Source of the DNA: an uncultured bacterium
Lineage (GTDB): Bacteria > Omnitrophota > Omnitrophia > Omnitrophales > Aquincolibacteriaceae
Reading direction: 5' to 3'
Assembly (NCBI GenBank): GCA_964508905.1
Contig: CAZDVO010000002.1
Location: forward strand, 46,330 to 110,329
DNA: 64,000 bases
Part shown: in pieces, positions 1 through 64,000 of the stretch
Position numbering within the stretch: position 1 is the first letter of the stretch
Layout: every line of letters starts with the position of its first letter
The notes under the pieces: generated by a model
The model's input: only the letters and a program-made list of their open reading frames with translations
What the model was told of the DNA's origin: nothing
The model's database searches: none
Program-made: the position numbers and the translations under genes

Positions 1-3000
1 TTGGTAAACTCAGGCACCGGCGAAGTAATGACAGGCGTTGTCGGAATCACATCGTAGACGATGGTATCCGAGAACGTCGCGATATTCATCGCCTTGTCAC
101 GAATCCGATACTGCACCGTCTTCGTTCCGTAGCCGGACGTCAGGGTCAGTGACTTCGTCGTTGCGAATGACTCCCACGAGGACCAGTTCACGCCACCGTC
201 CACAGAAAAAGACATCGCATCCAAACCAGCAGTCGCATCCGAACCCGTCAAAGCAAGATTCACCGACAGCGAGCCGGTGAAAGCATCGCCGTTATTGATC
301 GACACCGATCCCGCCGGCGCCACAGTGTCACGAACGGGGCTCACGGAAACAGAGCCGCTCTCGACCGAGCTGGAGTTCCGGCTCTTAATCGAAAACGTAT
401 TCGTCCCCTCAGACAAACTCACGGTCACGGACCATGTCGTCGAACTATTCAGCGCTACTTTCTCGACCCCATTGATCAGAATCGAGGTGTTAGCCTCTTT
501 GGTTCCCGAAATCACCACGGTGGTCGCGTTCGTATAGACTGGCACCGTCGACGTCACCACGGGCGTTGTCGGGATCACATCGTAGGTGATCGTATCCGAA
601 TAAGTCGCAACGTTCGCGGCCTTATCCTTGAGCTGGTACTGCACCGTCTTCGTGCCATACCCCGCCGTCAGCGTCACCGTCTCGGTCGGGGCAAAAGCTT
701 CCCACGACGTCCACGTCGCCCCACCATCCACCGAAAAGCGCATCGTATCCACTCCCGAGGTCGCATCCGACCCCGTCAACGCGAGCGTCACCGTCGTCGA
801 ACCCGTCGTCGCATCCCCGTTATTGATCGACACCGATCCCGCCGGCGCCACGGTGTCGCGCTTGATAGAAAGAGGCAGTGTCGCGCTTGATTTTCCCAGT
901 GCGTTCAGGCTTGTCACATTCAAAGTATTATCGCCTTCCGCCCCAAGGGTTACCGTTGCCGTCCAGGTAGTTTCATTATCAAGAGACACCACAAGTTTTC
1001 CATTGATTAGGATGGACGTTCCGGCGTCTTTGGTCCCGGAAAGCACAAATGTCGTCTGATTCGTAAACTGTGGAACCGGCGAAGTCACCACGGGCGTTGA
1101 CGGAAAGACCGCTTCCCGAAGCCCGGCATTAATATCGAGCACGAGGCTCGGCTGAAGCGTGATCGAAACGGGCACTTGCTGGGCGGACACCCCCTCCGCC
1201 AATTTTCCCTGTCCCTTGATCGCGGCCATGGCCCAACCACCCTGATAGACCACATTATTGATCTCCGTGCTTCCCCACGCGGCACTGCTCAAGAGGGCTT
1301 TGGTTTGAAGGGCCGCGCCCGAGTTTCGAAGCCCTCCTTCGTCCTCGACTGAAAAAAGCACGAGAGTCCCGTTGGCGAGATTATTGAGATAATCAATGAG
1401 CCGCGTATGCCACACATCCCCCGCGTACGTATCAAAACTCCGGTAATCCGAAATCCGGATACCCGTTGAAGTATCGAACACGAACACATTGATCCCGCGA
1501 GCTCCCGCCCCCCCGCCGCCGCGATTGAACATGACCTTGCCGTCGATCTCAACGGAGCTATCCCCTTGAGAAGTGACCGTAATAACGGGATGGGCATTCA
1601 TCTGCACACCGTTGACCGGGTCCTTAAACCGGGACTGGAGCGCCGTGTAGGCCAGGCTCGGGTTCCGATCGATATCCACAAGCCCAACGCCCGCTCCGCC
1701 CGTATTGTTATTCCAGGCATACGCAAAAGCGCCAACAAGCGTTCCGTTCGTGCGTTCCGCGGAAAGTTCAAAATAGACCTCGTCCCACATCTCACCATTC
1801 ACCTGACTTTTGTTGGCTTCATCCACATAAGCCAACTCCGTGGTCCCCACACCAAATTGCGCGATATACGCGGGCTTGTCCGTGATCGACTGCCATTGAT
1901 CCAATGCATCCTGAAATGTATTGCCCCGACTGGGCGTGATCCCCCACACATCGATGCTCGAAACCAGGGTATTCACCATATCCTCGGTCGAAACCGAAGT
2001 GCAATACCAATTGTTAGTACAGTAAGGTTTCATAAGATAGGGAAACGCCTCAGCGCTCAAAACATGGGATCCAAGCGTGTGAGGATCACCAATCTCGGTG
2101 GTCACAGGATGGAAACTATCCAGCGACTTGATCAATTGAGCCGCTTGCTCCGTAAAAGCAGCCGCGTCTTCGATCGTTGAAAACTTATTTCCATAACGGT
2201 TAAGATCCCAGAGGCTCCCCACAGACCACATCAAAACAGCCGGATGATGCTTATAGGCATTCACCACGGCTGAAACATTGGAAAGATCCGCCTGGGTTCC
2301 ACCCACGGGGAAATCCACGCGCACGACCACCTTGATCCCCTGGCGCCACAGTTCATCCAGGATCTTGATCGCGTCCGCCCCCGTCCCAAAATCCTGGTTC
2401 ACACGGATCGTATTGATCCCCATCTGAGCCATGAGCGCGAAATCCGTCTTGTACCACTTCACATATTCGGCGAGCTGATCCAGCGGAGATTGCGAGGCCG
2501 GGGCCCAGTTGACACCTTGGGAAATGTAGGCCCCTTCCGTCCCCAGCGATCCATCTTCCAGCCGCTCCTGGACAAAGAGACGACGATCCCCATCCAGCAC
2601 GCGGACGATGGACGCCTCGGCCGGCACGGGATTATTGAGCACGATCGTATCGATATAGGTTGCAATATTCCCTGCTTTGTCAGAAACCTGATAACGGACT
2701 TCCTGCTCACCATCGGCTCCCGGCAAGGTGATCGAACGGGTGGCCGAAAAAACCTCCCAATCGGTCCAGGTTTCCCCAAGATCAACAGAAAACCGGACTT
2801 TATCGACACCCGAAAGAGCATCAGAGGCGGTAAGATTCAAGGTCACAACACGGGCGTCCGCCATAGCGGCCCCGTTGTTGATCTTGATCGAGCCCGTCGG
2901 CAGAACGGTATCCCGGATGGTCTGAACGGTCGCGGCCGGACTCTCTTTTCCCGTCGCCATCTTGGCCGTGATCGAAAAGGTTTTCGATCCATCACTCGGC

Positions 3001-6000
3001 AAGGAGACAACGGCCGTCCATGTGGTGGCATAAAAATCCGCCACGTATTGGGTTCCGTTGATGTAAAGATTGGTTTCGGCATCCTTGGTCCCAGAAAGCA
3101 CAAGCTGCGTCGAGTTGATGAAAGCAGGCACAGGCGAAATGATCACGGGCGCTGCCGGCGTAAATTCATAAACGATCGTGTCGCTGAAGGTCGCGATATT
3201 TCCGGCCTTATCGCGAACCTGATATTGAACTTCTTTCGTGGCATACCCCGCCGTCAGCGTGATCGCGCGGGTCGCCGCAAAAGCCTCCCAATCCGTCCAG
3301 GTCGATCCACCGTCCACCGTAAAACGGACCCCATCCACCCCACTCAACGCGTCCGCCGCCGTCAGATTCAGCGTTACGTCCCTCGTACCGGTTGAAGCCG
3401 CGCCATTGTTGATCTTTACTGAGCCTGTCGGCACCGCCCGATCACGGATGGTGGCCACAATGGCCGCCGCGCTCGTTTTCCCTGCGCTCGTTTTCACGGT
3501 CACCGAGAATGTTTTTGATCCATCGGCTGACAGAGAAACGGTCGCCGTCCATGAAGTCGCGTTAAAATCCGCCGTGGTTTTAGTCCCATTGATATAGAGA
3601 TAGGTCTGAGCTTCCTTGGTTCCCGAGAGAACCAGCTGGGTCGCATTCGTATAAGCCGGAACGGTCGATGTCACGACCGGCGTCGCGGGAAGAAATTCAT
3701 AAACGATCGTATCTTTCAATGTGACGAAATTGCCCACCCGGTCGCGGATCTGAAACTGAACCTCTTTCGTCCCATACCCGGCCGCCAACGTGATCGCGCG
3801 GGTTGGGGCAAAAGCTTCCCAATTCGTCCACGTCTTCCCCCCATCCACCGAAAAACGCATGGCATCCACACCCGAGGTCGTATCGGCGGCCGTCAAATTC
3901 AGCGTCACAGCCGCCGTCCCGGTGGATGAGGCTCCGTTATTGATCTTGATCGAACCGGTCGGAGCCGTGGTGTCACGACGAAGAACAAGGTTCTGGGTCG
4001 CGCAGGCAACGCCAAGAATGCTCTTGGCCAGCAACGTAACCGTATTATTCCCTTCCGAAGAGAGTGTCACTGTCGCCGTCCAGGTCAACGAGGTATCCGC
4101 CGGAGCCACAAGCTGGCCATTCACGTAAACCGAACTATACGCGGCTTTGGTCCCAGAAATCGTCACGGTCTTCTGGCCAAACACCGTCGGCGTCGAAGGA
4201 TCCAGCACCGGGGCAGCCGGCGCCGTGGCCCCGGTAAGCGCCCGGGTAGCCCCTGAACGATAAACTTCGAAAGCGCTGCTCTGGAGGCGGGTCAGCGCCG
4301 GGACATCATCCAGGGTGATCGCGACCGAAGGAAGACTGATCCAAATGTCCGGGGCCCCACTCCACGTAAAATAAACACGCGTCCGCAAAGGTACGGACAT
4401 GATTTGCTCCTGAGCCAGGACCTTCGCTACGGCCGAACGCTGCGCCAATTCGTTGTACCGAGCATCCATCACCGCCATCATCCAACTTTGAGAGGCCCAG
4501 GTCGTCGAGGGGTTAGAATCCTTAAAATGAGGCACCGCCAGGAGGGCCGCGAAGGCCAGAACGCTCTGGGGGTCCATTCCCTCCAGGATCGTAACGTTGT
4601 TCTTGAAGTCCGTGCTCGTAAATCCCGTCACCGGCGGCGCTTTTTTCGCGTACGTAGTCAACTGGGAATCCGAGATCGTGGGTGCGATCACCTGCGTCGT
4701 CGCAAAAAGCATCTTGGCCAGGGCCTGATCACGCGCGCTCAGCCCCGCCAGCAACGCGGTCCTTTGCGATGAAGTATAAGTAGAAATTTTCCATTGAAAA
4801 TTTTCGCGCGCCTGGAACACGGCATCGTCATAGCGCGTGGACAAGGCGGGATTCGCCAGTAAAGCCGCAAGCTCCGCGGAAAATTCGGCGCAGAGCGCGG
4901 ACATGTCATTACTCACGATCGTGTCTTTATAAGTGCCCGTATTCCCAAGGCGGTCGCGGACCTGACAGACGACCTCATTGGTTCCGATCTTCAAAGGAAG
5001 GGTCAACGGTTTTGTCGCGGCGAAAGCTTCCCACTCCGTCCATGTATTTCCCCCATCCATCGAAAAGCGCATGGAATCAACACCCGCCCCCGCGTCGGTG
5101 ACGGCCACATTCAGGATCACGTTCGCCGAACTCGTCGATGAAGCACCATTATTGATCTTAACCGATCCGGTGGGCGCTTTGGTGTCGCGGATGACCCGGA
5201 TCGTTTGGGTAGCCGTTGAAACCCCCAGAGCGCTTTTGGCGAGAAGCGCAATGGAGTTAGAGCCTTCGGAACTCAGGGAAACATTCGCCGTCCAGGTCGT
5301 CGAGGCATCCGCGGCGGCAACCAGTTTTCCCTTCACATAAACCGCGCTGTAGGCTTCTTTAGTTCCGCTCAAGGTGATCGTTGATTGGTTGGTCACAAGC
5401 AAAACGGAAGGGTCTAGTTGCGGAAGCGCGGGGGCAGCCGCATCCGTCCCATTCAGGCGAAGATAGAAAGTCCCGCTGGCATAACTGGCTGTGGTATTTC
5501 CCGGCTCTACATAAAAATCAATCGCACGGATCCTGGAAAGATCCACGCTCGACTGGATCTGACTGAGATTCATCACCCAATAACGCTGCGTGGAACTCGC
5601 CACTTGAGTTAACTGAAAACCGGCGGTATTGCCCTCGACATCTTCAAAGCGGACGTTCACCGTATGGGCACCCCCGGTAAGTCCGACCGTTAGGTTGCCA
5701 AGCCCCGAGAGGTTGCCGGTCTCCTGACCCGCCGTGGAGTAATCATTAAAATCCATGGTGATCCCCGACTTCGTCCCCGCCGTTTTGACATTGTATTTGA
5801 CCGCGAACTTTCCGGACGAAAAGCTGATCGCCGTGGTACTGCTGGAACCATCCATCACATGCGGAAGAGGTGTCCCCGGCAAGGTTGAAACATTCGATGT
5901 CGTAAGGCCAGACGTGTAAGAGATCGCGACAAGAGGCGCCGCCACAGCCGCCGCAACGTAAGCTTTTTCGGGAAGCCTGGGATCCGTTGCCGCCGGGGAA

Positions 6001-6080
6001 TAAGCGACCTCCGCGCGAACGACCGGAACCGGCATCAAACAAAGCGATAAAGCTACGACCACGGAAACGGCTGATTTCAT
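1..6080 (-). CDS. Secreted giant surface protein, 3' end beyond window (>2026 aa): signal peptide, clan GH-A TIM-barrel glycosidase-like domain, beta-sandwich, then tandem Ig/Fn3-like repeats
   Basis: Start and signal peptide: ATG is the reverse complement of cat at 6078-6080, preceded by RBS GGAGG (rc of cctcc 6088-6092), translating MKSAVSVVVALSLCLMPVPVVRAEVAYSPAATDPRLPEK. Reading frame: I translated the minus strand by hand through 5400 and spot-checked at 2160-2460 and 1-120, all in frame with 6080 and with no stop codons. Absence from the ORF track: consistent with a missing stop codon beyond position 1. Domain evidence: the region around 2160-2460 gives KWYKTDFALMAQMGINTIRV ... GIKVVVRVDFPVGG ... 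NAYKHHPAVLMWSVGSLWDLNRYG, the clan GH-A beta-3/beta-4 pattern (compare LacZ RDRNHPSVIIWSLGNE). Repeat evidence: the plus-strand mini-ORFs containing PLLIDTDPAGATVSR-like strings (38-1059, 2728-5340) are antisense shadows of ~95-aa repeats, e.g. DTIVYDVIPTTPVITSPVP. Confidence 0.75.
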   Translation of the reverse strand, partial: MKSAVSVVVALSLCLMPVPVVRAEVAYSPAATDPRLPEKAYVAAAVAAPLVAISYTSGLTTSNVSTLPGTPLPHVMDGSSSTTAISFSSGKFAVKYNVKTAGTKSGITMDFNDYSTAGQETGNLSGLGNLTVGLTGGAHTVNVRFEDVEGNTAGFQLTQVASSTQRYWVMNLSQIQSSVDLSRIRAIDFYVEPGNTTASYASGTFYLRLNGTDAAAPALPQLDPSVLLVTNQSTITLSGTKEAYSAVYVKGKLVAAADASTTWTANVSLSSEGSNSIALLAKSALGVSTATQTIRVIRDTKAPTGSVKINNGASSTSSANVILNVAVTDAGAGVDSMRFSMDGGNTWTEWEAFAATKPLTLPLKIGTNEVVCQVRDRLGNTGTYKDTIVSNDMSALCAEFSAELAALLANPALSTRYDDAVFQARENFQWKISTYTSSQRTALLAGLSARDQALAKMLFATTQVIAPTISDSQLTTYAKKAPPVTGFTSTDFKNNVTILEGMDPQSVLAFAALLAVPHFKDSNPSTTWASQSWMMAVMDARYNELAQRSAVAKVLAQEQIMSVPLRTRVYFTWSGAPDIWISLPSVAITLDDVPALTRLQSSAFEVYRSGATRALTGATAPAAPVLDPSTPTVFGQKTVTISGTKAAYSSVYVNGQLVAPADTSLTWTATVTLSSEGNNTVTLLAKSILGVACATQNLVLRRDTTAPTGSIKINNGASSTGTAAVTLNLTAADTTSGVDAMRFSVDGGKTWTNWEAFAPTRAITLAAGYGTKEVQFQIRDRVGNFVTLKDTIVYEFLPATPVVTSTVPAYTNATQLVLSGTKEAQTYLYINGTKTTADFNATSWTATVSLSADGSKTFSVTVKTSAGKTSAAAIVATIRDRAVPTGSVKINNGAASTGTRDVTLNLTAADALSGVDGVRFTVDGGSTWTDWEAFAATRAITLTAGYATKEVQYQVRDKAGNIATFSDTIVYEFTPAAPVIISPVPAFINSTQLVLSGTKDAETNLYINGTQYVADFYATTWTAVVSLPSDGSKTFSITAKMATGKESPAATVQTIRDTVLPTGSIKINNGAAMADARVVTLNLTASDALSGVDKVRFSVDLGETWTDWEVFSATRSITLPGADGEQEVRYQVSDKAGNIATYIDTIVLNNPVPAEASIVRVLDGDRRLFVQERLEDGSLGTEGAYISQGVNWAPASQSPLDQLAEYVKWYKTDFALMAQMGINTIRVNQDFGTGADAIKILDELWRQGIKVVVRVDFPVGGTQADLSNVSAVVNAYKHHPAVLMWSVGSLWDLNRYGNKFSTIEDAAAFTEQAAQLIKSLDSFHPVTTEIGDPHTLGSHVLSAEAFPYLMKPYCTNNWYCTSVSTEDMVNTLVSSIDVWGITPSRGNTFQDALDQWQSITDKPAYIAQFGVGTTELAYVDEANKSQVNGEMWDEVYFELSAERTNGTLVGAFAYAWNNNTGGAGVGLVDIDRNPSLAYTALQSRFKDPVNGVQMNAHPVITVTSQGDSSVEIDGKVMFNRGGGGAGARGINVFVFDTSTGIRISDYRSFDTYAGDVWHTRLIDYLNNLANGTLVLFSVEDEGGLRNSGAALQTKALLSSAAWGSTEINNVVYQGGWAMAAIKGQGKLAEGVSAQQVPVSITLQPSLVLDINAGLREAVFPSTPVVTSPVPQFTNQTTFVLSGTKDAGTSILINGKLVVSLDNETTWTATVTLGAEGDNTLNVTSLNALGKSSATLPLSIKRDTVAPAGSVSINNGDATTGSTTVTLALTGSDATSGVDTMRFSVDGGATWTSWEAFAPTETVTLTAGYGTKTVQYQLKDKAANVATYSDTITYDVIPTTPVVTSTVPVYTNATTVVISGTKEANTSILINGVEKVALNSSTTWSVTVSLSEGTNTFSIKSRNSSSVESGSVSVSPVRDTVAPAGSVSINNGDAFTGSLSVNLALTGSDATAGLDAMSFSVDGGVNWSSWESFATTKSLTLTSGYGTKTVQYRIRDKAMNIATFSDTIVYDVIPTTPVITSPVPEFT
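1500..2600 (-). other. Clan GH-A (GH2/GH5/GH42-like) TIM-barrel domain inside the secreted protein; acid/base Glu apparently replaced (VGNE -> VGSL)
   Basis: Hand translation gives MAQMGINTIRV (beta-1 region), AAFTEQAAQLIKSLDSFHPVTTEIGDP, and HHPAVLMWSVGSLWDLN where GH-A enzymes carry NE(P). Family assignment is from motif memory only. Confidence 0.45.
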
Positions 6081-6202
6081 GTAAACCTCCCGATTAATTT
6101 TTTGTATTAAAAAAGTTTTAATGTCGAAAAGATAACAGCTTGTTGTGTTTTCGGCAAGGGGTAAGCGGACATTTTTAAAGCTGGGGAATACAGAACGTAA
6201 CC
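6081..6202 (-). promoter_or_regulatory. Intergenic leader/promoter region of the secreted-protein gene (downstream of nadE stop)
   Basis: AT-rich 120-bp spacer between the nadE stop (6203) and the ATG at 6080, with an RBS adjacent to the start. No specific promoter hexamers claimed. Confidence 0.3.
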
Positions 6203-7888
6203 CTATATATTATAACGATTTGTGATTGGCATGCGGCGGCCGAACCAGGCCTTTTCAGTGACACGAAGAATGGGCGGCGTCTGGCGGCGCTTGTATTCAT
6301 TATGGTCGACTTTCCGCATAACATCCTCCACTAATGGGGTCAGACACAATTTCCCTAAAATTGTGTCTGACCCCTTTTTGAGACGGCGGAAGATCTCATC
6401 ACACCCCAGATTCTTTTCGATATACAAACGAAGGATCGCATCCAGGATCTCGTACGGCGGGAGCGAATCCTGATCTTTCTGATTCGGACGAAGTTCCGCC
6501 GAAGGCGCTTTGATCAACGTGGCTTCCGGGATCACCACGCCGAGCGAATTCCGATAACGCGCGAGGCGGTAAACATCCGTCTTGTAAACATCGCCGATCA
6601 CGGCAAGGCCACCCGCCATATCCCCATAGAGCGTGCAATACCCCATCGCAAGCTCGGATTTATTCCCGGTCGTCAGCACCAGCCGGCCCTCGTCATTAGA
6701 GAGATACATCAGTTCGAGACCGCGCAATCTCGCCTGAAGATTTTCCATCGCCAAACTCGGCCCACGATCCACGGGCCATGCCCCGCGCAGCTCGCTGTTC
6801 AAGAATGTTCCGTACATCTTCGTGATAGGATGCACTTCAAATTCGATTCCAAGATGCTTCGCCAAAAGCTCCGCATCCTTCCAACTCCCCTCCGAAGAAT
6901 ACGGCCCGGGCATCGTAACGCCCTTCACCGCATCCTTCCCCAATGCATCGCCGGCAATCGTGGCCACCAAGGCGGAATCAATGCCCCCGCTCAATCCGAT
7001 CAGGGCTTTCTTGAACCCGTTCTTCCCGAAATAATCCCGGACGCCGAGGACAAGCGCACGATAAATTTCTTCAACCGTTTTCAACCGCGCAGGTTGAAAG
7101 GGTTTTCCACCGACAAGAAAGAGGCCTTCTTCGAACGCGGGAGCCTGGAAGGTCACACGGCCTTTCTCGTTCATCAGAAGACTTCGCCCGTCGAAGATCA
7201 GATCATCCTGCCCGCCCACTTGATTCACATACAGGATCGGAAAACCGTAGCGGCGGGTATGCCCGGCGAGAAGTTTTTCCCGAGCGGCCGCCACCCCGGC
7301 ATAATAAGGCGATGCGGAAAGATTGAGGACCAGGTCCGCTTTTTTCCGGGCGATCGCCGCGAGAGGCTTCACTTCGTATCGGTCATCCCAAATATCTTCG
7401 CAGATGGTCAGACCGATCTTGATCCCTCTGAAAGGAACGACCAGCGTCTCGGCGCCGGGCTCAAAAAAGATCTCTTCCAGGAAAACGTCGTAGGTGGGAA
7501 GCAACTGCTTGTGATAGACCGCGCGCACCTTACCGTTTTCAATCCACGCCGCGGCGTTATAGGAGCATGATGCCGGGTCCAGCTTTCGAGAAGAGGGCCC
7601 TGTCCCCTTGTCAATAAAACCCAGAACCGCGGCGATCTTTTTGCCACGCGTCGCCGCCGCGATACGTTTGAGCTGACGCAGGCCGTCGGCCACGAACTGT
7701 TTTTTATTCGCGAGATCCCACACAGGATAACCGCAAAGCGCCGCTTCGGGGAAAACGATCAGGTCCGCGCCCTGGGCTTCCGCGTCGGCGATCCAGCGGA
7801 GGATCTTCGTGGCGTTCGCCGCATAGTCCCCGACCGTCGGGTTCATCTGCGCGAGGGCGATCTTCAGAGGTGTCTTCAGGGGCTTCAT
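6203..7888 (-). CDS. nadE: Glutamine-dependent NAD(+) synthetase (C-N hydrolase domain plus NAD synthetase domain)
   Basis: 561 aa. N-terminal nitrilase-type motif LIVFPEAALCGYP. C-terminal PP-loop SGGIDSALVATIAGDALG. Length and architecture match bacterial NadE. Stop is TAG at 6203-6205. Confidence 0.9.
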   Translation of the reverse strand: MKPLKTPLKIALAQMNPTVGDYAANATKILRWIADAEAQGADLIVFPEAALCGYPVWDLANKKQFVADGLRQLKRIAAATRGKKIAAVLGFIDKGTGPSSRKLDPASCSYNAAAWIENGKVRAVYHKQLLPTYDVFLEEIFFEPGAETLVVPFRGIKIGLTICEDIWDDRYEVKPLAAIARKKADLVLNLSASPYYAGVAAAREKLLAGHTRRYGFPILYVNQVGGQDDLIFDGRSLLMNEKGRVTFQAPAFEEGLFLVGGKPFQPARLKTVEEIYRALVLGVRDYFGKNGFKKALIGLSGGIDSALVATIAGDALGKDAVKGVTMPGPYSSEGSWKDAELLAKHLGIEFEVHPITKMYGTFLNSELRGAWPVDRGPSLAMENLQARLRGLELMYLSNDEGRLVLTTGNKSELAMGYCTLYGDMAGGLAVIGDVYKTDVYRLARYRNSLGVVIPEATLIKAPSAELRPNQKDQDSLPPYEILDAILRLYIEKNLGCDEIFRRLKKGSDTILGKLCLTPLVEDVMRKVDHNEYKRRQTPPILRVTEKAWFGRRMPITNRYNI

Positions 7889-8023
7889 ATGAGGCGAAAG
7901 TATATCAAATACACGGGAAACGGGGAACGGGAAAGACCTCGCATCGCACGTTTTTGCGTTAAATCACGAGCGATCGCATCAATCCCCATGAAGCCTACGG
8001 CCTCATGAAAATCGCCAGATCCG

Positions 8024-11000
8024 CTATGCGGAAGCGGCGACACGAGACTGGGTGGCCACAAAATTCGCGAGCTCGGCCATGAGAGACTCCAACCCGCCCA
8101 GCTTTTCCACGGACACGAAGTGATACCCCATCGACCAGATCGCGTCGTTGAGCAATTTATCAGCCGCCAACAGCGTGGACGCTGTTTGCTTGAGCGGATT
8201 CCGGGCCCCCACCACGCTCAAGAGATGCCGACGAGAACCGATCTTCCGAGTCACGACAGAGTCTTCACGATCCGTGATAAGAGCCACGGATTGCCCCAGC
8301 GGCGCCGCACTGTTATAGAAACTCGCAAAGGCTCCGACAAACTCGTTCTCATTGGCAAATGCACGAACTGCGAAATTCTGCGGCAAAGCACCCATCTGGC
8401 TAAGAGCCGCAAGTTCTTTCTCGAACGTAGCGACCTCAGAAGCTTCCGCGATCAATGCGAGCACCACCGCGGCCTTCGGGTTATATCGCGCAAAGGTTAC
8501 CAAAGGCAGCACGCTCGCCGCATCCGGAATCCCCTGCCGCTGGTCAACCACCATCCGTTCCGTTGAAGCTGTCGCGGATGAGCTCATGATCTTGTTAAAC
8601 ACCGGCCACTTCTGCGCAAAAGCGGAAGGAACCGTCGAAACCTGCTGAAAGTGACGGGTACCTGCAAAAAGCTCCGGGGCAATCTCGGAAGCATATGCCG
8701 GAGTGCTCGACAGGAGCGGCGAAACCGTATTCGCCGCCACCCGGATCGCCGTCCCGATCTTTGCCCCTAAGCTGCTCGCATCCACCGCAAGGGCCAACGG
8801 AGTATCAGTCATCTCATAAGTTCGCGCTTCGGAGCGAGATAGAACCTCATGGGCCCGCGCATCAGATTTCAAGGGAGTAACAACCGCTTCAGGCGCTATA
8901 GACTGAACAACACCCGTTGACGTGACGGCTTTCAGTCTGGCAATGGCCACGACAAGCGCTTCATGGGCAGGATTGGGGCGACGTTCCACGCCTGTATTTG
9001 CAGACCCCACAGAATAAAGCCTTCCCGTATCTCCAGGCCCACCCGTTTCAAATTGCTCTTCGGAAACACCGTAGACAAGCTCGGCAGGCATGGTCTTCAG
9101 GATTTCTCCCAAGGAAGCGACCATCGTGGGGTTATTGACCGATTGAAACATATCAACTAAGGCGAGAATAGCACCTTGTGCAGGATCTATAACTTCATAA
9201 GGTCTTGTATCCCCCGTGCGATACTTCAGCTCTTCAACGAGAACGGGAATGCCGCTAAGATCCTGTAGCTTAAAACGCGCCTGCGCAGCAGCAATGCGCA
9301 CATCCAGATATTTATGTTTCAATTCCTTGCCGAGTTCTCGCAAAGCGGCGAGGTCATTCAGCCGAGTAATAGCCGCCCAACGAATATGAGGATTTTCGTC
9401 GCCCAAGATATCGATCAATATTGGAATAGCCCGCGGATCGTTGAGCACCCCAAGCGTATTGATAGCCTCCACCCGGCGGTTATTCTTGCGTTCCTCAAAA
9501 ATCCCCCAAAGCCAAATACGGAAACTCAGAATCCCCCCAAGAACCGTTCCCAGGACAAACCCCGCGACCACGGATGTCATCGATCCCATTAAATATCCCA
9601 CCAGGCCACCCATAACGATACTCCCGAGAAATGAGATCATTGAACCGTGGTCACACCACTTGGGCTGAAGATCCGATATGGCTTTCTGGAATTGTTTTTC
9701 TTGCTCGGGCGTCAGGCGGGCTTGCCCTGAGTTTGCCGAACGGGATTCTGAGCGGGACTTTACCTGGGGTTCAAGAATGCTTAACGCTTTCAGAACAGCA
9801 TCCCGAACCAAGAGATCAGGATCCCCGGCAACCGCTTTTAACGCAGGGATCGCCTGAGATTCTTTGATCCCACCAAGAATCTTAGCCGCAGCCATTCGAC
9901 GATCGGCGACCTTCCCCGGAAGCAAAACCCCACCCTTTCGAGGTTGGAGATCCATGATCAAATGCTGAATCAACGCTTGTCTCAAAACACGCACCTCTTC
10001 CAGGGCTCTAGATCCGAGGATTGGTTCAACATCTTTATCCAACCTGCCGGACTGCCAAAGGATCTCTTGCAAGCCCCGCGCGGGATCTACGGGAATTGGC
10101 GCCGCATAATCATAAACGGTCGTTGCGATACCAGCCTGAGACAACGCCCCCCGAAACGCCAACGAGCCGCGAATCTGGAGCAATGGCGCATGCATAAAAA
10201 TGGCCGAACGACCTTGATATCCCGAAGCCAGTTCTCTTTTAAGAATATCGACAGAAAAAACGCCGTTGTCCGTCATTCCTTGGGACGCCTTCTCCACCCA
10301 TATCGCTTCAGCGGGTACTCCGGCTCGAACCAGAGCATCTTTCATCACTAAAGCCTCCGCACGAACGGATTCCCCCGTCTGTCCATTCGTCCCACGATCG
10401 GGATCTTCAGGAAGCGGTTTGATATGTTTGCCAAAGCGCCCGGATACGATAACCCTGGACATTTTGTGAGCAAAAAAGATCTTAGCCGCCTCCTGAGCCA
10501 CGGCTTCACTGTCGGGACTTCCGAAAATCACCAAAAGATCAGCTTCTCGAGGCAGTGCATCCCGCTTAGCCATCAAAGCGACGATCTGCTGCGCTTCTTT
10601 TTCTCGAATGGATTGAAGAATCGCGCCGGCGGATTCTTCAGCAGAACGGTTCGTGTTATCGATCTCAACGGCATCCGCGGCTTTCCTGAAAGGAGCCACG
10701 GGGCGGATACTATCGATACGGTCACGTTCCAAAAGATCCCGCTTCACCTGCTCGAGCGTGATCTGTTTTCCGCCCCCCTCAAAATCACGCATTCTCCGCT
10801 TCGCACGAACATCGGGATCCGCCGTCAGAAAAAACTTATACGGTGTATCAGGAAAAACATCCGCCCCCACATTCCGGCCTTCAATCACCATATTGTCGGC
10901 TTCCCCAAGCTCACGTCCGGTTTGAAAAACCCAACGGAGCACGGCAGAATGGCGTGAAACAAGTGCAACGGCATTACCCACCTCGGGACTCCGGATACTT

Positions 11001-14000
11001 TCCGTCAAAGGGACCCCATCACGAAAGACCACTGTTTTCCCTTCGGCATATTTCACATCGATCCGTGTGCGAGCCAGCATGCTCTCGATCCCCGCAGCAT
11101 CATCCAGATCCAGCTTTTCATTCAAGGCCTTCTCAGCCACAGCTCGATTCAAAACACCAAGCTCAATGTGCTTATAGCCAAGCGCTTGGGCAAGCTTACG
11201 CGCCACAGTTCCCTTCCCCGTCGCCGAAGCCCCATCCATGGCAATCACCGTGGTTTTAAGCGGGTTCAGCTTAAGATCCAACTCCCGCGACTCAGAGCGA
11301 CCGACCATTTGACTGGCCGCCCTGACCTGGAGTTCGATCTCATTCCCCTGCCTCATGACAGGAATGCCGAAGAAATCCTTCTCCACACCGTCGGGCAAAC
11401 CGTCCAGTTCCCTTTTCACATCAGCTGTGCGCATGTCGTTCCGCCATCCCTCATTCATCATAGCCCGCAGCACCAAGGCACCGGCATCACGAATGGCTGC
11501 TTTTCTTAGTTCAGGCGCCTCTGATCTTACAAGGTCCGTTCGGATAGCAATGTCTCCGCTCCCAGAAATTTGAGATAACTGGGCAAGAAACTTCATAAAC
11601 TTCACGTACTGACGATAACCCCTTCCATGTTCGATCAAATAATTACAAATCCAGACGGTCCCGAGAATGATATCCAGATCATCTCGAAGGCTTTTGCGTA
11701 ACTGAGCCTCCTCGGCTCCGAACAATTGGCTAATAGTAGCTTTCAAAACCTTTATTTGAGTATGGTCTAAAAGAGGCGCTTGAAGATGCGGACGGGCCGC
11801 CATTTCAAGCCGGTATTCGTCATAGCGCTCCGTCAGCCCCTTCAACCCTTTTGGAGCCAGCCATGTCGTCATGGTTTCCAATTGATGAAGAGGCAACTTG
11901 TTATAACGATCATCGAGCGATGCCGCATCGGCCACAACATGCAGGACCAAGTACGGCATGAGCGTTCCGGAAGAAAGGTACCCTTTGTATCCCTTCGGAA
12001 CCTCGAGAAATTTTTTGGCGCGCAATTCTCCAAGATAAGTAGGGCCGGCCTCCATATGTTTCAATACGATCGCGGCTATCATTTCCTTTTCCTCTGCGGC
12101 CATCGGCAGAGGTGCTAGAAATTTACGAGCAATATCAGAACCTCTTTTTTCATGCCCCGTTCCATTCAGATCCTCAGAATATCCCGTATCATGGAATCGA
12201 ATCGCCAAACGAAGCGCCTGCTGTTCCTCAAGCGATAATTTGTCAAAGAAATCCTTCAACGCTTTTAAGCTCTTCCGATACCGCGCTTTGGTTGCATCCT
12301 TTGTTCCTTCAGGCATCCGTCCAAGGAAATAAGCGAAGTCCCCACGGGTAAGCGCTCTAAAATAGTTCTCCACCTGCACCATGTGTTGGGCGCGCCCCTC
12401 ATCGTCCTTGAGAATTTTCTGGTAGGCCGGGATGTCTTCGATGGCAATGATCTGCGATCCCGGATCCGCCTGCGCGGGCATCAGGCGCGATTGAGCTGAG
12501 TTTGTCGAGCGAGATTCGGAGCGACCACGCCCATTCGGTTTCGACATATGCTGAAGACTGATAAGAGCCAAAAGAACTCCGACCCCAACGCAAGCGTATG
12601 TCGCTGTGGGATTAGCATCAAAAAAAGCATGCAGGTCTCTGATCCAACCAATCTCATTTGCACTCACATGAGCAAGCAATGGGAGGGGCATAAAAGAGGG
12701 ATATCTCTCATTCCAATCTGCTTCGTCGTAAGCATGGTCCCTATCGCCACCTCTATACGCCGGTCCAGATGACCTACCCACCTCTCGCTCCAAGCGATCC
12801 GCTTCTTCCCGCTCAGCGCGTTCCATCTCTTCCCTCGCTATTCTTTTTTCATATTCCGCAAAGTCCTTCAGCGCCACTTCCGAACGAGGATCGCCCATTT
12901 TTCTTAATGCTTCCGCCGCAGCTCTTCCGGCATACTTGTACAACTCGTCCATCAGAGCCGACACCGCCCGAAGGTCCCCGATCACTCCCAACTGAGCAGC
13001 AACAGCCTTATTAAAATTGCTACCAAACCTCCGAATTCCAAGAGCTTCAATCAGCATGGGAACGGCCACAGCTCCTCGGACTCCCATCGCTTTCACTAAA
13101 TCTATAGCCAACGCATCGTTACGAGTAGTCTTTATAGCTTCAAGCAAGGCCTCCAAACTCGCCTCATCTGTCATCTGACTAAGCAAATGAACGGCGAGAG
13201 AGCGATTGCCGAGTCCGCCATGCAAAACCTCAGACAGCACGGGAATTGCTCTGGGGTCCTTCAGCTCACCCAAAGCAATCGCCACGAAATAACGAAAATC
13301 CCATCGTTGATCTTTTAACGTAGCATCAAGCGCAGAGGCAAAATGTTCTTTGAGTTCCCTCAGAGATTTTTTTGCTAAAGATTTGCGATCGCGTCCATAA
13401 TTATTAAACCTACCATCCCACCACTTGGGCTGGAGATCACTCAACACCTTCCGGAATTGTTTTTCCTGCTCGAGCGTCAGGCGGGCTTGCCCTGAGTCTG
13501 TCGAACGGGACTCAGAACGCAAACTCTTCCTCGACTTGATTGCTTCCAAAGATTCAGCCGCTTGTTTCGAGATCTCCTGGCTTCGATAAGTCACAGCATC
13601 ATTCAACAATTGTTCCACCGCGGGGGAATCGAATTCGGCTAAAGCGCTAACAATCAAAGCCTTTGTTCCCGCGGAGATCGGTTCGCGAGCAAGACCCGTT
13701 TTGTAAGCGTCATCGTAAAAGGCTCCAATCAAGGCTCTGAATGATTTCAAACTGCCGGCTTTAGCATACGCGGCCAGTTGTTCCACCGCCCGAGCACAAA
13801 CAGAAGGATCTTCGTCCCTCATAAGAGCCCGCAAACTCCGCAGAGCCTCAGCACCCACTTCAAAACGAGTCGGCTGGGGTCGCCTTAAAGAATTTACGGC
13901 ATAAAGAAAACACGTGATCATGCCGGCGAGGGCAAAGATCAACACAGCTGTTTGATGATCCTTTATGAAGAGAGAGAGAGGCTCGTTCCCGGCAACAGCA

Positions 14001-16518
14001 AGAAGCGAAAGAGGAATGAAGGAATTATGGCTCTCCCATTCGGCTCTATCGTAAGCATAGTCCCTGTCGCCGCCTCGATACGCCCCGGGGAAGGACCTGA
14101 GCCCCCTCGCCGATTGACGACGAGCGCCGAGAACCACAGGAAGAACGAAAATACCCACAAACGCGCTAATACCTAGCACGCGACCACCATATACGGCGAA
14201 AAAATAGTGCATCTTACTGATTCTATACAATGCCTTTGCCGCAGCCTCGGAATCATAGCCGAAACCACGCCGAAATATTGCTCTAAGCCTGGGGATCGCG
14301 GATGAATCATTAATTTCACTACTTTCGCCACGATCCACAAGACATTCGAAAGCTCTGTAAAACATTGGCCACTCTTGGCTATAAAATGCTGATTTTAAAG
14401 CGATAGTTACGGAGCGATCAGGGATCTCACGAAGTGCCTCCTGAGCATAAAAAAAAGATTTCGACCCCGACAAGGCGTTAATCAATTCAGGCACAGCCGC
14501 AGGGTCCCTTACTGCCCCCAGGGCATTTTGGGCAGAATACCTTACCGAAACAGGCTCGCTCTCATCATTACAAATTCTCACCAACGCGGGAATCCGCGAA
14601 ATTTCATCTATTGCTTTTCCACGCAACGGGATCATCCCCATCACCGCCGCGAGCATTAACTTTGCCGCGATAACACTACGCCTTCTAGGATTGATTTCTT
14701 CCTTATCCGTTCGCCGCGCTTCAGCACGAGCCACAGAGGACGTCGATGCAGGCGTCGGCGAACCAAAAGTAGAGGTAGTTACAGACTTAGAAAGGGACGG
14801 ACGGAGTGAGGCCTTTTCAGAATGGATCAGGCCGGAGATAAGGCCGCGAATCTCGGAACGCCAGGCTCGGGTTTGATCCTGGCCCGTGACGACAATACGA
14901 TCGCTAATCGGATTCATACCCAGGAGCGGAACGGCCTGGGAGGTCGCAAAGTCCCGCGACCCCATCATGGCCTTGAGATAAATATCATGGTCGCGTTTCG
15001 AAACTTCATTGATGCGCGGGGTGATCTGGAGATAGGAACAATGCTTGGACACCGCAAGCTTCTTGAGGCCGTCGGTGTGGAAACCGCCTGTCACGATCAC
15101 GGCGCGATCCTTCTTTTCCAGGTTCATGCGTTTGAGAGCATTCGCAAACATCTTGTTTTCACGAGCTACAGCCACAGCATAAAATTGTATTGCCTGCTCG
15201 TAAATCGGCTTAACCTTCTCAACTTCCGAGGAGAGACTGCGTCCCACCGGGGAAGTTCCTGAGGCGCATAGCTCTTCGTACTCAGCGCGAGTTAATTCGA
15301 GTGAAAATAATCGGCGTAGCAGATAAAGCTCCCGCGACTTCGAAAGATATTCTTTTTCATCCGCGGTCCTAGCCAAAACCGTCAGGAGCTTCTCTTTCAA
15401 ACGAACCGTCTCCTCCTGCAGGCCCTTCCCCTCCATCTCCTGCATCAAAATGATGTATTGAGCATACCGCATCCAATTTGGCCACGGGGCCATGGAAAAG
15501 TCTTTGGAGAGTTTATTGAAAACAAGATCAAAGGCGCGGCGCATCATGGAATAACCATCCGTCGTCCGGCTGACAGTCTTCAGCAGGTCTGTTTCGGGGG
15601 CTTGCAGGAGGGTTTTGAAGGCATCGAGAATCTCTTTGGAAACCTTGCGCCGGCCAAGCTCTGATAAAAACGCATCGGCTTCGCGGCGGGCTTTTTCACG
15701 GTCGATCTTGGAGCCGATGGCCTGTAAACGGAAATAGCGTATCAGGAAAGGATATGAGTCCTGATAAAAGGCGTCTGAAAGGTCGGTCTTAAGATGCTTG
15801 CGGCTTCCTTCACCCAAAGCCTTGATCCAGCTTTCAAAGGAAACGGTCCCCACCCCCAACGCTTCCTCTTGTCGAACGAGATTCAGGAGGTCTTTATTCA
15901 GCTTCGATGAAAAACGCCGGTCGAGCGCGGCCCTCAACGAACCCAGGAATTTCTCCGCGGTCTTTTCTTTTTTCACAACGCTGATAAACGCATCACGATC
16001 CTTCTTATAGGCATCAAGGTCTTCAATCCCCCACCCTTCGGTTTTGTCCGTCGACTCGATCAAAAAGGACTCAGGCCCGGTAAGATAGCCTTCTTGCATA
16101 AGCTTGTCCGTGACCTTCTTATTGAAATCGGGGTGTTTCGGGAAAAGGCGAAAGAGCTCGGGCTGAAGCTTATTCCCCGCGCCTTCAAGGAGGAGCAACT
16201 TCACGGACGAGTTTTTTTCGATATAGCCAAGAAGCTTTTCGATATTCTTCTCGGCCTGATAATTCCCGTGCGCGGACTGGATATGAATGAATGTGGGGGC
16301 CAGAGGATCCCCCATCATGGTATCGGTCACCTGCCCGAGCTCCGTCGGGATTGCAAGGGAGGCGGCGTTGAGCGCGGACACCTCGGCACGTCCGGCCAAG
16401 GATTGCGGCTGGAGCGTGGACACACTGATCCCTTGGGCAGGAGCGCCCCAGCTGATCTGCGTCGAGACGAAACAAAAAATTGTCACAAGGCTGATCGCTT
16501 TAAGCGTTTTGCTGAAGG
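8024..16518 (-). CDS. Giant multidomain membrane protein (~2,830 aa): N-terminal module paralogous to the 10,119-aa neighbour, HEAT repeats, TM helices, HD-domain-like, cytidylate-kinase-like and DUF218/YdcF-like domains
   Basis: The ORF track gives 8024..16588 with a non-ATG start. The likely true start is the ATG at 16518, with RBS AAAGGAG 10 nt upstream (rc of 16519-16540), giving MRSFSKTLKAISLVTIFCFVSTQISWGAPAQG, a signal/anchor sequence. Domain motifs seen: VIAMDGASATGKGTVARKLAQALGYKHIELGVLNRAV (Cmk P-loop); LAIRFHDTGY...GHEKRGSDIARKFL...LKHMEAG...HVVADAASLDD (HD-like); LLVIFGSPDSEAV...SGRFG...GESVRAEALVMKDALVRAGVPAEAIWVEKASQGMTDNG (DUF218); multiple PRAIPxL HEAT-like units; hydrophobic helices. 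Confidence 0.85.
9650..9760 (-). repeat. Intragenic ~105-bp DNA repeat, copy A (encodes ...QARLTPEQEKQFQKAISDLQPKWCDH...)
   Basis: ccacttgggctgaagatccgatatggctttctggaattgtttttcttgctcgggcgtcaggcgggcttgccctgagtttgccgaacgggattctgagcgggact is ~85% identical to 13430-13535. A weaker third copy lies at 12481-12545. Confidence 0.7.
10050..10560 (-). other. DUF218 (YdcF/ElyC/SanA-like) domain
   Basis: LLVIFGSPDSEAVAQEAAKIFFAHKMSRVIVSGRFG...GESVRAEALVMKDALVRAGVPAEAIWVEKASQGMTDNGVFSVDILKR fits the DUF218 pattern (vvLGg..., iivSGG..., sEAevM..yL...GVP...I..E..S.nT.eNa). Confidence 0.5.
10640..11270 (-). other. Cytidylate kinase (Cmk)-like P-loop NMP kinase domain embedded in giant protein
   Basis: TTVIAMDGASATGKGTVARKLAQALGYKHIELGVLNRAVA...RIDVKYAEGKTVVFRDG...ALVSRHSAVLRWV...NMVIEGRNVGADVFPDTPYKFFLTADPDVRAKRR matches the Cmk consensus (IAIDGPAGSGKGTVAK...YLDSGAMYRA...). 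P-loop DNA at ~11190-11250. Confidence 0.6.
11800..12300 (-). other. HD-domain-like (metal-dependent phosphohydrolase) segment
   Basis: H...HD...H...D spacing: RFHDTGY, GHEKRGSDIARKF, LKHMEAG, HVVADAASLDD. The DNA for FHDTG is at ~12185-12200. Confidence 0.4.
13420..13535 (-). repeat. Intragenic ~105-bp DNA repeat, copy B (encodes SRSESRSTDSGQARLTLEQEKQFRKVLSDLQPKWWDG)
   Basis: Direct DNA-level similarity to 9650-9760, read off the sequence. A second repeat family lies at 12690-12790 and 14025-14110 (tcgtaagcatRgtccctRtcgccRcctcKatacgcc), encoding AYRGGDRD(H/Y)AYD.A.W followed by a TM helix. Confidence 0.7.
14900..16518 (-). other. Conserved N-terminal ~540-aa module shared with the 10,119-aa protein (possible TraB/GumN-like fold)
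   Basis: TFIHIQSAHGNYQAEKNIEKLLGYI...VKLLLLEGAGNKLQPELF...KVTDKLMQEGYLTGPESFLI and DRAVIVTGGFHTDGLKKLAVSKHCSYLQITPRI align with IILHVQDAHINEEAQRNIANILRYF...LGLVSLEGASGELNTDLF...VADYFLREGRLTGPEYLAV and LSAIVTGGFHTPGIEKYLQEKGLSYIVVAPRI of the larger protein. Confidence 0.6.
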
Positions 16519-16588
16519 ATCTCATATCCGTTTTTCTCCTTTGATCGTCCATGTTTTTAAAACTAAAACACCGGGATTGCCGTCCCAA

Positions 16589-16870
16589 AACGTCTTTTTA
16601 AAAAAGCTCTAAAACCGCCCGAAAGTTAACTGCTGTATGGGAATAAATCAAGGGGAGGAATGAAATAAATCCTTTGTAAATCTTTTGAAGGGCGAGGGAT
16701 ATCTCACCTCAGGCGATGCGGATAGAACTGGGCCCGGGTGTACGATTTTCATCATTAAGCAATTTATAGCAACATCACAATCCGTAAGACGAAAAGATAT
16801 ACGGCATTCGGCACAAGCAAACCGGCCGGCTCAGCGCAAAATATGCCAGCTGAGCAAGAAACAAAGGTCG
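16589..16870 (-). promoter_or_regulatory. Intergenic region between the two giant genes (leader/promoter of the 2,830-aa gene)
   Basis: ~350 bp of non-coding sequence between TAA (16871-16873) of the upstream giant ORF and the ATG at 16518. Contains the RBS and the AT-rich segment 16560-16700. Confidence 0.35.
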
Positions 16871-19800
16871 TTATGCCGCGATGGCGATGGAACGGGCAGC
16901 CTCGATAGCGGCCTCCACGACTTGGAGCGCCGTTAACGTCCGGGCAATACCCGCGATCTCACGATCCGTGACCACCACGATCTCCAGACCCAAGGAACCA
17001 GCCAGCAATTCGCCATAAGTCTTGGCATCCAGTTGCGAGGCGCCACTGATCCTCGTCGCAGTCGCGCGCGAGAGGTTACGGCCAGCCTGCTTCAAGCCGG
17101 CATCAAAGGCTTCTTCGATCGACGCGATAACGACCGCGCACTTGGTCATATCAAAGCCATATTGCGTCAAGAACGCCTTGGCGGAGGCCTCGTCAGCTTC
17201 ATTCTTCACCGCGATCGAGAGGTAGATATTGTCAGTCGATTTAAGCGATTTCGCGAAGGACTCAAGGCCCGCCTGATTGAATCCGTCCTGGAAGACATAT
17301 TTCGGAGCCTCAGCGCCCACGATCACGTCGGCATCAAGGCCCAAAGCCGCTTGCATCTTGGGTTCCGCCGCAAAATTCGAGATCACCTGCGTGAATTCGT
17401 TCTCGATCCCAAGAGCCTTCACGTGCTCCACCGTACGAGCGAGATCAAAACGCATCGCCTGCGAGGACGCAATACCCGCAACCATTCTCTGCGCCACAGG
17501 GCTCAACGCCGGCTTTTGCTGCCCAGCCATCTCCGGTGCGGGAGTTCCGAGCTTCTTTAATTCGTCCTCAATAGCCGCTTGGCGCGCCGCTTCAGCAGTC
17601 ACTGCAGGCCGCAACTCCGAGCGTTTCGTCTCAGTCTTCGCGGGAGCTTCAGTCTCGGTAGCAACCGGCAAAGGCGTGTAATCCGAGAGACGCTCCAACT
17701 CCGCCAAAAGCGCGGAAGCCTTGGGATGAATGACAAGCATCTTCGCGTTGGCCTCACGGATAGCTTTGGTCAGAGTTTCCCCTTCCGCCGGGACTTGCGC
17801 CAATTCACGGCCGGCCGACGCGGGATTCTTAACCGCACGAGCAAGCATGTCTCCAAGCCCCTTGATCTCATTGCCACGGTTCACATGAGGGTAGCCGGAA
17901 ATATCTTCAGGCAACCCCGCGAGATAGATCGCGTCAAGCATCAACTGCTCATCCGCCATTTTTTCAACATTCGGTTCATAAACCCTCAGCGCGGCGACCT
18001 GGAAATTTTCCGTTGAAGAACCCGTCTGCCACCAGAACGCCTGCGCCGTCGCCTTCACACGGGCGGTCAGCATGGGGCTTGTGACCATATAGATCCTCGG
18101 ATTTTCAACCGACGCGGGGATCTTCTCTCGGAGGATCTCCGCGGAATTCCGAAGATTGGCCTCCGTGTTCCGCGCGCGAGCTTCTTTCGTGATCATGCCG
18201 GCTGGAACACCTTCCGCCGTTAAAATATAAGCCATAATGTCCGCCTCGGTCTGCCACAGGGCGACCACATCCGAGGTTTCATTAAGCCCGTAATGCTCCA
18301 TAGCCGCCTTCCTAAGCGGAAGATAACCACGCCCTCGGCCACCCGTCACCACGATCGGCAACTGGGTCTTAAGAGCTTTCCACGTCGCGGCAAATCCTGT
18401 AAAAGTCCGCAGATCGGGGTTACCAAGGACTAAAAATCCATCGGCGGGCTTCGTTTGGAGATCATCCCCCTTCGAAAGATCATCCACCAGCTGCTGCATC
18501 TTCGGCACCATCACAGAACGAACGGCCGCGATCTCACGCGACTCAGAACGCCGCGTTCCGATCGCGGAAAGAATCGTTTGGGGAGCATTATCCTGCAATT
18601 CCGACCAACCGAGCGGAAACGTCTGGATCAGAGAAAGGGTTTCTTCTCCGGGCTTTTGCGTCGGTTTGAGATCGGCTCGCATGAGCTCCACCGAATTCAC
18701 AGCAACGGTACCGAATTCCGTATCCCGATTGGCGCGAACCTCGTCCATGAGCACCTTAAATTTTTCGCCGGTCACCGAATGCTGGAGCCGAAACAGTTTC
18801 GCATGGATAATGTGGCCGGATGATTTATCTTCGGCGTGGGGATTATCCGTAAAAGCTTGGTGCAACCCGGAACGAAGGCCGCCAAGATTTGACGGTTCAT
18901 CGACATAGCCTTGCGCGGTCACCGTACCATCTTTGGCGATCGTCAACCCTTTGTAGGTAACGCGGAACGGCATTATCCTGCCCGTTACCCCGCGGATCAC
19001 ATCCTGAATTTCGGCAGATTGATACGGCGCCATATCGATCACGCCGTTATACGTTGTGACAAAGGCAAAGATCGTGCTGTGAAGCTCACCCGTCCGGACG
19101 ACATCGGCATCAGTCAACTGAGCCGTTTGAATGATTCGTTCTGTCATCTTCCACAGATTATTCTGAACCGCGCCCTGCGGCACACGCATCAAGACAGGAA
19201 CTGTCGTCCCGTATCGCTGAGCGCCCTTTTCATCAAAATAATTTTTATGCGCCATGATCGCCGCCTCACTGATCGAACCCTGTGCTTCCGTTTCGGTAAA
19301 CATCCGGTCGTAATACCCCCTCAGCACCTTGGGATCCAACTCTGCCACCGTTTCCGCCAACCGCATCTCCGAGCGGGCGTTAAGCTGCACGTCTTTCCCC
19401 GGCGTCCTTGATTCAGAACGAGGTTGAACCATTTTGGGTTCACTAGTCTCGCTTTTTTTCACGTTCCCCTCGCCTGTCGAACCAATTCCATGCAGAGGCA
19501 CCGATGATTCCTTACCCGGCGCAACTGATTCTGGCACAACACGCGCTATCAGCATCAAAATGCCCGCGACTCCCGAAGCAATCGCGAAACCGATCCAGCC
19601 TCCAATCGAAAACCCGATCCCGCCAATCGCGGCGATTCTCGTAATCATCCTGATATATTTAGCCGATTGTTTTGAGCCAATAACAAGCCCCGCGACGATC
19701 ACAAAACCCACAATCGCCGCCACAACACTCCATCCAAGCACATGCCCCACAGCAGTAACAGGCACGAGAACCAAGACAGGCAAAGCAATCGAACCCAGAA

Positions 19801-22800
19801 GGTTTTTCAAAATCTTCTCCCTCTTTGCGGCTTCGATCTTTTGGAACACAACCATAAAACCAATGCCCCACGCCGGAAGATTTATCCCCGCCCATTTTCG
19901 TTTAATTTTTTCCTGATCAGCTTTCTTTTTCTCAGTCCGGACGGAAGCCACAAACGTTTTGATGTTCACCCCAAAAGCTTTCACAGCCGTGATCCTATCT
20001 TTTATCCATCCACGCAGTGTTACTTTTTCCTTTTTAGCAGCCAAAGCATTTTCGGGTTTGGCGACTTTTTGAGCCTCAGCCTTCAGCTTCGCTGCCGGCG
20101 CATAGAAAGTAAACCACCAAACCGCAAAGATCAGACTTAAAATAATCGCCAGAACCGTCCCGCCAAGCAGGAATGTCTGAACAAACATCAGCAGGGGCGC
20201 GTTCCCCTGTGCGAGCGGGCTCAACGGCCCCCGCATACCTTCCACAAGATTTCCTGAAGCCGCGACAAAAAAGCTATTCGCCATCACCTTCTCGAAGAAC
20301 ACCGAGAGCGCCATCTGCATCGCTACAGAATTAAAGAGAAAGATAGTGAAAACAATAGCCGCAACACCGAACAACCCAAGCGCGATCTTTACCGCACGAC
20401 GAGCACTTCCGACATCCCCCTCTTTTTGTTCAATCACCAGCCCAGTCGCCCAATTCACGAGCGGGGCGGCGACAAAGAAGAGCGCCATCACCGAAAACAG
20501 CATCAGCCAGAAAAGCGGAACGAACTGCACCAAAAACGGAAGGAACGCGCAAACCGCTATCAGCGCCACTGAATTCAGGATCAAATGGTTCATGTAGCTC
20601 CTGTACCATTCCAGTTCAAAAAGCGGCTTAGGATTATTCTTTTGGAATAGATTCCGATTCTTAAAAAAACTAAAATCTTTGACTAAACGCAAAGATGCAG
20701 GCGCAGTTTTTACGACGGCATATCCGTAGAACCTGAGCATCAGTCCAAATTTCTTCATAAGCCCAAGATCTTTACTCTTATATAATTCATTCGCGCCGAA
20801 CACTTCGAAGAACTTGAGTTTGGCATCCTGCATATTAGGAGCCTTGGAGCCGGCAATAGACTTCAGCAATTTCCCATCGACGATGTCCGCCTTGACACCG
20901 GGAATAATGAACACAAACAAAGCAACCAGAAACCCAACAGCTGCCCCCACCAATCCAACACCCCAGACGGAAATCACCGCAACCAATGAAAGCAACCCGA
21001 CCTTGAACATGATCCCAAACAGAACAGCCAAGAATGAAAAACCCACCATCAATCCACGTCGGACATAGGGATCCTGGAGGTTCTTTGAAAAATTCGGGGC
21101 CTTACTGAGGTCAATACCAGCCGGTGCGGGATCCGCCGTACCCACTTCGCCATACTTGATAAAATCGTGCCTGCGGACTTTCCGCTTGTACCAGTCAAAG
21201 ACATTCAACACACGATTCACGTAATTCGCGCCACTGATCACCTTTTCAGCCGCAATGATCGCCATATCGTAAAAAGCCTGCTCCAGGAACCGTCCTTTGA
21301 CTCGGAACCAGTTCCAGACAGTCAACGGTCTGAGGAAGTCAACTTTAAAACCAACAGGAGCCACAAGTCCGTTGAACAAAACACCCAGGAACGGCATACC
21401 GATCAAAAGCGAAAGAACGACCAAGGTCTGCACCATAGCCGCATACACGCCGACAACCCCGATGAACCCCGGAACAAACGCCGCGAGAGCCATGATAGCC
21501 AGCGTCGCGAACCACTTATGCCCGATATTCAGGCCGTCCCTCGGGAAAGAGTCAAAAAAGTCAGTCTGAGGTGTCAGGGCAAAAACGCCGCGCTCATACA
21601 GTTCATCGGTCGGCTCGTCATTGATGATCTGCCACTTGTCGGACTGCGGATTCTGCGCCGGCATGCTCGGCAACTTATCGTCGATGATACCTTCGCGACC
21701 GGCAACGAGCGCCAGCGCCGTCTTGACCCCGGGAAGCGGCGCTCCTGTCTCAGCCACATCATCCCAGATCTCTTTAGGCAATACCCGGATCGCGTCAGCA
21801 TCGAAGGGCCGCCCCTTGACTTCGCGATGAGCCGCGCGAGGATTATTCGCATGCTTCCGCTCGAGTTCCTCTTTTTGATCCTTCAGCTCTTCTTTATGCT
21901 CGGCCGCGTATTCAGCCTGCACATACGTGTCCGTAGGCGTATACGTCACCATCTCGTCTTCACCGTTATACTTCGAAGGCAATCCGCTGAACGCATGCAT
22001 CGCGTCTTCCAGATCTTCCTGCGTAAATATGCTGATCGTGGCGACCTTTGCATCGTCTTTTTTAGCACCGCACAACACACCAAGCAGCTTGCGATTAAGA
22101 AGCACCATCTCAAAGTCTTCGATCTTGAGATTTCCCGCTTTGAAGCCCTCAACTTTTCCCTTTTCTTCCGCAATCTTTTTCCTCAACTCTGTTTTATTCG
22201 TAACGCCGGCCCTACTCAGAAGTTTCATAAGCGTTTTGGGATCTTTTTCCTTCAGGATATTTTCAAGTTCCGTCACCGTCTTCGCCATCGCAGGTTCAAG
22301 AAGACGATCCAGGCTGCTCGTTTGACGCTTTTCGATGTACCCGTCGTACAATGCGGCCATGAGAGATCTGTTCAGAGCCTCCCACTCGGAATCGTTCAGA
22401 GCAGGGGTCGCCTTGTCAACTTTCGTGAGCTCGGCCTTCACGCCCTGCAGATCCGTATAACCCGCGGCAGCCATATCCTCCGCCTGCTTGATGGCATTCT
22501 CTTCCGCAACAATATCCCGCAGACCAACTACGGCATCCTGCGCCTTCGCCCGCTCCAGGAGACCTTTGACTTCCGGAGCGAGTCTGTCCGCGATCGCCGA
22601 ATCCTGAGCGAGGAACTTAACATAAAAAACCTTGAACTGATCCTTATCGTTCAGGATCTTAGTCACCGCATCCGCAAGTTTCTTACGGTCTACCCCGCTA
22701 AAATCCACCGCCCCCGCCGCGGTTCGCTTTATCCCAAGCGATGCCAGGATCGCGTTATTGACCTCTCCATTCGCCTGAAGGACGGCAAAAAGGGCAGGAA

Positions 22801-25800
22801 CATTCGACGCCCCCAAGGCAAAGTCCTCTTCGACAAAACCCGCCCGGTCCCTCAACATCCGTTTATGAGTCGCTTTAAACTTGGCGTCTTTTAGAAGATT
22901 AGGATCCTGCCGCGCCGCCTCGGAAAAGAGGTCCTTATTGTCCTTGGAAGCCACCGCACGCAGAGCCTCCGTGATGGCCATAAGCATGTCCCTTTGAGAA
23001 ACTCGCTTGGAAGCAGCCTCAATCAGATGGGGAACATCCAATGTGGCGCCACCTTCAGCGGGAAGGAGTAGCTTCTTATTCAACTCGAGCCATTCTTCAG
23101 GCTTCAGATTTTCATTTTCGGCTTTGAGCCTCTCAGCTTCCTTTTTGACCGCATCGATGTCTGCAAAACCCGCCTGAACAATAAAGGCTGCCTGACGAAC
23201 GGCATTATTGTCATCAACAATGCTCTGGAGGTATCCCGCCCGTTCCAGCAGCATATCCCGCGCAACCGGGGAAACTCTAGCGCGGGCCAAAAGCGCCGCC
23301 TCGGGGTCCCCGGGAAGAATCTTCGCGAGGATGGCCTGATCCGTTGCCACAAGCCCCTTGAACAGGGCCCGGCTCTTCAGCACCTCAAGAGCAAGGAGAC
23401 CATTGAGGGGCCCCTTGGCCTGGAGGCGCGCAAGGAGCTTCGGATCGCCGTTCGCTTCAAGACTGAGGCGGATCGAGCTTTCTTCCAGCAACCGGTTGAG
23501 CTGCCGGAACAAAAAGCCGGAAAACACAAGAACCCTCGTGAAATAGGCACCAAACGGAAGTCCCGGTCGTGGCCGAACCATTTCCGCCGCGACCATGGTC
23601 AAAATAGTGTACTTTCCGAACATACGAACAAGTCCAGCAACCATTGAATTAAAAATAATCGTCCAGAATCCCGCCGCGTGGATCTTCGCTCCCATTTCCC
23701 AGAAAGCGGTCGAATGGTCCGTTTCATACCCGGTATTGAGCTGGGCCATCCCGACATCGGGCCGCCTGCTAAGCATGCGGATCAGGAACAGCATGATCCC
23801 GGCCGAAACATAGTTGCCGCCATCCAGCGTCGTCGTATGAAGCACCTGCGGCTCAAAAATATCCTTGCCGGTGACTTCATCCGTTTTGACCGCGGGCAGA
23901 TACTGGCCGAGCATCTGCGGGTCATCACGCAGCGACTGGCTATAAGGGACAAACGCGTTCCCCTCTCCAGGCTTGGCCATGCCGTTAAAGAACGGGATGT
24001 TATCAAACGGAAGATGCAGTTTAAGGACATTCGCCGGAAGCGGATTCCCGTGTTTGTCAGTCCCTCTCGTTTCGACCTGCTCCAGAACATAACTGGATCC
24101 AAGCAGGATCGTCCTTCCGAAGATGGTGACCTGATAATGCAGTTTGTTGATATCAACCCCGCGATTCGAGATCTGCCCGAGTTTCCGGCCCGCCAAACCG
24201 TCCTCACCATATCCCGTAAAGGCCCCCATCAAAAGGACGTTAGCGACCGGCTTGCGACCCGCACCGCGGTATATGACTTGCAACCGCTCGTATCCCGGAT
24301 GCACGCTCTTGTCAGCCTTATCCGTATATTCCAGCAACTCCCAATAAAGCTCCATACGGGCCTGCATTTTCTGGAAGAACTGTTCCATCGTCCCTCCGCC
24401 GGGCTCCTTGGCACCTTTGGTCTCAGCATAACTCCCCTTAACCTCGGGCCCGTTAGCCAACAGGATCGAGCGCTGGCTCTTGAAATTATTCCCGATCAGC
24501 TGGCGAACCATGGCTTCGACCGTCTCATTGATCTCGCGGCTGTCAAGACGCCACGCCTCAAACATAATATGTTTTTTGCCCTTGGGCATGTGCCCCGACA
24601 TATAGCCATTGATATCTTTGTATTGGAGAGTAGGATCGGCTTTAAGATCGACAATGGTCTCCGCAACAGCCTTTACCTCCTTGGCTTTTTTGGCTTTCTC
24701 CGCAGCTGTCAGATCGCCGTACATCCCGGTCTCAACTCGTCCATTTAATATCGCCGCCTCTATACTCTCTACCTGCTTAAGCACTTTCCCCGCGCCTTCC
24801 GAATCACCCGCCAAGTCCAGCCATTTCGCGTTTTCCTGAAGTTTAATAATCCGGTTCTTTTCTTTTCTGTAGTCCGCATATCCCGGCATGTCAAAGATCA
24901 GCCTGGCTCGGTTCATAACCTCATTAACCTTCTTATCCGAAAAATCTTTCTCTTCTTTTTCCGTTGGCGTGTCATACATAACACCACCGGATTTGTCTAT
25001 GTGAGAGAGAGTGATCATCGCTATCCAAACCACCATCGCAACGATGAACGCGGGCTGTGCGACAAGAAAACCGCCAATAGCGGTCAGAATCGCCGGTTTT
25101 GCCACCGCTGCAACAAAGCCCGCCATTGCCAAAAGAAATGTCAGGGGTTTCCACCCGGCCGTCAAATAAGCGATTGGATTATAAGCCCACTGCTTGAAGA
25201 GCGGGACATGCCAAACAACATACAAAGCTACAAATATGGGCACAGCCGCGACAGCATAGGGAGAGAGAGCCGCTAAGGACCAACCGATCATCAGAAAGGC
25301 CAGAAAATCGCGGAGAAACTCGTACGTCGCAAGACGCATCAGCGACAGTTTGGAACCTTTTTCGATCGTCCGGAGCGTCTGCGGTGAATGAGCAACGTCG
25401 TACCGAGCCGTGGTAACAGGAGTGGCGGAGCCCACCCCGGGGACCGCTTTTGCCGCCGTCATCGCCTGCTTTACCGACGCAAGATCCTGCTCCAAAGCCT
25501 TGAACTGATGCTCAACAGTCACGAGTTCGGCGGCAATTTCCGCGTCAGTCATTTTACTGAGTTCTGACCGTGCTTCCGAACGGCTAACAGCATTACGGCG
25601 TTTCTGCTGTTCCTTGATAAGTTCTTCGCGTTTGCTAAGAAGAGCGTCTTGGCGCTCAACGATTTCCGTTTTTTTTCGTTTAAGCCCGTTTTGTCTTCCA
25701 TAAACCGGCGACTGGAACCTGCGCTTGAGATAATTCTTCATGGCGAAGAAAGCCGCCAGAACAAAGGCAATCCAGGAGATGTTCCAGAGAGGCGCCTTCG

Positions 25801-28800
25801 AATCCTTGATACCCAAAGCTTTCGAAACGGGAGATTCCTGGCCGTCAAAATTGAACAAATGTGAGAGCATAACGCCGGAAACCCCGTAACCAGGAAAACG
25901 ATAGTCATGCACCTGAAAAGCCGGTATCCGCAAGCCGGAGATTAAATGCGTCATCGCGGAATCAGGCACAGGAGCATACTTATCGATAAGCAATTCATCG
26001 CTGCGGCGGCTAGCGCCGGCGTAGTGGCCATTCACCTGAGCATCAGCACGAAGAAGGTCTTTGCCTTCCTCCTTCACTTTGGGGAAGAGCAACTCAAAGA
26101 GGCCGATCCTCTTGACGGGATCGGGATTTTCCATATCCAGAACCAGAAGGATCGTCAGCGGTGAAACTTCGTGAGGCTTCGGAAGATCCTTGCTCTGGAG
26201 CCCGTCTTTTTTGGCTTTGGCATTCACATCGACAAGTGATTGATAACGCTGAAGGGCAAGACCGTTGAGCTCCTTGAGATCAAGCGGCGTCAGGGCTCCC
26301 GATTTAAGCATCTCCTCAATACGCCGTTCAATTTTTTCCCTGGCATCGTCAAATGCCGCGGCATCAAGCGCCTTGAGCATTTTTTCGCGCGTCGGTTCAG
26401 ATTCAAGCGTGGCACGATTACTTCCGGCCGGCGTGGCCGCATCACGTTTACTTCCGGTCGGCGTGGCCGCATAAGGTCCGCTATCCGTTCCACGATCAAA
26501 GATCCAGCCTATGGTGCCATTGATCACAGCGAGAGCATCCATCGATGACTTGTCCTGAACGCGCTGGGGACTCGCAGCCAGCCCAAGGTTCCACAAGCTG
26601 TCAGCCTCATAGAGGATCTTTTCCATATCGGGGTCTTTGGCACCCGAAACCAAGACGGCTGTCTTGAGATTCGAAGCCGCTGCAAACCAGGCACTCAGGG
26701 ATCCCGTCGAGACATCCCGGTCCAGGACGCTTTCAGCGATACGCTTGATCTCCCGTTCTCTCTTCAACACGTCATCGGAATAAACATTTAGTTCGGAAAA
26801 CTTTTCCCGGATCACATTTTCGTTCGTCTGAACGCCTTCGAAATCTTTCAGCTGATATTTAACAGTTCCGGCAAGGGCCTCGGTATCAAGAGTCTCCAGC
26901 GTTGTTTTCACTCCCCCGGCATTTCTGTTCACCGCAAAAAGAAGTCCGGCTTCCGCACGTTCGAGGATCTCCCGAGAGCGATAGCGAAGCTTGGCCTTAA
27001 GGTCCTTGGCCTTCAGGTTCTTATCCTTCAGGTCCGAATCCTTCAGGCGATCGATGTCCTTGCCTTCCAGCCCATGGCCCTTTAGAAGCTCGGGCAAAAT
27101 GTAATGGTCCATCAGCAATATCTCTCGAGCCGTATAGCCGTTTCGGATCATCTGGCTGGCCACAACGGCTTTCTCCGTAGAGCGGAACGGGGTCAGACCT
27201 TTAACCTTTGAGGAGATTTCTGCCCAGGATGTTTCGACTTCTTTCATGGCATCTTTGTGAACCGGTTCGTAGTTCTTCCCGGCATATTTTTTGGCATACT
27301 CGGCAACCCGGGTCTTTCGTTCCGACTGGATATTCTTACGAGACATTTCCAAGTCTTCCCGTGATGCTGCGTTTTCCTTCACGGAAAGCGTCTGAAGTTC
27401 CGCTTTCATGCGAATAAACTCCTCGGCCCAAGCGTTCATATAAACCTTGAACTGAGCCTGCACCTCCGTCTTATCGAGCAAGGCGGCATCCTTTGAGGCT
27501 CCGTAAACAGCTCGTCGAAAAGCATTCCGGGCCTTTTCGGATCCGATCATAAATTCATCCCGAATCGCGGATATCGCTTCTCCGCTCACCGCAACATTCT
27601 TTCCGTCAAACGTAATATTCTTCAGCTGATGGTCGAGCCGGGCGATCTTTTCCACAAACCAGAGTGTGCGCAAAACCTCTTTGGCGGCGGGAATCCCAAG
27701 GTCGTCGTCCCCGATATCCGTACGGTACACCGTCCTGTAAGCGCTACGGACCCAGCGGACATCATTCAGATCCACGGGAACCCGCGAAGTGTCGGAAAGT
27801 TCAACCGTCAGAGGCCTGCCGTCGGCGCCAGTAACCTCGCCGAGCACACGCAGATCGGCGTCCCAAAACTGCTGTGAGCCATACTTCTGCAGCAAATAAT
27901 TATTGCGGCCTTTCTCCAAACGGGACCATTGCGGCAGATTCTGGATAAGGCTGGTTTCCGTCTTGTAGACGGGGATGACATCACTGCCATCCCGCTCGCT
28001 CTGGATCAACGCATCAAGAACTTCATTAGGCGGGAAACGCCCCTGAGACTGATAGATCACGGCATCCATCACCGCGGCGTCTTTGATCCACTTATAAAGA
28101 TAATCCGGCGTGCTTTCGGGCGTCATTTCAAAATGGGGCGCGCCAAGCTCCTGAGCCTCCAAAATACGCGATATCTTTCCAAAGATCTTCTCGGTAGCCC
28201 AGCCTTTGTGGTTGGCCTTAACCCATTCCTCATCGACCGGCTTCCAGGCATCTCCGTTCAACATGCGTCCGTATTTATTCATCTGATCTTTGACCAGAGT
28301 AATGCGATCGTTGGCCCCCTCATACGGATTCCCGTTGATCGTCTTGCCGTTCAGAGCCGCTTCCGCCAAACCGTAGAGCTTCAGGAGATGACCGGTGCGC
28401 AACATAGGCTTAAGCTTTTCTTCTTCCTGGGTTTTCCGCACAGCTTCGCTCACGGGCTGTTCCGTCGCCGCATTTCGCTCATTTTGCTCACGAAGGATCT
28501 TCTGCTCCTCCAGCATCACCACGCGTGAGAAAGCCGCAAGTTCCCCGGGATTCAGCGCCTGTGTCCGGTAGAGCATATTCGCCGCTTGAAGGAACATTTC
28601 GATCTCCACGCGACGCGAAACCTCCTTGATAACAGGCTGGGTATTCTTCAGATCGATCCCGCCAGGAGTCAGGAGAAAACCAGCAACCCATGTCTTTGCA
28701 TCATTCAAAGCATACGGAATCTCCGATATTTCAGCGATCTTATCCATGAGCTGCCGCTTCTCAGACGGCAACATCCAGAAAGCTACGGGAAAACGCCCCT

Positions 28801-31800
28801 TTAAAGATTGCCCAGCCACTTTCCTTGAATCCAAAACCTTGCTGACAAGGCTGTAATAGATCTCAGGGGTCAAAGCCTCTCCCAATCCCGACTTGGCCTT
28901 CAAGTCCTCAAGGGCTTCATCCTCCGCCCCCAGATCATCCGACTTAACACTAATCTCCGGGGACATCCCGTCGGCTCTGCTTACTTTGTAAATTTTTTCC
29001 CGCCGGCTAAGGATCAAATCCGCTTCTTTCAAATTTTCGGCGATGGTTTTAGATCGATCGATTCTTCCCGAATCGCCCAAAAACACAGCCAATTCTTTAG
29101 CGAGCGAAGTGCGATCCCCTATTTTAGAAACGAGACTTTTGGCGAGGTATTCATCCCTATTCGTTTCAGTCAAATAGTTGTCCAACATCGTCTTCGCCTG
29201 AGGGGTCCGCATGACGGCAAAAAGCATCCATACCTTGTCCGAATCCTTGAGGTTCCCTTTTTCGTCGAACATTTCACCCAGCAGAACGTCCCCGGAAATC
29301 AAGGCTTGCGATACAGACAACAAAAATCCGATATCTTCACCCTTCCGGAGCATTTCAGCAGAACGCTCCCCTTTTAAATCAAAAACCACACCCAGATTCT
29401 TCAAAGCATCATTCATTCGGCTTGCAACTTCGAGTCGACCCATTAATAGCTCCTGGCGTTTCTCGGGGGTCTTTTTTTCTGTTTCTGCCCAATCATCCTC
29501 ATTGTCGAAGCCGCCTGCCGCATGCATGTACTGAGATTGTATATCTCCCTGAATAAAGGTAGCCATGCTACGAAGCATCCCCATATCGGAGGGACTCCCG
29601 TCGTTAAGCGGACCGACGAGCTGTTCCACTGCGAAGCGAATATCCTTCATGATCACCGCCAACCCAACGATCCGGGCAATACGTCCTTCCGCGATCTGGC
29701 CGTTGACGCTCATATAACGCTTGTCGCCAGTCTTCCCCAGAAAAAGATCCTGGTCGGCTTTGATCTTGTTCCGGATCTGCTGCAGGTTGGCCAGCTCGGC
29801 TCTTTTCTCACGCAACTGGGCCGAAGGCACACGACTCTCACCTTTCAAGCCTCTTGTCTCACCGGATTGCGGCAAATTCGGCTTATTGGAAACGGCAGCC
29901 TCAACAGCCTTCGCCGAAGCGCCCACCAGTCCTTGCGTGGCCAAGGCCGGGACCGTATCCCCGTAAGCGTTCAGACCGAACACCAGATTCCCAGCAAACG
30001 AGGAGGCCACGGCGAGGATGTCCGTGAACTTATCCCATGCCGAGGTTTTCACGGGTTCAGACTTAAGCGGAACAACAGGCTCCGAAACTTTCGCGGGCTC
30101 TTCCTGCACAGAAGTTTCCGGAACAGCTCTTTCAGCTTCCGCTTCTAAGGCCTTGATATCCTTTTGAAGAGCCTCAATCGCCTTGTCAATTTTCTCTGCA
30201 GGATCGATCTCGCCAAGATACTCCATGGCGCTCGACATCAGGCTCCCGACGCCCAAACCGCGTTCGGGTACCGCCGTATATTTGGAATCCTTGAGTTTTA
30301 TCGTGATCCCTTTTTCCGCAAACCGGTCTTTCAGCACTTTCATAATATGGAGGCGTTTTTGCATGCGCTCAAGCCGCTCTTTCTTCGGGGTATCCTGCCA
30401 CTTCTGCCAATGTTCCGCATCCTCAAATCCACCGGCCCCCGGCTGATACTTCGGCTGAATATCGCCCTGAACCGAAGCGGCCCAGAGCCTCAGCATACTG
30501 ACATCATTCGGGTTATCGTTGCTCAGGGTCCCAAGGAGCGCCGTCGCGGACGGGCGAAGGTCCGACATGATCTGCCATAATTCCACCAAATGCTGGATCT
30601 TTTTATCTTCCGGTAAGGAATTGAAAAGCTTGTAATCGGCAACCCGCTTCGCGTTAGCATCTTCGTAACGCTGAAGCTCGGCCTTCTTCGCATCCAGACG
30701 CCCCTGAATCTCCGGCTTTTTCTCGTCAGAAACACGCGTCAGCTCTTCGCCAAGGAGATCTATCTCTTTTTGGATAGCTCCCATATATTGCTTGATCGCG
30801 GGATCAATCTCATCGCCGGTCTCTCCAAGGATTTCCATGGCAAGCCCTGAAACAATTCCGCGGATATTACGGTCATCGTTGTATTTCTCCCGGGGCGTTG
30901 CTTTATAGCCCTCGGGCTTGTGCGCAAGTTCAGAGATCGACTTCACCAGTTCGGGTTTTCCCCTTAACTCGTTCTCGAGCCTGAGGCGATCCTCTGTCAA
31001 GCTAAGACGGCCTTTAATAACCTCACCGGTTTTGGGATCAATCGTATCTTCGATCGACTTGGCGAGCCATTTGTCGCGATTCTCACCAGCATCATGCCCC
31101 GCGCCATAAAGGACGTCATTAACGTAGGAAACCGCCATGGAATTAAAAAGACCTTCCATCACCGCTTCTCGAACCGCCTTCATGCGGATTTGGATACTTT
31201 CAAGAGTGGCCACCCCTCCTGTCACAGGATCTTTGATCCCACCCGACCGCGTGCTCTTCAATATCTCAGGCAGAGCTTTCATCAAGCGGCTGTGTTCCGC
31301 GACAGACATCTCCTGCGGCGGGTTCGATAGCCAGGAGCGAACATCCTTAATCAACACGAGGCGCTTGGTATCTGGATCGACGCCATAATCCTCCTGCTTC
31401 TGGCCCGCGAGGGCTTTTAATCGAAGATAAACGGTATCCTTGATATCTTCTTCCTTCGGGCGCAAATGTTCCGACTGACTGATCTTAAAAGCAAACCGGG
31501 CCGTCAAATAAGCGCTTTGTTCCATCAACTTGTCATGATCCGACACCTTCGCCTTGGCTGCGTTATAAGCCTCTCGTTCCTGAGGGGTGGCGTTCGCCGA
31601 AAGTTCTGCGGGCAATACGGGCCGAGGATGAGCAAGGATATTCGCAATATTCTGCGCCATGATATAGGCCATATACTGAGGATCGTCGACCGGGATCTCC
31701 CGCGGGATCACCTCACCCGTTCCCTTATCATAGCGACCCAGCGAAATAGACAAGTATTTGGCGGCATCCTGCCACCCTGTGACCCAAGTATCTTTATTGA

Positions 31801-34800
31801 TCTCGTGCCCCACCACCCCCGAAAAAACGTTATTCAGATTGAATTCAGGAGCCACGCGAACAAACGCTCGGCGGTGTTCCGCATCATTCAAGATCTGATC
31901 AAATCCCAACGGGTTCCCATTTTTATCCTTGACCGACTCGCCTCCAAATGCCCGATAGAGAACGAGCGTCAGTGCTTCAGCCCCTTCCACAGGACTGCGC
32001 AAAGAATAAGAGTCTTGAGGACGATGCCGGTAACGTTCAAGTGCTTTCATGGCATCCGGAAGATCTCGAGCGATCGATTCCGTGATCCGAGCGCGATCCC
32101 CCGGTTCACCGCGCGTCATCGAAATGTGACCGAGATCATTGACAAAAAGCGCAAAAGCCAGCTTGTTAAAGTCAACCCCACTGTCTTGCAAAAGCTTGGA
32201 GCCCTCGGGGCCGATCATAAAACACTGTCCAAAAAGATTGCCCCATGTTTCCTCTCCAAGACCGACTTCCATAAAACCTGTCCGGTCAAAGGCTTTATTA
32301 TCTTCAAGATCCTTGTAGGCGGCGGCGATCTCTTCGATCCAGGCCGGGACATCCTTGCGTCCGTAACGGCCCGCAACCCGTTCAAAGATGCGGGTCAGAA
32401 GCTTTCGAGCGTTTGCCTGTTCAAGTTCCAGCCCAGCCTTCTCTTCGGGACTCAGGAGACCCGTCACAGGCACTTTGCTTCCAAGAGCCGCGATCAGCTT
32501 ATCCAAAGCCTGATTCGTTCTCGCATTCTTCGTCGGGGTTTCTTTTTCCAATCCCTCATCAATCGCAAAGGTCGCGGAGCGGGTCCCAGTCCCTTTGATC
32601 ACCGGCAACACAGGTTTTTCACTCGCCAGATATTTGGCCTCGATGTCGTCCCCTTCGGTTTCATCTTCGAGCCAACTCGGGATCGCGTCAGCGAGAAGCT
32701 CCACCATATCTTTTTTACCAGCGGTATAGTCGAGCTTGATCCCATTCGCTGCGGCCGATTCGATCAGCTTCCGGCTGGCATTCCAGTACGCGTAGACCGC
32801 CGATTCATACGCATCAAGTTCATTCATATAACGAAACGCGAGATCGATCTCGGCATCGACGTACCCAAATTGACGGCTTCTCTGCAACGCGAGGTGATAG
32901 GACTCCGCCGCGGACTCCAGACTTTCTCTCCGCTTCGCGACTTCCTTTTCAAGGTCTTCCCGATCAGCCAGAAAATCCTCAAGCTCATTCCGAAGGTCCT
33001 GATTCGCCTGTTTTGCGAAAAGCTTTTCGATGCCCTCCCGGTTCGACCAGAACTTCTTGATCGCGCTTAGATGAGAATCATAAAGCGTGTAGGTTGCGCC
33101 GACTCCCAAATACGGCTCTCCCTCCGAAAGATCCGACTGATACGGTGCGTGGCTGAATCCAAATTTCACAAAGCTTCCCAGTCGATCCTGCCCCAGCATC
33201 TTGACGAATTCCTTATTGAGAAGGGTCCTCAAATTCGCGCGAGTAGCCTCATCCGATTGGAGAGCCTCCAGGTTCCCAGCCTTCGAGAGATCCACACCCT
33301 CGACCACTTCAAAAGAGATGTCAGCCTCTCCCGCCGTTTTTTTCAAAGCTTTCAGATCGTCCTTGATGCTGGCGTTCTCGATCCTCAACAACTGGTCGAT
33401 CCCCTCGATCATCTTCTGACGTTTTTCTTCATCGCTGGAAAGACCTTTGACCTCACTCCAGAGTTTTCCGATCGCCTCGATAGCGGCATTGCCGGTTTCC
33501 ATAGACTCGATCCGGCTCAACCGGCTCAGACTCTCCCCCTTCACACCATGTTCGACGCGAGCCGTTCCGAGGATATCCTCAAGGCCTTGAGGGGCCAGCG
33601 TCTTTGCCGCAAGGATCTTTTTGAACCGGTTCATCACACGCATATGGCTGATGGCCGCGACAACACCCCGAGTCTGTTCCGAAACCGCAAGTTCAGACCC
33701 CTTTTTGTCTGTCCCGGCTTCACTCTCCTTGTACTGCATCATAAGCATAAAGGTCTTTTTAGGGGTCCCGAGAATTGACGAGGTGGTAAAGTTCACGACA
33801 GCAAAGCGATTCCCGTCGGAACCCGGAAGCCCGCTCGGAGCGTTCAGAAATTGATTAACGACCCCGAAATCCCGGTAGAACGGAGACTGGGCCAGAGAGG
33901 CGGCAGACGTGTACGGGGAGGTCCCGAAGGTCGATTGTTTCAGCATCGTCCCCACCAAGGTGTTCAAGCTGGCGATCTGAGCGCTGTAGCTCTCCCGGCC
34001 GATCTCGCTTAGCTGATCCCGAATAAGCGCCGCTGATTCATTTTGTTTGTTCGCCGAAGCGGTATAAAAGGCCCCGGAACGCATTTGACGAGGAGAAAAA
34101 CCACGGCTCAAAAGGGACGCTTCGAGTTCCCTTATCGAATTCGCATCCGCGCGAATACGCGCGTCAAGCTGTTCAACGTTCAACGCATAGATCTCATCAG
34201 TGGTCCTGTCATTTCCAAGCACCGAACGAAGGCGGGACACGATACTCCGTAAGGCTCCGGGGGTGGGTTCATAGCGGTCCCGCCACTCCACGAACTGCTG
34301 CTTGATATCTTCATACAGCTTGATCCGAGAATCCAAAACCCCTAATTTCCCTCGGAGCGCCAAGGTATCCTGGTTTTCTTTAACCTGGGCCTTTGCGCGA
34401 TCCATGATCCCGCGGGAACCTTCAGCAAGAAGAAAAGCAGCATTGCGCCGCGCGTCGTCACTCGGCCCCGCAAAAAGACGCTTCAGATGGCTAAAAATCC
34501 CTCCAAAACCGAGCGTCGTGCTCTTCCCGGAAGAAGTCCCTCCGGATTTCTGATAGGAAAATCCCCCCCGAATATTGAGAGGTTCTTTATTCAGGCTCCA
34601 AGCTTTTTCAACGTTCAAAAACGCCGAGTGGATCGCGGTGATCCTGCCCGTATAGCCCAAAACCGATGTTCCTTCCGGCCCGATCAGATCCAGAAGCTGT
34701 CGGATACCCTCGTACCAGCTATCGCGGGATTCGTAGGACCAAAGGTTGAACATCTTCTCAAGGAGATATTCGGACGTCAGATAGCCCTCAGTGGCCCCCA

Positions 34801-37800
34801 CAAGATCTTCAAGCAAGTCCCGCATGGCATCGCGCTGATCCGTCTTCGCCATTTTCCCTTCAGCGTTGAGCGCCGCTACTTTGGAAAGATACATCGCCTT
34901 ATACCGGGCATTCGAAAAACGCTCGCGCGTTCCTTTAAGCTGCTTGACGGCTTGTTCACGCTTCGCAACGGCCTGGGCCTTCTCGGCAAGATCAGCCGCC
35001 CGATCGGCCCATTTTTTCTCTTCCTGCTTGTTCTTGAAAACCGACGGCTTCTTGGCGTTAAACGCCGCCTGTTCCCTATCAAAATCAGACTTTTCCTTAG
35101 CGAACGCCTTTTCTTTGTCGGCAAGAACCTCATCCATCCCGGGAAGAAAGTTCTCAATGATCTTCGTCATGGATTCAAGGTCGGCCTCCGCGGTATCAAG
35201 AAAAACCCCGTTCGCATCCAGATAACGGAAATAGGGATTGGTAAGTTTCTTCAGCTCCGCCTGGTAATCCGGCTCGTTTAAGTGAGTTTCCACCTCCGCG
35301 CGAGCGATATCGATCGCAACAGGATGAAGATCGCTGCTTGAAAGTTTATTGAGTAACAGCTGAGCCTTGGCCCGGTTATCCTTCGTCGCAGACAACGCGA
35401 TCTTTTGCTCCAAAAGCTTGCCCGCGGTTCCGGCTAATTCAACCCATAGTTTTTCTTCGATCAGCGGCGCCAAACGCGGCTGCAACGCCGCCACACTATC
35501 CACATTCCCCTTTTGAACTTCGGCAAGGAGACGCACCGTTTCAGAGTCCACACCCAGTTTTGTCAGTTCCCCCACATTCCCCTGTTGAATTTCAGCAAGA
35601 ATACGATGCGCGCTGGCATCCACACGATGATCCCGCTCCGCCAGACGGATCGCGACTTTATGAGCGACCTCTTCGAGCATTTTTTGGGAAGTCTGAACAT
35701 TTCGTTGAAGACCCGCGATCTGTCCTTCAAGAAACCCAAGTTGTTCAATGATCTGCTGAAGCTGTTGCTGCGCACGATTCGTAACATCCCGGAGATAGCT
35801 TGCCGAGCGACCCTCAGCCGCAGCCTTGGAATATTCCGCCGCACTCTGCGTAAAGCTCAAGACGAGAACATCGAGACCGATCCCGCCGTTGACAACAAAC
35901 GAGGTGGCCCCGGGATTTTTCGCCGAAAAACCGAAACCCGCATTCAAATAAGCGGAAAGCCGGACCCATTCCTGATACACCTGGTCCAGTTTATCCGCCA
36001 AGGCTTTATAGCGAGACGCAACCAACAGGCCACTGTTCTTCAGCATTTCATGGGCAAAGGCGGCCTTTCGAAGCGATTGACCTTCCTCGTCCTTCGCGAC
36101 GGCAGCCTCGCCAATATAACTTTGATACACCGCATCCGCTTGATCGTTAAGTTCGGTCGTCCACTGAGAATGCCCCCTAGCGATCGCCTCGCGGAACTGC
36201 CGTCCGGTCACGTCAAAACCGACTTCACCGGCGAGCTTTTGATCGTTTTCCGCGAGCGCCGTCATTTGTCCCTGGATCGCATCGAGCGTCGTCAAGAGAT
36301 CCTTCTCGGCATCCTGCAATTTCTGCAGCTCACCTTTGGCAGACTCGATCTGATCGGTAAGCAGAAGATATTTATCCGCCGCGGAAATGGGATCCATATC
36401 ACGCTGGGATTCCCTGCTCCGGCTGTTCAAAAGCGCATCGGCCACTAGCACATCCACCTGCGCTTGCGCCTCGAGATTCTTGACATGCTGTTGCAAGGAG
36501 CGGAGTTCATAAAGCTTCGAGATCCCGTCATGCATCATATCTGCCAAACGATGCATCACATTCGTCTTAGCCGCTATCACATCCGCCTGATTTTTCTTAT
36601 CCAACTGATAGTCTCTCGAGGACCAGGCAGTTTCCAGCGCAAAGATATTCAGTTGCGCCGTCAAGCCACTCTCGGTCCCTAACGCCAGATTGACTTCAGG
36701 GATCGTAAGACTCCACCGCGCGCCCGGGACCGTGTCTAATTCAGCCTCGCGGCGTTGAATGTAGTATTTCATTTGTTCGAGCAGGGCCTTTGCGCCGGCA
36801 TCCGCCCTCTCGGCATAAAGTCCCAGTGAACGGATCTTTTCAAAATCCATCGTCTTGACAAATGTCTGATAATCAGAATTCGCCATCCATTTGGAAACAT
36901 CTTTGCCCATCAAGCCAACAAGGTGACGGGCATGATAATTACGCGCTTTAATGAGGGCGTCCTCTTCAATCTCTATATTCTTCAAGGAATCATCGAGTTG
37001 GCGTTTTAACACCGGGACAGAAGCGTGGTAGGCACCTAGAGCCTGCTGACGTTTTTGGAGAATACCGTGATAGCGAGCCTTGGTCTGACTGATCTTCGCA
37101 AGCCGCGCGTTGATCGAAGCGATCTCTTCGAGGCTAAAAACTTTTTGTTTGATCAGCTGGACAAAAGCAATCCGGCTATCTCGACGTTTTTGTCCTTCTT
37201 CCGCGGCCAACCGCTGATCCTGCTTGAGAATATCACTCCCCGTTCGCAGTCCGGCGCTCACACTACCCTCAAGAGCATTGTAACGATTCGAAGACGAAAC
37301 GGTCGTTGTCGTACTCGTTTCCGTGTAGGTGTAATCCTCTAATTGAGTAAGGCCTGAACCATCGCCAATATCAACCTCTCTCTCCCCCGTTTTTTCTTCC
37401 GTTGAGGTCGAAGTCGTTTTTGTCTGATTTTTGTGCGAAGTCAAAACAGCATTGAATCCAGCCCCGACAAAGGCATTGAACTTTTTATAGTCAGACGAAT
37501 ATTGCGCGGCAAGATCGGCATCGCGATCCAGGGCCAGCACGGACGGACGCTGATAGGTCTCATCAAAAAGCGCCATTCCGACATTAAAACCCGAGGGAAC
37601 TTCCGGCGTCACCTTCCCTTCGATCACCGCATCTTCAGTTTTCGTCGAGGCGCCCTTGCTCATCAAGGTCTCAAAATTTTCAGCCGCTTGATCCGCCGCT
37701 TCTTTAGCCGTCGTCTCACCGAGCCCGACGGTTCCCGAAGTAGATATATCAGCAAGAAGGGGCTCCATCGGCGCTATCGCGGCTTCTCCCGCAGGTTTGA

Positions 37801-40800
37801 AAGCATTCGACACGACTGCGGCGCCGGCAACCACGGCTGGACTTGTCGCGATAGCTACGGGCAAAGGTTTCGCCGCATCGTACAAACCCGTAAGCGAGAG
37901 GGTCGCGTCGGCATGCGGAGAGGCTATCGTTTGAGTTTTGGGGGCCAAATCAACAAGAAGGGGTTCAACATCGGCAAACTCAGCGGGAACATCCACCCCC
38001 ACCATTTTCCGGGCCATCACGTCAAGATCGTCCTCGACCATCTGCCGGTCTTTGTCATTCCGGATCGATTGACGGAGCCGAGTCGCGCGAGCGTGGAACT
38101 GAGCCCTGTCGTTATCGCTGCGAATAATGCCTTCCGTACGAACAACAAATTCATCAAAACCATCTAGAGCCGCGTCGCGTTCCTCTCCTACAGTCTCTGC
38201 CGCAACCTTCGAACGGATCTCTCCGACCAACCCCGCGGGCCCGGCAACGGAAGCTTTCACAGCATCCAAAGAACGAGACGCAATAGCCGGTTCAGGCTTT
38301 TCGGGTATGGCGATCTTGCCCTGAACGGGGGCGGTCTGGCCCGCCATCGCGGCGCTCAGGTCTTCAACCGGCGGAGGCGGAGCTCCCACGCCCGTTCCGG
38401 GAGCTGACAAAGCGGTTGCCACAACACCGACCAACTCATCTTCCTTGACTTCAGTCTTCTTTACTTCCTGAGGTTTCTCGACTTTCGAGGCCGCAACAAC
38501 GGCAGGAGTTTCCACGACTTGAGTTTGAATCTCCAGAACACCGCGCTCGCCACGGTCTAAAGCCGTGGGAAACGAGGTCGCTTCTTCGGGAACGGTCGCA
38601 ACAACAGGAGCCGTTACTACGGGCTCAGTCGCCGTTGGCACCGCTGCCACCGGAGATTTTGACGCCAACTTCAACGGCTTCACTGGCGCGGGCAACGCCG
38701 CTTTCACTTCCCGGTGGAAATAAGGACTTACCTCCCCCCGCTCCCGGATCAACTCAAATTTCGAGGGCGTTCTTCCCGTTTCCCGGTCCCAAGACGAATT
38801 CCATCCCTTCACAAAATACGCCTTCAAATGAGGGATTAAGGCTTCCGGAACCTCGATCTCATAGAGATGCGTCGTTCGGCCGGGAACCCACGTGAAATCC
38901 CCCGCCCGGTACTGCACAAAGATCCTGTAGGCCCCGTCCACCTTACGCCCCACATATGCCCCGGCATCGTACTGATCCGTAAAATTGATATCTTTCATGG
39001 CTTCGAGCAATCCTTCGCGATGCGCGCTCGAAAGCCCAAGCGACTCGACCCATTCTGTCACGGACTTCCATGCCTGCTTCTGTTCCGGGGTTTCCTCAAC
39101 CGCCTTGGAGGTTTCAGGTTTGGTCGCGATCGCGTGGATCAATTCCCGGGTCGCGACAGGCCCCGAACACACCCAGTTAAAAAGACCTTTCGCATTCCGG
39201 GAAACAAAACTCCCGAGGTCATGCGCGCTTTCTGCGACAAAACCCCGACGCAGTTCCGCCGGCACAGCCTGATGATCCTGATAAGCGCGATAATAGACTC
39301 CGATCGCATTCTCCAGACCATCGAGGTTCCGCGACAACCGCCGAAGATCTCCAAAAAGGGTATCGCGGAACCAGGAGTTGTGAGTATCCCGGATCACATT
39401 CTCCAGAGACATCCCCTGAGCAACAGCGTCCCGAATACCATCCAACACCAGGCCCTGGTCCCCAAGCGCCCGTTCATGGATCGAATTCCGGACAGCCACG
39501 CGCAATCCAGTTTCCGCAGCATCCAACGCCGCGATCTTCGCCTGAGCCGCCTCCGCCGCCGAAACGGGCTTCTCCGCAGCGGGAGTAGCTGTTTCAGAAG
39601 CCTTCGCCAGCGCCGCGAGGGCTGCCTCGTTTTCATTTTTTTCGATCAGCGCGATCTGTTCCGGAGTCCTGGCCTGCAGGACCGGCCCCATTTTTTGTTC
39701 AGCAGCTTCAAGACGTGCCTGGGTCTGGGCATTCATCGTTTGAACCATTTCAGACCCTGAGCTGACGCTTGCAGCAGCAACTCCAGCAAACATGCTGGCA
39801 GCGCTAAAAGCACCAAAGACCTTCGAGGTATCTTCACCCGGCTTATACGTATAAACAGCGGCTGTTTTACCAGTCAGTTTGGCATAGAGCGCATTCAACG
39901 CAAAGTAGGCCACAACGCACGCGGCCAAGATCAGCAAGATCGGCCAGGTGGCTGCGATCGCCGACACAAAGCTGAGTGAGCCAAAGGCCCATGTCCCGCC
40001 CACGATCCCGGCATAGATCACCGTGATCAAAGGCGCAACGATCATAGAAAGGATCATCGGCTCAAAAGAGGTCTGTTCCGTGCGATTGGTCAGCTTGCGG
40101 ATCGCCGACAGGAGCTTGGTGTCCTTCGCGTAAAGGTAGGTTTCTTTTTCCGCGTTTTTATCCGCAGCTTTTCCCTGCGCCCCATTCTGAAGCAGTGTAT
40201 TTCCAAAATAGAAGACGCTAAGCAACGCAGCAAGAGTCCCTAGCACAGCCCCCGCTGGCACACCGAGCGCGATGACCAAACCCGTCACAGCAACGATCCC
40301 GGCACCGATATAAGTACCCCTCTTGCCCGGTGTCCCGCCATAAAGTGTCTGGGCTTCCTGAAAGCTCGCCATATTTTGAGGAGAGGTGAACAGCTTTTTC
40401 TGAAGAACATTGCCGCCATACCAAACGCCGGCGAGAAGCGCCACGCCCAACACGCCAAAAACAAGAAGCGAGCCGGAAAGGATCGAGAAAAGAGCGACCG
40501 CCGCCCCCACAGCGATACCATTCTTAATGATCGCCGTTTTTTCAATGTTGATCTGTACGGGCTTAAAATGAACGGGCCGGCCGAGGATCGTGCCGAAAAA
40601 TTCCGGGAATGAGATCGACCACCAATCCGGCTGGATCGTCATCGTTTTTACTTCAACGGGGCGTCCCATCTTGGCGTAGTGGGCTTTCAGCGCCCGATGG
40701 AAGAAAAAGAGCCCTGCCGCAAAAACAACGGCGAGAACACCCATCACAAGAGCAAAAGCGGCGACCGACCCCAAAGCGACAACCGTTCCACCTGCCACGC

Positions 40801-43800
40801 CGACAAGGGCCAAGGCCCCCGGGATAGCAATGATCGCAAGCGAGGCCCCCAAAGCAACGGTCGTTACGTTAAAAAGAAGATTCAGCCCTGAAAAAATGAG
40901 ATGGCTGACAAGATCCACCGTATACTGTTCCAGCGGAGTTTCCCGGGCCGTATTCCACAACCCCTCATAGCTTTCTTTTAATTTCATCTTCGTAATATTG
41001 TCCGCCTGGATCCGCTTCAGCACGAACCTCTTGAAAAGCAGGATCCCGATAAAAATCGCGAACGCAGCCACAACGATCAGTCCAACTGTCGCCAGAGCTG
41101 CGACAGAAGCCGTCGTCACAGAACCCGTCCCGGCGAGCGCGACGATCTTCGTCAGAAAAGCCGGTACCCAAGCCTGGATCCCTGCCGCGATGCTACCGAC
41201 CGAAAGGGATTTGGTTAAAATGCCCGTAAAGATCCCGATCCAAACGGAAGAAATAGCCGTAAAACCGATCGCAATACGGGCGATCCTTCCAGGACGTAGC
41301 GGCGCACGAGGCGTAGGCATCTCTATTTTGGGGGCTTCCGAATCGACAAGGGCCTTTCTCGCGGCATTCGCGGCGGACGCCCTCACCTGACTTAAGGACA
41401 AGGCAAGCTCACGGGATACCCGGCTCCGGAAACCGCCTAATTTGGTCTGGTCGGACTTGGCAACAAGCCCGGATCCTAGAAAATATTCTTTCTGGATCTG
41501 ATCGGCCGTTGCGTTATAGTTGCTGCGCGCCACATCGACAGCATCCGGAAGCATCTTCCGCACGGCCGCCTCAGCCTGCGCCAAAAGAATGGCCTGAATG
41601 CGGGCATTCACAAATGCCTCGCCGGCAGCGTTCTTGGAACGGCTCAGACAAAGTTGCACGAAATCTTTCCTCACAGAATCACTCATCCCGGCAAGCAGTC
41701 CCTCTGGAAAAACAAGATCCAGGATGACAGCCGCAAGGGTCTCGTCATTCTTTGTTTCGATCGCTTCCTGCAAACGGGCAAGAGCTTCGCCCTCGTTTTT
41801 GATCTTGGAGGTTTTCCGTTCCTGGATATTCTTCAGGATCTGCTTTGCTTTCAGCCCTTTTGCTCCGGGAAGCAGATCCGTCCGCACAACGTGGAGCCAC
41901 GTCCTAAAGTTGGCGCTTTCGGTCAGCTCCCTTGCAGCGTTGACCGCTGCCGCCACCACCGCGTCATGGTCATCCCCTTCTTCGTCCATCGCATCAAAAG
42001 CTCCGATGCTCGCATAGGCCGCGTCATCCGTTTCTTCCTGCTGGGCGTCCGCCTGCATCTTTTCTGCCAGCATCGTCCTTTGTAATGCAAGAAGAGCACT
42101 TTCGATCCCGGTCAATCCGATCCCACGTTCAAAATTGCGCAGACGGCGAGGAGACCCGTCCTGGTTCGTCCGTCCTTCCCACCAGCGCTCCCACCAACCT
42201 TCCCCCTTCATACCCATTGCAAGTTCCGCCTCCCGGGCCAACTGCTCCGCGCTCGGATCCCAATCCTTGACCGAACCATCCGCATTCCTCGGAGCAGAGC
42301 GCAATCTGGCGATCAAGTCGAGCAGAGGCTTCCTGTTTTCTTCGGAAAGTTCACGGCCAAATTCTTCGAGGCTCGAAATGGCCAGATAAGTAAACACATG
42401 GCCAAAAGTCCCGCCGCGGCCGACACGGCCGATCAGCTGATCCATGATGATCTTCAGGGTATGGGGACGGGTCAGGTGCAGCGTCAAGCCTTTGATCAAA
42501 TTGCCATCGGCATCAATGATCTTTTCAAAGATCTCAACATTGATACCACGTGTCAGCGTCGCGTCGATCAAAAGAATATGCCCCTTACGACCCGCCCGCT
42601 CCAGCATCGCCTTGCGCACGCTGGGAGCATCCGAATCGCGGTAGATCTCAACGGTGACTTTCAACCCTTGCTCGCTGGCCGCTTTTTCAATAGCGTCCTT
42701 GATCCCGGCTTGATCTTTTGCGTCTGCGTCAACAAGATGGAAGCCTTCGACCTGGGAAGCGCTCAAAGCATTAGCCACAAGAGCCTTGTTCCTCTGCGCG
42801 ATCTCGCTTGCGTTCCTTTCCTCAACAGTCGCAAGGCCTTCTTCCCCGCCAAAAACTTTCGGCGGCGCGATCTCCTTCGTATAGTGGAAGAGGCCATCAA
42901 CGTTGTGCGTTTTCATTTTTCTTCCGCGCGCGGTCAGCTTGGCGTCCAACTCATCGCCTCCGGTCGCGGTCATCAGCACATTCCCGGCAAAACACGACAA
43001 CCCCATCATCTGAAGCATGCTAAGCCGGCTCGTCGTCCGCGATCCCTGAAGACGCGTAAGCCCCGCTTTAGCGCGCAACGCATTCTGTAAATCTCCCAAA
43101 TGCGTCCCTGCCATAGCATGCTCGTTACTGTCAAACGGGATCACATCCTCTTTCCCGTGAACCTGGCCCTTGATATAGAAACGGAAAACCCTTCTTCCCT
43201 GATACTCCGCGCCCGTTTCCGGATTATTTTTATCCGTGTAACATTCATGCGCGATCAGTTCCGCCTGGATCATCGCGATCCAGCGGTCGCGGCTGACAAA
43301 ACGAGGATCGATCGTCCCCGCTTTTACAAGTTCGTCATACCGCTTATTGGCCAGCGCTAACCCCGTGAAGAAGTTCAATTCGACTTTCGCATGCTGGTCA
43401 TTGATCACGTAGTTTTTGGTATTCACGTCCACCGACGGTTTGGAAGAATTCGCACGCAAGCCACGGGCCAGATCAGAAGCGTGACTTTCAGCCAGCAAGA
43501 TCGCATTCGCCTGAGCAATGACTCCGGCGGAAACAATCGCTTTGCTCGGATCCGTCACAATGTACTGGTCCGCTTCATCCAGGACGCTTGCAACCGTTCC
43601 CCGATTGGCCGCAGCATTGGCAAAACGGCGGCCGGCCCTGCCCTGGAAATAGAATTGATAGCCGTCGTAGCGAGAATAAACGACTTTAGCGTTCTTGATG
43701 ACGTAATCGATGGGATCTTCGTACGAATTATCGAATTTTCCAGTATGAGACGAAGCGACTTCCACAAGTTTCTCCTCATCTCCGGATTTGACCGCCTTCC

Positions 43801-46800
43801 ACGCGTGAGCAACGCCTTTCACATCAACCGTAAGCGTCACGAACATCCCGAGCTTGGCATCCCAGATCCAAGCGAATTTGTTTCCCGATTCGTCCGTAGT
43901 CAGATACCCCACGGTATGGGCCCCGGGAGCTTTCGAAAAAGCCGCCTGACATTCAATGGCGCCGGCAACAGCGTTCACATCACTATTCGTCTCAACAAAA
44001 GCCTTCCGGTCCGGTTCCGATGCAACCCAGGCATAAACCGTCGCGATGCCGATGATCGTTTTACCGGCGCCGGTTGCGGCATAGTTCAGGATATCTTCGA
44101 TCGCCGCCTTCTCGCCTTTTGGCGCACTCTTGATCTTGTCGCTATTGCCTTTCAATATTTCGATATTTGCCAAAACAGCTTCAACCTGTCCGAGGGTCGG
44201 ATTCTTGGATTTAGCTTCCAGCTTCGCAAGGCGTTCCGCTTCAGCCTGGCTCTTGCCTTCCGTCAGATATTTTTTAACCAATTGAGCCTGCTCATATTCC
44301 AAAGTCGCCGTTTGAATTCCAACGTAGATCTGTTCAACCAGCTTATTCCCTTTAACAAGAGGATGATTTTGATCGATCACCTGGTTCAGATCCCTGACAT
44401 CGCGGGCAACGGGTTTTGCGGATTCTTCGGTGGTGGGCGCAACTGCGGCGGGAGCTGTGACGGTCTGGCGAGCGGCATCGCGCTCCTGGATATTGCGGGC
44501 GACGATCTCAAGCCCTTCCTTTTTAAGCGCCATCGTATAGGTATTGACAGGGATATTGACACCCTGTTGTCGATATCCATCGATCAAAGCCAACTGAGCC
44601 GTGATCTTCGCTGAACTAAAACGAACCAGAATGTCCCGGCGAAGTTTCGCCTGATCTTCCCCCTCGAGGACCGTACCCAAAGCCTGAACTCTCGCATCGA
44701 GCGTCGCAAACGTTCCAGTTGCAGCATCAAATCCAAATCTCAAGAAACGGATATCCCCGGCAAAACCGCGTTTTTCTAACGCGTCGATCTTCGCCGCTAA
44801 ATCAGAACTTTTAAGAACTCGTTTATAAAATCCCTCGGCAACGGAAAGCTTCTCCGCAGGGGTCGAGAGGATCCGCGGAAGGTTCGCCGTAATTTCGGCA
44901 GGAATTCCATACTTCGTCGTCAAAAGTTGGGCGTTCTCCGTAGCCCGCTTCGCTTCAAGCTCCCTTTGAAATGCGTCGGCGGCAATGGGCCCCGCCTCAA
45001 CCGCCACACCGCCAGGCAGCTGCAGGGCAGAAGTCCCCTCCACCGGAGCTACCACGCGCGATTCAGAGCGGGCAGCCTTCTTGACCGAATCGGGAACCTG
45101 GTCGGCATCCATCATATAGAAGGAAAGGACCTGATCCGTGGCCGGCATTGAGATCGACTTCAACGTGCTACGCAACGACGCCGCGACTTCCGATGTCTTG
45201 ACCCCATTCCCCTTGGCATCCAGCGAGAAGGCCAGATACGGGGCATCCCTCTTCGAGCCATCCTCCATCGGGATCATGAGAACCGTGTGTCCCCCAACCT
45301 TCACGACCCGGGAAGGTTTGAACTTTTTGACAAAAACATCAAATTGAGCGCGGTAATCCGCGGGCAGCGTAGCCACCGCGGCCTGCAGCTCCTGATAAGC
45401 CTTCCCTTTATCCGCAGCTGACAGGATCGAGATCGCCGCGACGAGCGGGAAATAAAGCATGTCGTCGCCTTTAAAGGCCGAGAAGTCTACCTTCCGGCCG
45501 AGCATACGCCACGCCGCCAACTGGAACCGCGGATCGTTCAGCGTCACAGCCTTGGGCTGCAGGAACGCCTCGGAAAGAACTTTCTCGATCGGAAGCGGCG
45601 TTTCGCGCAGCGAGGCGTCATAAAGCGCGTTTTCCCTCTTTTTATCGATCGCCTTGGTGATGCGAGGGGCGACTACTATATAAGAAAGCCCCTTCTCCTG
45701 AAGATACTTCTCAATCCCAGGCGTATGGAAACCGCCTGTGACGATGGCGGATAACTTCTGCCCGGTGGCAAGGGTTTTCTCGACCGCTCGCTCGATCAGC
45801 ACCCGGTCGCGTTCGAGAGCGGCTTTATAAAAGCGCTCCACACGCGGCAGGTCCTGATCGAGGGTCTTCACTTGGGACGGCAATCCGTAGGTGAAGTGGT
45901 ATTGCTTCATGAGCGGTGCGAGAAAACTTACGAACGTTTCGGACTTGAACTCGTCCTGGTAGGTGTAATAGAACTCGGCGTCCTGCTTGGTCAGGCTGAA
46001 ATCGAACATCTTGCAATAGATGTCATGGATACGAAGGATATGGTCCAGCCGGATCTGCTCCTGCGTCATGAAAAGCTTGGCCTTGACGGTCTTTTCGAGA
46101 AATTCGATCTCGTCAAAGATCGAGACGTCGATCGCATCATAAAGCTTCATGTACTGGATATACGCCATGACGTTCGCATGCTTGACCGCGAGGTCTTCCC
46201 CTCCTGACTGGGCCACGCTGATGCCGCGGATCTCCTGCTCCAGATAACCGTAATAAGCAGCTCGCTTCATTTTCTTCATACGGAAGTGGACGGTATTCGT
46301 CAAGAACCGCGCCAGCTTCTCGCGCGGAAGGAAGCGCTTCAGATCATTGACAAGGGCCTCGGTGTCCTGATCGGCTTTATCAAAATCGACTTTCCTCTCA
46401 AGATCAACCAACTCGAGAAGCGAGTGCATGCCCGGATATTCATCCAAGGCGATCTGCTGTTTGCGGCCAAGGTCGACGAGATAACGGACATAGGCGACCA
46501 TTTCCGGGCCACCCTCCTGGAATGAAGCCCGGCGGCGGATCAGATCCCGCATTTCTTCAGAGAACACGAACCGTCCGACATCCTCCATGGCTTTTTTGAG
46601 TTCGACGAGAACCGCTTCGTCGCGATCCTTGAACTCAAGAGCTTCCACATACGCAGTACGGTTCTCTTCGTAGAGGTCCCGGTCTTCAACGCCATAAAGC
46701 ATCATAACCGGCTTATCCACAACCGCCAGATATTCCGGCCCCGTCAAACGGCCTTCACGGAGGAAGTAATCGGCCACGTTGCGGCGGGCTTCTTTGTTCG

Positions 46801-47230
46801 GGAAAAAAGAGAAAAGATCCGTGTTCAGTTCACCGGAAGCGCCCTCAAGGCTCACGAGCCCCAGCTGATGTTTTTCCGAAAAGTAGCGGAGGATATTGGC
46901 GATATTGCGTTGGGCTTCCTCGTTGATATGCGCATCCTGGACATGCAGAATGATCTGGTCCCCCGTTCCCTTGAATGTGGTCTTGACCGTACCGTAGCTG
47001 TCGGGAAGATCAGGGCGATCGATCAGCGCAAGAGGCGCCTGAGGGGCAACTGTTTCAAATGAGGAAAGGGCCTCCGGCTTGGGCGCTGCGGCATAGGCTT
47101 TATTAATACCGCCATCCCAGACGATCGAGGTAAAGGTGAACACACAGACCGTGAGAAATGCTACGGTCCTAAGCCATGGTTTGAAGCTGTGTGTTTGCCA
47201 ACTGATCATCGGATTGCCGTCCTCTCTCAC
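16871..47230 (-). CDS. Giant multidomain membrane protein, 10,119 aa (30.4 kb): N-terminal anchor plus conserved module, SecA-like DEAD ATPase, three TM blocks, coiled-coil/low-complexity regions, DUF218 domain, C-terminal unclassified domain
   Basis: A single uninterrupted ORF in the supplied track. The track start is GTG at 47230; an ATG with GAGAGGA RBS 10 nt upstream lies at 47209 (MISWQTHSFKPWLRTVAFLTVCVFTFTSIVW, a TM anchor). Stop is TAA at 16871. Domain motifs are detailed in the sub-features. Such size plus a SecA-like domain plus many TM segments corresponds to the reported features of Omnitrophota giant genes. Confidence 0.9.
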   Translation of the reverse strand: MREDGNPMISWQTHSFKPWLRTVAFLTVCVFTFTSIVWDGGINKAYAAAPKPEALSSFETVAPQAPLALIDRPDLPDSYGTVKTTFKGTGDQIILHVQDAHINEEAQRNIANILRYFSEKHQLGLVSLEGASGELNTDLFSFFPNKEARRNVADYFLREGRLTGPEYLAVVDKPVMMLYGVEDRDLYEENRTAYVEALEFKDRDEAVLVELKKAMEDVGRFVFSEEMRDLIRRRASFQEGGPEMVAYVRYLVDLGRKQQIALDEYPGMHSLLELVDLERKVDFDKADQDTEALVNDLKRFLPREKLARFLTNTVHFRMKKMKRAAYYGYLEQEIRGISVAQSGGEDLAVKHANVMAYIQYMKLYDAIDVSIFDEIEFLEKTVKAKLFMTQEQIRLDHILRIHDIYCKMFDFSLTKQDAEFYYTYQDEFKSETFVSFLAPLMKQYHFTYGLPSQVKTLDQDLPRVERFYKAALERDRVLIERAVEKTLATGQKLSAIVTGGFHTPGIEKYLQEKGLSYIVVAPRITKAIDKKRENALYDASLRETPLPIEKVLSEAFLQPKAVTLNDPRFQLAAWRMLGRKVDFSAFKGDDMLYFPLVAAISILSAADKGKAYQELQAAVATLPADYRAQFDVFVKKFKPSRVVKVGGHTVLMIPMEDGSKRDAPYLAFSLDAKGNGVKTSEVAASLRSTLKSISMPATDQVLSFYMMDADQVPDSVKKAARSESRVVAPVEGTSALQLPGGVAVEAGPIAADAFQRELEAKRATENAQLLTTKYGIPAEITANLPRILSTPAEKLSVAEGFYKRVLKSSDLAAKIDALEKRGFAGDIRFLRFGFDAATGTFATLDARVQALGTVLEGEDQAKLRRDILVRFSSAKITAQLALIDGYRQQGVNIPVNTYTMALKKEGLEIVARNIQERDAARQTVTAPAAVAPTTEESAKPVARDVRDLNQVIDQNHPLVKGNKLVEQIYVGIQTATLEYEQAQLVKKYLTEGKSQAEAERLAKLEAKSKNPTLGQVEAVLANIEILKGNSDKIKSAPKGEKAAIEDILNYAATGAGKTIIGIATVYAWVASEPDRKAFVETNSDVNAVAGAIECQAAFSKAPGAHTVGYLTTDESGNKFAWIWDAKLGMFVTLTVDVKGVAHAWKAVKSGDEEKLVEVASSHTGKFDNSYEDPIDYVIKNAKVVYSRYDGYQFYFQGRAGRRFANAAANRGTVASVLDEADQYIVTDPSKAIVSAGVIAQANAILLAESHASDLARGLRANSSKPSVDVNTKNYVINDQHAKVELNFFTGLALANKRYDELVKAGTIDPRFVSRDRWIAMIQAELIAHECYTDKNNPETGAEYQGRRVFRFYIKGQVHGKEDVIPFDSNEHAMAGTHLGDLQNALRAKAGLTRLQGSRTTSRLSMLQMMGLSCFAGNVLMTATGGDELDAKLTARGRKMKTHNVDGLFHYTKEIAPPKVFGGEEGLATVEERNASEIAQRNKALVANALSASQVEGFHLVDADAKDQAGIKDAIEKAASEQGLKVTVEIYRDSDAPSVRKAMLERAGRKGHILLIDATLTRGINVEIFEKIIDADGNLIKGLTLHLTRPHTLKIIMDQLIGRVGRGGTFGHVFTYLAISSLEEFGRELSEENRKPLLDLIARLRSAPRNADGSVKDWDPSAEQLAREAELAMGMKGEGWWERWWEGRTNQDGSPRRLRNFERGIGLTGIESALLALQRTMLAEKMQADAQQEETDDAAYASIGAFDAMDEEGDDHDAVVAAAVNAARELTESANFRTWLHVVRTDLLPGAKGLKAKQILKNIQERKTSKIKNEGEALARLQEAIETKNDETLAAVILDLVFPEGLLAGMSDSVRKDFVQLCLSRSKNAAGEAFVNARIQAILLAQAEAAVRKMLPDAVDVARSNYNATADQIQKEYFLGSGLVAKSDQTKLGGFRSRVSRELALSLSQVRASAANAARKALVDSEAPKIEMPTPRAPLRPGRIARIAIGFTAISSVWIGIFTGILTKSLSVGSIAAGIQAWVPAFLTKIVALAGTGSVTTASVAALATVGLIVVAAFAIFIGILLFKRFVLKRIQADNITKMKLKESYEGLWNTARETPLEQYTVDLVSHLIFSGLNLLFNVTTVALGASLAIIAIPGALALVGVAGGTVVALGSVAAFALVMGVLAVVFAAGLFFFHRALKAHYAKMGRPVEVKTMTIQPDWWSISFPEFFGTILGRPVHFKPVQINIEKTAIIKNGIAVGAAVALFSILSGSLLVFGVLGVALLAGVWYGGNVLQKKLFTSPQNMASFQEAQTLYGGTPGKRGTYIGAGIVAVTGLVIALGVPAGAVLGTLAALLSVFYFGNTLLQNGAQGKAADKNAEKETYLYAKDTKLLSAIRKLTNRTEQTSFEPMILSMIVAPLITVIYAGIVGGTWAFGSLSFVSAIAATWPILLILAACVVAYFALNALYAKLTGKTAAVYTYKPGEDTSKVFGAFSAASMFAGVAAASVSSGSEMVQTMNAQTQARLEAAEQKMGPVLQARTPEQIALIEKNENEAALAALAKASETATPAAEKPVSAAEAAQAKIAALDAAETGLRVAVRNSIHERALGDQGLVLDGIRDAVAQGMSLENVIRDTHNSWFRDTLFGDLRRLSRNLDGLENAIGVYYRAYQDHQAVPAELRRGFVAESAHDLGSFVSRNAKGLFNWVCSGPVATRELIHAIATKPETSKAVEETPEQKQAWKSVTEWVESLGLSSAHREGLLEAMKDINFTDQYDAGAYVGRKVDGAYRIFVQYRAGDFTWVPGRTTHLYEIEVPEALIPHLKAYFVKGWNSSWDRETGRTPSKFELIRERGEVSPYFHREVKAALPAPVKPLKLASKSPVAAVPTATEPVVTAPVVATVPEEATSFPTALDRGERGVLEIQTQVVETPAVVAASKVEKPQEVKKTEVKEDELVGVVATALSAPGTGVGAPPPPVEDLSAAMAGQTAPVQGKIAIPEKPEPAIASRSLDAVKASVAGPAGLVGEIRSKVAAETVGEERDAALDGFDEFVVRTEGIIRSDNDRAQFHARATRLRQSIRNDKDRQMVEDDLDVMARKMVGVDVPAEFADVEPLLVDLAPKTQTIASPHADATLSLTGLYDAAKPLPVAIATSPAVVAGAAVVSNAFKPAGEAAIAPMEPLLADISTSGTVGLGETTAKEAADQAAENFETLMSKGASTKTEDAVIEGKVTPEVPSGFNVGMALFDETYQRPSVLALDRDADLAAQYSSDYKKFNAFVGAGFNAVLTSHKNQTKTTSTSTEEKTGEREVDIGDGSGLTQLEDYTYTETSTTTTVSSSNRYNALEGSVSAGLRTGSDILKQDQRLAAEEGQKRRDSRIAFVQLIKQKVFSLEEIASINARLAKISQTKARYHGILQKRQQALGAYHASVPVLKRQLDDSLKNIEIEEDALIKARNYHARHLVGLMGKDVSKWMANSDYQTFVKTMDFEKIRSLGLYAERADAGAKALLEQMKYYIQRREAELDTVPGARWSLTIPEVNLALGTESGLTAQLNIFALETAWSSRDYQLDKKNQADVIAAKTNVMHRLADMMHDGISKLYELRSLQQHVKNLEAQAQVDVLVADALLNSRSRESQRDMDPISAADKYLLLTDQIESAKGELQKLQDAEKDLLTTLDAIQGQMTALAENDQKLAGEVGFDVTGRQFREAIARGHSQWTTELNDQADAVYQSYIGEAAVAKDEEGQSLRKAAFAHEMLKNSGLLVASRYKALADKLDQVYQEWVRLSAYLNAGFGFSAKNPGATSFVVNGGIGLDVLVLSFTQSAAEYSKAAAEGRSASYLRDVTNRAQQQLQQIIEQLGFLEGQIAGLQRNVQTSQKMLEEVAHKVAIRLAERDHRVDASAHRILAEIQQGNVGELTKLGVDSETVRLLAEVQKGNVDSVAALQPRLAPLIEEKLWVELAGTAGKLLEQKIALSATKDNRAKAQLLLNKLSSSDLHPVAIDIARAEVETHLNEPDYQAELKKLTNPYFRYLDANGVFLDTAEADLESMTKIIENFLPGMDEVLADKEKAFAKEKSDFDREQAAFNAKKPSVFKNKQEEKKWADRAADLAEKAQAVAKREQAVKQLKGTRERFSNARYKAMYLSKVAALNAEGKMAKTDQRDAMRDLLEDLVGATEGYLTSEYLLEKMFNLWSYESRDSWYEGIRQLLDLIGPEGTSVLGYTGRITAIHSAFLNVEKAWSLNKEPLNIRGGFSYQKSGGTSSGKSTTLGFGGIFSHLKRLFAGPSDDARRNAAFLLAEGSRGIMDRAKAQVKENQDTLALRGKLGVLDSRIKLYEDIKQQFVEWRDRYEPTPGALRSIVSRLRSVLGNDRTTDEIYALNVEQLDARIRADANSIRELEASLLSRGFSPRQMRSGAFYTASANKQNESAALIRDQLSEIGRESYSAQIASLNTLVGTMLKQSTFGTSPYTSAASLAQSPFYRDFGVVNQFLNAPSGLPGSDGNRFAVVNFTTSSILGTPKKTFMLMMQYKESEAGTDKKGSELAVSEQTRGVVAAISHMRVMNRFKKILAAKTLAPQGLEDILGTARVEHGVKGESLSRLSRIESMETGNAAIEAIGKLWSEVKGLSSDEEKRQKMIEGIDQLLRIENASIKDDLKALKKTAGEADISFEVVEGVDLSKAGNLEALQSDEATRANLRTLLNKEFVKMLGQDRLGSFVKFGFSHAPYQSDLSEGEPYLGVGATYTLYDSHLSAIKKFWSNREGIEKLFAKQANQDLRNELEDFLADREDLEKEVAKRRESLESAAESYHLALQRSRQFGYVDAEIDLAFRYMNELDAYESAVYAYWNASRKLIESAAANGIKLDYTAGKKDMVELLADAIPSWLEDETEGDDIEAKYLASEKPVLPVIKGTGTRSATFAIDEGLEKETPTKNARTNQALDKLIAALGSKVPVTGLLSPEEKAGLELEQANARKLLTRIFERVAGRYGRKDVPAWIEEIAAAYKDLEDNKAFDRTGFMEVGLGEETWGNLFGQCFMIGPEGSKLLQDSGVDFNKLAFALFVNDLGHISMTRGEPGDRARITESIARDLPDAMKALERYRHRPQDSYSLRSPVEGAEALTLVLYRAFGGESVKDKNGNPLGFDQILNDAEHRRAFVRVAPEFNLNNVFSGVVGHEINKDTWVTGWQDAAKYLSISLGRYDKGTGEVIPREIPVDDPQYMAYIMAQNIANILAHPRPVLPAELSANATPQEREAYNAAKAKVSDHDKLMEQSAYLTARFAFKISQSEHLRPKEEDIKDTVYLRLKALAGQKQEDYGVDPDTKRLVLIKDVRSWLSNPPQEMSVAEHSRLMKALPEILKSTRSGGIKDPVTGGVATLESIQIRMKAVREAVMEGLFNSMAVSYVNDVLYGAGHDAGENRDKWLAKSIEDTIDPKTGEVIKGRLSLTEDRLRLENELRGKPELVKSISELAHKPEGYKATPREKYNDDRNIRGIVSGLAMEILGETGDEIDPAIKQYMGAIQKEIDLLGEELTRVSDEKKPEIQGRLDAKKAELQRYEDANAKRVADYKLFNSLPEDKKIQHLVELWQIMSDLRPSATALLGTLSNDNPNDVSMLRLWAASVQGDIQPKYQPGAGGFEDAEHWQKWQDTPKKERLERMQKRLHIMKVLKDRFAEKGITIKLKDSKYTAVPERGLGVGSLMSSAMEYLGEIDPAEKIDKAIEALQKDIKALEAEAERAVPETSVQEEPAKVSEPVVPLKSEPVKTSAWDKFTDILAVASSFAGNLVFGLNAYGDTVPALATQGLVGASAKAVEAAVSNKPNLPQSGETRGLKGESRVPSAQLREKRAELANLQQIRNKIKADQDLFLGKTGDKRYMSVNGQIAEGRIARIVGLAVIMKDIRFAVEQLVGPLNDGSPSDMGMLRSMATFIQGDIQSQYMHAAGGFDNEDDWAETEKKTPEKRQELLMGRLEVASRMNDALKNLGVVFDLKGERSAEMLRKGEDIGFLLSVSQALISGDVLLGEMFDEKGNLKDSDKVWMLFAVMRTPQAKTMLDNYLTETNRDEYLAKSLVSKIGDRTSLAKELAVFLGDSGRIDRSKTIAENLKEADLILSRREKIYKVSRADGMSPEISVKSDDLGAEDEALEDLKAKSGLGEALTPEIYYSLVSKVLDSRKVAGQSLKGRFPVAFWMLPSEKRQLMDKIAEISEIPYALNDAKTWVAGFLLTPGGIDLKNTQPVIKEVSRRVEIEMFLQAANMLYRTQALNPGELAAFSRVVMLEEQKILREQNERNAATEQPVSEAVRKTQEEEKLKPMLRTGHLLKLYGLAEAALNGKTINGNPYEGANDRITLVKDQMNKYGRMLNGDAWKPVDEEWVKANHKGWATEKIFGKISRILEAQELGAPHFEMTPESTPDYLYKWIKDAAVMDAVIYQSQGRFPPNEVLDALIQSERDGSDVIPVYKTETSLIQNLPQWSRLEKGRNNYLLQKYGSQQFWDADLRVLGEVTGADGRPLTVELSDTSRVPVDLNDVRWVRSAYRTVYRTDIGDDDLGIPAAKEVLRTLWFVEKIARLDHQLKNITFDGKNVAVSGEAISAIRDEFMIGSEKARNAFRRAVYGASKDAALLDKTEVQAQFKVYMNAWAEEFIRMKAELQTLSVKENAASREDLEMSRKNIQSERKTRVAEYAKKYAGKNYEPVHKDAMKEVETSWAEISSKVKGLTPFRSTEKAVVASQMIRNGYTAREILLMDHYILPELLKGHGLEGKDIDRLKDSDLKDKNLKAKDLKAKLRYRSREILERAEAGLLFAVNRNAGGVKTTLETLDTEALAGTVKYQLKDFEGVQTNENVIREKFSELNVYSDDVLKREREIKRIAESVLDRDVSTGSLSAWFAAASNLKTAVLVSGAKDPDMEKILYEADSLWNLGLAASPQRVQDKSSMDALAVINGTIGWIFDRGTDSGPYAATPTGSKRDAATPAGSNRATLESEPTREKMLKALDAAAFDDAREKIERRIEEMLKSGALTPLDLKELNGLALQRYQSLVDVNAKAKKDGLQSKDLPKPHEVSPLTILLVLDMENPDPVKRIGLFELLFPKVKEEGKDLLRADAQVNGHYAGASRRSDELLIDKYAPVPDSAMTHLISGLRIPAFQVHDYRFPGYGVSGVMLSHLFNFDGQESPVSKALGIKDSKAPLWNISWIAFVLAAFFAMKNYLKRRFQSPVYGRQNGLKRKKTEIVERQDALLSKREELIKEQQKRRNAVSRSEARSELSKMTDAEIAAELVTVEHQFKALEQDLASVKQAMTAAKAVPGVGSATPVTTARYDVAHSPQTLRTIEKGSKLSLMRLATYEFLRDFLAFLMIGWSLAALSPYAVAAVPIFVALYVVWHVPLFKQWAYNPIAYLTAGWKPLTFLLAMAGFVAAVAKPAILTAIGGFLVAQPAFIVAMVVWIAMITLSHIDKSGGVMYDTPTEKEEKDFSDKKVNEVMNRARLIFDMPGYADYRKEKNRIIKLQENAKWLDLAGDSEGAGKVLKQVESIEAAILNGRVETGMYGDLTAAEKAKKAKEVKAVAETIVDLKADPTLQYKDINGYMSGHMPKGKKHIMFEAWRLDSREINETVEAMVRQLIGNNFKSQRSILLANGPEVKGSYAETKGAKEPGGGTMEQFFQKMQARMELYWELLEYTDKADKSVHPGYERLQVIYRGAGRKPVANVLLMGAFTGYGEDGLAGRKLGQISNRGVDINKLHYQVTIFGRTILLGSSYVLEQVETRGTDKHGNPLPANVLKLHLPFDNIPFFNGMAKPGEGNAFVPYSQSLRDDPQMLGQYLPAVKTDEVTGKDIFEPQVLHTTTLDGGNYVSAGIMLFLIRMLSRRPDVGMAQLNTGYETDHSTAFWEMGAKIHAAGFWTIIFNSMVAGLVRMFGKYTILTMVAAEMVRPRPGLPFGAYFTRVLVFSGFLFRQLNRLLEESSIRLSLEANGDPKLLARLQAKGPLNGLLALEVLKSRALFKGLVATDQAILAKILPGDPEAALLARARVSPVARDMLLERAGYLQSIVDDNNAVRQAAFIVQAGFADIDAVKKEAERLKAENENLKPEEWLELNKKLLLPAEGGATLDVPHLIEAASKRVSQRDMLMAITEALRAVASKDNKDLFSEAARQDPNLLKDAKFKATHKRMLRDRAGFVEEDFALGASNVPALFAVLQANGEVNNAILASLGIKRTAAGAVDFSGVDRKKLADAVTKILNDKDQFKVFYVKFLAQDSAIADRLAPEVKGLLERAKAQDAVVGLRDIVAEENAIKQAEDMAAAGYTDLQGVKAELTKVDKATPALNDSEWEALNRSLMAALYDGYIEKRQTSSLDRLLEPAMAKTVTELENILKEKDPKTLMKLLSRAGVTNKTELRKKIAEEKGKVEGFKAGNLKIEDFEMVLLNRKLLGVLCGAKKDDAKVATISIFTQEDLEDAMHAFSGLPSKYNGEDEMVTYTPTDTYVQAEYAAEHKEELKDQKEELERKHANNPRAAHREVKGRPFDADAIRVLPKEIWDDVAETGAPLPGVKTALALVAGREGIIDDKLPSMPAQNPQSDKWQIINDEPTDELYERGVFALTPQTDFFDSFPRDGLNIGHKWFATLAIMALAAFVPGFIGVVGVYAAMVQTLVVLSLLIGMPFLGVLFNGLVAPVGFKVDFLRPLTVWNWFRVKGRFLEQAFYDMAIIAAEKVISGANYVNRVLNVFDWYKRKVRRHDFIKYGEVGTADPAPAGIDLSKAPNFSKNLQDPYVRRGLMVGFSFLAVLFGIMFKVGLLSLVAVISVWGVGLVGAAVGFLVALFVFIIPGVKADIVDGKLLKSIAGSKAPNMQDAKLKFFEVFGANELYKSKDLGLMKKFGLMLRFYGYAVVKTAPASLRLVKDFSFFKNRNLFQKNNPKPLFELEWYRSYMNHLILNSVALIAVCAFLPFLVQFVPLFWLMLFSVMALFFVAAPLVNWATGLVIEQKEGDVGSARRAVKIALGLFGVAAIVFTIFLFNSVAMQMALSVFFEKVMANSFFVAASGNLVEGMRGPLSPLAQGNAPLLMFVQTFLLGGTVLAIILSLIFAVWWFTFYAPAAKLKAEAQKVAKPENALAAKKEKVTLRGWIKDRITAVKAFGVNIKTFVASVRTEKKKADQEKIKRKWAGINLPAWGIGFMVVFQKIEAAKREKILKNLLGSIALPVLVLVPVTAVGHVLGWSVVAAIVGFVIVAGLVIGSKQSAKYIRMITRIAAIGGIGFSIGGWIGFAIASGVAGILMLIARVVPESVAPGKESSVPLHGIGSTGEGNVKKSETSEPKMVQPRSESRTPGKDVQLNARSEMRLAETVAELDPKVLRGYYDRMFTETEAQGSISEAAIMAHKNYFDEKGAQRYGTTVPVLMRVPQGAVQNNLWKMTERIIQTAQLTDADVVRTGELHSTIFAFVTTYNGVIDMAPYQSAEIQDVIRGVTGRIMPFRVTYKGLTIAKDGTVTAQGYVDEPSNLGGLRSGLHQAFTDNPHAEDKSSGHIIHAKLFRLQHSVTGEKFKVLMDEVRANRDTEFGTVAVNSVELMRADLKPTQKPGEETLSLIQTFPLGWSELQDNAPQTILSAIGTRRSESREIAAVRSVMVPKMQQLVDDLSKGDDLQTKPADGFLVLGNPDLRTFTGFAATWKALKTQLPIVVTGGRGRGYLPLRKAAMEHYGLNETSDVVALWQTEADIMAYILTAEGVPAGMITKEARARNTEANLRNSAEILREKIPASVENPRIYMVTSPMLTARVKATAQAFWWQTGSSTENFQVAALRVYEPNVEKMADEQLMLDAIYLAGLPEDISGYPHVNRGNEIKGLGDMLARAVKNPASAGRELAQVPAEGETLTKAIREANAKMLVIHPKASALLAELERLSDYTPLPVATETEAPAKTETKRSELRPAVTAEAARQAAIEDELKKLGTPAPEMAGQQKPALSPVAQRMVAGIASSQAMRFDLARTVEHVKALGIENEFTQVISNFAAEPKMQAALGLDADVIVGAEAPKYVFQDGFNQAGLESFAKSLKSTDNIYLSIAVKNEADEASAKAFLTQYGFDMTKCAVVIASIEEAFDAGLKQAGRNLSRATATRISGASQLDAKTYGELLAGSLGLEIVVVTDREIAGIARTLTALQVVEAAIEAARSIAIAA
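17980..18440 (-). other. DUF218 (YdcF/ElyC/SanA-like) domain near C-terminus of the 10,119-aa protein
   Basis: GFLVLGNPDLRTFTGFAATWKALKTQLPIVVTGGRGRG...ETSDVVALWQTEADIMAYILTAEGVPAGMITKEARARNTEANLRNSAEILREKIP...RIYMVTSPMLTARVKATAQAF. The same family is present in the 2,830-aa paralogue. Confidence 0.5.
19550..21560 (-). other. Transmembrane block 3 (C-terminal multi-helix region)
   Basis: WFATLAIMALAAFVPGFIGVVGVYAAMVQTLVVLSLLIGMPFLGVLFNGLV...MVGFSFLAVLFGIMFKVGLLSLVAVISVWGVGLVGAAVGFLVALFVFIIPGV...ALPVLVLVPVTAVGHVLGWSVVAAIVGFVIVAGLVIG...IGGIGFSIGGWIGFAIASGVAGILMLIARV. Confidence 0.6.
24990..25800 (-). other. Transmembrane block 2
   Basis: LWNISWIAFVLAAFFAMKNYL, then after a ~110-aa charged spacer FLAFLMIGWSLAALSPYAVAAVPIFVALYVVWHVPLF...LTFLLAMAGFVAAVAKPAILTAIGGFLVAQPAFIVAMVVWIAMITL. 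Confidence 0.55.
26415..26474 (-). repeat. In-frame 30-nt tandem duplication inside giant ORF
   Basis: acttccggccggcgtggccgcatcacgttt followed by acttccggtcggcgtggccgcataaggtcc. Encodes AATPTGSKRD / AATPAGSNRA in ...PYAATPTGSKRDAATPAGSNRATLE. Confidence 0.7.
39780..41300 (-). other. Transmembrane block 1 (about 12-14 predicted hydrophobic helices)
   Basis: IARIAIGFTAISSVWIGIFTGIL...LIVVAAFAIFIGILLF...LAIIAIPGALALVGVAGGTVVALGSVAAFALVMGVLAVVFAAGLFFF...ILLILAACVVAYFALNAL: long runs of hydrophobic residues spaced by short loops. Confidence 0.6.
42300..44200 (-). other. SecA-like DEAD-box motor ATPase domain (NBD1/NBD2-like) embedded in giant protein
   Basis: Walker A: NYAATGAGKTIIGIATVYAWVA (SecA: [20 protein letters not shown]), DNA ~44041-44080. 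DEAD: ASVLDEADQYIVTDPSKAIVSAG (SecA: [20 protein letters not shown]). MTGT region: LMTATGGDELD. NBD2: ILLIDATLTRGINVEI (SecA: VTIATNMAGRGTDI). GLTLHLTRPHTLKIIMDQLIGRVGRGGTFGHVFTYL (SecA: [36 protein letters not shown]), DNA ~42410-42490. Confidence 0.75.
45550..47230 (-). other. N-terminal conserved module (paralogous to 14900-16518)
   Basis: See alignment in the 14900-16518 feature. The GTxH-like (ILHVQDAH) and GGFHTPG motifs are faintly reminiscent of the TraB/GumN/ChaN family. Confidence 0.55.
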
Positions 47231-47620
47231 AGTCGATAAAGTTATTCCAAGTACTACAAATTCGCCTATCTGATCGGGTATAAAACTTAGTTTAAAGCCT
47301 TATAAACCTCAATAGAAATATACCCGATTACCCCATGAAGGTCAAGAAAACCTAAAAAATTTTTAATGACGTAACTTATTGTCATACTACAACTTGTATC
47401 GCGACAACAAAATTATTTGAATTTAAGCAAACTCATTAGAACAATTCATAGCAATAAAATCAAAAAAAATTACGTCTGTATTTGCATATAAAATTTTATC
47501 TGGTTAAGAAGTTTTGATGCGTTAATAAAAAGTTTTTTAAAATAAATGCCTTTTAACTATTGTTTTGATGCCCCTACATAGAGGTGACGATGAGAAGAAA
47601 TGAGATCAAAAAAAAAGAGC
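47231..47620. promoter_or_regulatory. Strongly AT-rich island immediately upstream of the giant gene (putative promoter / nucleoid-protein binding region)
   Basis: Composition drops from ~60% GC to roughly 25-30% GC over ~390 bp (e.g. aaaattatttgaatttaagcaaactcattagaacaattcatagcaataaaatcaaaaaaaattacg), with A- and T-tracts including a 9-A run at 47616-47624. No convincing ORF. Confidence 0.45.
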
Positions 47621-47867
47621 ACTCCCCTATTCGGAGAATCAACACCACGGGAGAAATATTTCATGACAGAAGGACAGGTGATGCCCATGAATATCTCGAG
47701 GATAAAAAAAAGAGAGCGGACGAATGATAAAGCCGGCGCCACACGAAACATCAAAATCCCGACGGAACGGATCAGACACCTACATCGAAAAGAGATATCA
47801 CGACCGCTAAAACCGCCGGGATATTTTGGACCTACCCTGACTTTTATTTATTTCTAAATGGTCGTCA

Positions 47868-47918
47868 GGACTGTCCCAATACATATCAATTTCCACGAAG
47901 TTGAAATTAGGGCTGTCC
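47868..47918. repeat. REP-like palindromic element (family GGACNRGYCCAAT - ~22-25 nt - ATTGGRCNRGYCC), copy 1
   Basis: ggactgtcccaatacatatcaatttccacgaagttgaaattagggctgtcc. It is homologous along its length to 58888-58956 (gtcccaattcttatcaatttcagagaatctgaaattggggcc) and has internal inverted repeats (caatttc / gaaatt). Confidence 0.55.
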
Positions 47919-48053
47919 AAACTACCGTTATGGAACAGAAATGAAAAGTTTGGACTGGCCCATTTAACCTTAGATTTTTCGAAAGAGAAATGGACCCGCA
48001 CTTGCCTCCGATTCATTTTCAGAACGGCGACAAGTGCTGGCCCAGTTTCCAAT

Positions 48054-48091
48054 AAAAAAAGCCCTTCGGAATTACCCGAAGGGCTTTTTTA
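48054..48091. terminator. Bidirectional rho-independent terminator hairpin
   Basis: aaaaaaa-gcccttcgg-aattac-ccgaagggc-tttttt: 9-bp GC-rich stem, 6-nt loop, with an A-run 5' and a T-run 3', so functional in either orientation. Located downstream of the tRNA/hydrolase transcription unit and upstream of the giant-gene AT-rich island. Confidence 0.7.
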
Positions 48092-48099
48092 ATGATAAC

Positions 48100-48117
48100 T
48101 GGACCTGAGGAGAGTCG
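48100..48117 (-). repeat. 18-bp perfect direct repeat of the tRNA-Ala 3' end (tggacctgaggagagtcg), possible att-site remnant
   Basis: Identical 18-mer at 48100-48117 and at 48258-48275 (the 3' acceptor/T-arm of the tRNA), same orientation, 140 bp apart. Confidence 0.6.
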
Positions 48118-48257
48118 GCGCCCTCCATTCGCTTCGCTCATTACGGGTCGGCCACCCGCCCTTAAAACATGACCTTCGTCATATTTTAAAGCAGGGCTCC
48201 CTTCGACTCTCCCCCAATCAAAAAAATATCCCGGAGGCAAAAGCTCCCGGGATATTT

Positions 48258-48330
48258 TGGACCTGAGGAGAGTCGAACTCCTGACCTCTGCAATGCGAAT
48301 GCAGCGCTCTACCAGCTGAGCTACAGGCCC
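48258..48330 (-). tRNA. tRNA-Ala (anticodon CGC)
   Basis: rc = GGGCCTGTAGCTCAGCTGGTAGAGCGCTGCATTCGCATTGCAGAGGTCAGGAGTTCGACTCTCCTCAGGTCCA, 73 nt. Cloverleaf folds by hand: 7-bp acceptor with G3:U70 (Ala identity), D-arm GCTC/GAGC, anticodon stem CTGCA/TGCAG with loop TTCGCAT (anticodon CGC), T-arm AGGAG-TTCGACT-CTCCT, discriminator A. CCA not encoded. Confidence 0.9.
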
Positions 48331-48359
48331 TTGTCCATTATTTCTTTTCTTAACGCCTG

Positions 48360-48565
48360 ACAAGGCCAGTCCTTTAGGACAGGCCCATGTCTTTATTTCA
48401 TTTTTGGACGGCAACATGGACCAGTCCAATTACCCGTCTACTTCTCAATTGAGAATTGGACAGGCCCTTGATTCTTATTTCATTGCTTCAAAGTTTTCAA
48501 GGACCAGCCCAATCAACCTTTAATCCTCAGAAGAGGATTGGACAGGCCCCCATCAAGAATGGCGG
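48360..48565. repeat. BIME-like cluster of REP-like elements in alternating orientation (motif ATTGGACAGGCCC / GGACCAGYCCAAT every ~40 bp)
   Basis: ggacaggccc at 48377, ggaccagtccaat at 48419, attggacaggccc at 48458, ggaccagcccaat at 48501, attggacaggccc at 48550. Pairs form 13-bp inverted arms around 23-24-nt loops (e.g. ggaccagtccaatt-acccgtctacttctcaattgag-aattggacaggccc). Related copies at 47868-47918, 47950 and 58888-59017. Confidence 0.55.
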
Positions 48566-48589
48566 GAAAAGCTGAAAAACAGGTCGGTA

Positions 48590-49423
48590 TTATACACAAT
48601 CTTCGATAATTGTCTTCAAAACATTGAAAGCTTTTTGCTGCTCCTGTTCATTGAAGATCTCATGGAAAAATCCATCGAAGGATGTTTTCTCTTTCCGAGG
48701 CGTCACAAGCCTGTCAAAAAAGAGGGCCGAAGCCTTAGGGTCCACCACATATTCCTTCCCCGGGACAAGCATATGGACCGGGAACGGAACCGAAAGGATC
48801 GCCTGCCCCTGAAGCCGGGCCATGGTCCTGAGGATCTCAGCCAGCAGCCGCGCGGACATGAATCTGAGAATCAACGGATCCCTTTTGTGATTGGCCACCT
48901 CCGACGGATCGTGGCTCAGAGTCCTCGACCGAACAGGGTTCTTGTAAACAAACCGCGGCATCACACATCGCAAAAGCTGATTCGCGGGCGCGATCCATCC
49001 GGACAGCCTGAGCCCCAAAAAAGGCGCCGAGAGAATGAGCAGCTTGACGCCCTCCGGAACTTTCATCGCCCAGCGAATAGCAATAAGCCCGCCCAGGCTG
49101 TGTCCCAAGAAGATGCATTGCTTCGGGATCGCGTGCTTCTGCCGGAGATGCGCGATAAACGCATTCATATCCTTAAGATAATCGTCAAATTCCGCGATAT
49201 CGCCGCGGATCCCTTCGGACCGCCCCATGCCTCGGAGATCCATGATCGCGAATTGCGCTGAAAGGCCGCGCATTTTTTCCGGGAATTTTACATAGCGTCC
49301 CGAGTGCTCCCCGTAGCCATGGATCATGATCACGGTATGACGCGCTCCGGGCACTGCAAAGAAGCGGTAAAAGAGTTTTGCTCCGTCCCCGCCGCAGAAG
49401 AAGTCTTCGCTCCACGCGCCCAT
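48590..49423 (-). CDS. Alpha/beta-hydrolase (lysophospholipase / monoacylglycerol lipase family)
   Basis: 277 aa. VIMIHGYGEHSGRY (Hydrolase_4-type HG..EHS..Y), nucleophile elbow GHSLGG, C-terminal Asp/His region. ATG at 49421-49423 abuts the fadD stop. Confidence 0.8.
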   Translation of the reverse strand: MGAWSEDFFCGGDGAKLFYRFFAVPGARHTVIMIHGYGEHSGRYVKFPEKMRGLSAQFAIMDLRGMGRSEGIRGDIAEFDDYLKDMNAFIAHLRQKHAIPKQCIFLGHSLGGLIAIRWAMKVPEGVKLLILSAPFLGLRLSGWIAPANQLLRCVMPRFVYKNPVRSRTLSHDPSEVANHKRDPLILRFMSARLLAEILRTMARLQGQAILSVPFPVHMLVPGKEYVVDPKASALFFDRLVTPRKEKTSFDGFFHEIFNEQEQQKAFNVLKTIIEDCV

Positions 49424-49424
49424 G

Positions 49425-51296
49425 TCAGGACCGGTCCCCGTTCAAGGGCCGGCGCATCGCCCAATCCTCATCATGCTTCCGGTAAAGCTCATCGATAGCC
49501 GCCTGATACTCCTTCATCACAACACGACGTTTGATCTTCAATGTGGGCGTCATCTCCCCGGCTCCCAGTGTAAATTCCTGAGGCAGAAGCATAAAGGCCT
49601 TCACCGTCTCGAAGTTTGCAAGCCCCTCCATACAAAGATCCAACCGCGCACGGACCCAGGCACGAATCTCAGCGTGGGACAGAAGTTTCTCATACGGGAT
49701 CTCCGCAAGGCCTTTTTCCTGAGCATAGCGCAACACAGCCTGTTTTTCCGGGATCAGCAGCGCGCAGAGGTAGGGACGCTTATCACCCAGAACGATCGCC
49801 TGTAGAAAAAGAGTATCTGCCAGGATGCGGCCCTCGATATTCAACGGAGAAACATTCTTCCCCCCCGCCGTAACGATAATATCCTTCTTGCGATCGGTAA
49901 TATGGAGGAACCCTTCGTCATCGAAGTGACCGATATCCCCGGTATGGAACCAGCCGTCCTTGATACAAGCTTCGGTTGCATGGGGATTCTTGTAATACCC
50001 TTTCATCACGCAAGACCCGGAGGTCAAGATCTCACCGTCTTCGGCGATCTTCACACGGACCCCTGCGATGGGCTTCCCTACGGTCCCGAATTTAAAATCA
50101 TCAAGCGCGTTCACCGCGATCACCGGAGAGGTCTCCGTCAGGCCATAGCCTTCGAGAATCATGATATCGGCCGCGTAGAAAAAACGCGCCAGATCCTTGG
50201 AAAGCGGCGCGCCCCCGGAGATGAAGAAGCGTATCCGTCCCCCCATCGCTTTTTTCAATTTGCTAAAAACGATCCCTTTGGCCAGAACGTTGTAGCAACG
50301 GAACAAGAACGAAACGGGACGGCGGCGGATCCTTTGCTGAGCCACGCGGGTGCCGATACGGACCGCCCAGTCAAAAAGCCGTTGTTTCCATCGGGGCGCT
50401 TTTTGAACGGCCTCAATTATCCGCGCGTAAGTCTTTTCATAAAAACGAGGGACCGCAATCACAATGGTCGGACGAACTTTGCGGATATCTTCCGCCACGG
50501 TTTGCAAGCTCTCGGCATAGGCGATCGTGACACCGTAAGCCGCCTGGTAGTAGTAACCGGCAAGACGTTCAAATATATGGCTCAAAGGAAGGAAAGACAG
50601 GACAGAGTCACGCTCATCGATCTGAATGCGCTGGAATGCCCCCTGGTAATTTGCGATCAGGTTCCGGTGCGTGAGCATCACTCCTTTTGGAGCCCCCGTG
50701 GTTCCGGAAGTATAGATCACAGTCGCAAGATCATCCGGGCCCACTTGCTGAACACATTGGTCATAAAGATCGGGATGGATCGCCCCATAGCGTCGGCCCG
50801 TCTCCCGAAAAGCGTCCGCATCCATCAATTCATCCACGTTCCCCCGGGAGAAAAGCACGACCCCCGACGGAAGAAAACGGTTTTTAAATCCCTCGATCTT
50901 CCGGCACTGCGCCTCCGAAGAAACGAACAGGGCCTTGATCCCGGCATGCTCAATAATATGGCTCATATCTTCGATCGATGCCGTCGGATAGATCGGCACC
51001 GTCACGGCGCCAAGGCTTAAGATGCCGAGATCAGCAAAGGTCCATTCCGGGCCATTTTCAGCAAGGATCCCGACGAGATCCCCCTTCCGGATCCCCAACG
51101 CGTGAAGCGCGAGAGCCGTCTCGCGAACGAAGCGCACCCAGTCCCGCCAACTGCAGGCACCCGAAAACGCCCCGTTCACCTTGTAGCGTAACGCACACCT
51201 TGAGCCGTAGATTTCGGCGCGATTCAGAAAGACTTGGGGGATATTACCGTTCTCCTCAACACAATCCGGAGGAAAATCAGGACACTTGCAGGCCAT
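49425..51296 (-). CDS. fadD: Long-chain fatty-acid--CoA ligase (AMP-dependent synthetase)
   Basis: 623 aa. NIPQVFLNRAEIYGSRCALRYK N-terminus typical of FadD, AMP-binding motif YTSGTTGAPKGVMLTHRNL, C-terminal PTLKIKRR. Confidence 0.85.
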   Translation of the reverse strand: MACKCPDFPPDCVEENGNIPQVFLNRAEIYGSRCALRYKVNGAFSGACSWRDWVRFVRETALALHALGIRKGDLVGILAENGPEWTFADLGILSLGAVTVPIYPTASIEDMSHIIEHAGIKALFVSSEAQCRKIEGFKNRFLPSGVVLFSRGNVDELMDADAFRETGRRYGAIHPDLYDQCVQQVGPDDLATVIYTSGTTGAPKGVMLTHRNLIANYQGAFQRIQIDERDSVLSFLPLSHIFERLAGYYYQAAYGVTIAYAESLQTVAEDIRKVRPTIVIAVPRFYEKTYARIIEAVQKAPRWKQRLFDWAVRIGTRVAQQRIRRRPVSFLFRCYNVLAKGIVFSKLKKAMGGRIRFFISGGAPLSKDLARFFYAADIMILEGYGLTETSPVIAVNALDDFKFGTVGKPIAGVRVKIAEDGEILTSGSCVMKGYYKNPHATEACIKDGWFHTGDIGHFDDEGFLHITDRKKDIIVTAGGKNVSPLNIEGRILADTLFLQAIVLGDKRPYLCALLIPEKQAVLRYAQEKGLAEIPYEKLLSHAEIRAWVRARLDLCMEGLANFETVKAFMLLPQEFTLGAGEMTPTLKIKRRVVMKEYQAAIDELYRKHDEDWAMRRPLNGDRS

Positions 51297-51306
51297 GGGC
51301 TGGCCC

Positions 51307-52038
51307 TCAGGAAACTGCTGTCTTTACCTTTTCGACAGCCGGAGACCCCGAAGCCGTATTGGCTGGAGTTTGAGTCATAACTGCGGTAGGCGTAATATTT
51401 CGTTTGTTATTTTCGTGACCCACACGGAGTTTTTCCTGTCCGAGGATCGCGCTCTTGCTAGGAACTTTCTGAACTCCCCCCGGCTTTTGAAACCGCTCAA
51501 GGTCCGTGAGGATCTTTTGATGCACCCTAGATTGATCCCGAACTTGCTGGATCTGCTTGACCCTCGTTCCCTGAACGCTTCGAATCCGTTTATTGAGATC
51601 AAGAATCCTTTGGATCTCCTGGCGGATCTTTGGCACCGCAGGGGGGATCGCGGGAGGCGCCGGAACGTAATTAGGGGCTCCCGAACGGCCGCCAGTCACG
51701 GAGGTCTCCGCCACCGACGAATCTGTAGCATCTTCGAAACGCTCAGGCGCTGACTTCCCCTTCGAGGACGCTTTCGATGAACTTGCTTTTTCTTCTTTTT
51801 TTGAGGCATTCCCGGTCTTCTCAGCCATGAGTTCTTTACCGGTCTTTTTCCCGAGATATTTGACGATCTCGGTCCCGACCGACTGGGGCGTCGTCATGGA
51901 TGAAAAAGCCGAGGTTCCCTGGGAAGATTGGGAAGATCTTGAAGCGGAAGTTCGCGGTTTGGAAGCGGTACTCTCAGGGGCCGTGGCCCCGATCTGAAAT
52001 AAGAACAAAAACGCGATCCCAAAACTCAGCTTCCGCAT
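51307..52038 (-). CDS. Secreted low-complexity Ser/Lys/Pro-rich protein (hypothetical)
   Basis: 243 aa. Signal peptide MRKLSFGIAFLFLFQIGATAP, S/T/K-rich middle, proline-rich PAPPAIPPAVP. No recognisable catalytic motif. Confidence 0.5.
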   Translation of the reverse strand: MRKLSFGIAFLFLFQIGATAPESTASKPRTSASRSSQSSQGTSAFSSMTTPQSVGTEIVKYLGKKTGKELMAEKTGNASKKEEKASSSKASSKGKSAPERFEDATDSSVAETSVTGGRSGAPNYVPAPPAIPPAVPKIRQEIQRILDLNKRIRSVQGTRVKQIQQVRDQSRVHQKILTDLERFQKPGGVQKVPSKSAILGQEKLRVGHENNKRNITPTAVMTQTPANTASGSPAVEKVKTAVS

Positions 52039-52137
52039 GCCAAACTCCTTTATAGTAGGGGCTTCTACTGTTGCGATAAAAACAACGGCACATTATAACT
52101 TAATTCATCGCGAAAAAAATCAGTTTTTCATTCCACG

Positions 52138-53325
52138 TCAGGTCCGTTCAAGAATGAGCGCTCCGCCCTGCCCACCCCCAACACAAAGCGTCGCCAGCCC
52201 CGTGCGGATATTACGTTTTTTCATCTCCTGCAAAAGAGTCACGGTCATTCTCACTCCCGTCGCGCCGACCGGATGCCCTAAAGCGATCGCGCCTCCGTTG
52301 ACATTCACGATCGCCGGATCGATCCCCAGCGAACGTTCGACCGCAAGACACTGCGCGGCAAAGGCTTCATTGATCTCTGCCAGTTGAATATCCTCCAGGG
52401 ACAGGCGCGCCTTTTGAAGCGCGCGTTTCGTCGCGCTCACCGGACCGATCCCCATACGCCGCGGATCCACACCCGTAAAGGCCCAACTTCGAAGCATACC
52501 GAGGATCGGTAGTCCCAAAGCCGCGGCCTTTTCGCGTCGGGTTACGATCACCGCCGCGGCGCCATCGGAAATAGGACAGGAATTTCCCGCAGTCACGGTC
52601 CCGCCGTCTTTAAAAATGGCGGGATAATCTCCAAGTCCTTCAACCGTCAACCCCGCATCCGGACTTTCATCTTGATCCAACACGACCGGGCCTCGTTCTC
52701 TTCGGGAACGAGGCGGAAACGTCAGAGGGAGGATCTCATCCTTGAACTTTCCGTCGGCCACAGCCCGAACCGCCTTTTGATGAGAACACGCAGCGAAGGC
52801 ATCCTGCTCCGCCCTGGAAATAGAAAATTCCTCAGCCAACAGTTCCGCGGTCTCCCCCATCATCATCCCCGTGACCGGATCCCGCAATCCTTCCCAGAGG
52901 GTGTCGACCATTTTTGAATCCCGAAGTTTTTTCCCAAATCGAAGGTCGCGGTTCACAAAAGGTGACGAGGACATGACTTCGACGCCCCCCGCGATCACCA
53001 CCTCGGCATCTCCCGTCAGGATCGCCTGGGCAGCGCTCGCGATCGCTTGAAGCCCTGAGGCGCAATTACGATTCACGGTCCACGCGGGGACGGACTCGGG
53101 AAGACCGGACATCAGCGCGATCACGCGGGCAACATTCTGGGCATCCGATTGCTGTCCGACGCAGCCAAAGATCACCTCATCGACCTTCTCCGGCGCAAGG
53201 CACGACCGTTCGAGCAACCCGCGAAGAACGACCTCACCGAGCTTCTGGTTCGTAAGATCTTTGAGCGCGCCGCCCATTTTGGCTTGAGGGGTCCGCACAG
53301 CGCCGGCAATCACAATATCAGTCAT
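52138..53325 (-). CDS. Acetyl-CoA C-acetyltransferase (thiolase II)
   Basis: Track start is a TTG at 53340; the likely ATG is at 53325 with a GGAG RBS (MTDIVIAGAVRTP). Active-site Cys region VNRNCASGLQAI. C-terminal CVGGGQGGALILE thiolase signature. Confidence 0.85.
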   Translation of the reverse strand: MTDIVIAGAVRTPQAKMGGALKDLTNQKLGEVVLRGLLERSCLAPEKVDEVIFGCVGQQSDAQNVARVIALMSGLPESVPAWTVNRNCASGLQAIASAAQAILTGDAEVVIAGGVEVMSSSPFVNRDLRFGKKLRDSKMVDTLWEGLRDPVTGMMMGETAELLAEEFSISRAEQDAFAACSHQKAVRAVADGKFKDEILPLTFPPRSRRERGPVVLDQDESPDAGLTVEGLGDYPAIFKDGGTVTAGNSCPISDGAAAVIVTRREKAAALGLPILGMLRSWAFTGVDPRRMGIGPVSATKRALQKARLSLEDIQLAEINEAFAAQCLAVERSLGIDPAIVNVNGGAIALGHPVGATGVRMTVTLLQEMKKRNIRTGLATLCVGGGQGGALILERT

Positions 53326-53361
53326 GGGATATTTCTCCAAGGAGGTTAAGCAAAGATGGAG

Positions 53362-55395
53362 TTATTCTAGCAGAAGCTGGCGTATATCCGCCAGCCGTTC
53401 CCGGGTTTTTCGCATACCTTCTTCGATGAACTTATCCGCGGAAAAAAACTCGATCCAGTGAGCGTTCGGCGCGGAGGCATGGATGAAGATATCGGCCTCC
53501 CCCCCCTCCATCCGCGCGATCTCGAACTCGGTGAACATGATCGAATTCATCAGAACGTTAAAGATATTGGCGGTATAACGGCGCTGGATACGGTCCCGGG
53601 TCTTCATCGCGATCCGCTGCCAATAGCCCCGCTGCTGAAAGCCTTCATGGAACGCTCTCCTCCGGCATTCATTGCGCTCGATCAGGTCCTTCGGGGCGGG
53701 CAGCACATTGACCGCCATGATCTTACGGACCCCCATATTCGAAAGGATCTTCACCGGGAGAGGATCAACGATCCCCCCGTCGATCAGGTAGCTCCCCTTA
53801 TGCGGAAAAGGCCTAAAAAAACCAGGGATCGAGATGGAAGCGCGGATCGCATTCAGCACGCTCCCAGATTCGAGCACCACTTCCTCCGAGGTTAAAAGAT
53901 CGGTCGCCACCACCTTCACGGGGATCCGAAGGTCCTGAAAGCTCATGTCATGCAAATAGGCAGAGAGAAAACGAATGATCTGGTCCCCTTTAAAAAAACC
54001 CCGATGGATAGCCGAGAGATCCTGGAACCCGAGCAGCTTAAAAAAAGCGTTTTTCTTATCAAGCGACTTGGCGATCTTTTCGATCTCATAGGAGTTATAT
54101 CCCGCCGCCCACAAAACTCCCAAAAGGGCCCCAATGCTCGAACCGGCCAGAACATCCACCGGGATCTTCTCCTCTTCAAGAACGCGCAACACCCCGATAT
54201 GCGAAAGCCCATACGCGGCCCCGCTTCCCAACACGAGCCCGACCAACCGTTCGGACCATTCTTTTGCCAGAAAGGTCAGCGTCTTCTCATACTGATAGCG
54301 CTGATACTGCAGCGAAGGTAATGTAGAAAAAAGTTGCATCTCGGGGGCGGCGGACGAACCCTTTCGAGCGATCGCACTCGCTTCCTGGGACGGCATCATG
54401 ATCTTGATCTCATTGCGGCTAAACCCAAAATCCTGACAAAGCTCGGTGACTTTCTTTGAAGCAAAGGTGAAGACATCAGCTCGCTTCTCAGCCCAAAGAT
54501 AGACCCGGTCTGAATAATTCAGAGCCTTGACCGCGACCGGAGTATTCCGGTCCGGAAGGCACACCACCAGATAATCATAACGATAAGTTAAGTAGGTCAG
54601 AAGGGTGCTGAATTTTTTCTCTTCTTCGTCCAACGCCGCGTTCACTTGAAAGGACAGAAGATCAAAGCCCCCCTCGCAGTGCCCGATCCCCGCCTGGATC
54701 GAAGATTCATGAGAGGGATCCAGCATCTTCATGTCCAGACCCGAAGCCATCCCTTTTTGAAAAACCGGCGGCAGGGCCCCCTTCAATTTCCCTGAGAGAT
54801 CAAGGAGCAGGACCCTCCCCTGGGTTTCGCCCCGAAGGGTCTTCATGAAATCAACGAGGAAAGTGGCCATGCCCTCGGTCGAAGCCGCAAAATAGAATGC
54901 CGCGATCCGAACTTCGCGCCGATGGTGACTGTAACCCAGTTCTTCCCGGGTCAAATGCCTGCCGAGAGAGCGGCTCAGGTGGAGAGAAAGTGAGGGGATC
55001 TCAACCAGCAACTTCTGAAAACTTTCGGCGCTGATCTTAAGCGCCACAGCATCGGTCTTCGCCTCCACCGAGGCACTGTGAGGGCTTCCGGTCAATAGCG
55101 AGGTTTCTCCAAAGTGCTCCCCCCGGTAGAAATAAAGCAGCGTTGTTTCCTTGTCCGCTCCCCGAGCCCGCGTAAAAAGACGGAAACGTCCGGAAATGAT
55201 GACATAGAAAGCGTCGGGAGCCGTCCCTTCTTCATAGATGATATCGCCTCGTTTGAACCCGACGAGACGGGAATGTTGTTCAATCAGCGCTTGTTCGGAA
55301 GAGGAAAGACTGGAGAAAAGCGGGATAGGATCGAGCAGATATCCCTCGCGGGTTTCAGGCTTTGCCTTTTTCCCAAAGGAGAAGAAATTCATCAT
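53362..55395 (-). CDS. Patatin-like phospholipase with N-terminal cyclic-nucleotide-binding domain
   Basis: 677 aa. cNMP-binding motif FGETSLLTGSPHSASVEA. Patatin oxyanion hole GSGAAYGLSHIGVLRVLEE. Serine lipase motif AGSSIGA. Asp-Gly region LIDGGIVDPLP. Confidence 0.8.
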   Translation of the reverse strand: MMNFFSFGKKAKPETREGYLLDPIPLFSSLSSSEQALIEQHSRLVGFKRGDIIYEEGTAPDAFYVIISGRFRLFTRARGADKETTLLYFYRGEHFGETSLLTGSPHSASVEAKTDAVALKISAESFQKLLVEIPSLSLHLSRSLGRHLTREELGYSHHRREVRIAAFYFAASTEGMATFLVDFMKTLRGETQGRVLLLDLSGKLKGALPPVFQKGMASGLDMKMLDPSHESSIQAGIGHCEGGFDLLSFQVNAALDEEEKKFSTLLTYLTYRYDYLVVCLPDRNTPVAVKALNYSDRVYLWAEKRADVFTFASKKVTELCQDFGFSRNEIKIMMPSQEASAIARKGSSAAPEMQLFSTLPSLQYQRYQYEKTLTFLAKEWSERLVGLVLGSGAAYGLSHIGVLRVLEEEKIPVDVLAGSSIGALLGVLWAAGYNSYEIEKIAKSLDKKNAFFKLLGFQDLSAIHRGFFKGDQIIRFLSAYLHDMSFQDLRIPVKVVATDLLTSEEVVLESGSVLNAIRASISIPGFFRPFPHKGSYLIDGGIVDPLPVKILSNMGVRKIMAVNVLPAPKDLIERNECRRRAFHEGFQQRGYWQRIAMKTRDRIQRRYTANIFNVLMNSIMFTEFEIARMEGGEADIFIHASAPNAHWIEFFSADKFIEEGMRKTRERLADIRQLLLE

Positions 55396-55498
55396 GCAGG
55401 GATTATCGACAGGAAAGACGAATCACCTTACCGGAAAGGGGCACCCAAACCACGAGGTAAAAGGACCATCCGGGGAGAAACACTCCCCGGTCAGATCG

Positions 55499-55888
55499 TT
55501 ACCACTCCTGAACGCTTTCAGGGTCCGCGTAGTCATTGACCTTGGTTTCGAGCCAATGATTATACGCATAATCGAGCACGCGGAATTTATCGACCGGGTC
55601 CATGTTCATCAGCTTGACACCCTGGTCGAATCCCTGGTCCATACCCTCGGAAGGACGGGACCACATGACCACCCCGGAACTGAAGATCGGTTTCGGATCA
55701 TCCGGGATCGCGATCTCAAGATCCAGCTGAGTGCCTTCATGGATGGACTGATCGGAATTGATCTTCAAACCTTCGCGGCAAAGATCGCGGCTCAACCCGA
55801 CACCTTTGATCGATGTTGCCTCGGTCCCTGTGAACTTTACGCTCATGTAAGCGTCAAAGCGCTTGAACCTGCGCTTGTCTCGTTCCAT
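55499..55888 (-). CDS. PilZ domain protein (c-di-GMP binding)
   Basis: 129 aa. RRFKRF (RxxxR) near the N-terminus and ...GVGLSRDLCREG resembling the D/NxSxGG element. Confidence 0.55.
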   Translation of the reverse strand: MERDKRRFKRFDAYMSVKFTGTEATSIKGVGLSRDLCREGLKINSDQSIHEGTQLDLEIAIPDDPKPIFSSGVVMWSRPSEGMDQGFDQGVKLMNMDPVDKFRVLDYAYNHWLETKVNDYADPESVQEW

Positions 55889-56140
55889 CGCTTCCTCCTT
55901 TGAATTTTTTTTGGCCCCGACGTCTTGGGAAAAGGCCTTGCTTCCGACCTTTGTTTATCGACTTTTTCATATGATTAGTTAACGAGAAACAATCATCTAC
56001 GTCGAAAAAGTAACACATGGTTTCATAATTTGCAAGGCAGCGGAAAGATTTATTTACGGAGGAACTCGGGCAAAAACGTCCTTCTATTCGGGAGAAACAA
56101 GGTCCGCCAGGATTGCTACAACTCTAATAACAGAAACAAC

Positions 56141-56644
56141 TTAGCGGAAATTCACGAACTGGACGGGAACCGTCAGAGGGGCCGTTCGAAGATGCTGGAT
56201 CACAGCTTGAAGGTCATCCTTGCTCTTTGAAGTAACGCGGATCTCATCCCCCTGAATCGCGGCCTGAACTTTCACGGGAAGCTCTTTGATGATCCTGACG
56301 ATCTCTTTGGCCTTATCCTGAGGGATGCCCTGCGCGAGGGAAACGTCCTGCCTGAGACAGCCATCAAAAGCCTTTTCAGGGGTCTTAAAATCCAGCGCTT
56401 TTTGGGAAATCTTGCGACTTGCCATTCTCGATTTGAGGATGTCCTGGAGATTGCGGAGCTTCATATCGTCATCCGCCAAAAGCCGGATCTTCTTTTCCTT
56501 TTCATCCTTCAGAAATTCAATCGTGCTTTTGCTCCCTTTGAAATCAAAACGGGTCAGAAGTTCCTTCTTGGCTTGATTGACCGCATTATCAACTTCTTGA
56601 AGGTCGAGCTGGGAAACGATATCAAAGGAAGGCTGTTGCGCCAT
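56141..56644 (-). CDS. yajQ: YajQ family nucleotide-binding protein (UPF0234; c-di-GMP/nucleotide binding)
   Basis: 167 aa. [37 protein letters not shown]...[28 protein letters not shown]...VQFVNFR aligns along its length with E. coli YajQ (MPSFDIVSEVDLQEARNAV...RFDFRN...[28 protein letters not shown]...FQFKNFRD). Confidence 0.9.
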   Translation of the reverse strand: [167 protein letters not shown]

Positions 56645-56656
56645 CGGAGGGACCCG

Positions 56657-57022
56657 CTATTTAGTAGAGGGGGGTGTCAAAAAAGACTGCAGACGCTTAC
56701 GAGAGAACTCATCCATGTCGAGAAATTCAAGGCCGGTATCAAAATGCTTTTTGGTGGATTTCCTGTCTTGACTCGGGATGACCCACACGCTTCGCCCCGT
56801 ACATTGAACGGGAGACTCCCCGTCCTTCAGCTCAAGACTGATCTTACAGCGTTCAAACCTTTCGAGGGCTTCCGGAAGAAGGACCGACACGCCGCCCAGC
56901 CCCACATCCTCGGTCGTTGCCGTGAAGGACTTCGACTTCCCGACTGGCTGGATCGCAACCTCACAGGTCAGGTGCAACCGCGGAAACTTACGCTTGTTGA
57001 AACCATCCCAGAGAGAGTTCAT
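56657..57022 (-). CDS. PilZ domain protein (c-di-GMP binding)
   Basis: 121 aa. RKFPRL (RxxxR) and EDVGLGGVSV (DxSxGG). Confidence 0.65.
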   Translation of the reverse strand: MNSLWDGFNKRKFPRLHLTCEVAIQPVGKSKSFTATTEDVGLGGVSVLLPEALERFERCKISLELKDGESPVQCTGRSVWVIPSQDRKSTKKHFDTGLEFLDMDEFSRKRLQSFLTPPSTK

Positions 57023-58023
57023 GCTCGGCTCGATTTGATAAAAGCATCTTGAAAAGGCCGTGCCACTTCTTGAGCGCGAAATTTCGTAAGCTGTGACTGT
57101 GCTTCAGCCTCGCTCTTAAAGCCCCCCAGGAGCACGAGATAGAAAACGCGACCACTCGGCCGGACATTCTCTTTCACAAAGGCGCGGAGCCCCTCGTTAC
57201 GGAACGTATTCATCACCCTGTCGGCATCCTGTTTGTTCGGATACGTCACAACCTGGATCACATAATATCCCGCCGGTTTAGAAACCGCCGTGGCCGCTGT
57301 ACCCTTCGCCTTGGAAACAGGCGGCGTGATCACAACTGGACGCTCACTCGTCTGGGAAGAAGCACCAGGGACAAAGGCGCCTCGCTCAACCTTGGGAGGC
57401 TCGGTTTGAGCTTCAGTGGCGACGACCTTCGGCGTATAGCGAACGCTCATCGCAGCCTCACGCTGAGCATTGAGCCGGTTCACACCCCAGAATAAAAAGA
57501 AGACAGCCAACACCGCGGCGCCCCAATAAACAACACGGCGAAGCGCCACCTGTTTCGGATCCATAAAAATACGCGTCAGCTCGGAGACCTTGCTCCGCAC
57601 GCCCCGAGCCCACTTCCCGGCTCCCGCAAATCCGGCGACCTGAGGGCGATTATATTTAAAACGCTTATAGGGATCAGCCAAGGTCGATATCGGCGTTGTT
57701 TTTTTCTCAAAATCGCGAAGAGGCACATGCCGAGAGACTGTTTCAGCCGGCTTAGGCTCGAGAGGAACCGAACGAGGCGGAAGGTCCGGCTCGATCAGGG
57801 GCTCTTTCGGAAGGCTGAAGAGATCCGTGGCCGGGTTCTTTTCAGCAAGCGGCTCGCGCACTTGAACCGAAGCAACCGTATTTTCTTTAAAAGCCACGCG
57901 ATCCCCGGATTCAACGTACGGAACGCCGACATTGAATTCCCCGTAAAGTTTTTTCTGGATCTCGGACTCAGAAAGAGCCGAAGGCGCCCCGCCAAAACCC
58001 TTCTTCTTATTGAACAACCCCAT
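57019..58023 (-). CDS. SPOR domain-containing membrane protein (septal peptidoglycan binding)
   Basis: 334 aa. Single TM (VVYWGAAVLAVFFLFWGV). C-terminal SPOR fold motif YYVIQVVTYPNKQDADRVMNTFRNEGLRAFV...FYLVLLGGFKSEAEAQ. 4-nt overlap with upstream PilZ. Confidence 0.75.
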   Translation of the reverse strand: MGLFNKKKGFGGAPSALSESEIQKKLYGEFNVGVPYVESGDRVAFKENTVASVQVREPLAEKNPATDLFSLPKEPLIEPDLPPRSVPLEPKPAETVSRHVPLRDFEKKTTPISTLADPYKRFKYNRPQVAGFAGAGKWARGVRSKVSELTRIFMDPKQVALRRVVYWGAAVLAVFFLFWGVNRLNAQREAAMSVRYTPKVVATEAQTEPPKVERGAFVPGASSQTSERPVVITPPVSKAKGTAATAVSKPAGYYVIQVVTYPNKQDADRVMNTFRNEGLRAFVKENVRPSGRVFYLVLLGGFKSEAEAQSQLTKFRAQEVARPFQDAFIKSSRA

Positions 58024-58024
58024 A

Positions 58025-58510
58025 CTAGACTCGTCCTTTCACAACATGAAGGCCCAAGGCCAGCTTGATCAACTCGATCGGTCCCAGGACAATATGAGCA
58101 CGCTGAGTGAATCCATTCTTACGGCACAGGTCGATCGCCCCCGACATTTTGGAGGTCGTCTTAAAAACAACCTCCTCATAGCCCACCTCGCGACAAAACT
58201 CCAGCGCGCGATCGATCAAGCGCTTACCGATCTTCTGATTGCGATGGGTGGATGCGACAAAGAGGCGCCTGAGAAGCGCCACACGGCCGTCTTCCTTCTT
58301 GATCGCGACCGTACCGACGACTTTGTGGGTTTTGTTATCGACCGCAACAAAAAAAGCCTCACCGATCCCACCGTAAGCTTTTTCGATGCACTCAACATCT
58401 TCGATCGGGTAGGCGTGCTTGGCATCATGGAATTCCTGGTCCATGATCCCGGTAATAAGATCGACCACCGCCGACTCATCCTCCTTAGTCCACCGTCTGA
58501 TCGTGATCAT
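58025..58510 (-). CDS. GNAT family N-acetyltransferase
   Basis: 161 aa. RRLFVASTHRNQKIGKRLIDRALEF (Q/RxxGxG/A acetyl-CoA motif) within the expected ~160-aa fold length. Confidence 0.7.
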   Translation of the reverse strand: MITIRRWTKEDESAVVDLITGIMDQEFHDAKHAYPIEDVECIEKAYGGIGEAFFVAVDNKTHKVVGTVAIKKEDGRVALLRRLFVASTHRNQKIGKRLIDRALEFCREVGYEEVVFKTTSKMSGAIDLCRKNGFTQRAHIVLGPIELIKLALGLHVVKGRV

Positions 58511-58528
58511 TGGATCGAAGTCCCCTTT

Positions 58529-58799
58529 TTAGGCCTTTTTACCAGCAGGAGCTTTCGCTGCGGCGGCAGGAGCGGCACCGGCTGCGGGCGTTGCGGCACC
58601 TTCAGCAGCACCTTCTTTGGCTTCCTTAACCTTCTTCATCTTGACCTTCATCGACTTCACTTTCGGAAGGTTATAAACGGTGGAGCGATCGCTCCACTTC
58701 CCCATATCCTGAAGCTTTTTCACGCGTTCAAGACGCTTAAACACATTACGGTGCTTTGCACCGACGCTGTCGGAACGCAAACTATTATGCTGGGACATA
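58529..58799 (-). CDS. Small basic protein with Lys/Ala/Pro-rich (histone-H1-like) tail, hypothetical
   Basis: The likely start is the ATG at 58799 with an AAAGGAG RBS (MSQHNSLRSDSVGAKHRNVFKRLERVKKLQDMGKW...KVKEAKEGAAEGAATPAAGAAPAAAAKAPAGKKA); the track start at 58834 lacks an RBS. Confidence 0.45.
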
Positions 58800-58887
58800 A
58801 GACAATGAACTCCTTTGTTTGTGAATTGGATCAACCCGAACAGCCTTGCTGTTGGAGGAGCGTATTATACTGACGCACGATTAAAAT

Positions 58888-59017
58888 GGCTAGTCCCAAT
58901 TCTTATCAATATCAATTCTTATCAATTTCAGAGAATCTGAAATTGGGGCCATCCGGTCACCCTCAGGATAAGAATCGAAGACAAGGATAGTCCCAGTTCT
59001 TATCGATTTCAGAAAGG
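58888..59017. repeat. REP-like elements (same family as 47868-47918) plus GATAAGAA/TTCTTATC repeats in promoter region
   Basis: tagtcccaattcttatcaatatcaattcttatcaatttcagagaatctgaaattggggcc (58889-58950) and the partial copy tagtcccagttcttatcgatttcagaaagg (58988-59017). TTCTTATC occurs three times directly and once inverted (ggataagaatc, 58966-58976). Confidence 0.55.
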
Positions 59018-59033
59018 ATCCTTCGGAAGAGAA

Positions 59034-59651
59034 TTATCCCGCAGTAGAACCGCGGATCATCGGACGGACGTAGGCGTCGCCGGACGCGAGTTGTTGCGAC
59101 CGCAACTTCTTCAGAAGGCTCGCCGCGTCTTGCCGGGACTGAAATGCCGCGATGCAAACCTGGAAGTGTTTGCCGCTCGGGATAATGAAAGAACTATACC
59201 CCCGCTGGGCAAGCTTCTGGATCTCACGATCGGCCGCGGATTGTGTCACATAGGTCACATGCTGGATCGTGTACTTTCCATCGGGCCGTGTCACTTTCGC
59301 AACCGGCTTCGGCAATTCGGCTACCGTCAAAGGAACCACGCGCGGCACGGCCTCCTCGGCAGGAGCCGCCACGGCGGCCTTCACATCCGGAGTTACGGCA
59401 GCGGCCATCGAAGGCGCGGGTTGATCGACGACCGTCGTGCGTATGACCTGGCTTGGATAAGCAGAGCGCTTGCCTTTTTCAACACCCCAGGAAAATGCGA
59501 GCACATAGAAAACAAGCAACACCAGCGCCAATCCGATCATCTGATCGAGACGCAGTGTAATAAATTTTTTTTCGAGAAAAGAAGCTTTCGGCGTAGCCGG
59601 TTCTTCGGTAAGAGTTCGGGGTGTTGGCAGATCAAATAATTCCGTTTGCAT
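59034..59651 (-). CDS. SPOR domain-containing membrane protein
   Basis: Likely ATG at 59651 with a GGAGGA RBS (MQTELFDLPTPRT...). The track's longer 59034..59864 version would overlap lepB. TM LDQMIGLALVLLVFYVLAFSW. C-terminal SPOR motif KYTIQHVTYVTQSAADREIQKLAQRGYSSFIIPSGKHFQVCIAAFQSRQDAASLLKKL. Confidence 0.7.
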   Translation of the reverse strand: MQTELFDLPTPRTLTEEPATPKASFLEKKFITLRLDQMIGLALVLLVFYVLAFSWGVEKGKRSAYPSQVIRTTVVDQPAPSMAAAVTPDVKAAVAAPAEEAVPRVVPLTVAELPKPVAKVTRPDGKYTIQHVTYVTQSAADREIQKLAQRGYSSFIIPSGKHFQVCIAAFQSRQDAASLLKKLRSQQLASGDAYVRPMIRGSTAG

Positions 59652-59779
59652 TTGGGTGTCCTCCGCACATGTATTTACGGCAAATGATGCGGAAGATTTA
59701 ATAAAAAACGGAAAATTTTTTAAAAAATCGAATCTTTTCGGAATGCGAATGGAAGAGAGGCCCTTGAAAAAGGGACAAA

Positions 59780-60445
59780 CTACTTTGCGAACCGGACCCG
59801 TTTCGGGGGCCACCAGATCATAAAGGCTTTCCCGACCAGATCCTTCTTCGGCACAAATCCCCACTGGCGGCTGTCGGCGGAATGGGCCGAATTATCCCCC
59901 AGCGCAAAGTAGTGGCCTTCCGGGACCTGAATGACCTGTCCGGATTTCCCGTACTGCCAATCCTCAACGTTGTAGTAGGTGTTGCGTGAAAAAGGCGGAT
60001 CGGTCATCGGCTTTCCGTTCACCAGAAGAACCCCTTTGCGAATTTCGATCGATTCGCCCGGAAGCCCCGCAAGCCGTTTCACAAAATCCTTTTTCCGGTC
60101 CAGAGGATATTTAAAAACAATGATATCGCCGCGCTCCGGCGCATGGAACCGGTAGCCCAACTTATCCACAAAGATCTTGTCCTGTTCCATGAAGGTCGGC
60201 TTCATCGAGCCCGTAGGGATCTTGTAGGGGCCAAAAATGAAGGTCCGGATCACGATCGCGAGGATCGCCGCGATCACAAGTGGCTCACCCCAATTCTTCC
60301 ACTTTTCAAAAAGCCACCGGCGGGGATCGGAAAAGGCGAAACGCCATTCGTGCGCCAATTTCGCGCGATACATGAACGCGAGAAGCAAAAGCACCGGCAA
60401 CAACCAAAGATACCTGTGGAAAAGCTGCGAAAAGTTCATTTCCAT
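59780..60445 (-). CDS. lepB: Signal peptidase I
   Basis: 221 aa. N-terminal TM. Catalytic Ser box GSMKPTF (E. coli SMMPTL). GDNSAHSADSRQWGFVP (E. coli GDNRDNSADSRYWGFVP). Immediately downstream of lepA, as in the conserved lepA-lepB operon. Confidence 0.9.
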   Translation of the reverse strand: MEMNFSQLFHRYLWLLPVLLLLAFMYRAKLAHEWRFAFSDPRRWLFEKWKNWGEPLVIAAILAIVIRTFIFGPYKIPTGSMKPTFMEQDKIFVDKLGYRFHAPERGDIIVFKYPLDRKKDFVKRLAGLPGESIEIRKGVLLVNGKPMTDPPFSRNTYYNVEDWQYGKSGQVIQVPEGHYFALGDNSAHSADSRQWGFVPKKDLVGKAFMIWWPPKRVRFAK

Positions 60446-60446
60446 A

Positions 60447-62228
<1,782 letters not shown>

Positions 62229-62334
62229 CCTTTTAGAGCCTCGGATAACTTTCTAATTTCACAATGGTCCATCCTGCTGTTTTTGCGATCAGTTATGATT
62301 TCGCCTGGAGTGTTTAAGCCTCTAACGGGATGAA

Positions 62335-62979
62335 TTAGCAGGCCGCTTTCAGGATATCACGAATGGCTTGAGCCCGGTCCGGCTTGCCGAAGACGGCGCT
62401 TCCCGCAACGAGGACATCCGCGCCCGCGGCAACAGCCTGAGGCGCCGTCACAGGGTCGATCCCGCCATCCACTGAAATAAGTCCTTTAAAGTGTTTACGC
62501 AACAACGAGATCTTCTCCATTTGTTCGAACATGAATGCCTGTCCCCCAAAACCCGGTTCGACCGACATCACAAGGATCAGATCAAGCATCTCCAGATAGG
62601 GTTTCACAGCATCCACCGGGGTCTTCGGCTTCAGGGAGATCCCCGCCTTCGCGCCAAGAGCCCGGATCTTTTGAAGGGTTCCGCGAACGTCCTTCTCCGC
62701 CTCAACATGGATCGTGATCCAATCCGCGCCGGCCTTCCGGAATTCGGCGATATACCGGAAGGGTTCCGAGATCATCAGATGGACATCCAGCGGCAGCCGG
62801 GTCACTTTACGGAGCGCGGCGACGACAAGCGGTCCGATGGTAAGGTTCGGCACAAAGTGCCCATCCATCACGTCCACGTGAAGCGCGTCGCATCCGGCCC
62901 GTTCCACATCCCGGACCTCTTCCGCCAAACGCCCGAAATCCGCCGAAAGCAAACTCGGCGCGATCATGATCTTCTTCAA
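62335..62979 (-). CDS. rpe: Ribulose-phosphate 3-epimerase
   Basis: 214 aa. APSLLSADF, HVDVMDGHFVPNLT, MSVEPGFGGQ, SVDGGI motifs of Rpe. Confidence 0.9.
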   Translation of the reverse strand: MKKIMIAPSLLSADFGRLAEEVRDVERAGCDALHVDVMDGHFVPNLTIGPLVVAALRKVTRLPLDVHLMISEPFRYIAEFRKAGADWITIHVEAEKDVRGTLQKIRALGAKAGISLKPKTPVDAVKPYLEMLDLILVMSVEPGFGGQAFMFEQMEKISLLRKHFKGLISVDGGIDPVTAPQAVAAGADVLVAGSAVFGKPDRAQAIRDILKAAC

Positions 62980-62994
62980 AAGAACCTCCGCATC

Positions 62995-64000
62995 TTAAGC
63001 CCCTTCAATGAACAACTCTTGGGTGATCTGCCGCTGCATCTTCTCCGGCACAGGCCCGATCAGAGAAAGGTTCAGATTCCCCGTCCGGAAGATCCCCTGC
63101 GCGACCGCCTGCAATTCCTCAAGCGTCACCGATTCGATCTTGCGGCAGATCTCCGCGCGATCCGGGACTTCGTCGGAGCACAGGATCCGTTCACCCGCCC
63201 AAAGAAGATGGTCCAGCGTATCTTCCACACCCAGCGAAACCTGGCTCATAAAATAATCTTTCGCGCGGCGCAACTCGCCAGGTTTCACCAAACTTTTTCG
63301 GACCTTGCCCAGCTCTCTCAGGATCACGTCGATCGCCTTGACGGCTTTCTTCGTCTCAACACCCGCCGACACGGTAAAGGCTCCCGTATCCTGAAATCCC
63401 GAAACCCCCGATTTGATCTCGTAGGCAAGCCCGCGCTTCTCGCGCACCTCTTCAAATAAACGGCTCGACATGTTCGCGCCCAGGATCACATGCAGCAATC
63501 CGAGCTTGTACCGGTCGGGGTGCATCCGCGGCAACGCGTGCAACCCGATCACCAGATGCGTTTGCTCGGTCTTCTTCTCATAATAGTGCGTGCGGGGTTT
63601 CATCTGCTCGCTTTGGGCAGGAACAAAGACCGACGGTTTTAGCGGCTGGCGCGCTTTGTAAATAGACGCCACGCTCTTGAGAACGTCGTCGTGCTCCACG
63701 TCCCCCGACACCGCGACCAGCATATTCGAGCCATGATAATAATCCTTCTTGTACTTGAGGATCTCAGCGCGCGTCATCCGCGACACCGTTTCCGGCGTTC
63801 CGGCAAGGGACCGCCCCAAGGGCTGATCCGGCCACAGCAGCTCCCCCATCAGATCATGCACATGATGGGACGGAACATCCTGATACATCTTGATCTCTTC
63901 CAGGATCACCGTCCGTTCTTTGACGAGCTCGTCGGCCGGGACCGTGGAATGAAGGACCATATCCGAGAGCACCGTCAACGCGCGAGGGTAATGCCTCTTG
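62995..64000 (-). CDS. M16 (pitrilysin/insulinase) family zinc peptidase, 5' end beyond window
   Basis: The visible 327+ aa begin mid-domain (ERTVILEEIKMYQDVPSHHVHDLMGELLWPDQPLG = the E..E region after the HxxEH motif of the M16 N-terminal lobe), followed by the M16 C-terminal lobe. The zinc-binding HxxEH segment must lie upstream of 64000. Confidence 0.75.
   Translation of the reverse strand, partial: KRHYPRALTVLSDMVLHSTVPADELVKERTVILEEIKMYQDVPSHHVHDLMGELLWPDQPLGRSLAGTPETVSRMTRAEILKYKKDYYHGSNMLVAVSGDVEHDDVLKSVASIYKARQPLKPSVFVPAQSEQMKPRTHYYEKKTEQTHLVIGLHALPRMHPDRYKLGLLHVILGANMSSRLFEEVREKRGLAYEIKSGVSGFQDTGAFTVSAGVETKKAVKAIDVILRELGKVRKSLVKPGELRRAKDYFMSQVSLGVEDTLDHLLWAGERILCSDEVPDRAEICRKIESVTLEELQAVAQGIFRTGNLNLSLIGPVPEKMQRQITQELFIEGA

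Follow-up and report, generated by a model that had tools for sequence, protein, structure and literature searches.

A clan GH-A barrel without its catalytic glutamates as a candidate glycan-binding module of a predicted secreted multidomain protein

Introduction

What role is left to a glycosidase barrel whose catalytic acid is gone but which persists within a large exported protein? The question arises at one end of a 64,000-nucleotide stretch of DNA (the window), where the minus strand encodes a repeat-rich protein. A first-pass annotation had described a clan GH-A barrel with Ser-Leu in place of the Asn-Glu of the acid/base motif, and had left two readings, a non-catalytic pseudo-glycosidase or an unusual catalytic variant. 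We compared this domain, here called barrel-1, with its homologues, modelled its fold and estimated the selection acting on it.

Results

The gene, its product and its neighbours

Read from the sequence, a minus-strand frame runs open from window position 6209 to beyond position 1. This long ORF has its first ATG at 6080, the part inside the window has 2026 codons (6080 down to 3), and the stop codon lies beyond position 1, so the protein has at least 2026 residues; the ORF is missing from the ORF track solely because it runs off the window end, as had been supposed. A complete orthologue of 2837 aa with 87% protein identity is found in a Candidatus Omnitrophota MAG, and the locus is present in three public assemblies (L001, L010 and L011) with identical proteins. 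The window protein is colinear with this orthologue over aa 1-2026, with 84.6% nucleotide identity over 5.6 kb; after aa 1890 identity is 35-53%, and the repeat layouts diverge from about that residue. The features of the gene, in order of translation, are as follows.

1..6080, minus strand: 5' part of a gene whose product is a secreted multidomain surface or extracellular protein (open frame, start codon, colinearity with the orthologue)
6084..6088, minus strand: ribosome-binding site GGAGG (from the sequence itself), 5 nt upstream of the ATG
6012..6080, minus strand: predicted Sec-type signal peptide, aa 1-23, MKSAVSVVVALSLCLMPVPVVRA followed by EV, recognised by eye from its n-, h- and c-region pattern
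5436..6008, minus strand: N-terminal all-beta domain, aa 25-215 (single-sequence AF2 model all-beta and poor, pLDDT 48.7)
4911..5435, minus strand: Ig-like plus OmpL47-type beta-domain pair 1, aa 216-390 (NF047446 and NF047441 models, motif positions)
4221..4910, minus strand: insert of about 230 aa lacking repeat motifs, aa 391-620
2634..4220, minus strand: Ig-like plus OmpL47-type pairs 2-4, aa 621-1149 (family models, motif positions)
1611..2633, minus strand: barrel-1, a catalytically dead clan GH-A (beta/alpha)8 barrel, aa 1150-1490 (homologues, alignments, AF2 model, Foldseek, dN/dS)
1146..1610, minus strand: ILEI/GG domain ILEI-1, aa 1491-1645, directly after barrel-1 (Pfam PF15711, E=1e-13)
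3..1145, minus strand: Ig-like plus OmpL47-type pairs 5 and 6, then 16 aa from the start of Ig-like domain 7, together aa 1646-2026 (NCBIfam models, motifs), ending at the window end

The frame, the putative signal peptide, the homologues and the fold thus agree with the original description of a product that is secreted, rich in repeats, longer than 2000 aa and equipped with a clan GH-A barrel, which spans aa ~1150-1490. Its Ig repeats proved real, as six Ig-like plus OmpL47-type pairs followed by the beginning of Ig-like domain 7. The OmpL47-type model NF047446 scores 110.4 bits against an NCBIfam cut-off of 40 and reports four stretches, while six copies could be placed by motif; a Glucodextran_B-like match lies within pair 1 (aa 221-296). 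These pairs, with dN/dS of 0.11-0.21 (one pair of sequences, window against orthologue, here and for all values below), would serve as spacers in a rod-like protein. Neither the N-terminal domain nor the insert matched any family in Pfam, NCBIfam or PDB sequence searches. The former has a dN/dS of 0.26, and a CBM-like role for it is only a guess; the latter looks helical by composition, shares 88% identity with the orthologue (dN/dS 0.22) and has a counterpart in the family member P0042.

The immediate neighbour of the gene is nadE, beyond which lie 2854-aa and 10119-aa ORFs on the same strand, with the present gene downstream of both. No carbohydrate-related Pfam domains were found in these two ORFs, and the orthologous locus runs on into ogt, argS, miaA and hflX. 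Because the flanking genes are housekeeping genes, the proposed membership in a carbohydrate-directed surface apparatus with the giant genes found no support. For the giant 'Dockerin-type' proteins of Omnitrophota, ILEI domains and glycosyl hydrolases have been reported in the giant genes or downstream of them (West-Roberts et al. 2023, bioRxiv 10.1101/2023.11.21.568195). Our gene resembles those systems in its phylum and in its position downstream of the two large ORFs, but its product is much smaller and has no dockerin match, and nadE lies in between.

Fold and family of barrel-1

Barrel-1 is a member of a large uncharacterised GH-A family (8179 matches), with P0001 (E=7e-94) and P0002 (E=9e-93) as its closest relatives. 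The Pfam model of the GH2 TIM barrel (Glyco_hydro_2_C, PF02836) stays below threshold on the window protein (17.8 bits versus 21), so the family assignment of barrel-1 rests on homologues and fold; neither Glyco_hydro_2_N nor Glyco_hydro_2 gave a Pfam match in this protein. The AF2 model (mean pLDDT 81.7) is a (beta/alpha)8 TIM barrel of eight beta-alpha units, in which the substituted residues occupy the ends of beta-4 and beta-7: Ser-Leu directly follows beta-4 (model strand 133-137) and Q1408 ends beta-7 (strand 255-260). The top 50 Foldseek matches in the PDB are nearly all GH158 and GH2, with one GH72 (Gel4), at E values from 1e-16 to 1e-11; GH158 ranks first at about 1e-16, followed by GH2 and GH72. 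GH158(Pro) is also the best PDB sequence match (phmmer E=1.6e-4 with the single sequence, 3.4e-21 with the family profile), over only ~70-140 residues in the region of beta-3 to beta-5, and the same profile rates GH2 glucuronidases nearly as high (1.6e-15). The earlier comparison with LacZ and GH2 is therefore only approximate, GH158 being nearest by both sequence and fold.

Like barrel-1, the GH158 endo-beta-1,3-glucanases (BuGH158, 6PAL; GH158(Pro), 9ORO/9P25) are clan GH-A barrels in which the HPAxLMWxxGNE context follows beta-4 and an accessory beta domain is attached C-terminally. That partner is an eight-stranded Ig-like domain in GH158, whereas barrel-1 has an ILEI/GG domain (PF15711) instead, and barrel-1 lacks residues equivalent to N136, E137 and E220. 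Within its own family (P0001, P0003, P0036, P0042, P0048 and others, with Pfam labels GH2_C or GH72-like; 44-58% identity), barrel-1 shares the barrel-then-ILEI cassette and the modular, Ig-rich giant architectures. The relatives, however, keep GNE, the nucleophile Glu, the beta-6 Tyr, DEWWK and NDEEW, all of which barrel-1 has lost, and barrel-1 has gained an 11-residue insertion containing Cys.

Loss of the catalytic machinery

The changes can be placed on the gene as follows.

2211..2216, minus strand: codons AGC CTC, S1289-L1290, at the family Asn-Glu (general acid/base) site after beta-4 (alignments)
2001..2021, minus strand: Cys-bracketed aromatic stretch C1354-TNNWY-C1360, in the insertion CTNNWYCTSVS of the beta5-alpha5 region
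1929..1937, minus strand: T1382-P-S1384 in place of the family's conserved Asn-x-Tyr after beta-6 (alignment; T-P-N in the orthologue)
1857..1859, minus strand: codon CAA, Q1408, at the catalytic nucleophile Glu site at the end of beta-7 (alignments, AF2 model)

The acid/base motif HHPAVLMWSVGSLWDL occupies aa 1278-1293 (window 2249 downward), and in the nearest solved structure, GH158(Pro), KDHPAVLMWALGNESELN aligns to KHHPAVLMWSVGSLWDLN. At the acid/base site barrel-1 has Leu, versus Glu in 17/17 aligned relatives (GNE in 16, GSE in P0005), and both alignments and model uphold the replacement of NE by SL. The nucleophile Glu, sought by alignment, is lost too: its position is Q1408, in the context AQFG. 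Across a family survey of 197 barrel instances, the acid/base Glu is present in 187 and the nucleophile Glu in 188, where the window has L and Q. The family alignment further shows two active-site loops, DEWWK and NDEEW, to be deleted from barrel-1.

These losses are concentrated in one part of the domain. Among 45 positions conserved at ≥85% across family barrels, barrel-1 keeps 29 and has lost 16 (the automatic count of 27/45 missed the G and R of VGLVDIDR, which the MAFFT alignment shows to be kept), compared with 44/45 kept by the second barrel of the orthologue. All 16 lost columns lie at or after the acid/base motif, and the conserved columns before it are intact (16/16).

Judged from these residues, barrel-1 cannot cleave glycosidic bonds through the retaining GH-A mechanism. 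To our knowledge, no retaining GH-A enzyme works without its nucleophile Glu. Plant myrosinases are active without the acid/base Glu and offer a precedent for an unusual active catalyst that would use other residues, such as E1329, or an external or substrate-assisted nucleophile or base; E1329 on beta-5 is shared by the two orthologues, at a site that is Ala, Phe or His in relatives. Because both catalytic Glu, the Asn preceding the acid/base, the beta-6 Asn/Tyr and the two loops have gone jointly, we regard such a catalyst as very unlikely. In BuGH158, changing N136, E137 or E220 to Ala abolishes activity in each case (PMC7157763), which argues further against it. The pseudo-glycosidase is thus the better of the two original options.

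Selection on barrel-1

The AGC CTC and CAA codons are the same in the independent orthologous genome, and dN/dS is 0.16 for barrel-1, 0.11 for ILEI-1 and 0.23 for the whole protein. The gene has a mosaic look: most domains have dS of 0.3-0.5, but the signal peptide, ILEI-1 and Ig pair 6 reach 1.0-1.15. The shared codons and the low ratio indicate a maintained domain rather than decay or sequencing error, and on this one pairwise comparison barrel-1 is a pseudoenzyme domain under purifying selection. An artefact, whether from sequencing, from assembly or from the decay of a pseudogene, is effectively refuted as the source of the substitutions: the 2026-codon frame is uninterrupted, the L001, L010 and L011 proteins are identical, the step from Glu (GAR) to CTC takes three base changes, and nothing was found in favour of such an artefact.

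Purifying selection could nevertheless reflect a mere structural or spacer role. Barrel-1 may be a relic of duplication, a rigid ligand-less spacer in the rod. Its dN/dS resembles the 0.11-0.21 of the spacer repeats, and it sits on a long branch of the tree. In related GH-A enzymes the conserved Trp of the DEWWK and NDEEW loops, deleted here, would presumably line the -1 subsite, so the ancestral sugar site of barrel-1 may be destroyed, not preserved. However, 340 aa make a costly spacer, the ILEI partner has been retained as well and is even more constrained (0.11), and the nucleophile was replaced by isosteric Gln and not by a random residue. The new Cys-bracketed aromatic loop, identical in both genomes, also speaks against a relic. 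This loop is absent from all other aligned homologues and has a low pLDDT in the model; its Cys pair would form a putative disulfide and its aromatic residues a candidate ligand contact. On balance we consider a relic somewhat unlikely.

The ILEI partner and a second, intact barrel

PF15711 matches ILEI-1 over its full model (1-90 of 90; aa 1528-1624) at 52 bits against a cut-off of 27, and phmmer finds FAM3C, FAM3B and the POMGnT1 stem domain directly in the PDB. The POMGnT1 stem reportedly binds carbohydrate, and by analogy ILEI-1 is a possible sugar-binding domain. FAM3B, FAM3C and POMGnT1 differ in being eukaryotic secreted or Golgi proteins, the bacterial form being a serial accessory module of GH-A barrels. 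The barrel-then-ILEI cassette occurs in 47/183 family proteins, the window and L001 proteins included.

In the orthologue, a second barrel at aa ~2100-2460 has GNE, IGEFGAD, DEWWK and NDEEW all intact, exceeds the PF02836 cut-off (56.6 bits) and is followed by two ILEI domains. The window ends before the matching position, and by orthology the window protein would carry this barrel too. Taken over its full length, the protein is therefore unlikely to be non-catalytic and probably remains a glycanase.

P0042, a paralogue or orthologue, matches this architecture but lacks barrel-1 and ILEI-1, with 66% identity to aa 1-1152 and 56% to aa 1657-2827 of the orthologue. The long branch of barrel-1 lies beside the barrel-2 clade. 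The dead cassette would have arisen by insertion or duplication within the repeat array. Barrels lacking a catalytic Glu occur in 3/8 multi-barrel but only 2/173 single-barrel proteins (Fisher p=5.5e-4); dead barrels are enriched in multi-barrel proteins of this family.

Discussion

We lean, by a modest degree, towards barrel-1 being a catalytically dead, selected-for glycan-binding module that serves the intact second barrel of the same protein. Its hydrolytic machinery has been dismantled, while fold-determining residues were retained and the CTNNWYC loop was gained. Together with ILEI-1, it would act as a non-catalytic glycan-recognition module, either a CBM-like dock or a chain-holding clamp. 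Leu also stands in place of the catalytic Glu in YKL-40 (CHI3L1). The chi-lectins, GH18 pseudoenzymes described as a class (PMC3662789), follow the same logic as barrel-1: the catalytic acid of a glycosidase TIM barrel was lost, and the barrel persisted as a non-hydrolytic protein. They differ in clan and family (GH18, with a substrate-assisted mechanism) and in being eukaryotic and stand-alone, whereas barrel-1 is one module in a bacterial multidomain protein that probably has a live copy too.

Alternatively, barrel-1 may have been re-purposed for a non-glycan ligand, such as a protein partner. Glycosidase folds have been turned to non-glycan binding in the GH18-like XIP-I and the GH13-like 4F2hc heavy chain. 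The novel loop and the heavy remodelling from the active-site motifs onward would suit such a change, and the data are compatible with more than one class of ligand. However, barrel-1 has stayed fused to ILEI/GG, the chain of the orthologue also includes an intact glycanase barrel, and modular glycanases usually bear glycan-binding accessory modules; we consider a non-glycan ligand decidedly improbable.

Our best overall explanation, held with slightly more confidence than doubt, is that an uncultivated Candidatus Omnitrophota bacterium makes a Sec-exported, rod-like and glycan-directed protein with barrel-1 as its recognition module. By orthology, the second barrel and two further ILEI domains beyond position 1 would do the cutting. 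The substrate class would be a beta-glucan, possibly beta-1,3-linked, a tentative suggestion drawn from GH158 and GH72 as the nearest families. The active relative P0003 adjoins a processive GT2 synthase, a context that points to the processing of self-made exopolysaccharide as much as of prey or host glycans.

A long exported repeat protein that continues past the window

The minus-strand frame is open from window position 6209 past position 1, with its first ATG at 6080 and GGAGG 5 bases upstream of that ATG on the same strand. It holds 2026 codons inside the window, and its product begins MKSAVSVVVALSLCLMPVPVVRA/EV, which by eye reads as a Sec signal peptide. The first-pass annotation had described a secreted Ig-repeat protein of more than 2,000 residues, missing from the ORF track because its stop lies beyond position 1, and both statements hold: the frame does run off the end, and the protein is built largely of paired Ig-like and OmpL47-type domains. 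Plus-strand ORFs within 1-6080 (e.g. 2490-3395) were set aside as shadow frames on the strand opposite the long gene.

Domain layout of the surface protein within the window (residues, strand, feature, basis)
aa 1-23, minus strand: signal peptide; read from sequence
aa 25-215, minus strand: all-beta domain without a family match; no Pfam, NCBIfam or PDB match, AlphaFold2 model
aa 216-390, minus strand: Ig-like + OmpL47-type pair 1; Pfam, NCBIfam, motif positions
aa 391-620, minus strand: insert without a family match, looks helical by composition; no Pfam, NCBIfam or PDB match
aa 621-1149, minus strand: Ig-like + OmpL47-type pairs 2-4; Pfam, NCBIfam, motif positions
aa 1150-1490, minus strand: dead GH-A barrel (barrel-1); homologues, alignment, AlphaFold2, Foldseek
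aa 1491-1645, minus strand: ILEI/GG domain (ILEI-1); Pfam, PDB matches
aa 1646-2026, minus strand: pairs 5-6 and the start of Ig-like domain 7; NCBIfam, motif positions

The OmpL47-type assignment comes from NCBIfam NF047446 (110 bits against a cut-off of 40) and the ILEI assignment from PF15711 (52 bits against 27), with phmmer matches to FAM3C, FAM3B and the POMGnT1 stem domain. Sequence searches of Pfam, NCBIfam and PDB gave no match for the N-terminal domain or the insert of ~230 residues. Homologue searches returned nothing with aa 24-215 and nothing with aa 24-620, the latter probably swamped by repeat words (8000 candidates). AlphaFold2, run on aa 24-215 as a single sequence, gave an all-beta model of low reliability (pLDDT 48.7).

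A clan GH-A barrel closest to GH158

Although Pfam Glyco_hydro_2_C scores only 17.8 bits on the window protein, under its cut-off of 21, the earlier assignment of a clan GH-A TIM barrel is borne out by homologues and by structure. We recovered 32 relatives from a collection of 5.8 billion proteins, the best being P0001 (E=7e-94) and P0002 (E=9e-93), and the top five are 44-49% identical to barrel-1. The AlphaFold2 model of aa 1150-1645 (mean pLDDT 81.7, pTM 0.79) has eight beta-alpha units, and a Foldseek search of PDB with it returned GH158 structures first (E~1e-16), followed by GH2 glucuronidases and the GH72 enzyme Gel4. By sequence, too, the closest solved structure is GH158(Pro), PDB 9ORO, whose alignment with barrel-1 sets KDHPAVLMWALGNESELN against KHHPAVLMWSVGSLWDLN; it is also the best PDB match of the family profile (3.4e-21), ahead of 9FZ9 (1.4e-15) and human beta-glucuronidase (1.6e-15). 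Filing barrel-1 in GH2, by analogy to LacZ, was abandoned because its GH2_C score falls short of the Pfam cut-off and it lacks the N-terminal domains of GH2.

GH158 is thus the nearest family, with partial sequence similarity and a different accessory domain: its Ig-like domain, which the barrel-1 protein lacks, sits where the barrel-1 family has an ILEI domain. Our search for direct biochemical characterisation of the barrel-1 family found none, the nearest characterised enzymes being GH158 beta-1,3-glucanases. The wider family may have its closest full-length structural representative in PDB 9FZ9/9G4N, a solved 537-aa 'GH2 catalytic domain-containing protein' that shares the family's DGWWK motif and aligns across family-profile positions 22-294.

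Loss of both catalytic residues and of two active-site loops

The acid/base region HHPAVLMWSVGSLWDL lies at aa 1278-1293, from window position 2249 downward, with Ser1289-Leu1290 encoded by AGC CTC at 2211-2216. The replacement of the acid/base NE by SL, seen in the first reading, withstood alignment: Glu stands opposite the window's Leu in 17/17 aligned relatives (within GNE in 16 and GSE in P0005), and the AlphaFold2 model places S-L directly after beta-4 (model residues 133-137). The nucleophile, which had been left to be located by alignment, is lost as well. The Glu that relatives carry in xGEFGAD or SEAGGD is Gln1408 in barrel-1 (IAQFGVG), at the end of beta-7 in the model (255-260).

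How unusual these losses are can be judged from 197 barrel instances, all re-aligned: 187 of them retain Glu at the acid/base position and 188 at the nucleophile position. Defining a conserved column as one at least 85% conserved gave 45 columns. An automatic count credited barrel-1 with 27 of them; the G and R of VGLVDIDR, split by the HMM envelope, are visibly kept in the MAFFT alignment, so that 29 are retained and 16 lost. Ahead of the acid/base motif, barrel-1 retains all 16 conserved columns (G1189 to G1288, the HPAxLxW context among them), and the 16 losses fall without exception from that motif onward. The substitutions are N1289S, E1290L, N1292D, N1382T, Y1384S, E1408Q, D1412G, Q1424K, F1454Y and D1458N; in addition, the 'WWK' and 'D...EE' loops are deleted, and an 11-residue insertion with two Cys, CTNNWYCTSVS, is gained in the beta5-alpha5 region. 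The damage to the active site is much larger than the first-pass annotation saw.

Alanine at N136, E137 or E220 each abolishes the activity of BuGH158 (PMC7157763). Barrel-1 shares the fold of clan GH-A but has neither of its catalytic residues and, judged from its residues, cannot work as a retaining GH-A hydrolase.

An orthologue with the same substitutions

A scan of species-representative genomes found, in a Candidatus Omnitrophota MAG, an orthologue (L001, DAOSLF010000013.1) that is 87% identical over barrel and ILEI domain, and a metagenome scan found the same gene in two further assemblies (L010, L011), the protein being identical in all three. The genes are colinear over aa 1-2026, with 84.6% DNA identity over 5.6 kb and nadE upstream in both. 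The orthologue shares the AGC CTC and CAA codons and the Cys loop, and the codons around them show synonymous differences. In this one pairwise comparison the Nei-Gojobori dN/dS of the whole protein is 0.23, with lower values for the dead barrel (0.16) and the ILEI domain (0.11). Because the codons recur in the orthologue and dN/dS is 0.16, the substitutions are, on this evidence, neither error nor decay, and the dead barrel is maintained.

Synonymous divergence is uneven across the locus. NadE (window 6203-7888) has 72% protein identity to its orthologue (L010 1328-3031) with dS ~1.56. In the surface-protein gene (window 1-6080 against L010 3116-11629) dS is 0.3-0.5 in most parts and reaches 1.0-1.15 in three of them, namely the signal peptide, ILEI-1 and Ig pair 6. 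A patchwork of this kind suggests that large parts of the gene recently passed between two Omnitrophota lineages, by recombination or by transfer.

A probable live barrel on the same polypeptide

The orthologue is a complete protein of 2837 aa, in which ILEI-1 is followed by more Ig/OmpL47 domains and then by a second barrel (barrel-2, aa ~2100-2460) with GNE, IGEFGAD, DEWWK and NDEEW all intact; two more ILEI domains and the stop codon come next. Of the 45 conserved positions barrel-2 retains 44, and its Pfam GH2_C score is 56.6 bits. The window stops where an Ig-like domain is just beginning, short of the region of the second barrel; genome and metagenome scans for the window's own C-terminus returned only the 87%-identical orthologue, an exact-protein look-up with the neighbouring NadE gave no record, and the repeat layout of the two proteins differs after aa ~1890. 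Because the complete orthologue has an intact barrel past the point where the window ends, the whole window protein is most probably still an enzyme by orthology, its dead barrel preceding a live one.

The history of the dead copy can be read from P0042, a 2126-aa homologue that aligns to orthologue aa 1-1152 (66% identity) and 1657-2827 (56%) and has neither barrel-1 nor ILEI-1. Since P0042 lacks both, the barrel-ILEI cassette entered the repeat array by insertion, or arose there by duplication, in the lineage of the window and L001. Barrel-1 and barrel-2 share 43-44% identity (BLASTP), and barrel-2 shares 52-57% with P0001-P0004. Neighbour-joining places barrel-1 next to P0036 and the barrel-2 clade, at the end of a long branch, which fits accelerated change after loss of catalysis.

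Dead barrels across the family

The family profile matched 8179 of 1.84 billion representative proteins at E<=1e-3 and 1228 at E<=1e-30. A barrel followed by an ILEI domain is a regular cassette of the family and occurs in 47/183 family proteins, including the window protein, L001 and the stand-alone P0001 and P0003 (571-572 aa). Barrels without catalytic Glu are found in 2/173 single-barrel proteins (P0004, P0147), compared with 3/8 multi-barrel lineages: the window lineage, P0050 (third barrel, R/A) and P0122 (first barrel, G/G). The difference is significant by Fisher's exact test (p=5.5e-4, and p=0.0075 without the lineage under study), and redundancy of barrels appears to permit catalytic loss.

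The barrels without the Glu pair in P0050 (aa 909-1230) and P0122 (aa 328-644) look like independent cases of a 'dead plus live barrel' design. In P0004, a close relative of 345 aa, Lys stands at the nucleophile position and the C-terminus is divergent and of low complexity; this is probably a frameshifted or truncated gene call and not a second dead barrel.

Genomic surroundings

Immediately upstream of the surface-protein gene lies a glutamine-dependent NAD synthase gene (nadE), and beyond it a 2854-aa ORF (HEAT repeats, cytidylate kinase domain, DUF218) and a 10119-aa ORF in which Pfam matches hardly anything. On the downstream side, the locus of the orthologue has ogt, argS, miaA and hflX. 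The first reading had taken the position next to the giant genes as consistent with a carbohydrate-directed surface apparatus. This is unsupported, the neighbours being nadE and large ORFs without a functional link that we could see, and given this neighbour content and the orthologous locus we dropped the idea of a single carbohydrate-directed system. The position of the gene near giant ORFs does fit the general statement of West-Roberts et al. (bioRxiv 10.1101/2023.11.21.568195), who note ILEI domains within 'Dockerin-type' giant proteins of Omnitrophota and, downstream of giant genes, glycosyl hydrolases.

The 2854-aa frame (window 8024-16588, minus strand) has HEAT repeats (e.g. aa ~1087-1166 and 2388-2414) and a full cytidylate kinase domain at aa 1782-1995 (E=6.5e-50); it is an unusual giant fusion protein or else a series of genes not separated by stop codons. 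The 10119-aa ORF (window 16871-47230, minus strand) has almost no recognisable domains: a Pfam scan of 10000 of its residues gave only two matches, which lie near each other in the last tenth of the protein (aa ~9350-9740), namely DUF218, present in both large ORFs, and a weak one of AKAP7/2H phosphoesterase type. Upstream of it on the same strand (window 48590-55395) is a run of lipid-related genes encoding an S33 hydrolase, an acyl-CoA synthetase-like AMP-binding enzyme, a thiolase and a cNMP-binding patatin-like phospholipase.

Discussion

Our alignments show a barrel that lacks every element for retaining hydrolysis, yet is conserved. The first-pass observation is thereby confirmed and extended, and its interpretation is partly supported: an Omnitrophota surface protein maintains a dead GH-A barrel beside an ILEI domain, and this barrel probably serves a live sister copy. 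We infer that barrel-1 and ILEI-1 form a non-catalytic module for glycan recognition or chain holding, which would assist the live barrel of the same exported polypeptide, a long chain spaced by repeats. At the nucleophile position, the isosteric change from Glu to Gln, together with the conserved aromatic Cys loop, hints at a retained or re-shaped ligand contact, and the missing Trp-bearing loops speak for a loss of the original -1 subsite. Because the nearest families are GH158 endo-beta-1,3-glucanases and GH72 beta-1,3-glucanosyltransferases, our guess at the substrate class is a beta-glucan, possibly beta-1,3-linked.

The target could be the envelope of a prey or host cell or a self-made matrix. 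Omnitrophota are an uncultivated phylum with suspected host-dependent or predatory lifestyles. Exopolysaccharide synthase operons carry hydrolases downstream of the synthase, and the layout around the active relative P0003 resembles such a synthase-dependent operon in having a hydrolase of its own. At that locus (L016 4191-7716; also L017, L018), a 584-aa processive, cellulose-synthase-like GT2 synthase comes first, P0003 follows directly downstream, and a 1580-aa VWA protein comes after it.

A more specific scenario, on balance unlikely, is that Omnitrophota duplicated the barrel-ILEI cassette into a new glycan-recognition module, in which the -1 subsite loops are replaced by the disulfide-constrained aromatic loop CTNNWYC and specificity differs from that of the protein's own catalytic barrel. 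Such a module might, for example, hold the protein to an envelope glycan of host or prey while cutting is left to the distal live barrel, and the pairing of dead and live barrels would be a recurring design in this ILEI-associated GH-A family.

The re-use of dead glycosidase folds as binding modules is well known in eukaryotes from the chi-lectins, in which a glycosidase barrel with its catalytic acid replaced is kept for non-catalytic use. Barrel-1 is similar but differs in being a module within a bacterial multidomain glycanase, a setting in which dead glycosidase folds are, to our knowledge, poorly documented. For annotation, the case is a warning that either barrel earns the label 'glycoside hydrolase', though one of them cannot be catalytic. 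The live and dead copies of one cassette in one polypeptide, together with a relative without the dead copy, make a clean natural experiment that could show how a glycosidase active site is converted. Characterisation of the family would add to CAZy and help to interpret the surface proteins of Omnitrophota.

Follow-up and report, generated by a model that had tools for sequence, protein, structure and literature searches.

The locus is occupied by a single stop-free open reading frame (ORF) on the minus strand of the 64-kb window, the whole stretch of DNA analyzed here. Counted from a TTG codon the frame spans 8024..16588 and 2,854 amino acids, and the ATG at 16525 is its likely start, which gives a protein of 2,833 residues, numbered from this ATG throughout. 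The earlier note on this DNA had the length right, at about 2,830 residues, and an end coordinate (16518) that was wrong by 7 nt and did not fall in frame. NCBI lists a protein (P0001) identical over all 2,833 residues, in a Candidatus Omnitrophota context. The surroundings are cellular and chromosomal, with nadE, lepA, lepB and rpe as flanking genes. The ORF encodes a full-length cytidylate kinase (Cmk) homologue, an HD-fold module, a DUF218 domain, five HEAT blocks and some six to seven hydrophobic segments (Table 1). The Cmk-like, HD-like, DUF218 and HEAT calls and the TM segments of the earlier note all stand (PF02224, HD ligand pattern, PF02698 and HEAT_2).

Table 1. Modules, delimiter peptides and other features of the 2,833-aa protein, from N- to C-terminus.
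Feature	Residues	Position in window	Strand	Remarks
Whole ORF		8024..16525	-	2,833 aa + stop
N-terminal signal-peptide-like or anchor segment, MRSFSKTLKAISLVTIFCFVSTQISWGA	1-28	16442..16525	-	hydropathy peak 10-28; 3 basic residues upstream
Conserved family head	~60-590	14756..16348	-	TIKI/TraB/erythromycin-esterase/ChaN-like core + ~300-aa helical insert
RSEIR	556-560	14846..14860	-	motif match in predicted head helix; relatives have W-x-R-x-V-R-E there
Delimiter 1, RAEAR	600-604	14714..14728	-	then RRR + hydrophobic signal-anchor-like stretch (613-636)
Spacer module 2	605-1000	13526..14713	-	HEAT 645-690, 954-1001; TM 783-801, 859-877; weak TM 618-636; AYRGGDRDYAYD element at 815-826
Delimiter 2, RSESR	1003-1007	13505..13519	-	
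Spacer module 3	1008-1334	12524..13504	-	LTLEQEKQFRKVLSDLQPKWWD element; HEAT 1066-1146; charged helix; second element AYRGGDRDHAYD at 1256-1267; TM 1306-1324
Delimiter 3, RSESR	1335-1339	12509..12523	-	
HD-fold module	1350-1742	11300..12478	-	H1381 / H1445-D1446 / H1458 / H1490 / D1533; ~200-aa C-terminal extension
Delimiter 4, RSESR	1743-1747	11285..11299	-	conserved C-terminal HD-module boundary, 12 residues before Cmk-like domain
Cytidylate-kinase-derived P-loop domain	1759-1974	10604..11251	-	P-loop + phosphate/lid residues kept; cytosine contacts replaced
DUF218 (YdcF-like) domain	1997-2127	10145..10537	-	PF02698, YdcF match
HEAT block closing Cmk/DUF218 module	2179-2254	9764..9991	-	HEAT 2210-2251
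Delimiter 5, RSESR	2258-2262	9740..9754	-	
Spacer module 6	2263-2563	8837..9739	-	LTPEQEKQFQKAISDLQPKWCD element; hydrophobic hairpin 2296-2337; HEAT 2349-2392
Delimiter 6, RSEAR	2564-2568	8822..8836	-	
Conserved family tail	2569-2833	8027..8821	-	40-73% identity at extreme C-terminus of P0002-P0009, P0011, P0017

The two ends of the protein identify it as a member of a family. The N-terminal head of about 570 residues is common to at least 90 relatives, and the adjacent 10,119-aa ORF has it too. When 68 long proteins (1,705-4,950 aa) are compared, the common part is limited to residues 1 to about 600, apart from 10 proteins that share the tail as well; these are the closest relatives, and the tail covers some 270 residues (about 2550-2833). 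Between head and tail the enzymes differ from one relative to the next, and such variable cargo includes glycolytic enzymes, GDH, PPDK and adenylate kinase, among others. Wherever the source names an organism, it is Candidatus Omnitrophota/Omnitrophica. The combination of domains, which the earlier note had considered unusual and possibly a moonlighting fusion, is not isolated and represents one case of a large Omnitrophota family in which diverse enzymes of the housekeeping type lie between HEAT/TM spacers downstream of a common head. The tail gave no match in Pfam and PDB sequence searches. For the head no Pfam member matched at threshold (PF04187 at E 0.13), and fold similarity was found to solved members of the TIKI/TraB/EreA/ChaN superfamily. 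His86, Glu114-Gly115 and Gly480-Gly481-x-His483 are invariant in the head, and His86, Glu114 and the GGxH element may correspond to the catalytic His/Glu/GxxH signature of this superfamily. Compared to the TIKI/TraB/PrgY/erythromycin esterase/ChaN proteins, the head carries a helical insertion of about 300 residues. The hydrolase-like head is a candidate protease, although it may also be an esterase or a binder.

The HD module is the first enzyme of the cargo. It matches the metal-ligand pattern H...HD...(H...H)...D, and the structure model predicts the helical fold of the HD/PDEase group. The ligands are present: His1445, Asp1446, His1458, His1490 and Asp1533 are invariant in all 28 copies of the module and His1381 in 27 of them, while all six are invariant in A2 (16/16). 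The module is probably a two-metal phosphohydrolase. Its recognition required an exhaustive HMMER search combined with a profile and a structure model. The Pfam HD profile (PF01966) gave no direct match to the query at E <= 1, an NCBIfam search with the whole protein was also blank for HD, and neither a PDB sequence search nor a word-indexed homologue search found HD. Distant homologues of the module do reach PF01966 (cut-off 22), with 26.7 bits for P0217, 22.4 for P0226 and 58.7 for P0222. The earlier note had placed both the Cmk-like and the HD-like domain at residues ~1750-2150, which is right for the former and not for the latter, and only the former is matched directly by Pfam. A Cmk-like domain occurs in 2 of the roughly 25 other proteins with the HD module and in none of 68 giants that lack it.

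DUF218 scores 29.8 bits against a cut-off of 27.6 and is thus a marginal match, with E. coli YdcF (3ca8) as the best solved relative (E 0.0045). The domain is also found in relatives P0003-5, P0015 and P0192 and in the neighboring giant. HEAT repeats are detected more strongly (HEAT_2, E 3.3e-35, 120.7 bits, six stretches, PF13646 / PF03130) and exceed the gathering score in each of the five inter-enzyme segments. Simple hydropathy and charge analysis of the hydrophobic segments, of which the first is signal-peptide-like, gives an ambiguous membrane topology. By the positive-inside rule, the HD/Cmk/DUF218 block can be placed in the cytoplasm at least as readily as in the periplasm. The basic cluster ahead of the weak segment 618-636 violates this rule if the segment is a stop-transfer helix and fits it if the segment is the signal-anchor of a separate chain.

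The modules are delimited by an exposed pentapeptide, R-[SA]-E-x-R with a small or hydrophobic residue at x, that occurs at each of the six boundaries. In 69 proteins RSE.R was observed 304 times against 4.7 expected, and in the 89 long proteins RSE[VALMIST]R was observed 331 times against 3.0 expected and RAE[VALMIST]R 66 times against 4.2. The motif was absent from the 14 ordinary genes of the window (5,088 aa), from the unrelated giant p3 and from the ordinary genes of L028, another Omnitrophota genome. Its spacing is protein-sized (median 288 aa), and its flanks are unconserved, linker-like and rich in Pro, Ser and Thr. At the site of delimiter 1, where the head ends, RSE[VA]R or RAEIR is found in close relatives. 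The motif lies at -7 to +23 residues from the C-terminal end of the HD module in eight of nine copies from motif-using giants and never within the module, and it brackets the PGI and TIM domains of P0011. In P0198, RSDVR takes the place equivalent to delimiter 4, ahead of the Cmk-like domain of that protein. The additional match in the head, RSEIR at 556-560, is probably not a true delimiter.

The last Arg of the motif uses all six codons, the Glu both, and position 4 is V, A, L, M, S, I or T. The use of six codons for the last Arg and the variation at position 4 indicate selection at the protein level, and an origin at the DNA or RNA level can be rejected as the main explanation in view of the six Arg codons, the two Glu codons and the seven residues at position 4. 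Nor is the motif likely to precede a relic start codon, since Met is not enriched at +1 to +10. At the Arg-Ser pair of the motif the first Arg is CGY in 29 of 30 cases and Ser is TCN in 30 of 30, as compared to 47 and 50, respectively, of 76 other Arg-Ser pairs. This bias has no obvious explanation in selection on the protein alone.

A hydrophobic stretch is found after 8.6% of motif sites as compared to 3.0% of background positions. All three consensus Tat signals located inside these long proteins occur within 45 residues after a motif, a zone that contains 9% of the residues, and in relatives one lipobox (LLSGC) and several Sec signals of the AXA type also follow it.

The gene may thus encode a bacterial polyprotein rather than one fused enzyme. 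A short conserved peptide at the boundaries of protein-sized modules is one feature of a polyprotein, and we infer that the pentapeptide is an endoproteolytic processing site. In this scenario the ORF would produce a polyprotein-like precursor in which an N-terminal signal or anchor with the head is followed by HEAT/TM spacers, the enzyme cargo, further HEAT/TM segments and the tail. The cargo is the HD-fold phosphohydrolase, probably with two metals, and then the Cmk-derived P-loop phosphotransferase joined to the YdcF-like DUF218 domain. Cleavage at the pentapeptide would give about seven pieces, some of which could insert into or cross the membrane independently, as may be expected for module 2 which begins with RRR and a hydrophobic signal-anchor. 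[quoted passage not shown] Functional coupling of the HD and Cmk-like modules is suggestive only (about p 0.07, by our own estimate).

Several observations are less easily reconciled with cleavage. The pentapeptide might instead serve for docking, be a target of modification or form a structural part of the linker, and the match at 556 is within a folded helix. In about 35 of the 89 long proteins the motif is missing altogether although the head is present (a few are fragments without it); the link between the two is therefore not a strict one, and the protease may be something other than the head. The TIKI/Ere/ChaN superfamily also includes esterases and a haem-binding protein, and a head exported by its own signal peptide would not meet sites in the cytoplasm. 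Signal-like sequences inside the chain come after only a minority of the sites and may be relics of fused genes, and the codon bias at the Arg-Ser pair of the motif is a further complication.

The most serious alternative is that the chain stays intact as a membrane-tethered metabolon, in which HEAT and TM segments anchor HD, Cmk-like and DUF218 to the membrane and R-[SA]-E-x-R, left uncut, serves in linking, docking or modification. HEAT repeats are classic scaffolds for protein-protein interaction and are present in every spacer, many head-bearing relatives do without the motif, and published work treats long Omnitrophota proteins as single membrane-anchored chains; peptides of a 39,678-aa relative were detected and no fragments were reported. 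However, a strict 5-mer with unconserved flanks of the disordered type at hundreds of boundaries is typical of a recognition site rather than of a passive linker. Furthermore, Tat signals in the middle of a chain and a lipobox right after the motif have no obvious role without a free N-terminus, and the basic cluster before segment 618-636 fits the signal-anchor of a separate chain. We consider an unprocessed scaffold unlikely, though worth serious attention.

The Cmk-like domain requires separate consideration. The PF02224 match covers residues 1761-1974 and profile positions 1-210 of 211 (E 6.5e-50, 170.2 bits, cut-off 26), and the NCBIfam equivalog TIGR00017 is matched at 171 bits with a cut-off of 135.55. 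The P-loop G-x-x-x-x-G-K-[GS]-T is present, position 19 in it being G or S in stand-alone relatives. Lys18, Arg41, Arg131, Arg154/157/158, Arg181, Asp185 and Arg188 (E. coli numbering) are kept, and the kept P-loop, phosphate and lid residues are the residues found in 120 of 120 relatives. Ser/Thr36, Tyr40, Arg110 and Asp132, which contact the cytosine base in Cmk of the E. coli type (PMC3603445), are replaced by Leu1789, Asn1793, Leu1863 and Asn1885, respectively. In stand-alone Cmks these positions are near-invariant (Ser/Thr36 and Tyr40 in 120/120, Arg110 and Asp132 in 119/120), and the Arg110Ala mutant of Yersinia Cmk is inactive (PMC3603445). The Cmk-like domains of the giants P0198 and P0220 also lack Arg110 and Asp132. 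Identity to stand-alone Cmks is 33-43%, and a close orthologue was not found, the best match being 43% identical.

The earlier note had suggested that this domain may be the only CMP kinase of the genome. That would make it an ordinary CMP kinase which, together with an HD nucleotidase, serves an envelope protein in sensing or processing nucleotides outside the cytoplasm. The full-length match above the equivalog cut-off, the intact P-loop with all phosphate and lid arginines, the signal-like N-terminus with its TM segments, and the absence of another cmk from the 64-kb window would agree with this. However, a housekeeping CMP kinase role is unlikely because all four cytosine contacts are replaced, and the loss of an essential arginine, its recurrence in two other giant-embedded copies and the distance from any stand-alone Cmk weigh in the same direction. 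Omnitrophota can carry a canonical gene, since L028 has a stand-alone cmk with all four cytosine-contact residues in a cmk-plsC-rpsA context, whereas the domain studied here is embedded in a long chain instead of forming a gene of about 220 codons near rpsA. The charge distribution permits a cytoplasmic location, and ATP-dependent kinase chemistry outside the cytoplasm is implausible. An ordinary CMP kinase in the envelope is thus improbable.

We suggest that the Cmk-like piece retains the ATP site and the phosphoryl-transfer machinery but has a rebuilt acceptor-base pocket, in which case it should phosphorylate, or merely bind, something other than CMP in the canonical way. Against this it may be argued that it turns over CMP weakly or is a pseudoenzyme. 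In comparison with bacterial Cmk (E. coli 1KDO), the NMP-kinase fold is matched over its full length and Arg41, Arg131, the lid arginines, Arg181, Asp185 and Arg188 are shared; the differences are the replaced cytosine contacts and the location within a multi-module membrane protein, not beside rpsA. Fusions of Cmk are known (PanC-Cmk, AroA-Cmk, Cmk-Der), but here the partners are HD and DUF218.

A chimeric or mis-assembled ORF, or neighboring genes joined by sequencing errors, is scarcely credible: the source contig was assembled from a metagenome and databases have a single entry for the exact protein, on one contig, but 8.5 kb without a stop in sequence of ~53% GC, a head-cargo-tail plan with delimiter motif that recurs in some 90 proteins of NCBI, JGI, ENA and Logan assemblies, and module boundaries that bear a conserved in-frame peptide instead of remnants of stop and start signals all speak against it.

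In view of the above, we consider it reasonably probable that the protein is a mid-sized, membrane-associated, multi-enzyme member of the long Omnitrophota proteins, with polyprotein-like processing and a non-housekeeping Cmk-like piece. A wider generalization is offered tentatively, as a possibility that leans to the doubtful side. It holds that the long and giant ORFs of many Omnitrophota are true, operon-sized polyproteins with R-[S/A]-E-x-R as the cleavage site and the TIKI/TraB-like head, common to all of them, as a possible protease. Dozens of enzymes and HEAT/TM scaffolds would be released, along with exported proteins that have internal Sec, Tat or lipoprotein signal peptides of their own, and the Cmk-like/DUF218 and HD pieces would be free-standing paralogues with new substrate specificity.

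The issue at stake is the fate of the record-size ORFs of Omnitrophota, whose products may function as intact chains or be divided into many separate proteins. A pentapeptide that is about 100-fold over-represented at module boundaries provides concrete and testable candidate cut sites, and as a delimiter it gives a rule for dissecting giants in structure prediction and annotation. If cleavage indeed occurs, a bacterium of free-living or epibiotic habit would express polyproteins on a large scale. Counts of gene content would also change, since 'missing' enzymes may hide in giants and embedded copies may be neofunctionalized. The embedded Cmk-like domain is a warning against counting it as the CMP kinase of the organism in metabolic reconstructions.

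Comparison with known systems places these features in perspective. Viral polyproteins of the picornavirus or flavivirus type share the single ORF, the protein-sized modules and the short conserved peptide in flexible linkers, and in flavivirus polyproteins internal signal sequences direct the membrane topology of individual products. In contrast, the gene described here is cellular and chromosomal, a recognizable viral-type protease is absent, and cleavage is putative. MARTX toxins have RTX repeats and a cysteine protease domain, which are lacking here, as well as a different cleavage motif; instead of toxin cargo the present protein has housekeeping-type enzymes and HEAT/TM spacers, and its processing is putative. 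A fold match to RRSP was noted in this comparison.

The closest parallels are the long multi-enzyme proteins already described from Omnitrophota as 'Archaeovorins' (West-Roberts et al., bioRxiv 10.1101/2023.11.21.568195) and the 'multi-enzyme metabolic cluster' class of long proteins (bioRxiv 10.64898/2026.06.07.730766). Both classes come from the same phylum as the present protein and resemble it in combining, within one ORF, numerous TM helices and metabolic enzymes of the housekeeping type, with HEAT repeats more common than any other domain. That such giants are cleaved after translation was already suspected (bioRxiv 10.1101/2023.11.21.568195; 10.64898/2026.06.07.730766), with the cleavage points stated as unknown in the former, while in the latter internal signal-peptide calls were deliberately suppressed as artefacts. 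The R-[SA]-E-x-R delimiter is not mentioned in the cleavage and polyprotein wording of the two preprints, literature searches for the motif as text strings returned noise only, and 'Omnitroph* + polyprotein' returned nothing relevant. The delimiter and the loss of the cytosine contacts in the Cmk-like domain appear to be two new points. Differences from the published giants are the length (2,833 aa, 10-50 times shorter than the >30,000 aa of the 2023 Archaeovorins) and the cargo, which is HD, Cmk-like and DUF218 instead of GT, methyltransferase, NUDIX and a glycolysis set. The N-terminal regions of the 2023 giants were generally without identifiable domains except C39/S8 peptidases (bioRxiv 10.1101/2023.11.21.568195), whereas the head found here has a TIKI/TraB/Ere/ChaN fold. 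The broad traits of Archaeovorins, namely an Omnitrophota origin, many TM helices, HEAT repeats and embedded metabolic enzyme domains, are all present. At 2,833 aa and with the defining domains absent, the protein falls outside the strict 2023 definition, and it is therefore filed as a small relative in the same broad class and not as a strict Archaeovorin.

The 2,833-aa protein, encoded on the minus strand by 8024..16525, is a modular chain composed of a head, HEAT/TM spacers, an HD domain, a Cmk-like/DUF218 unit and a tail, in which a pentapeptide under selection, R-[SA]-E-x-R, marks the module boundaries. The frame 8024..16588 (-) is free of stops and translation likely starts at the ATG at 16525 (MRSFSKTLKAISLV...), from which residues are counted. 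Pfam Cytidylate_kin matches residues 1761-1974 over the entire profile (E 6.5e-50). The score for NCBIfam TIGR00017 is 171 bits, above the cut-off of 135.55, and solved Cmks align end to end with the domain at E about 1e-30. HEAT_2 and HEAT_PBS are strong and individually above threshold in all five non-enzyme segments. DUF218 barely passes its cut-off (29.8 versus 27.6 bits), with E. coli YdcF as the nearest solved protein, and hydrophobic segments are found at 10-28, 618-636 (weak), 783-801, 859-877, 1306-1324 and 2296-2337 (hairpin). The stop-free frame and the profile matches thus bear out the earlier note, which had described one giant ORF combining Cmk, DUF218 and HEAT domains with hydrophobic segments. 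The HD-like domain that it proposed is also real, but lies upstream of the Cmk domain and not at residues 1750-2150.

The HD domain was missed in this protein by Pfam, NCBIfam, PDB sequence search and a word-indexed protein search. An exhaustive HMMER search with residues 1350-1745 gave 37 representative homologues, nearly all within other proteins of 2,000-7,800 aa and a few stand-alone (~430 aa). The module is assigned as HD because Pfam HD exceeds its gathering score in three of ten homologues scanned (P0217, P0226 and P0222), because of an invariant His/Asp pattern, and because the module profile matches only HD domains in the PDB (E 3e-4 to 1e-2) apart from one coiled-coil chance match. 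The HD metal ligands are conserved: all 28 aligned sequences have H1445-D1446, H1458, H1490 and D1533, and 27 of them have H1381.

Coordinates of features in the window, in the 2,833-aa protein and in homologous proteins (P numbers)
Feature	Position	Strand	Remark
Third long ORF, at least 2,069 aa	3..6209	-	runs off window start
nadE, glutamine-dependent NAD synthetase	6203..7888	-	CN_hydrolase + NAD_synthase
Neighbouring giant ORF, 10,119 aa	16871..47230	-	
tRNA-Ala	48258..48330		
~34-aa element AYRGGDRD[YH]AYD.A.W....SF[IM]PL.LLA	13982..14083 and 12659..12760	-	
22-aa element LT[LP]EQEKQF[RQ]K..SDLQPKW[WC]D	13412..13480 and 9647..9715	-	
Piece 1, head	up to site 600		
Piece 2, HEAT/TM module	605-1002		
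Piece 3, HEAT/TM module	1008-1334		
Piece 4, HD module	1340-1742		
Piece 5, Cmk-like + DUF218 + HEAT	1748-2257		
Piece 6, TM-hairpin/HEAT module	2263-2563		
Piece 7, tail	after site 2564		
Cmk position 36	Leu1789		Ser/Thr in 120/120 relatives
Cmk position 40	Asn1793		Tyr in 120/120
Cmk position 110	Leu1863		Arg in 119/120
Cmk position 132	Asn1885		Asp in 119/120
AXA-type Sec signals	P0002 627 and 897, P0005 3394, P0038 676		
Lipobox	P0047 603		...LLSGC
Consensus Tat signal	P0009 1682		NRRSFLKF
Consensus Tat signal	P0035 592		DRRAFLGA
Consensus Tat signal	P0043 3060		SRRSFLKL

A whole-protein search retrieved 68 other long proteins (1,705-4,950 aa), which align over residues 1-~600 only (21-64% identity), save the ten closest, which additionally align over ~2550-2833 (40-73% identity). 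All sequence relatives with an organism given by their source are labelled Candidatus Omnitrophota or Omnitrophica. The cargo between head and tail differs from relative to relative and includes, for example, PGI, TIM, aldolase, enolase, PFK, phosphoglucomutase, hexokinase, glycogen phosphorylase, UDP-glucose dehydrogenase, glutamate dehydrogenase, PPDK/PEP synthase, adenylate kinase, thiolase and response regulators. Most giants bearing the HD module also possess the head. The head adopts a TIKI/TraB/EreA/ChaN fold into which ~300 aa of helical sequence are inserted, and H86, E114-G115, G166, Y449, R455, G480-G481-x-H483 and P503 are invariant across 21 aligned heads. This superfamily includes the proteases TIKI and RRSP, and also holds esterases and a haem binder; it is plausible that the head is a hydrolase. 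The tail has no fold recognisable by sequence.

RSESR recurs precisely at domain changes in the translation. Compared with shuffled sequences, RSE.R is found 304 times versus 4.7 expected in 69 family proteins; in 89 long proteins RSE[VALMIST]R is found 331 times (3.0 expected) and RAE[VALMIST]R 66 times (4.2 expected), and the near variants RGE.R, RTE.R, RSD.R, RSE.K and RSQ.R are not enriched. The flanks are unconserved in sequence but linker-like: upstream, Pro, Ser and Thr are enriched and hydrophobic residues depleted, with a small residue at -1, and downstream the sequence is acidic. All six Arg codons occur at the final position and both Glu codons are used in the window and in L081, the DNA of one relative, and position 4 varies; selection therefore acts on the peptide. 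None of 14 ordinary window genes (5,088 aa) contains the motif, nor do the ordinary genes at another Omnitrophota locus; it is missing altogether from about 35 of the 89 long proteins and is therefore lineage-specific. The Arg-Ser pairs of motifs from two genomes show CGY for the first Arg in 29/30 and TCN for Ser in 30/30, versus 47/76 (62%) and 50/76 (66%) in other such pairs of the same genes, with sites (window 8822..14728 and 17609..45070, L081 531-13193) that may lack independence. The TCN-only Ser can be explained by Ser/Ala interchange under selection, and the CGY/TCN bias may point to a further constraint at the level of tRNA, codon pair or RNA, or to sites that share ancestry.

Six sites (600, 1003, 1335, 1743, 2258 and 2564) split the chain into seven pieces. 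A seventh match, RSEIR at 556, falls in a part of the head predicted to be helical, at which relatives show W-x-R-x-V-R-E, and is probably fortuitous. In motif-using giants, eight of nine copies of the HD module have the motif -7 to +23 residues from their projected C-terminus, and the motif never lies inside the module. In the relative P0011, sites 3331 and 3946 bracket a PGI domain (3389-3896) and sites 2479/2483 and 2780 a TIM domain (2474-2701). The median spacing is 288 aa (interquartile range 133-525). The LT[LP]EQEKQF element, which begins 8 residues past two delimiters after an S-[TA]-[DN]-S-G-Q-A-R linker and also follows delimiters in P0002, P0003, P0005 and P0010, is the start mark of a recurrent HEAT/TM spacer module. 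Each of the two AYRGGDRD[YH]AYD copies directly precedes a strong TM helix, and the 68 first-round relatives gave no homologue of this element at E <= 1e-5.

Of the motif sites, 8.6% are followed by a hydrophobic stretch; the share is 3.0% for random positions and 2.5% on the upstream side of sites. Many of the stretches after sites look like signal peptides. Of eight Tat-like patterns away from true N-termini, four, including all three consensus ones, fall within 45 aa after a motif, windows that hold only 8.9% of residues. The deep-internal Tat, lipobox and Sec signals at P0009 1682, P0035 592, P0043 3060, P0031 939, P0047 603 and P0002 627/897 each occur within about 45 residues after R-S-E-x-R. 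A 2026 preprint (bioRxiv 10.64898/2026.06.07.730766) explicitly dropped internal signal-peptide calls as chunking artefacts. In the 2,833-aa protein, RAEAR (600) is followed by RTDKEEINPRRRS and a hydrophobic stretch, with six basic residues upstream of TM 618-636.

In view of the above, cleavage at the pentapeptide can be tentatively proposed, with a likelihood somewhat short of even. An endopeptidase would recognise the pentapeptide, the head being one candidate protease, and the released pieces would act separately: the HEAT/TM pieces as membrane scaffolds, and the HD, Cmk-like and YdcF-like pieces as nucleotide or phosphoester enzymes of altered specificity at the cytoplasmic face. The main alternative, that the chain remains intact as a membrane scaffold, is rather unlikely. 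Proteolytic processing is preferred because N-terminus-like signals follow the motif, and signal-peptide-like sequences after internal sites speak against an intact scaffold. So does the basic cluster before TM 618-636, which is at odds with a stop-transfer helix behind a head that is exported and fits the signal-anchor of a separate chain.

The earlier note suggested that the Cmk-like domain may be the only CMP kinase if the genome lacks a stand-alone cmk, and named nucleotide sensing or processing at the envelope as one option. Its domain calls hold and its interpretation is partly supported, but a sole CMP kinase at the envelope is improbable. The nearest relatives among 5.8 billion proteins are ordinary stand-alone Cmks (33-43% identity), the best matches in species-representative genomes are Verrucomicrobiia Cmks, and no close orthologue was found in either collection. 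Aligned with 120 relatives and with E. coli Cmk, whose numbering is used here, the domain keeps the P-loop Lys, Arg41, Arg92, Arg131, Arg154/157/158, Arg181, Asp185 and Arg188, but the residues at positions 36, 40, 110 and 132 are replaced. In Cmk the cytosine base receives hydrogen bonds from Arg110, Asp132 and Ser36 and is stacked by Tyr40, and Arg110Ala has undetectable activity (PMC3603445). Two other giants carry Cmk-like domains. That of P0198, preceded by RSDVR where our protein has its delimiter, shows Arg110 to Gln, Asp132 to Gln and Tyr40 to Phe; that of P0220, directly followed by an HD module, shows Ser36 to Leu, loss of Arg110 and Asp132 to Ile. These similar losses mark the embedded copies as a divergent subgroup, in which the phosphoryl-transfer residues are kept but the acceptor pocket is rebuilt. 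Speculatively, an amide at position 132 could suit uracil O4/N3-H. The Omnitrophota locus L028 carries a canonical stand-alone cmk (4571..5287, +; 238 aa) with all four cytosine-contact residues, in the order hisC-tyrA-cmk-plsC-rpsA, a useful phylum reference for the housekeeping gene; a second cmk is expected in the source genome of our protein. That the chain is an artefact is extremely improbable. An identical protein of 2,833 aa (P0001) is present in NCBI data, where its contig measures 116 kb.

Three very long consecutive ORFs, all on the minus strand, occupy part of the window among ordinary chromosomal neighbours (lepA, lepB, rpe, thiolase, acyl-CoA synthetase, tRNA-Ala). Between two of the giants, and in their orientation, sits a normal gene, nadE, with 135 nt separating it from the stop codon of our ORF upstream. 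The same head opens the 10,119-aa ORF, at 24% identity over 500 aa. Pfam matches are absent from the first ~9,300 residues of this ORF; near the C-terminus are DUF218 (~9618-9737) and a weak 2H-phosphoesterase/AKAP7-like match (~9349-9520), and four of its six R-[SA]-E-x-R sites lie within the last 850 residues (9271, 9286, 9561, 9870). The third ORF is different in kind: it combines a signal peptide with ILEI, CHB_HEX_C, HYR and glucodextranase-B-like domains, has neither head domain nor delimiter in the part inside the window, and looks adhesin-like. The GC minimum of the window (0.466 versus ~0.53; 46001..48000) spans the start of the 10,119-aa ORF and a ~1-kb gap before tRNA-Ala, and may serve the array of giant genes as promoter or regulatory region. 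In L081, a second long ORF (13520..16193, +; 5,636 aa) directly follows P0011, with the same head at its start and RSEVR at residue 674; tandem head-bearing giants thus occur outside the window too.

Giant multi-enzyme Omnitrophota proteins are described as a general phenomenon by West-Roberts et al. (bioRxiv 10.1101/2023.11.21.568195), and the 2026 catalogue (bioRxiv 10.64898/2026.06.07.730766) has a 'multi-enzyme metabolic cluster' class. Since both preprints already describe the phenomenon, our protein is a new and small representative of a class already known, the long multi-enzyme proteins of Omnitrophota. The delimiter, head fold, internal signal peptides and remodelled Cmk pocket are undescribed as far as the searchable literature shows, and in combination they allow a direct test of whether such giant proteins are processed.

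Follow-up and report, generated by a model that had tools for sequence, protein, structure and literature searches.

Two giant genes, A and B, occupy much of the minus strand of the 64-kb window, the whole stretch of Omnitrophota DNA that was analysed (Table 1). An ATG at position 16525 is the probable true start of gene A and would give a product of 2,833 aa. P0030, a protein of that same length (2,833 aa), has an N-domain 100% identical to that of gene A, and no contig on record carries it. Gene A begins with a signal/anchor segment and the N-domain, continues through HEAT/TM modules, an HD-like module, a Cmk+DUF218+HEAT block and a TM+HEAT block, and ends in a C-domain. Gene B has the same N-domain/C-domain frame around a very long centre with many TM segments and few of the short sites that we call delimiters, and carries 2H phosphoesterase and DUF218 modules near its C-terminus. 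The Cmk module of A scores 171 bits against TIGR00017 (equivalog cut-off 135.55) and covers model positions 3-216 of 217. Neither A nor B yielded a protease domain, and Pfam returned no SecA DEAD-like and no C39 or S8 peptidase match at E≤0.01 in A or in aa 1-9000 of B. A Walker-A/DEAD-like pattern can be seen in gene B at ~aa 1040-1620, by eye only.

Table 1 Features of genes A and B, with positions in the window. Delimiters are named by gene and first residue.
Feature	Position	Strand	Remark
Gene A, 2,854-aa ORF	8024..16588	(-)	
C-domain of A	8027..8821	(-)	Rossmann-like alpha/beta fold, terminal helix, end ...VAASA
Delimiter A2585 RSEAR, C-domain start	8822..8836	(-)	kept in P0012 as RSEVR
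R1 copy 3 (aa 2279-2313), RSESR + SANSGQARLTPEQEKQFQKAISDLQPKW, HEAT-module start	9651..9754	(-)	
Delimiter A2279 RSESR	9740..9754	(-)	
DUF218 domain of A (aa 2018-2148)	10145..10537	(-)	Pfam; one module with Cmk, without delimiter between
(d)CMP kinase (Cmk) module, complete, aa 1780-1995 of A	10604..11251	(-)	Pfam E 6.5e-50
Delimiter A1764 RSESR, 12 aa upstream of Cmk domain	11285..11299	(-)	
R1 partial copy 2 (aa 1356-1372: RSESRSTNSAQSRLMPA)	12471..12523	(-)	
Delimiter A1356 RSESR, directly after TM segment	12509..12523	(-)	
R2 copy 2; protein match aa 1272-1312: AYRGGDRDHAYDEADW then hydrophobic segment	12713..12761	(-)	
R1 copy 1 (aa 1024-1058)	13416..13519	(-)	82.7% identity to 9651-9754
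Delimiter A1024 RSESR	13505..13519	(-)	
R2 copy 1; protein match aa 831-869	14036..14084	(-)	
Delimiter A621 RAEAR, N-domain end	14714..14728	(-)	kept in 3/4 aligned orthologs; AF2 disordered tail
N-domain of A	14729..16450	(-)	invariant HxQxAH...EGA...TGGFH
A577 RSEIR, chance match	14846..14860	(-)	inside N-domain helix; orthologs ARDVR
Gene B, 10,119-aa ORF	16871..47230	(-)	
C-domain of B	16874..17608	(-)	end ...IAIAA
Delimiter B9870 RSELR, C-domain start of B	17609..17623	(-)	
DUF218 module of B	18020..18379	(-)	
Delimiter B9561 RSESR, between 2H and DUF218 modules	18536..18550	(-)	
2H phosphoesterase (AKAP7/LigT-like) module of B	18671..19186	(-)	
Delimiters B9271 RSESR + B9286 RSEMR, last TM cluster to 2H phosphoesterase module	19361..19420	(-)	
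Delimiter B7217 RSEAR	25568..25582	(-)	
Delimiter B721 RSESR, N-domain end of B	45056..45070	(-)	
N-domain of B	45431..47110	(-)	24% identity to A's N-domain

A preliminary description of this locus had reported near-identical DNA repeats in gene A, taken as recent intragenic duplications. Repeats do exist: a repeat search and blastn pair R1 copies 1 and 3 over 104 nt (82.7% identity, E 5.6e-26), and blastn finds the weaker partial third R1 copy (53 nt, 81%, E 3e-9) and the R2 pair (49 nt, 82%, E 3e-8), with no further R1 or R2 copies in the 64-kb window. The positions given for them earlier are off by 10-25 nt. Protein comparison using a fragmented query gives 80% identity between aa 1024-1058 and 2279-2313 of A, and 63% between aa 831-869 and 1272-1312; fragmentation is needed because a whole-protein self-BLAST culls off-diagonal HSPs inside the self-hit. 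The repeats are neither near-identical (83% at the DNA level) nor recent (dS 0.5-0.9). The longest exact match anywhere within genes A and B is 24 nt, which speaks against the proposed role of the repeats as recombination substrates. Given repeats this old and exact matches this short, the suspected risk of assembly collapse falls away as well.

The ~100-bp repeats go back to two module-start segments that were duplicated within the gene long ago or copied as short conversion tracts, and to this extent the earlier reading of duplicated short coding modules holds. Gene conversion, also raised earlier, finds support in R1: its core has a dS of 0.54 against a saturated pS of 0.93 in the adjacent HEAT sequence, so that the copying or conversion of a short tract is younger than the sequence around it. 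One of the two segments comprises the delimiter and the first helix of a HEAT module, the other a juxtamembrane AYRGGDRD..W segment. The SGQARLTPEQEKQF module is a conserved HEAT-repeat module start, and orthologs show RSEVR-LTPAQEKQFQKA..DLQPKW. Among 210 family members, the gene A protein is the sole carrier of R2.

The most valuable part of the preliminary description proved to be its guess that the peptide RSESR, which recurs in both giant proteins, is a recognition site. RSESR occurs four times in the A ORF and three times in the B ORF, as compared to 0.0075 and 0.004 expected from shuffles, and the three B sites named at the time correspond to aa 721, 9271 and 9561. When all six frames of the window were scanned for RSE[SA]R, nine of ten matches fell in frame in A or B. 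The motif is absent from a 2,026-aa secreted repeat protein that is also encoded in the window. Across the family, the consensus is R-[S>A>P]-E-[V/M/A/L/T/I/S]-R, with RSESR as this genome's form, and by this consensus there are six genuine sites in A and six sites in B (Table 1). The match at A577 was dropped as a delimiter because it lies in a helix and is unconserved in orthologs.

The motif is a property of long proteins. In 80 related loci, ORFs of 100-600 aa contain 0.03 motifs per 1000 aa (0.05 expected) and ORFs of at least 2000 aa contain 2.03, ~38-fold over expectation. It is ~30-70x over-represented in long Omnitrophota proteins with the shared N-domain and a C-domain that ends in SA or AA, and stands at chance level in ordinary proteins. 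RSE.R was seen 342 times against 4.8 expected, and replication in 144 independent metagenome representatives yielded 820 motifs against 28.6 expected. Shuffles, the six-frame scan and the ORF length-class control rule out chance or low complexity as the source. The consensus excludes K for either R, D for E, and T or G for S; position 4 is aliphatic or small, and on either side only small and polar residues are seen. Judged from the sequences, such strictness is characteristic of sites recognised by a binding pocket. That the motif is a positive-inside or topology signal was considered too, and rejected, as Lys never stands in for Arg.

The motif lies at domain boundaries. Delimiters inside Pfam envelopes number 0 in 3,411 aa (12.1 expected, P 6e-6), and sites stand 1-60 aa upstream of Cmk, hexokinase, TIM, ADK, DUF218, PGI and PALP domains. 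Whole enzymes are bracketed by the motif, namely Cmk here and hexokinase (one site 7 aa before, another 7 aa after), PGI and ADK elsewhere. The first delimiter lies a median of 141 aa past TGGFH, the last a median of 302 aa from the C-terminus, and the median spacing is 231 aa. The relatives P0011, P0012 and P0017 all follow the order N-domain, site, cargo, site, C-domain with entirely different cargo. In AF2 models, delimiters fall in regions of pLDDT below 50. TM or signal-like segments are 3x enriched at +10 to +40 residues past delimiters, as modules with targeting signals of their own would lead one to expect; a crude hydropathy topology gave no assignment of the membrane side of the sites.

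A and B both display the features of a larger family, which consists of a signal/anchor and conserved N-domain, variable cargo modules, and a conserved C-domain ending in SA or AA. Its hallmark is an N-terminal hydrophobic segment followed by the HxQxAH ... EGA ... TGGFH domain, and at the other end stands a ~250-300-aa domain ending in [SA]A with a delimiter before it; terminal SA or AA is present in 102 of the 144 representatives. Relatives of the N-domain number 454+ in GTDB species genomes, all of them Omnitrophota, and form 8,974 clusters at 50% identity (E≤1e-3). Neither Pfam-A nor NCBIfam holds a curated family for the N-domain, and a fold search with the C-domain returned only generic Rossmann-like hits (E≥0.008). 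The ~9,000-cluster (50% identity) N-domain/C-domain protein family, which Pfam and NCBIfam lack, is newly defined here.

Conservation of RSESR across homologues holds for the motif, which is kept family-wide, in the form R-[S/A/P]-E-x-R with a wording specific to each genome. RSESR is no peculiarity of A and B but the local dialect of a phylum-wide module delimiter, a point missed by the preliminary description. RPE[SA]R accounts for 17/17 sites in CAYQTU and RAE[K/R/L]R for 16/19 in DAOPYQ, and the RSDxR and KSExR dialects were seen in single proteins. Two genomes essentially without RSExR have [AGS]xSLG in its place (21 against 0.8 expected and 10 against 0.7 expected), and this form also occurs in 8/144 representatives. 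Paralogs with N-domain identities of 24-31% have a common dialect, whereas orthologs with identities of 53-79% differ in dialect. The dialect match is 0.176 within genomes as compared to 0.095 between genomes, and the observed value was attained in none of 2000 permutations. On this comparison, motif wording tracks the genome and not the gene lineage. Genome-specific wording and the mutual exclusivity of [A/G]xSLG and RSExR together point to a reader encoded elsewhere in the genome.

The analysis shows that the motif exists, how strict and specific it is, where it lies relative to domain boundaries, how its sites are spaced and how its wording covaries with the genome. The best reading, to which we assign a probability of roughly one half, is that the delimiters are processing sites in bacterial polyproteins; a protease as the reader, and cleavage as such, are inferred. 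In the mechanism we propose, the delimiter, exposed in an extended disordered linker, would be recognised by a dedicated trans factor whose gene lies elsewhere in the genome and which is most probably an Arg-directed endopeptidase. The long product would be cut into modules such as membrane-anchored HEAT scaffolds and complete enzymes like Cmk, and the whole would amount to a chromosomal polyprotein strategy. In favour of processing, the syntenic ortholog in GCA_040767405.1 (three assemblies) has an in-frame TAG two codons past the first delimiter, which leaves the N-domain in one gene and Cmk/Gmk in another. Several observations count against it. This is the only clean gene split at a delimiter in ~70 loci; B has six sites in 10,119 aa, with zero between aa 721 and 7217; and some domain junctions, for example Cmk-DUF218, are without a site. 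A periplasmic N-domain would place the first site across the membrane from the sites beside cytoplasmic enzymes. Other adjacent-ORF pairs considered as delimiter splits turned out to be frameshifts, N-runs or ordinary neighbours.

A wider form of the processing reading falls slightly short of even odds and is put forward tentatively. Omnitrophota would make many of their proteins, housekeeping enzymes such as Cmk, Gmk, Adk, hexokinase, PGI and TIM among them, as chromosomal mega-polyproteins, to be cut at the delimiter by a genome-encoded endopeptidase whose specificity drifts from lineage to lineage (RSEhR, RSESR, RPESR, RAEKR, RSDxR, KSExR, [A/G]xSLG). If true, the 'giant genes' of the phylum would be operon-like arrays translated as one ORF, and with the delimiter each mature product could be predicted from nothing but the sequence.

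Any trans-acting reader accounts equally well for the strictness of the motif, its position in linkers and its covariation across genomes. The delimiter could accordingly be an uncleaved docking or handling signal for a chaperone, a membrane insertase or secretion factor, or a modifying enzyme, one that organises how successive modules fold, enter the membrane or assemble in a protein that remains whole. The enrichment of TM segments directly past the sites is in line with such a signal, as is the preference in published work for intact, membrane-anchored, coat-forming giant proteins. We nonetheless consider it unlikely. The bracketed units include soluble housekeeping enzymes in complete form (Cmk, hexokinase, ADK, PGI), for which tethering would be of little benefit, the in-frame stop that occurs in nature just past a site shows that separated parts can work, and the swap to the chemically unrelated [A/G]xSLG is typical of protease-site turnover.

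Cutting could also occur in cis, as in viral self-protease polyproteins, with the N-domain acting as a divergent hydrolase of the Tiki/TraB/ChaN/erythromycin-esterase type. The N-domain opens every family member and has five invariant residues (H56, Q58, H61, E89, H458). Its conserved residues follow the order H..H, E, G-x-H of Tiki, TraB-PrgY, ChaN and erythromycin esterase, apparently on an alpha/beta core like theirs, and it differs in a ~300-aa helical insertion. Pfam ChaN (PF04187) matches six of eight N-domain members weakly (best E 0.0023, 15 bits against a cut-off of 27.7), and EreC (6xcq), 3b55 and ChaN (2g5g) are among the top Foldseek hits at E values of at least 1. A PDB profile search gave no match for the N-domain, and all of its similarity to these hydrolases is below significance. 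Since dialect follows the genome and not N-domain lineage (shared at 24-31% identity, different at 53-79%), a cis reader would need parallel changes of specificity in every paralog. The N-domain also follows a signal-like segment and may lie across the membrane from the cytoplasmic enzyme modules. These considerations make cis cutting improbable, somewhat more so than an uncleaved signal.

The codons of the motif bear on a further explanation, in which the signal acts mainly at the DNA or RNA level, as a shuffling or conversion junction, an mRNA processing site or a translation-pausing site, and the peptide is a by-product. Its 5' half is under more constraint than the amino acids impose: CGY codons encode the first Arg in 82% of sites (background 42%) and in 13/13 window sites, the Ser codon is TCN in 95% (background 66-69%), and the preceding base is C-rich. 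R1 is moreover a short tract copied as DNA. Against this, all six Arg codons occur at the last position, each about as often as in the background, both Glu codons are in use, position 4 spans seven amino acids, and K, D and T are excluded despite being one mutation away. Synonymous differences exist among the window's seven RSESR copies, a pattern that points to selection at the protein level. Fifteen degenerate bases are too few for homologous recombination, and the SLG dialect has no sequence relation to RSExR. We regard a signal of this kind as very doubtful; the CGY/TCN bias hints at an extra nucleotide- or tRNA-level constraint that lies outside the protease model.

A passive linker without any reader, for instance an R-E-R salt-bridge hinge whose wording spreads by gene conversion among linkers, would fit the location of the sites in linkers and the copying of one linker documented within gene A. 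Such a hinge would accept K for R and D for E, both of which the motif refuses. Flanking similarity is common to only 3/13 window sites, the copies differ at synonymous sites, and dialects are common to genes without detectable DNA similarity, all of which leaves a passive linker with little credibility. A Ser phosphorylation site of a basophilic kinase, the alternative offered in the preliminary description, would fit an Arg-flanked Ser in a disordered context but is the least plausible explanation of all, because Ala or Pro replaces Ser at position 2 in ~23% of sites (116/458 family sites; 191/820 in the 144 representatives), whole genomes use only RPExR or mostly RAExR, and Thr was seen 0 times at this position against 3.8 expected.

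Processing at the delimiter would have parallels in known systems. Viral polyproteins are cut at junctions such as the Q/G of picornavirus 3C, the dibasic sites of flavivirus NS3, and the LXGG and LQ/S of coronaviruses. Viral and Omnitrophota proteins alike have a short, strict, recurring motif at the junctions of independently folding units, and as viral junction motifs co-evolve with their reader and vary by lineage, the delimiter likewise is lineage-variable. The Omnitrophota case differs in being chromosomal and bacterial, in its thousands of paralogs, in its cargo of housekeeping-type enzymes and membrane scaffolds, and in being known from sequence. In MARTX toxins, conserved N- and C-terminal regions enclose exchangeable central effectors that are freed by an internal cysteine protease domain. 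Both systems have conserved termini framing variable cargo, with candidate processing sites between; by Pfam, A and B are without RtxA repeats or a CPD (Peptidase_C80), and MARTX junctions are loosely defined Leu sites whereas the delimiter is a strict pentapeptide. Arg-directed inter-domain processing by an Arg-specific protease is known from Porphyromonas gingivalis RgpA/Kgp/HagA and from eukaryotic prohormones and their convertases. Arg-containing junctions between the modules of a long precursor are common to these and to the family described here, which is set apart by its motif (R-S-E-x-R, in which Glu is obligatory), its domains, its taxon and its scale.

Within the phylum, the closest comparison is with the 'Archaeovorins' (West-Roberts 2023; 2026 preprint; Seymour 2023), which likewise have long ORFs, many TM helices, HEAT scaffolds and embedded enzymes. 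Their threshold is a gene of >90 kb (>30,000 aa), and A (8.6 kb) and B (30.4 kb) are both below it. Three sources (10.1101/2023.11.21.568195; 10.64898/2026.06.07.730766; PMC10066038) report glycolytic enzymes and kinases among the embedded metabolic enzymes, propose post-translational cleavage of Omnitrophota giant proteins and state that the cleavage points are unknown; the delimiter, its dialects, the shared N-domain and the SA/AA C-domain are not mentioned in them. Whether these giant proteins act whole or cut is an open question in the literature, and unknown cleavage motifs are described as the main difficulty (PMC11573180). Literature searches with the motif strings, or with Omnitrophota and polyprotein or cleavage site, found nothing relevant.

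For very long proteins of Omnitrophota, thousands in number, the delimiter offers candidate cut points that can be tested. It can be used for in-silico segmentation ahead of structure prediction and annotation, and it predicts which peptides proteomics should or should not detect. Dialect differences give a comparative handle toward the reader enzyme. As a minor observation, an M16 peptidase fragment and LepB are encoded in the same 64-kb window and serve as candidate protease leads only.

The pentapeptide RSESR, which the preliminary description had reported as recurring across both giant proteins, indeed occurs far above expectation, with four copies in the smaller protein A (0.0075 expected) and three in the larger protein B (0.004 expected). 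The two genes are minus-strand neighbors in head-to-tail order. In a six-frame translation of the whole window, 9/10 matches to RSE[SA]R fall in frame within A or B. The 2,026-aa secreted repeat protein encoded in the same window, an internal negative control, carries no delimiter, so the motif is not explained by length alone. A and B have in common an N-domain (24% identity; invariant HxQxAH, EGA, and TGGFH) and a C-domain of generic Rossmann-like fold, and neither domain has a model in Pfam-A or NCBIfam. More than 454 N-domain relatives, all Omnitrophota and often several per genome, were recovered when a single genome for each GTDB species was scanned with the N-domain profile, and exhaustively searching 1.84 billion representatives with the profile returned 8,974 cluster representatives at E ≤ 1e-3, with the N-domain always N-terminal. 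All relatives found carry the label Candidatus Omnitrophica or Omnitrophota, and the source genome of the window is likewise assigned to Omnitrophota.

Across 80 fetched related loci, ORFs of 100–600 aa have a motif density of 0.03 per 1000 aa (0.05 expected), which rises to 0.41 at 600–1000 aa, 1.29 at 1000–2000 aa, and 2.03 at ≥2000 aa. Sites follow a strict consensus, R-[S>A>P]-E-[M,V,A,T,I,L,S]-R, with only small and polar residues in its flanks: RSE.R was observed 342 times vs 4.8 expected, and KSE.R, RSE.K, RSD.R, RTE.R, and RGE.R are at chance or under. A further 144 metagenome representatives, independent of these loci, replicated the result, with 820 sites in 407,196 aa vs 28.6 expected. 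The motif is a family-wide delimiter, of which RSESR is a local form (7/13 matches in the window; elsewhere position 4 is rarely Ser, 20/342). B holds six sites in total, none in aa 721–7217, and some domain junctions lack a site. RSEIR at aa 577 of A was rejected as a genuine site, being non-conserved and inside a helix.

The sites respect domain boundaries. The first lies a median of 141 aa past TGGFH (IQR 117–205), the N-domain end, and the last a median of 302 aa ahead of the C-terminus (IQR 238–353), the C-domain start; the spacing between sites (median 231 aa, IQR 114–437) is that of a protein or domain. Pfam envelopes totaling 3,411 aa in A, B, and five relatives contain no site, where the site densities of the individual proteins would predict 12.1 (Poisson P 5.6e-6). 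One site lies 12 aa ahead of Cmk, a hexokinase has a site 7 aa away on either side, and others lie 1–59 aa ahead of TIM, ADK, DUF218, PGI, PALP, and 2H domains. A short relative (P0011) is reduced to the bare frame of N-domain, RSESR, and C-domain; the closest relative of A (P0012) is without A's central modules, and another (P0017) carries a PAS-histidine kinase-receiver cargo with RSEVR on either side. In AF2 models, pLDDT is below 50 at the RAEAR after A's N-domain and in residues past the RSEAR ahead of the C-domain. TM or signal-like hydrophobic segments are three times enriched 10–40 residues past sites and depleted ahead of them.

Delimiter wording tracks the genome, and this is the most informative result of the analysis. 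The CAYQTU genome uses RPE[SA]R at 17/17 sites over several loci and DAOPYQ uses RAE[K/R/L]R at 16/19, while single representatives use RSDxR or KSExR. The genomes JACROU and JAKQXH are essentially without RSExR and instead carry [A/G/S]xSLG, with 21 copies in the former (0.8 expected) and 10 in the latter (0.7 expected); these begin directly past the N-domain and are spaced similarly to the delimiter. In all other genomes examined, SLG is at chance level. This type accounts for 8/144 representatives (e.g., P0129, 7,376 aa, with 18 SLG and 0 RSExR). Paralogs in one genome with only 24–31% N-domain identity have a common dialect (A/B, L009/L061, and L017/L035), yet their orthologs in other genomes, at 53–79% identity, have other dialects. 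Dialect match between different loci is 0.176 within genomes vs 0.095 between them, and 0/2,000 label permutations reach the observed value. Since the seven RSESR copies of the window differ at synonymous positions, their sharing is not DNA copying. The simplest explanation is a reader encoded once per genome, whose specificity drifts and is followed by all its sites.

Taken together, these features are the signature of polyprotein protease junctions: the pentapeptide is strict, sits in disordered linkers around complete enzymes, co-evolves across each genome and, in an extended chain, has R, E, and R on one face and a small and an aliphatic residue on the opposite face. We thus rank first, at a probability of about 0.5, the reading that the delimiters mark where a bacterial polyprotein is processed by a reader acting in trans. 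No protease was identified as the reader, and no protease domain was found in A or B. Signal peptidase I (LepB) and M16 genes of the window offer a mere lead; M16 processing peptidases are Arg-directed. A docking signal that is never cleaved would account for the covariation equally well, and we hold it to be possible at considerably longer odds. Slightly more doubtful is cleavage in cis by the N-domain as a protease: its H..H/E/GGFH pattern and weak ChaN/EreC similarity would be in line with such a role, but the ChaN/EreC matches fall short of significance, and the dialect pattern speaks against it. The earlier suggestion of a recognition site is supported, but not its kinase option, which is very unlikely given that Ala or Pro replaces Ser at 23% of sites and Thr is excluded there.

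A natural experiment in GCA_040767405.1 supports autonomy of the parts. Its locus has the gene order of the window and is syntenic with it, an ortholog of A lying between an upstream giant gene and a downstream nadE. This ortholog has an in-frame TAG two codons past the first delimiter (...SRAELRQD-stop-SATKESKLTPTQEKQF...), at 11948–11950 in L081/L082/L083 and shared by three independent assemblies; Gln stands there in a related genome. The split leaves the N-domain in a gene of 649 aa and puts Cmk, guanylate kinase, CofD, NTP_transf_3, HEAT, and DUF218 in one of 2,291 aa (3,707 aa in the L081 gene call, past the locus end).

Junction motifs in polyproteins are known in principle from viruses, MARTX toxins, and gingipain precursors, so the delimiter is not categorically new. 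The papers covered, on Omnitrophota giant proteins and on huge proteins generally, pose cleavage as an open question and do not report the motif, N-domain, or C-domain; full-text searches returned nothing on the motif strings or on Omnitrophota with polyprotein or cleavage site.

The sites also have a codon signature. The first Arg is CGY at 82% of sites vs 42% background (13/13 in the window), Ser is TCN at 95%, and the preceding base is C-rich and A-poor, while the last Arg and Glu follow background usage. This bias appears to point to a further constraint at the nucleotide or decoding level.

Features of the window and DNA repeats within gene A
Feature	Position	Strand	Remarks
Third large gene	3-6080	-	≥2,026 aa; extends past left window end
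nadE	6203-7888		after A/B
Gene A	8024-16588	-	2,854-aa ORF; probably 2,833 aa from ATG at 16525
R1 pair	9651-9754 / 13416-13519		104 nt, 82.7%, E 5.6e-26; encodes aa 2279-2313 / 1024-1058, 80% identical
R1 partial third copy	12471-12523		
R2 pair	12713-12761 / 14036-14084		aa 1272-1312 / 831-869, 63% identical
Gene B	16871-47230	-	10,119 aa
tRNA-Ala(CGC)	48258-48330	-	
Signal peptidase I (LepB)	59780-60445	-	beside lepA
M16 (insulinase/processing-peptidase family)	62995-63978	-	right window edge

The DNA repeats described inside A exist and are highly significant. Contrary to the earlier proposal, they are neither recent nor near-identical, given the R1 identity and Nei-Gojobori dS values of 0.54, 0.77, and 0.91 (dN/dS 0.12–0.25 over the three comparisons). 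The longest exact match within A and B is 24 nt, so the suggested assembly collapse and RecA-type recombination are no realistic concern. Synonymous divergence in the R1 core is clearly below that of adjoining HEAT sequence (pS 0.93); a short tract was copied or converted later than the divergence of the surrounding modules. Orthologs outside this genome have RSEVR-LT(P/L)AQEKQFQKA..DLQPKW at the HEAT-module start; R2 (AYRGGDRD..W) was seen solely in A. The R1 copies of A (9716–9754, 13481–13519) read RSESR-S(A/T)(N/D)SGQAR-LTPEQEKQF and orthologs RSEVR-LTPAQEKQF (L001 aa 893, L016 aa 1857), so that SGQAR sits where the ancestral RSEVR stood and the dialect-conforming RSESR 8 aa upstream. This shift may be site turnover accompanying a dialect change.

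In A, Pfam and NCBIfam recognize HEAT repeats, a DUF218 domain, and a full (d)CMP kinase that scores above the equivalog cut-off of TIGR00017. The A module at aa ~1440–1560 (window ~12100–12500), between the delimiters at aa 1356 and 1764, shows by eye an HD-like pattern (..RFHDTGY.. GHEKRG..), with no Pfam match at E ≤ 0.01. Near its C-terminus, B carries 2H phosphoesterase and DUF218 domains, and its residues 1–9,000 have no Pfam match; a Walker-A (GAGKT), LDEADQ, and helicase-motif-VI-like (GRVGRGG) pattern at aa ~1040–1620 (window ~42400–44100), undetected by Pfam at E ≤ 0.01, recalls SecA/DEAD-like domains reported for Omnitrophota giants. The third large gene encodes a signal peptide, repeated Ig-like/HYR-type units, a glycosidase-like region, and an ILEI domain. 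The GC minimum of the window (0.466 vs ~0.53) lies upstream of B at 46001–48330. Embedded triosephosphate-isomerase domains in two related loci (L008 aa ~2499–2721; L013 aa 727–983) begin at Pfam profile position 43–46, directly past a delimiter in L008 and ~32 aa past one in L013; the N-terminal β1/β2 part (catalytic Asn/Lys region) was not found in place. A ends in VAASA (8024–8040) and B in IAIAA (16871–16885). [A/S]x[S/A]A-COOH closes nearly all complete family proteins (loci L001–L080), with SA or AA ends in 102/144 representatives, and in some the last helix bears a delimiter-like RSEAR or RAEMR 10–14 aa before the end. This tail is reminiscent of non-polar C-terminal tags of the AxA or ssrA-like kind.

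Follow-up and report, generated by a model that had tools for sequence, protein, structure and literature searches.

Two adjacent giant proteins from an Omnitrophota genome each carry one DUF218 domain of the YdcF branch

We find that two giant proteins encoded side by side in a 64,000-nucleotide stretch of Omnitrophota DNA (the window) each contain one DUF218 domain, and that both domains belong to the YdcF branch of this family, not to the SanA/ElyC type. We think it reasonably likely that in this giant-protein family the domain is a conserved unit with a ligand-binding or enzymatic role. The original prediction had placed a DUF218 domain in both proteins, which is borne out, and had gone on to read from E. 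coli ElyC and SanA an envelope-directed activity of the two proteins. Here we set out the evidence for the domains and their branch, and weigh the other ways in which their presence might be explained.

Results

The larger of the two genes, ORF A, occupies positions 16871-47230 of the window on the minus strand and encodes 10,119 aa if read from a GTG codon; since the open frame extends back to 47299, the true start is uncertain. Downstream on the same strand it is adjoined by ORF B (8024-16588, minus strand, 2,854 aa). Both begin with a signal-peptide-like sequence and are multi-pass membrane proteins; ORF A has about 24 hydrophobic helices along its length, with clusters at approximately aa 1983-2489, 7146-7406 and 8577-9231. 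Residues 1-8000 of ORF A have zero Pfam matches, and the Pfam domains of ORF B are Cytidylate_kin, HEAT_2 and DUF218. Motifs of the form RS[E/D]xR occur six times in ORF A and six times in ORF B (shuffle means 0.26 and 0.14), and one of the six in ORF A, the linker motif RSESR at 18536-18550 (minus strand), lies at the very start of the DUF218 module.

The two proteins have the same N-terminal domain, which defines the family (ORF A: aa 75-530, 45641-47008; ORF B: aa 78-535, 14984-16357; both minus strand) and is also found in at least 30 carriers of the DUF218 module, with a single module in each. Its motifs HxQDAH (HVQDAH in ORF A), LEGA, FY..A..R and VTGGFH are present in both ORFs, and we compared them with the GxxH...E...R...GxxH set of Tiki/TraB/ChaN proteins. 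A match to Cofac_haem_bdg (ChaN, Tiki superfamily) appears in ORF B only, not in ORF A, and is weak and sub-threshold (E 0.016, 15.7 bits, gathering score 27.7). AlphaFold models the ORF A domain with a pLDDT of 87.4 over aa 70-427, and a Foldseek search of its first 358 aa against the PDB gives no fold match.

To locate DUF218 we scanned full-length ORF A and ORF B with Pfam, where PF02698 has a gathering threshold of 27.6 bits. The match in ORF A spans aa 9618-9737 (18020-18379) with 48.2 bits (E 1.3e-12), and that in ORF B spans aa 2018-2148 (10145-10537) with 29.8 bits (E 6.4e-7). Because both scores exceed the gathering threshold, the DUF218 call stands. The four peptides quoted in support of the original prediction are exact in the minus-strand translations (ORF A aa 9626-9635 and 9661-9696, window 18143-18355; ORF B aa 2046-2053 and 2072-2109, window 10262-10453), and its segments at 17980-18440 and 10050-10560 are rightly located but too short: in both proteins the module extends over about 220-240 aa, covering aa 9559-9800 of ORF A (17831-18556, minus strand) and aa 1983-2200 of ORF B (9989-10642, minus strand). 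The two segments match each other by BLASTP with an E-value of 5e-6 at 24% identity.

In very long ORFs rich in Ala and Leu one has to ask whether such matches are compositional, all the more since ORF B passes the threshold by only 2.2 bits and long proteins offer more chances for weak matches. We regard this as highly improbable: apart from the E-values themselves, DUF218 is found in one copy per protein with no further copy, even sub-threshold, elsewhere in the window, and about 60 homologues have the conserved motifs in common. The AlphaFold model of the ORF A module (pLDDT 88.6, pTM 0.86) adds a confident fold match, with Foldseek returning E. coli YdcF (3CA8) as the sole significant match in the PDB (E 4.6e-6, probability 1.0, 266 columns aligned along the full length, TM 0.53-0.56). 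Of the checks proposed with the original prediction, the PF02698 search comes out positive for both proteins and the structural comparison with YdcF for the ORF A module. A reciprocal match comes from a profile of the module in which ORF B is not included (profile A2), which aligns to the ORF B segment with an hhalign probability of 96% (E 5e-9) and to YdcF with 96% (E 4e-9). On the model, the 3CA8 match and these profile alignments we rejected a chance origin.

Profile A2 also separates the branches of the family, since its hhalign probability is 0.2% with SanA and 0.2% with ElyC. The ORF B sequence itself matches that of YdcF 3CA8 with a phmmer E-value of 0.006. The modules of ORF A and ORF B are of the YdcF branch of DUF218 and not of the SanA/ElyC type, and a YdcF-type three-layer alpha/beta fold is predicted for both, for ORF A by the model and for ORF B by its alignment to 3CA8 and by profile A2.

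The pattern of conservation within the module bears on what it might do. Seven columns are invariant across 22 modules (P67, G72, G73, E104, P161, R166 and G214), and E104, E125, N134, P161 and R166 are kept in both ORF A and ORF B. In terms of motifs, conservation falls on a glycine-rich loop (GGRGRG in ORF A, SGRFGK in ORF B), two Glu residues, an E..S.NT.EN-type motif and P..LL.R. The DUF218 motifs, a glycine-rich loop that follows beta-2, E-x2-S-x-N-T-x-E-N and an Arg downstream, read TGGRGRG, KEARARNTEAN (Ser to Ala) and LTAR in ORF A, and SGRFGKH, VEKASQGMTDN and LQIR in ORF B; all five sequences in the alignment keep the Arg. The glycine-rich loop of ORF B departs from the pattern at two positions, with R for G73 and H for G77, and in ORF A the near-invariant Ser128 is replaced by Ala.

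Such departures would suit catalytically inactive structural or adaptor domains, that is, folded spacers or interaction surfaces comparable to HEAT, TPR or Ank repeats. Scaffold repeats are indeed abundant in these giants (HEAT_2 in ORF B, TPR and Ank in the carrier P0009), and no enzymatic activity has been demonstrated for any DUF218 protein (PMC12176290, PMC3879167). Even so, we give this explanation little credence. The modules are only 28-36% identical overall, yet E104, E125, N134, R166 and the glycine-rich loop are invariant or nearly so; such conservation of polar and charged residues and of a glycine-rich loop is what one typically sees at a ligand or active site and not in a spacer. 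The module also occurs strictly in one copy per protein, unlike repeats.

We now consider the neighbours of the module and its position relative to the membrane. In ORF B it follows, and is contiguous with, a canonical cytidylate kinase (CMK) domain (aa 1782-1995, 10604-11245, minus strand), a full-length PF02224 match of 170.2 bits with an intact P-loop (DGASATGKGT), and no membrane helix lies between the two. A TM helix stands before this segment (aa 1327-1345, 12554-12610, minus strand) and is followed by the K/R-rich sequence MSKPNGRGRSESR; a TM hairpin stands past the module (aa 2317-2356, 9521-9640, minus strand) and is followed by the K/R-rich flank RIWLWGIFEERKNNRR. Since the module is fused to CMK with no helix between them, and the K/R-rich flanks of the TM segments are on the module side, it looks cytoplasmic by the positive-inside rule, which suggests that the whole CMK-DUF218 segment is cytoplasmic.

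For ORF A the picture differs. The last hydrophobic stretch (aa 9199-9231, 19538-19636, minus strand) is preceded by the K/R-rich loop KQSAKYIRMITR and comes before a tail made up of a 2H-phosphoesterase-like module, the DUF218 module and a C-terminal domain. If this stretch is a single membrane span, the tail comes to lie on the outer side; the C-terminal tail may thus be outside the cytoplasm, with an ambiguous topology. The 2H-like module (aa 9382-9517, 18680-19087, minus strand) lies 42 aa ahead of the DUF218 module and scores 23.9 bits on AKAP7_NLS, slightly under the gathering score of 24.4; it has 17 homologues in which two His are conserved, and the order 2H then DUF218 is repeated in P0038 and P0009. 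The conserved C-terminal domain (aa 9900-10119, 16874-17533, minus strand) has no match in Pfam or NCBIfam and is also C-terminal in P0003, P0018, P0039 and P0051; it recurs as well in P0001, a fragment with 91% identity.

An exhaustive phmmer search with the module gives 79 matches, about 60 of which cover it, most of them in proteins of 800-7,840 aa. Within GTDB representative genomes the giant ORFs that hold the module belong to MAGs with the labels Elusimicrobia, Omnitrophica and Planctomycetales. The ORF B module matches P0062, P0068 and P0057 with local phmmer E-values of 1e-10 to 1e-15; the PF02698 scores of these relatives are 60-66 bits. Among 22 carriers DUF218 is the sole recurring Pfam family (9 of 22), and the other modules are mostly single occurrences, nucleotide-handling ones among them (NUDIX, NDK, His_Phos). 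The other modules vary likewise among the carriers that have the N-terminal domain of ORF A and ORF B. It is important to note that the carriers were collected by searching with the module itself, so that the impression of a module in the conserved core of the family is biased.

The relatives also speak to location. A signal peptide lies immediately before the module in P0022, P0062, P0054 and P0046, and at least nine carriers have no predicted TM helix from the signal-peptide-like N-terminus to the module; the complete stand-alone homologues P0014, P0025 and P0071 have no signal peptide. A positive-inside tally in the local surroundings of the relatives' modules puts 17 inside and 7 outside, with 20 unclear.

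The envelope phenotypes at issue are cold lysis or CPRG for ElyC and sensitivity to vancomycin or SDS for SanA. Carried over to the giants, they would imply modules that face the periplasm and modulate the metabolism of peptidoglycan or glycan precursors linked to undecaprenyl phosphate, so that the giant proteins would act on the envelope of their own cell or of prey. The modules do belong to PF02698 together with ElyC and SanA, both giants have a signal-peptide-like start and many membrane passes, and the ORF A tail, which a single hydrophobic stretch separates from a K/R-rich loop, may be outside. The signal peptides directly ahead of the module in P0022 and P0062 are Sec-type, P0068 pairs a module most similar to that of ORF B with Bac_transf, a polyprenyl-phosphate sugar transferase domain, and a cell-wall-directed action has been proposed for published Omnitrophota giants (bioRxiv 10.1101/2023.11.21.568195).

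We nevertheless hold this to be unlikely. Profile A2 detects YdcF and neither SanA nor ElyC, in ORF B an ATP-dependent CMP kinase and the module are fused and bracketed by cytoplasmic-type K/R-rich flanks, and the stand-alone homologues lack signal peptides. The column of SanA H149, a residue needed for SanA function (PMC12176290), holds His in SanA and ElyC, Met in YdcF and Leu in both ORF A and ORF B, while the equivalent of SanA T125, placed by motif register, is Thr in ORF A and Met in ORF B; the complete SanA Thr/His/Glu triad (T125, H149, E182) is thus found in neither module, with Leu for His in each and the Thr missing in ORF B. In E. coli, SanA, ElyC and YgjQ are periplasmic and membrane-anchored whereas YdcF is cytoplasmic, ElyC alone showed an envelope phenotype when the paralogues were first screened, and the DUF218 paralogues did not substitute for one another (PMC3879167). 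Given the YdcF branch, the Leu at the H149 position, the non-substituting paralogues and the cytoplasmic-looking ORF B module, an envelope role by transfer from ElyC and SanA is unsupported: the family assignment behind it holds, but the phenotypes cannot be transferred to the modules of the giant proteins. A cytoplasmic role in envelope-precursor metabolism would, however, likewise be envelope-directed.

Discussion

What we favour is that the single YdcF-branch DUF218 domain of each giant serves as a conserved ligand-binding or enzymatic unit. The module is a Rossmann-like alpha/beta domain of about 230 aa, like the one in the solved structure of E. coli YdcF, and would act as a conserved functional unit of the giant-protein family and not as an exchangeable add-on. 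Judging by fold and conservation, its probable ligand, and perhaps its substrate, is a small molecule that carries phosphate or resembles a nucleotide. The ORF B module would work on the cytoplasmic face, beside an active-looking CMP kinase.

YdcF is the closest known counterpart. It is cytoplasmic, binds AdoMet (Chao et al. 2008, cited by PMC12176290), resembles enzymes that use nucleotides and has a fold like that of adenine-nucleotide alpha-hydrolases (PMC12176290, PMC3879167). Both modules match YdcF in being extended domains (about 230-260 aa) that have an N-terminal helix and a C-terminal extension, and they have in common with it the E..S.N..EN and P-x-[ML]-x-x-R motifs, a glycine-rich loop (SGGIGHST in YdcF, TGGRGRGY in ORF A) and the lack of His at the SanA H149 position; one module relative carries the NCBI name 'YdcF family protein'. 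On the other hand, YdcF is a soluble stand-alone protein of 266 aa, and here the domain occurs once inside each of two membrane proteins of 2,854 and 10,119 aa, with only about 19-24% sequence identity between YdcF and the modules. The module subfamily is so divergent that no more than 9 of the 22 carriers reach E<=1e-3 with the Pfam model.

SanA and ElyC (ElyC = YcbC) are membrane-anchored periplasmic DUF218 proteins that affect peptidoglycan and ECA balance. With the giants they have in common PF02698 membership, membrane association, an aligned conserved Arg after the beta-strand and, in ORF A, the Thr at the T125 position by motif register. They differ in build, being about 240-260 aa long and carrying one or two TM helices at the N-terminus where the giants are large and modular, in having no detectable profile similarity to the modules (0.2% each), and in that the ORF B module adjoins an ATP-dependent kinase.

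Most full-length Omnitrophota giants are said to contain a divergent SecA/DEAD helicase domain. In ORF A and ORF B no Pfam match to such a domain is found anywhere at E<=0.01, this being a sequence search that leaves structural detection possible. DUF218/YdcF and cytidylate kinase go unmentioned in the main texts of two reports on these giants (bioRxiv 10.1101/2023.11.21.568195, 10.64898/2026.06.07.730766), and in one supplement of the latter neither PF02698 nor PF02224 appears. Between them the two proteins show the features by which giants are recognised (more than 10 kaa, a signal peptide and/or many TM helices, embedded enzyme and repeat modules), ORF A with its 10,119 aa and about 24 helices and ORF B with HEAT_2 and CMK. 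They resemble the 'Archaeovorins' and multi-enzyme giants of these reports in the length of ORF A beyond 10,000 aa, the signal peptide and the many TM helices, and also in HEAT repeats, dispersed modules of metabolic enzymes, kinases and NUDIX among them, and tandem giant genes. A further likeness is that relatives of the module are present in an Omnitrophica MAG; a difference is that other relatives carry the labels Elusimicrobia and Planctomycetales.

Each giant protein carries one divergent DUF218 module

The window is part of a bacterial chromosome; its minus strand holds ordinary genes (NadE, thiolase, acyl-CoA ligase, LepA, signal peptidase, SPOR proteins and tRNA-Ala), and on the same strand lie two consecutive giant ORFs, A (10,119 aa, 16871-47230, minus strand) and B (2,854 aa, 8024-16588, minus strand). 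The original prediction placed a DUF218 domain in both. The four peptide strings on which it drew occur exactly in the translations (A aa 9626-9696, B aa 2046-2109), and the whole-protein Pfam check that it had itself proposed gives PF02698 above the gathering score of 27.6 bits in each protein: 48.2 bits in A (E 1.3e-12, aa 9618-9737) and 29.8 bits in B (E 6.4e-7, aa 2018-2148). The two segments are distant paralogues (24% identity, E 5e-6). B's segment aligns directly with the E. coli YdcF sequence (PDB 3CA8) at an E value of 0.006, and a profile built without B matches it with 96% probability (E 5e-9). The domain of A and B is a divergent but genuine member of the DUF218 family.

A word-index homology search returned no match, either for the segment of A spanning a 2H-like domain and DUF218 or for a profile of 22 module sequences, so an exhaustive HMMER search was needed. 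Run with the last 790 residues of A, it matched 79 proteins (denoted here by handles of the form P0014), about 60 of which cover a region of about 235 aa, A aa ~9559-9800. The module really extends over this whole region, which is as long as full-length YdcF. With the extents so corrected, the module of A lies at 17831-18556 (minus strand, aa 9559-9800) and that of B at 9989-10642 (minus strand, aa 1983-2200); a six-frame profile search of the window finds one module per giant and none elsewhere. The AlphaFold model of A's module, built on the 22 modules, has a pLDDT of 88.6 and a pTM of 0.86; when it is compared with solved structures by Foldseek, YdcF alone matches significantly (E 4.6e-6, probability 1.0, over 266 aligned columns).

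Placement relative to YdcF, SanA and ElyC

In E. coli, SanA, ElyC and YgjQ are periplasmic, membrane-anchored proteins tied to the balance of peptidoglycan and ECA, whereas YdcF is cytoplasmic and its structure resembles nucleotide-utilising enzymes (PMC3879167, PMC12176290). YdcF also binds S-adenosylmethionine (AdoMet), as relayed in PMC12176290; on its function, our literature search gave nothing past the 2008 structure. The module profile matches YdcF at 96% (E 4e-9, 141 columns), as against 0.2% each for SanA and ElyC. SanA function requires T125, H149 and E182 (PMC12176290). The column of H149 also holds His in ElyC, but the modules of A and B both have Leu there and YdcF has Met, and A, B and YdcF have a P-x-[M/L]-x-x-R motif where SanA and ElyC have a His-containing one. 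The residue equivalent to T125, by motif register, is Thr in A (RNTEAN), Met in B and Cys in YdcF. Because the profile matches YdcF and not SanA or ElyC, and because of the H149 and motif columns, the modules of A and B are, judged by sequence, members of the YdcF branch.

This placement bears on what the domain may do. From the DUF218 call, and by analogy with ElyC and SanA, an envelope-directed activity had been read; the call holds, and the analogy is not supported. The giant-protein modules may still be connected to the envelope: the matched protein P0068, whose module is most similar to B's, also has a polyprenyl-phosphate sugar transferase (Bac_transf), exported forms are clear among some module relatives, and CMP kinase, which is fused to the module in B, supplies CTP-dependent envelope precursors. 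Such a connection has to be set against the lack of any detectable profile similarity between these modules and ElyC or SanA, the absence of the His on which SanA depends, and the inability of the E. coli DUF218 paralogues to stand in for one another (PMC3879167). We keep to the YdcF-branch placement and advise caution in transferring the envelope phenotypes of ElyC and SanA to every PF02698 match.

Conserved residues and a possible ligand

In an alignment of 22 modules sharing only 28-36% identity with A's, columns P67, G72, G73, E104, P161, R166 and G214 do not vary, and the nearly invariant ones include G75, G77, E125, S128, N134 and W175, giving the consensus FLVLGNPD ... PIVLAGGRGRGT ... 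E.D ... E..PS.NT.ENF ... VT.PPLLLR. The module of A keeps every conserved column except S128, which is Ala; that of B keeps E104, E125, S128, N134, P161 and R166, with SGRFGKH as its glycine-rich loop. From these conserved glycines and polar or charged residues we infer the pattern of a ligand or active site. The reading we favour is that the single YdcF-type domain of each giant is a conserved, probably ligand-binding or catalytic module of a giant modular membrane protein family.

We know of no DUF218 member, in what is a large bacterial family, whose activity is known. A nucleotide-like or phosphate-bearing ligand is weakly suggested, because the module of B is fused to a cytidylate kinase (CMK), relatives carry nucleotide-handling modules, and YdcF has a fold like those of nucleotide enzymes and binds AdoMet. 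The natural fusion of a CMP kinase to a YdcF-like domain hints that the substrate of the YdcF branch may be linked to nucleotides.

Domains around the modules and their compartment

The CMK of B (10604-11245, minus strand, aa 1782-1995) is full-length, scores 170 bits and has a canonical P-loop, DGASATGKGT; the module follows it directly, with no hydrophobic segment between. Among the 79 related proteins B alone has a CMK within a giant membrane protein, and we reject the CMK-module fusion as a general arrangement. A transmembrane (TM) helix at aa 1327-1345, with K/R-rich sequence after it, lies upstream of the fused segment; downstream comes a TM hairpin at aa 2317-2356, behind which stands RIWLWGIFEERKNNRR. 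The positive-inside rule, together with the need of CMK for ATP, makes a cytoplasmic location most likely for the segment. Ahead of the tail of A lies one hydrophobic stretch (about 31-33 aa, at aa 9199-9231), itself behind a K/R-rich loop; the tail would be outside if that stretch crosses the membrane once. The helix count of A depends on threshold, from 23 to 29, and topology by TM-count parity shifts with it. Among relatives, some stand-alone proteins have no signal peptide (P0014, P0025, P0071, P0058), and others have a Sec-type signal peptide immediately before the module (P0022, P0062, P0054, P0046). Of 44 module carriers, a crude and noisy local positive-inside tally puts 17 inside and 7 outside, with 20 unclear, and so tends towards the inside.

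In A, a 2H-phosphoesterase-like module (18680-19087, minus strand, aa 9382-9517; AKAP7_NLS at 23.9 bits, just below threshold) ends 42 aa upstream of the DUF218 module. It has two conserved His, the second in HAK and not HxT/S. Further giants contain homologues of it, and other homologues stand alone at about 232 aa (P0064-P0066). The 2H-then-module order and adjacency is confined to A, P0038 and P0009, an iterated 2H profile yielding no further adjacent cases, and is rejected as a rule. After the module comes a C-terminal domain of about 210 aa that belongs to no known family (16874-17533, minus strand, aa 9900-10119) and recurs at the extreme C-terminus of proteins whose lengths are unrelated: P0003 (972 aa), P0018 (1,591 aa), P0051 (638 aa) and P0039 (200 aa).

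The giant proteins of uncultured bacteria are almost wholly unannotated. The first 8,000 residues of A (23231-47230, minus strand) are an example: they have zero Pfam matches at E<=0.01, and their sole features are hydrophobic-helix clusters at aa ~1983-2489 and ~7146-7406. A scan with the C-terminus of A found no close orthologue of A among GTDB representatives, nor did scans of JGI metagenomes, at the protein level and for the exact DNA. Exact-protein look-ups of B and NadE were likewise empty; a LepA identical to that of the window lies on a Logan contig of 5.5 kb. Elsewhere in the window, a 677-aa protein (53362-55395, minus strand) combines a cyclic-nucleotide-binding domain with a patatin-like phospholipase domain.

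A shared N-terminal domain and a recurring linker motif

Behind a signal-peptide-like segment, A and B share an N-terminal domain of about 450 aa (A, 45641-47008, minus strand, aa 75-530; B, 14984-16357, minus strand, aa 78-535) with the motifs HxQDAH, LEGA, a long helical insertion, FY..A..R and VTGGFH in order. The domain is found in at least 30 further large proteins. Searches gave no PDB sequence-profile match, no NCBIfam match and no above-threshold Pfam match; there is a weak, sub-threshold match to ChaN/Tiki (E 0.016). The AlphaFold model of its first 358 aa (pLDDT 87.4) has no PDB fold match in Foldseek.

The motif R-S-E-x-R occurs six times in A (aa 721, 7217, 9271, 9286, 9561 and 9870, for example at 18536-18550 of the window) against a shuffle mean of 0.26, and six times in B (aa 577, 1024, 1356, 1764, 2279 and 2585, for example at 11285-11299) against 0.14; 45 large relatives contain 110, or 0.65 per 1,000 aa. 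Its sites tend towards module boundaries, as at the start of A's DUF218 module, before the CMK of B and after TM helices. As a universal tag of module starts it is rejected: it stands at only 8 of 52 module starts in relatives, and is thus common in linkers without being a rule. Its role may be that of a linker or of a site for processing; a literature search for the motif gave irrelevant matches only.

The module across giant proteins

Most carriers among the HMMER matches are very large proteins, the longest having 7,840 aa; there are also complete stand-alone modules (P0014, for example, 269 aa). At least 30 carriers also have the N-terminal domain of A and B, each with a single module at a variable position. 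Among GTDB representatives, the module is found in giant ORFs of at least 3,371 aa (an ORF cut by contig ends) to more than 5,200 aa, in MAGs labelled Elusimicrobia, Omnitrophica UBA2337 and Planctomycetales, and the N-terminal domain is present wherever the contig includes the N-terminus. DUF218 is the sole recurring Pfam family among 22 full-length carriers, 9 of which match at E<=1e-3; P0005, P0009, P0012 and P0038 have no PF02698 match whatsoever, though their modules are clearly homologous. More than half of this divergent subfamily thus escapes the Pfam model, and routine annotation will miss the subfamily too. The other domains are scattered: NUDIX, NDK, His_Phos_1, GDPD, PALP, GFO_IDH_MocA, Bac_transf and M50, with HEAT, TPR and Ank repeats.

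A single-copy module in dozens of giants with a common N-terminal domain offers a tractable soluble handle of about 230 aa for expression, ligand screening and structure. We consider it a long shot that the YdcF-like module, the N-terminal domain (possibly Tiki/ChaN-like) and RSExR-punctuated linkers together define a family of giant, modular membrane proteins not described before, in bacteria of the Omnitrophota/Elusimicrobiota type. In such a family the single YdcF-like domain would sense or process a nucleotide or cofactor, in conjunction with nucleotide-handling modules that vary from protein to protein (CMP kinase, NDK, NUDIX, 2H phosphoesterase), and RSExR would mark polyprotein processing boundaries.

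Comparison with known giant proteins

A related locus (9446-29660 of a contig of JGI 3300009502) encodes the relative P0038, of 3,404 aa, with 2H, YdcF-like and PALP domains. The next gene there is again a giant, encoding 5,382 aa with DnaJ, PRK (a PRK-family kinase) and methyltransferase domains; these tandem giant genes mirror the A-B arrangement. Neither DUF218 nor cytidylate kinase is mentioned in the main text of two preprints on giant Omnitrophota proteins (bioRxiv 10.1101/2023.11.21.568195, 10.64898/2026.06.07.730766), and one supplement of the 2026 preprint (10.64898/2026.06.07.730766) has no entry for PF02698 or PF02224. The context seen here, a single YdcF-type module with a shared N-terminal domain across giants of several uncultured lineages and with enriched RSExR linkers, appears to be undescribed so far. 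In overall build, the giant Omnitrophota proteins of those preprints resemble the giants described here: they have a signal peptide, numerous TM helices, HEAT repeats and enzyme domains scattered among them.
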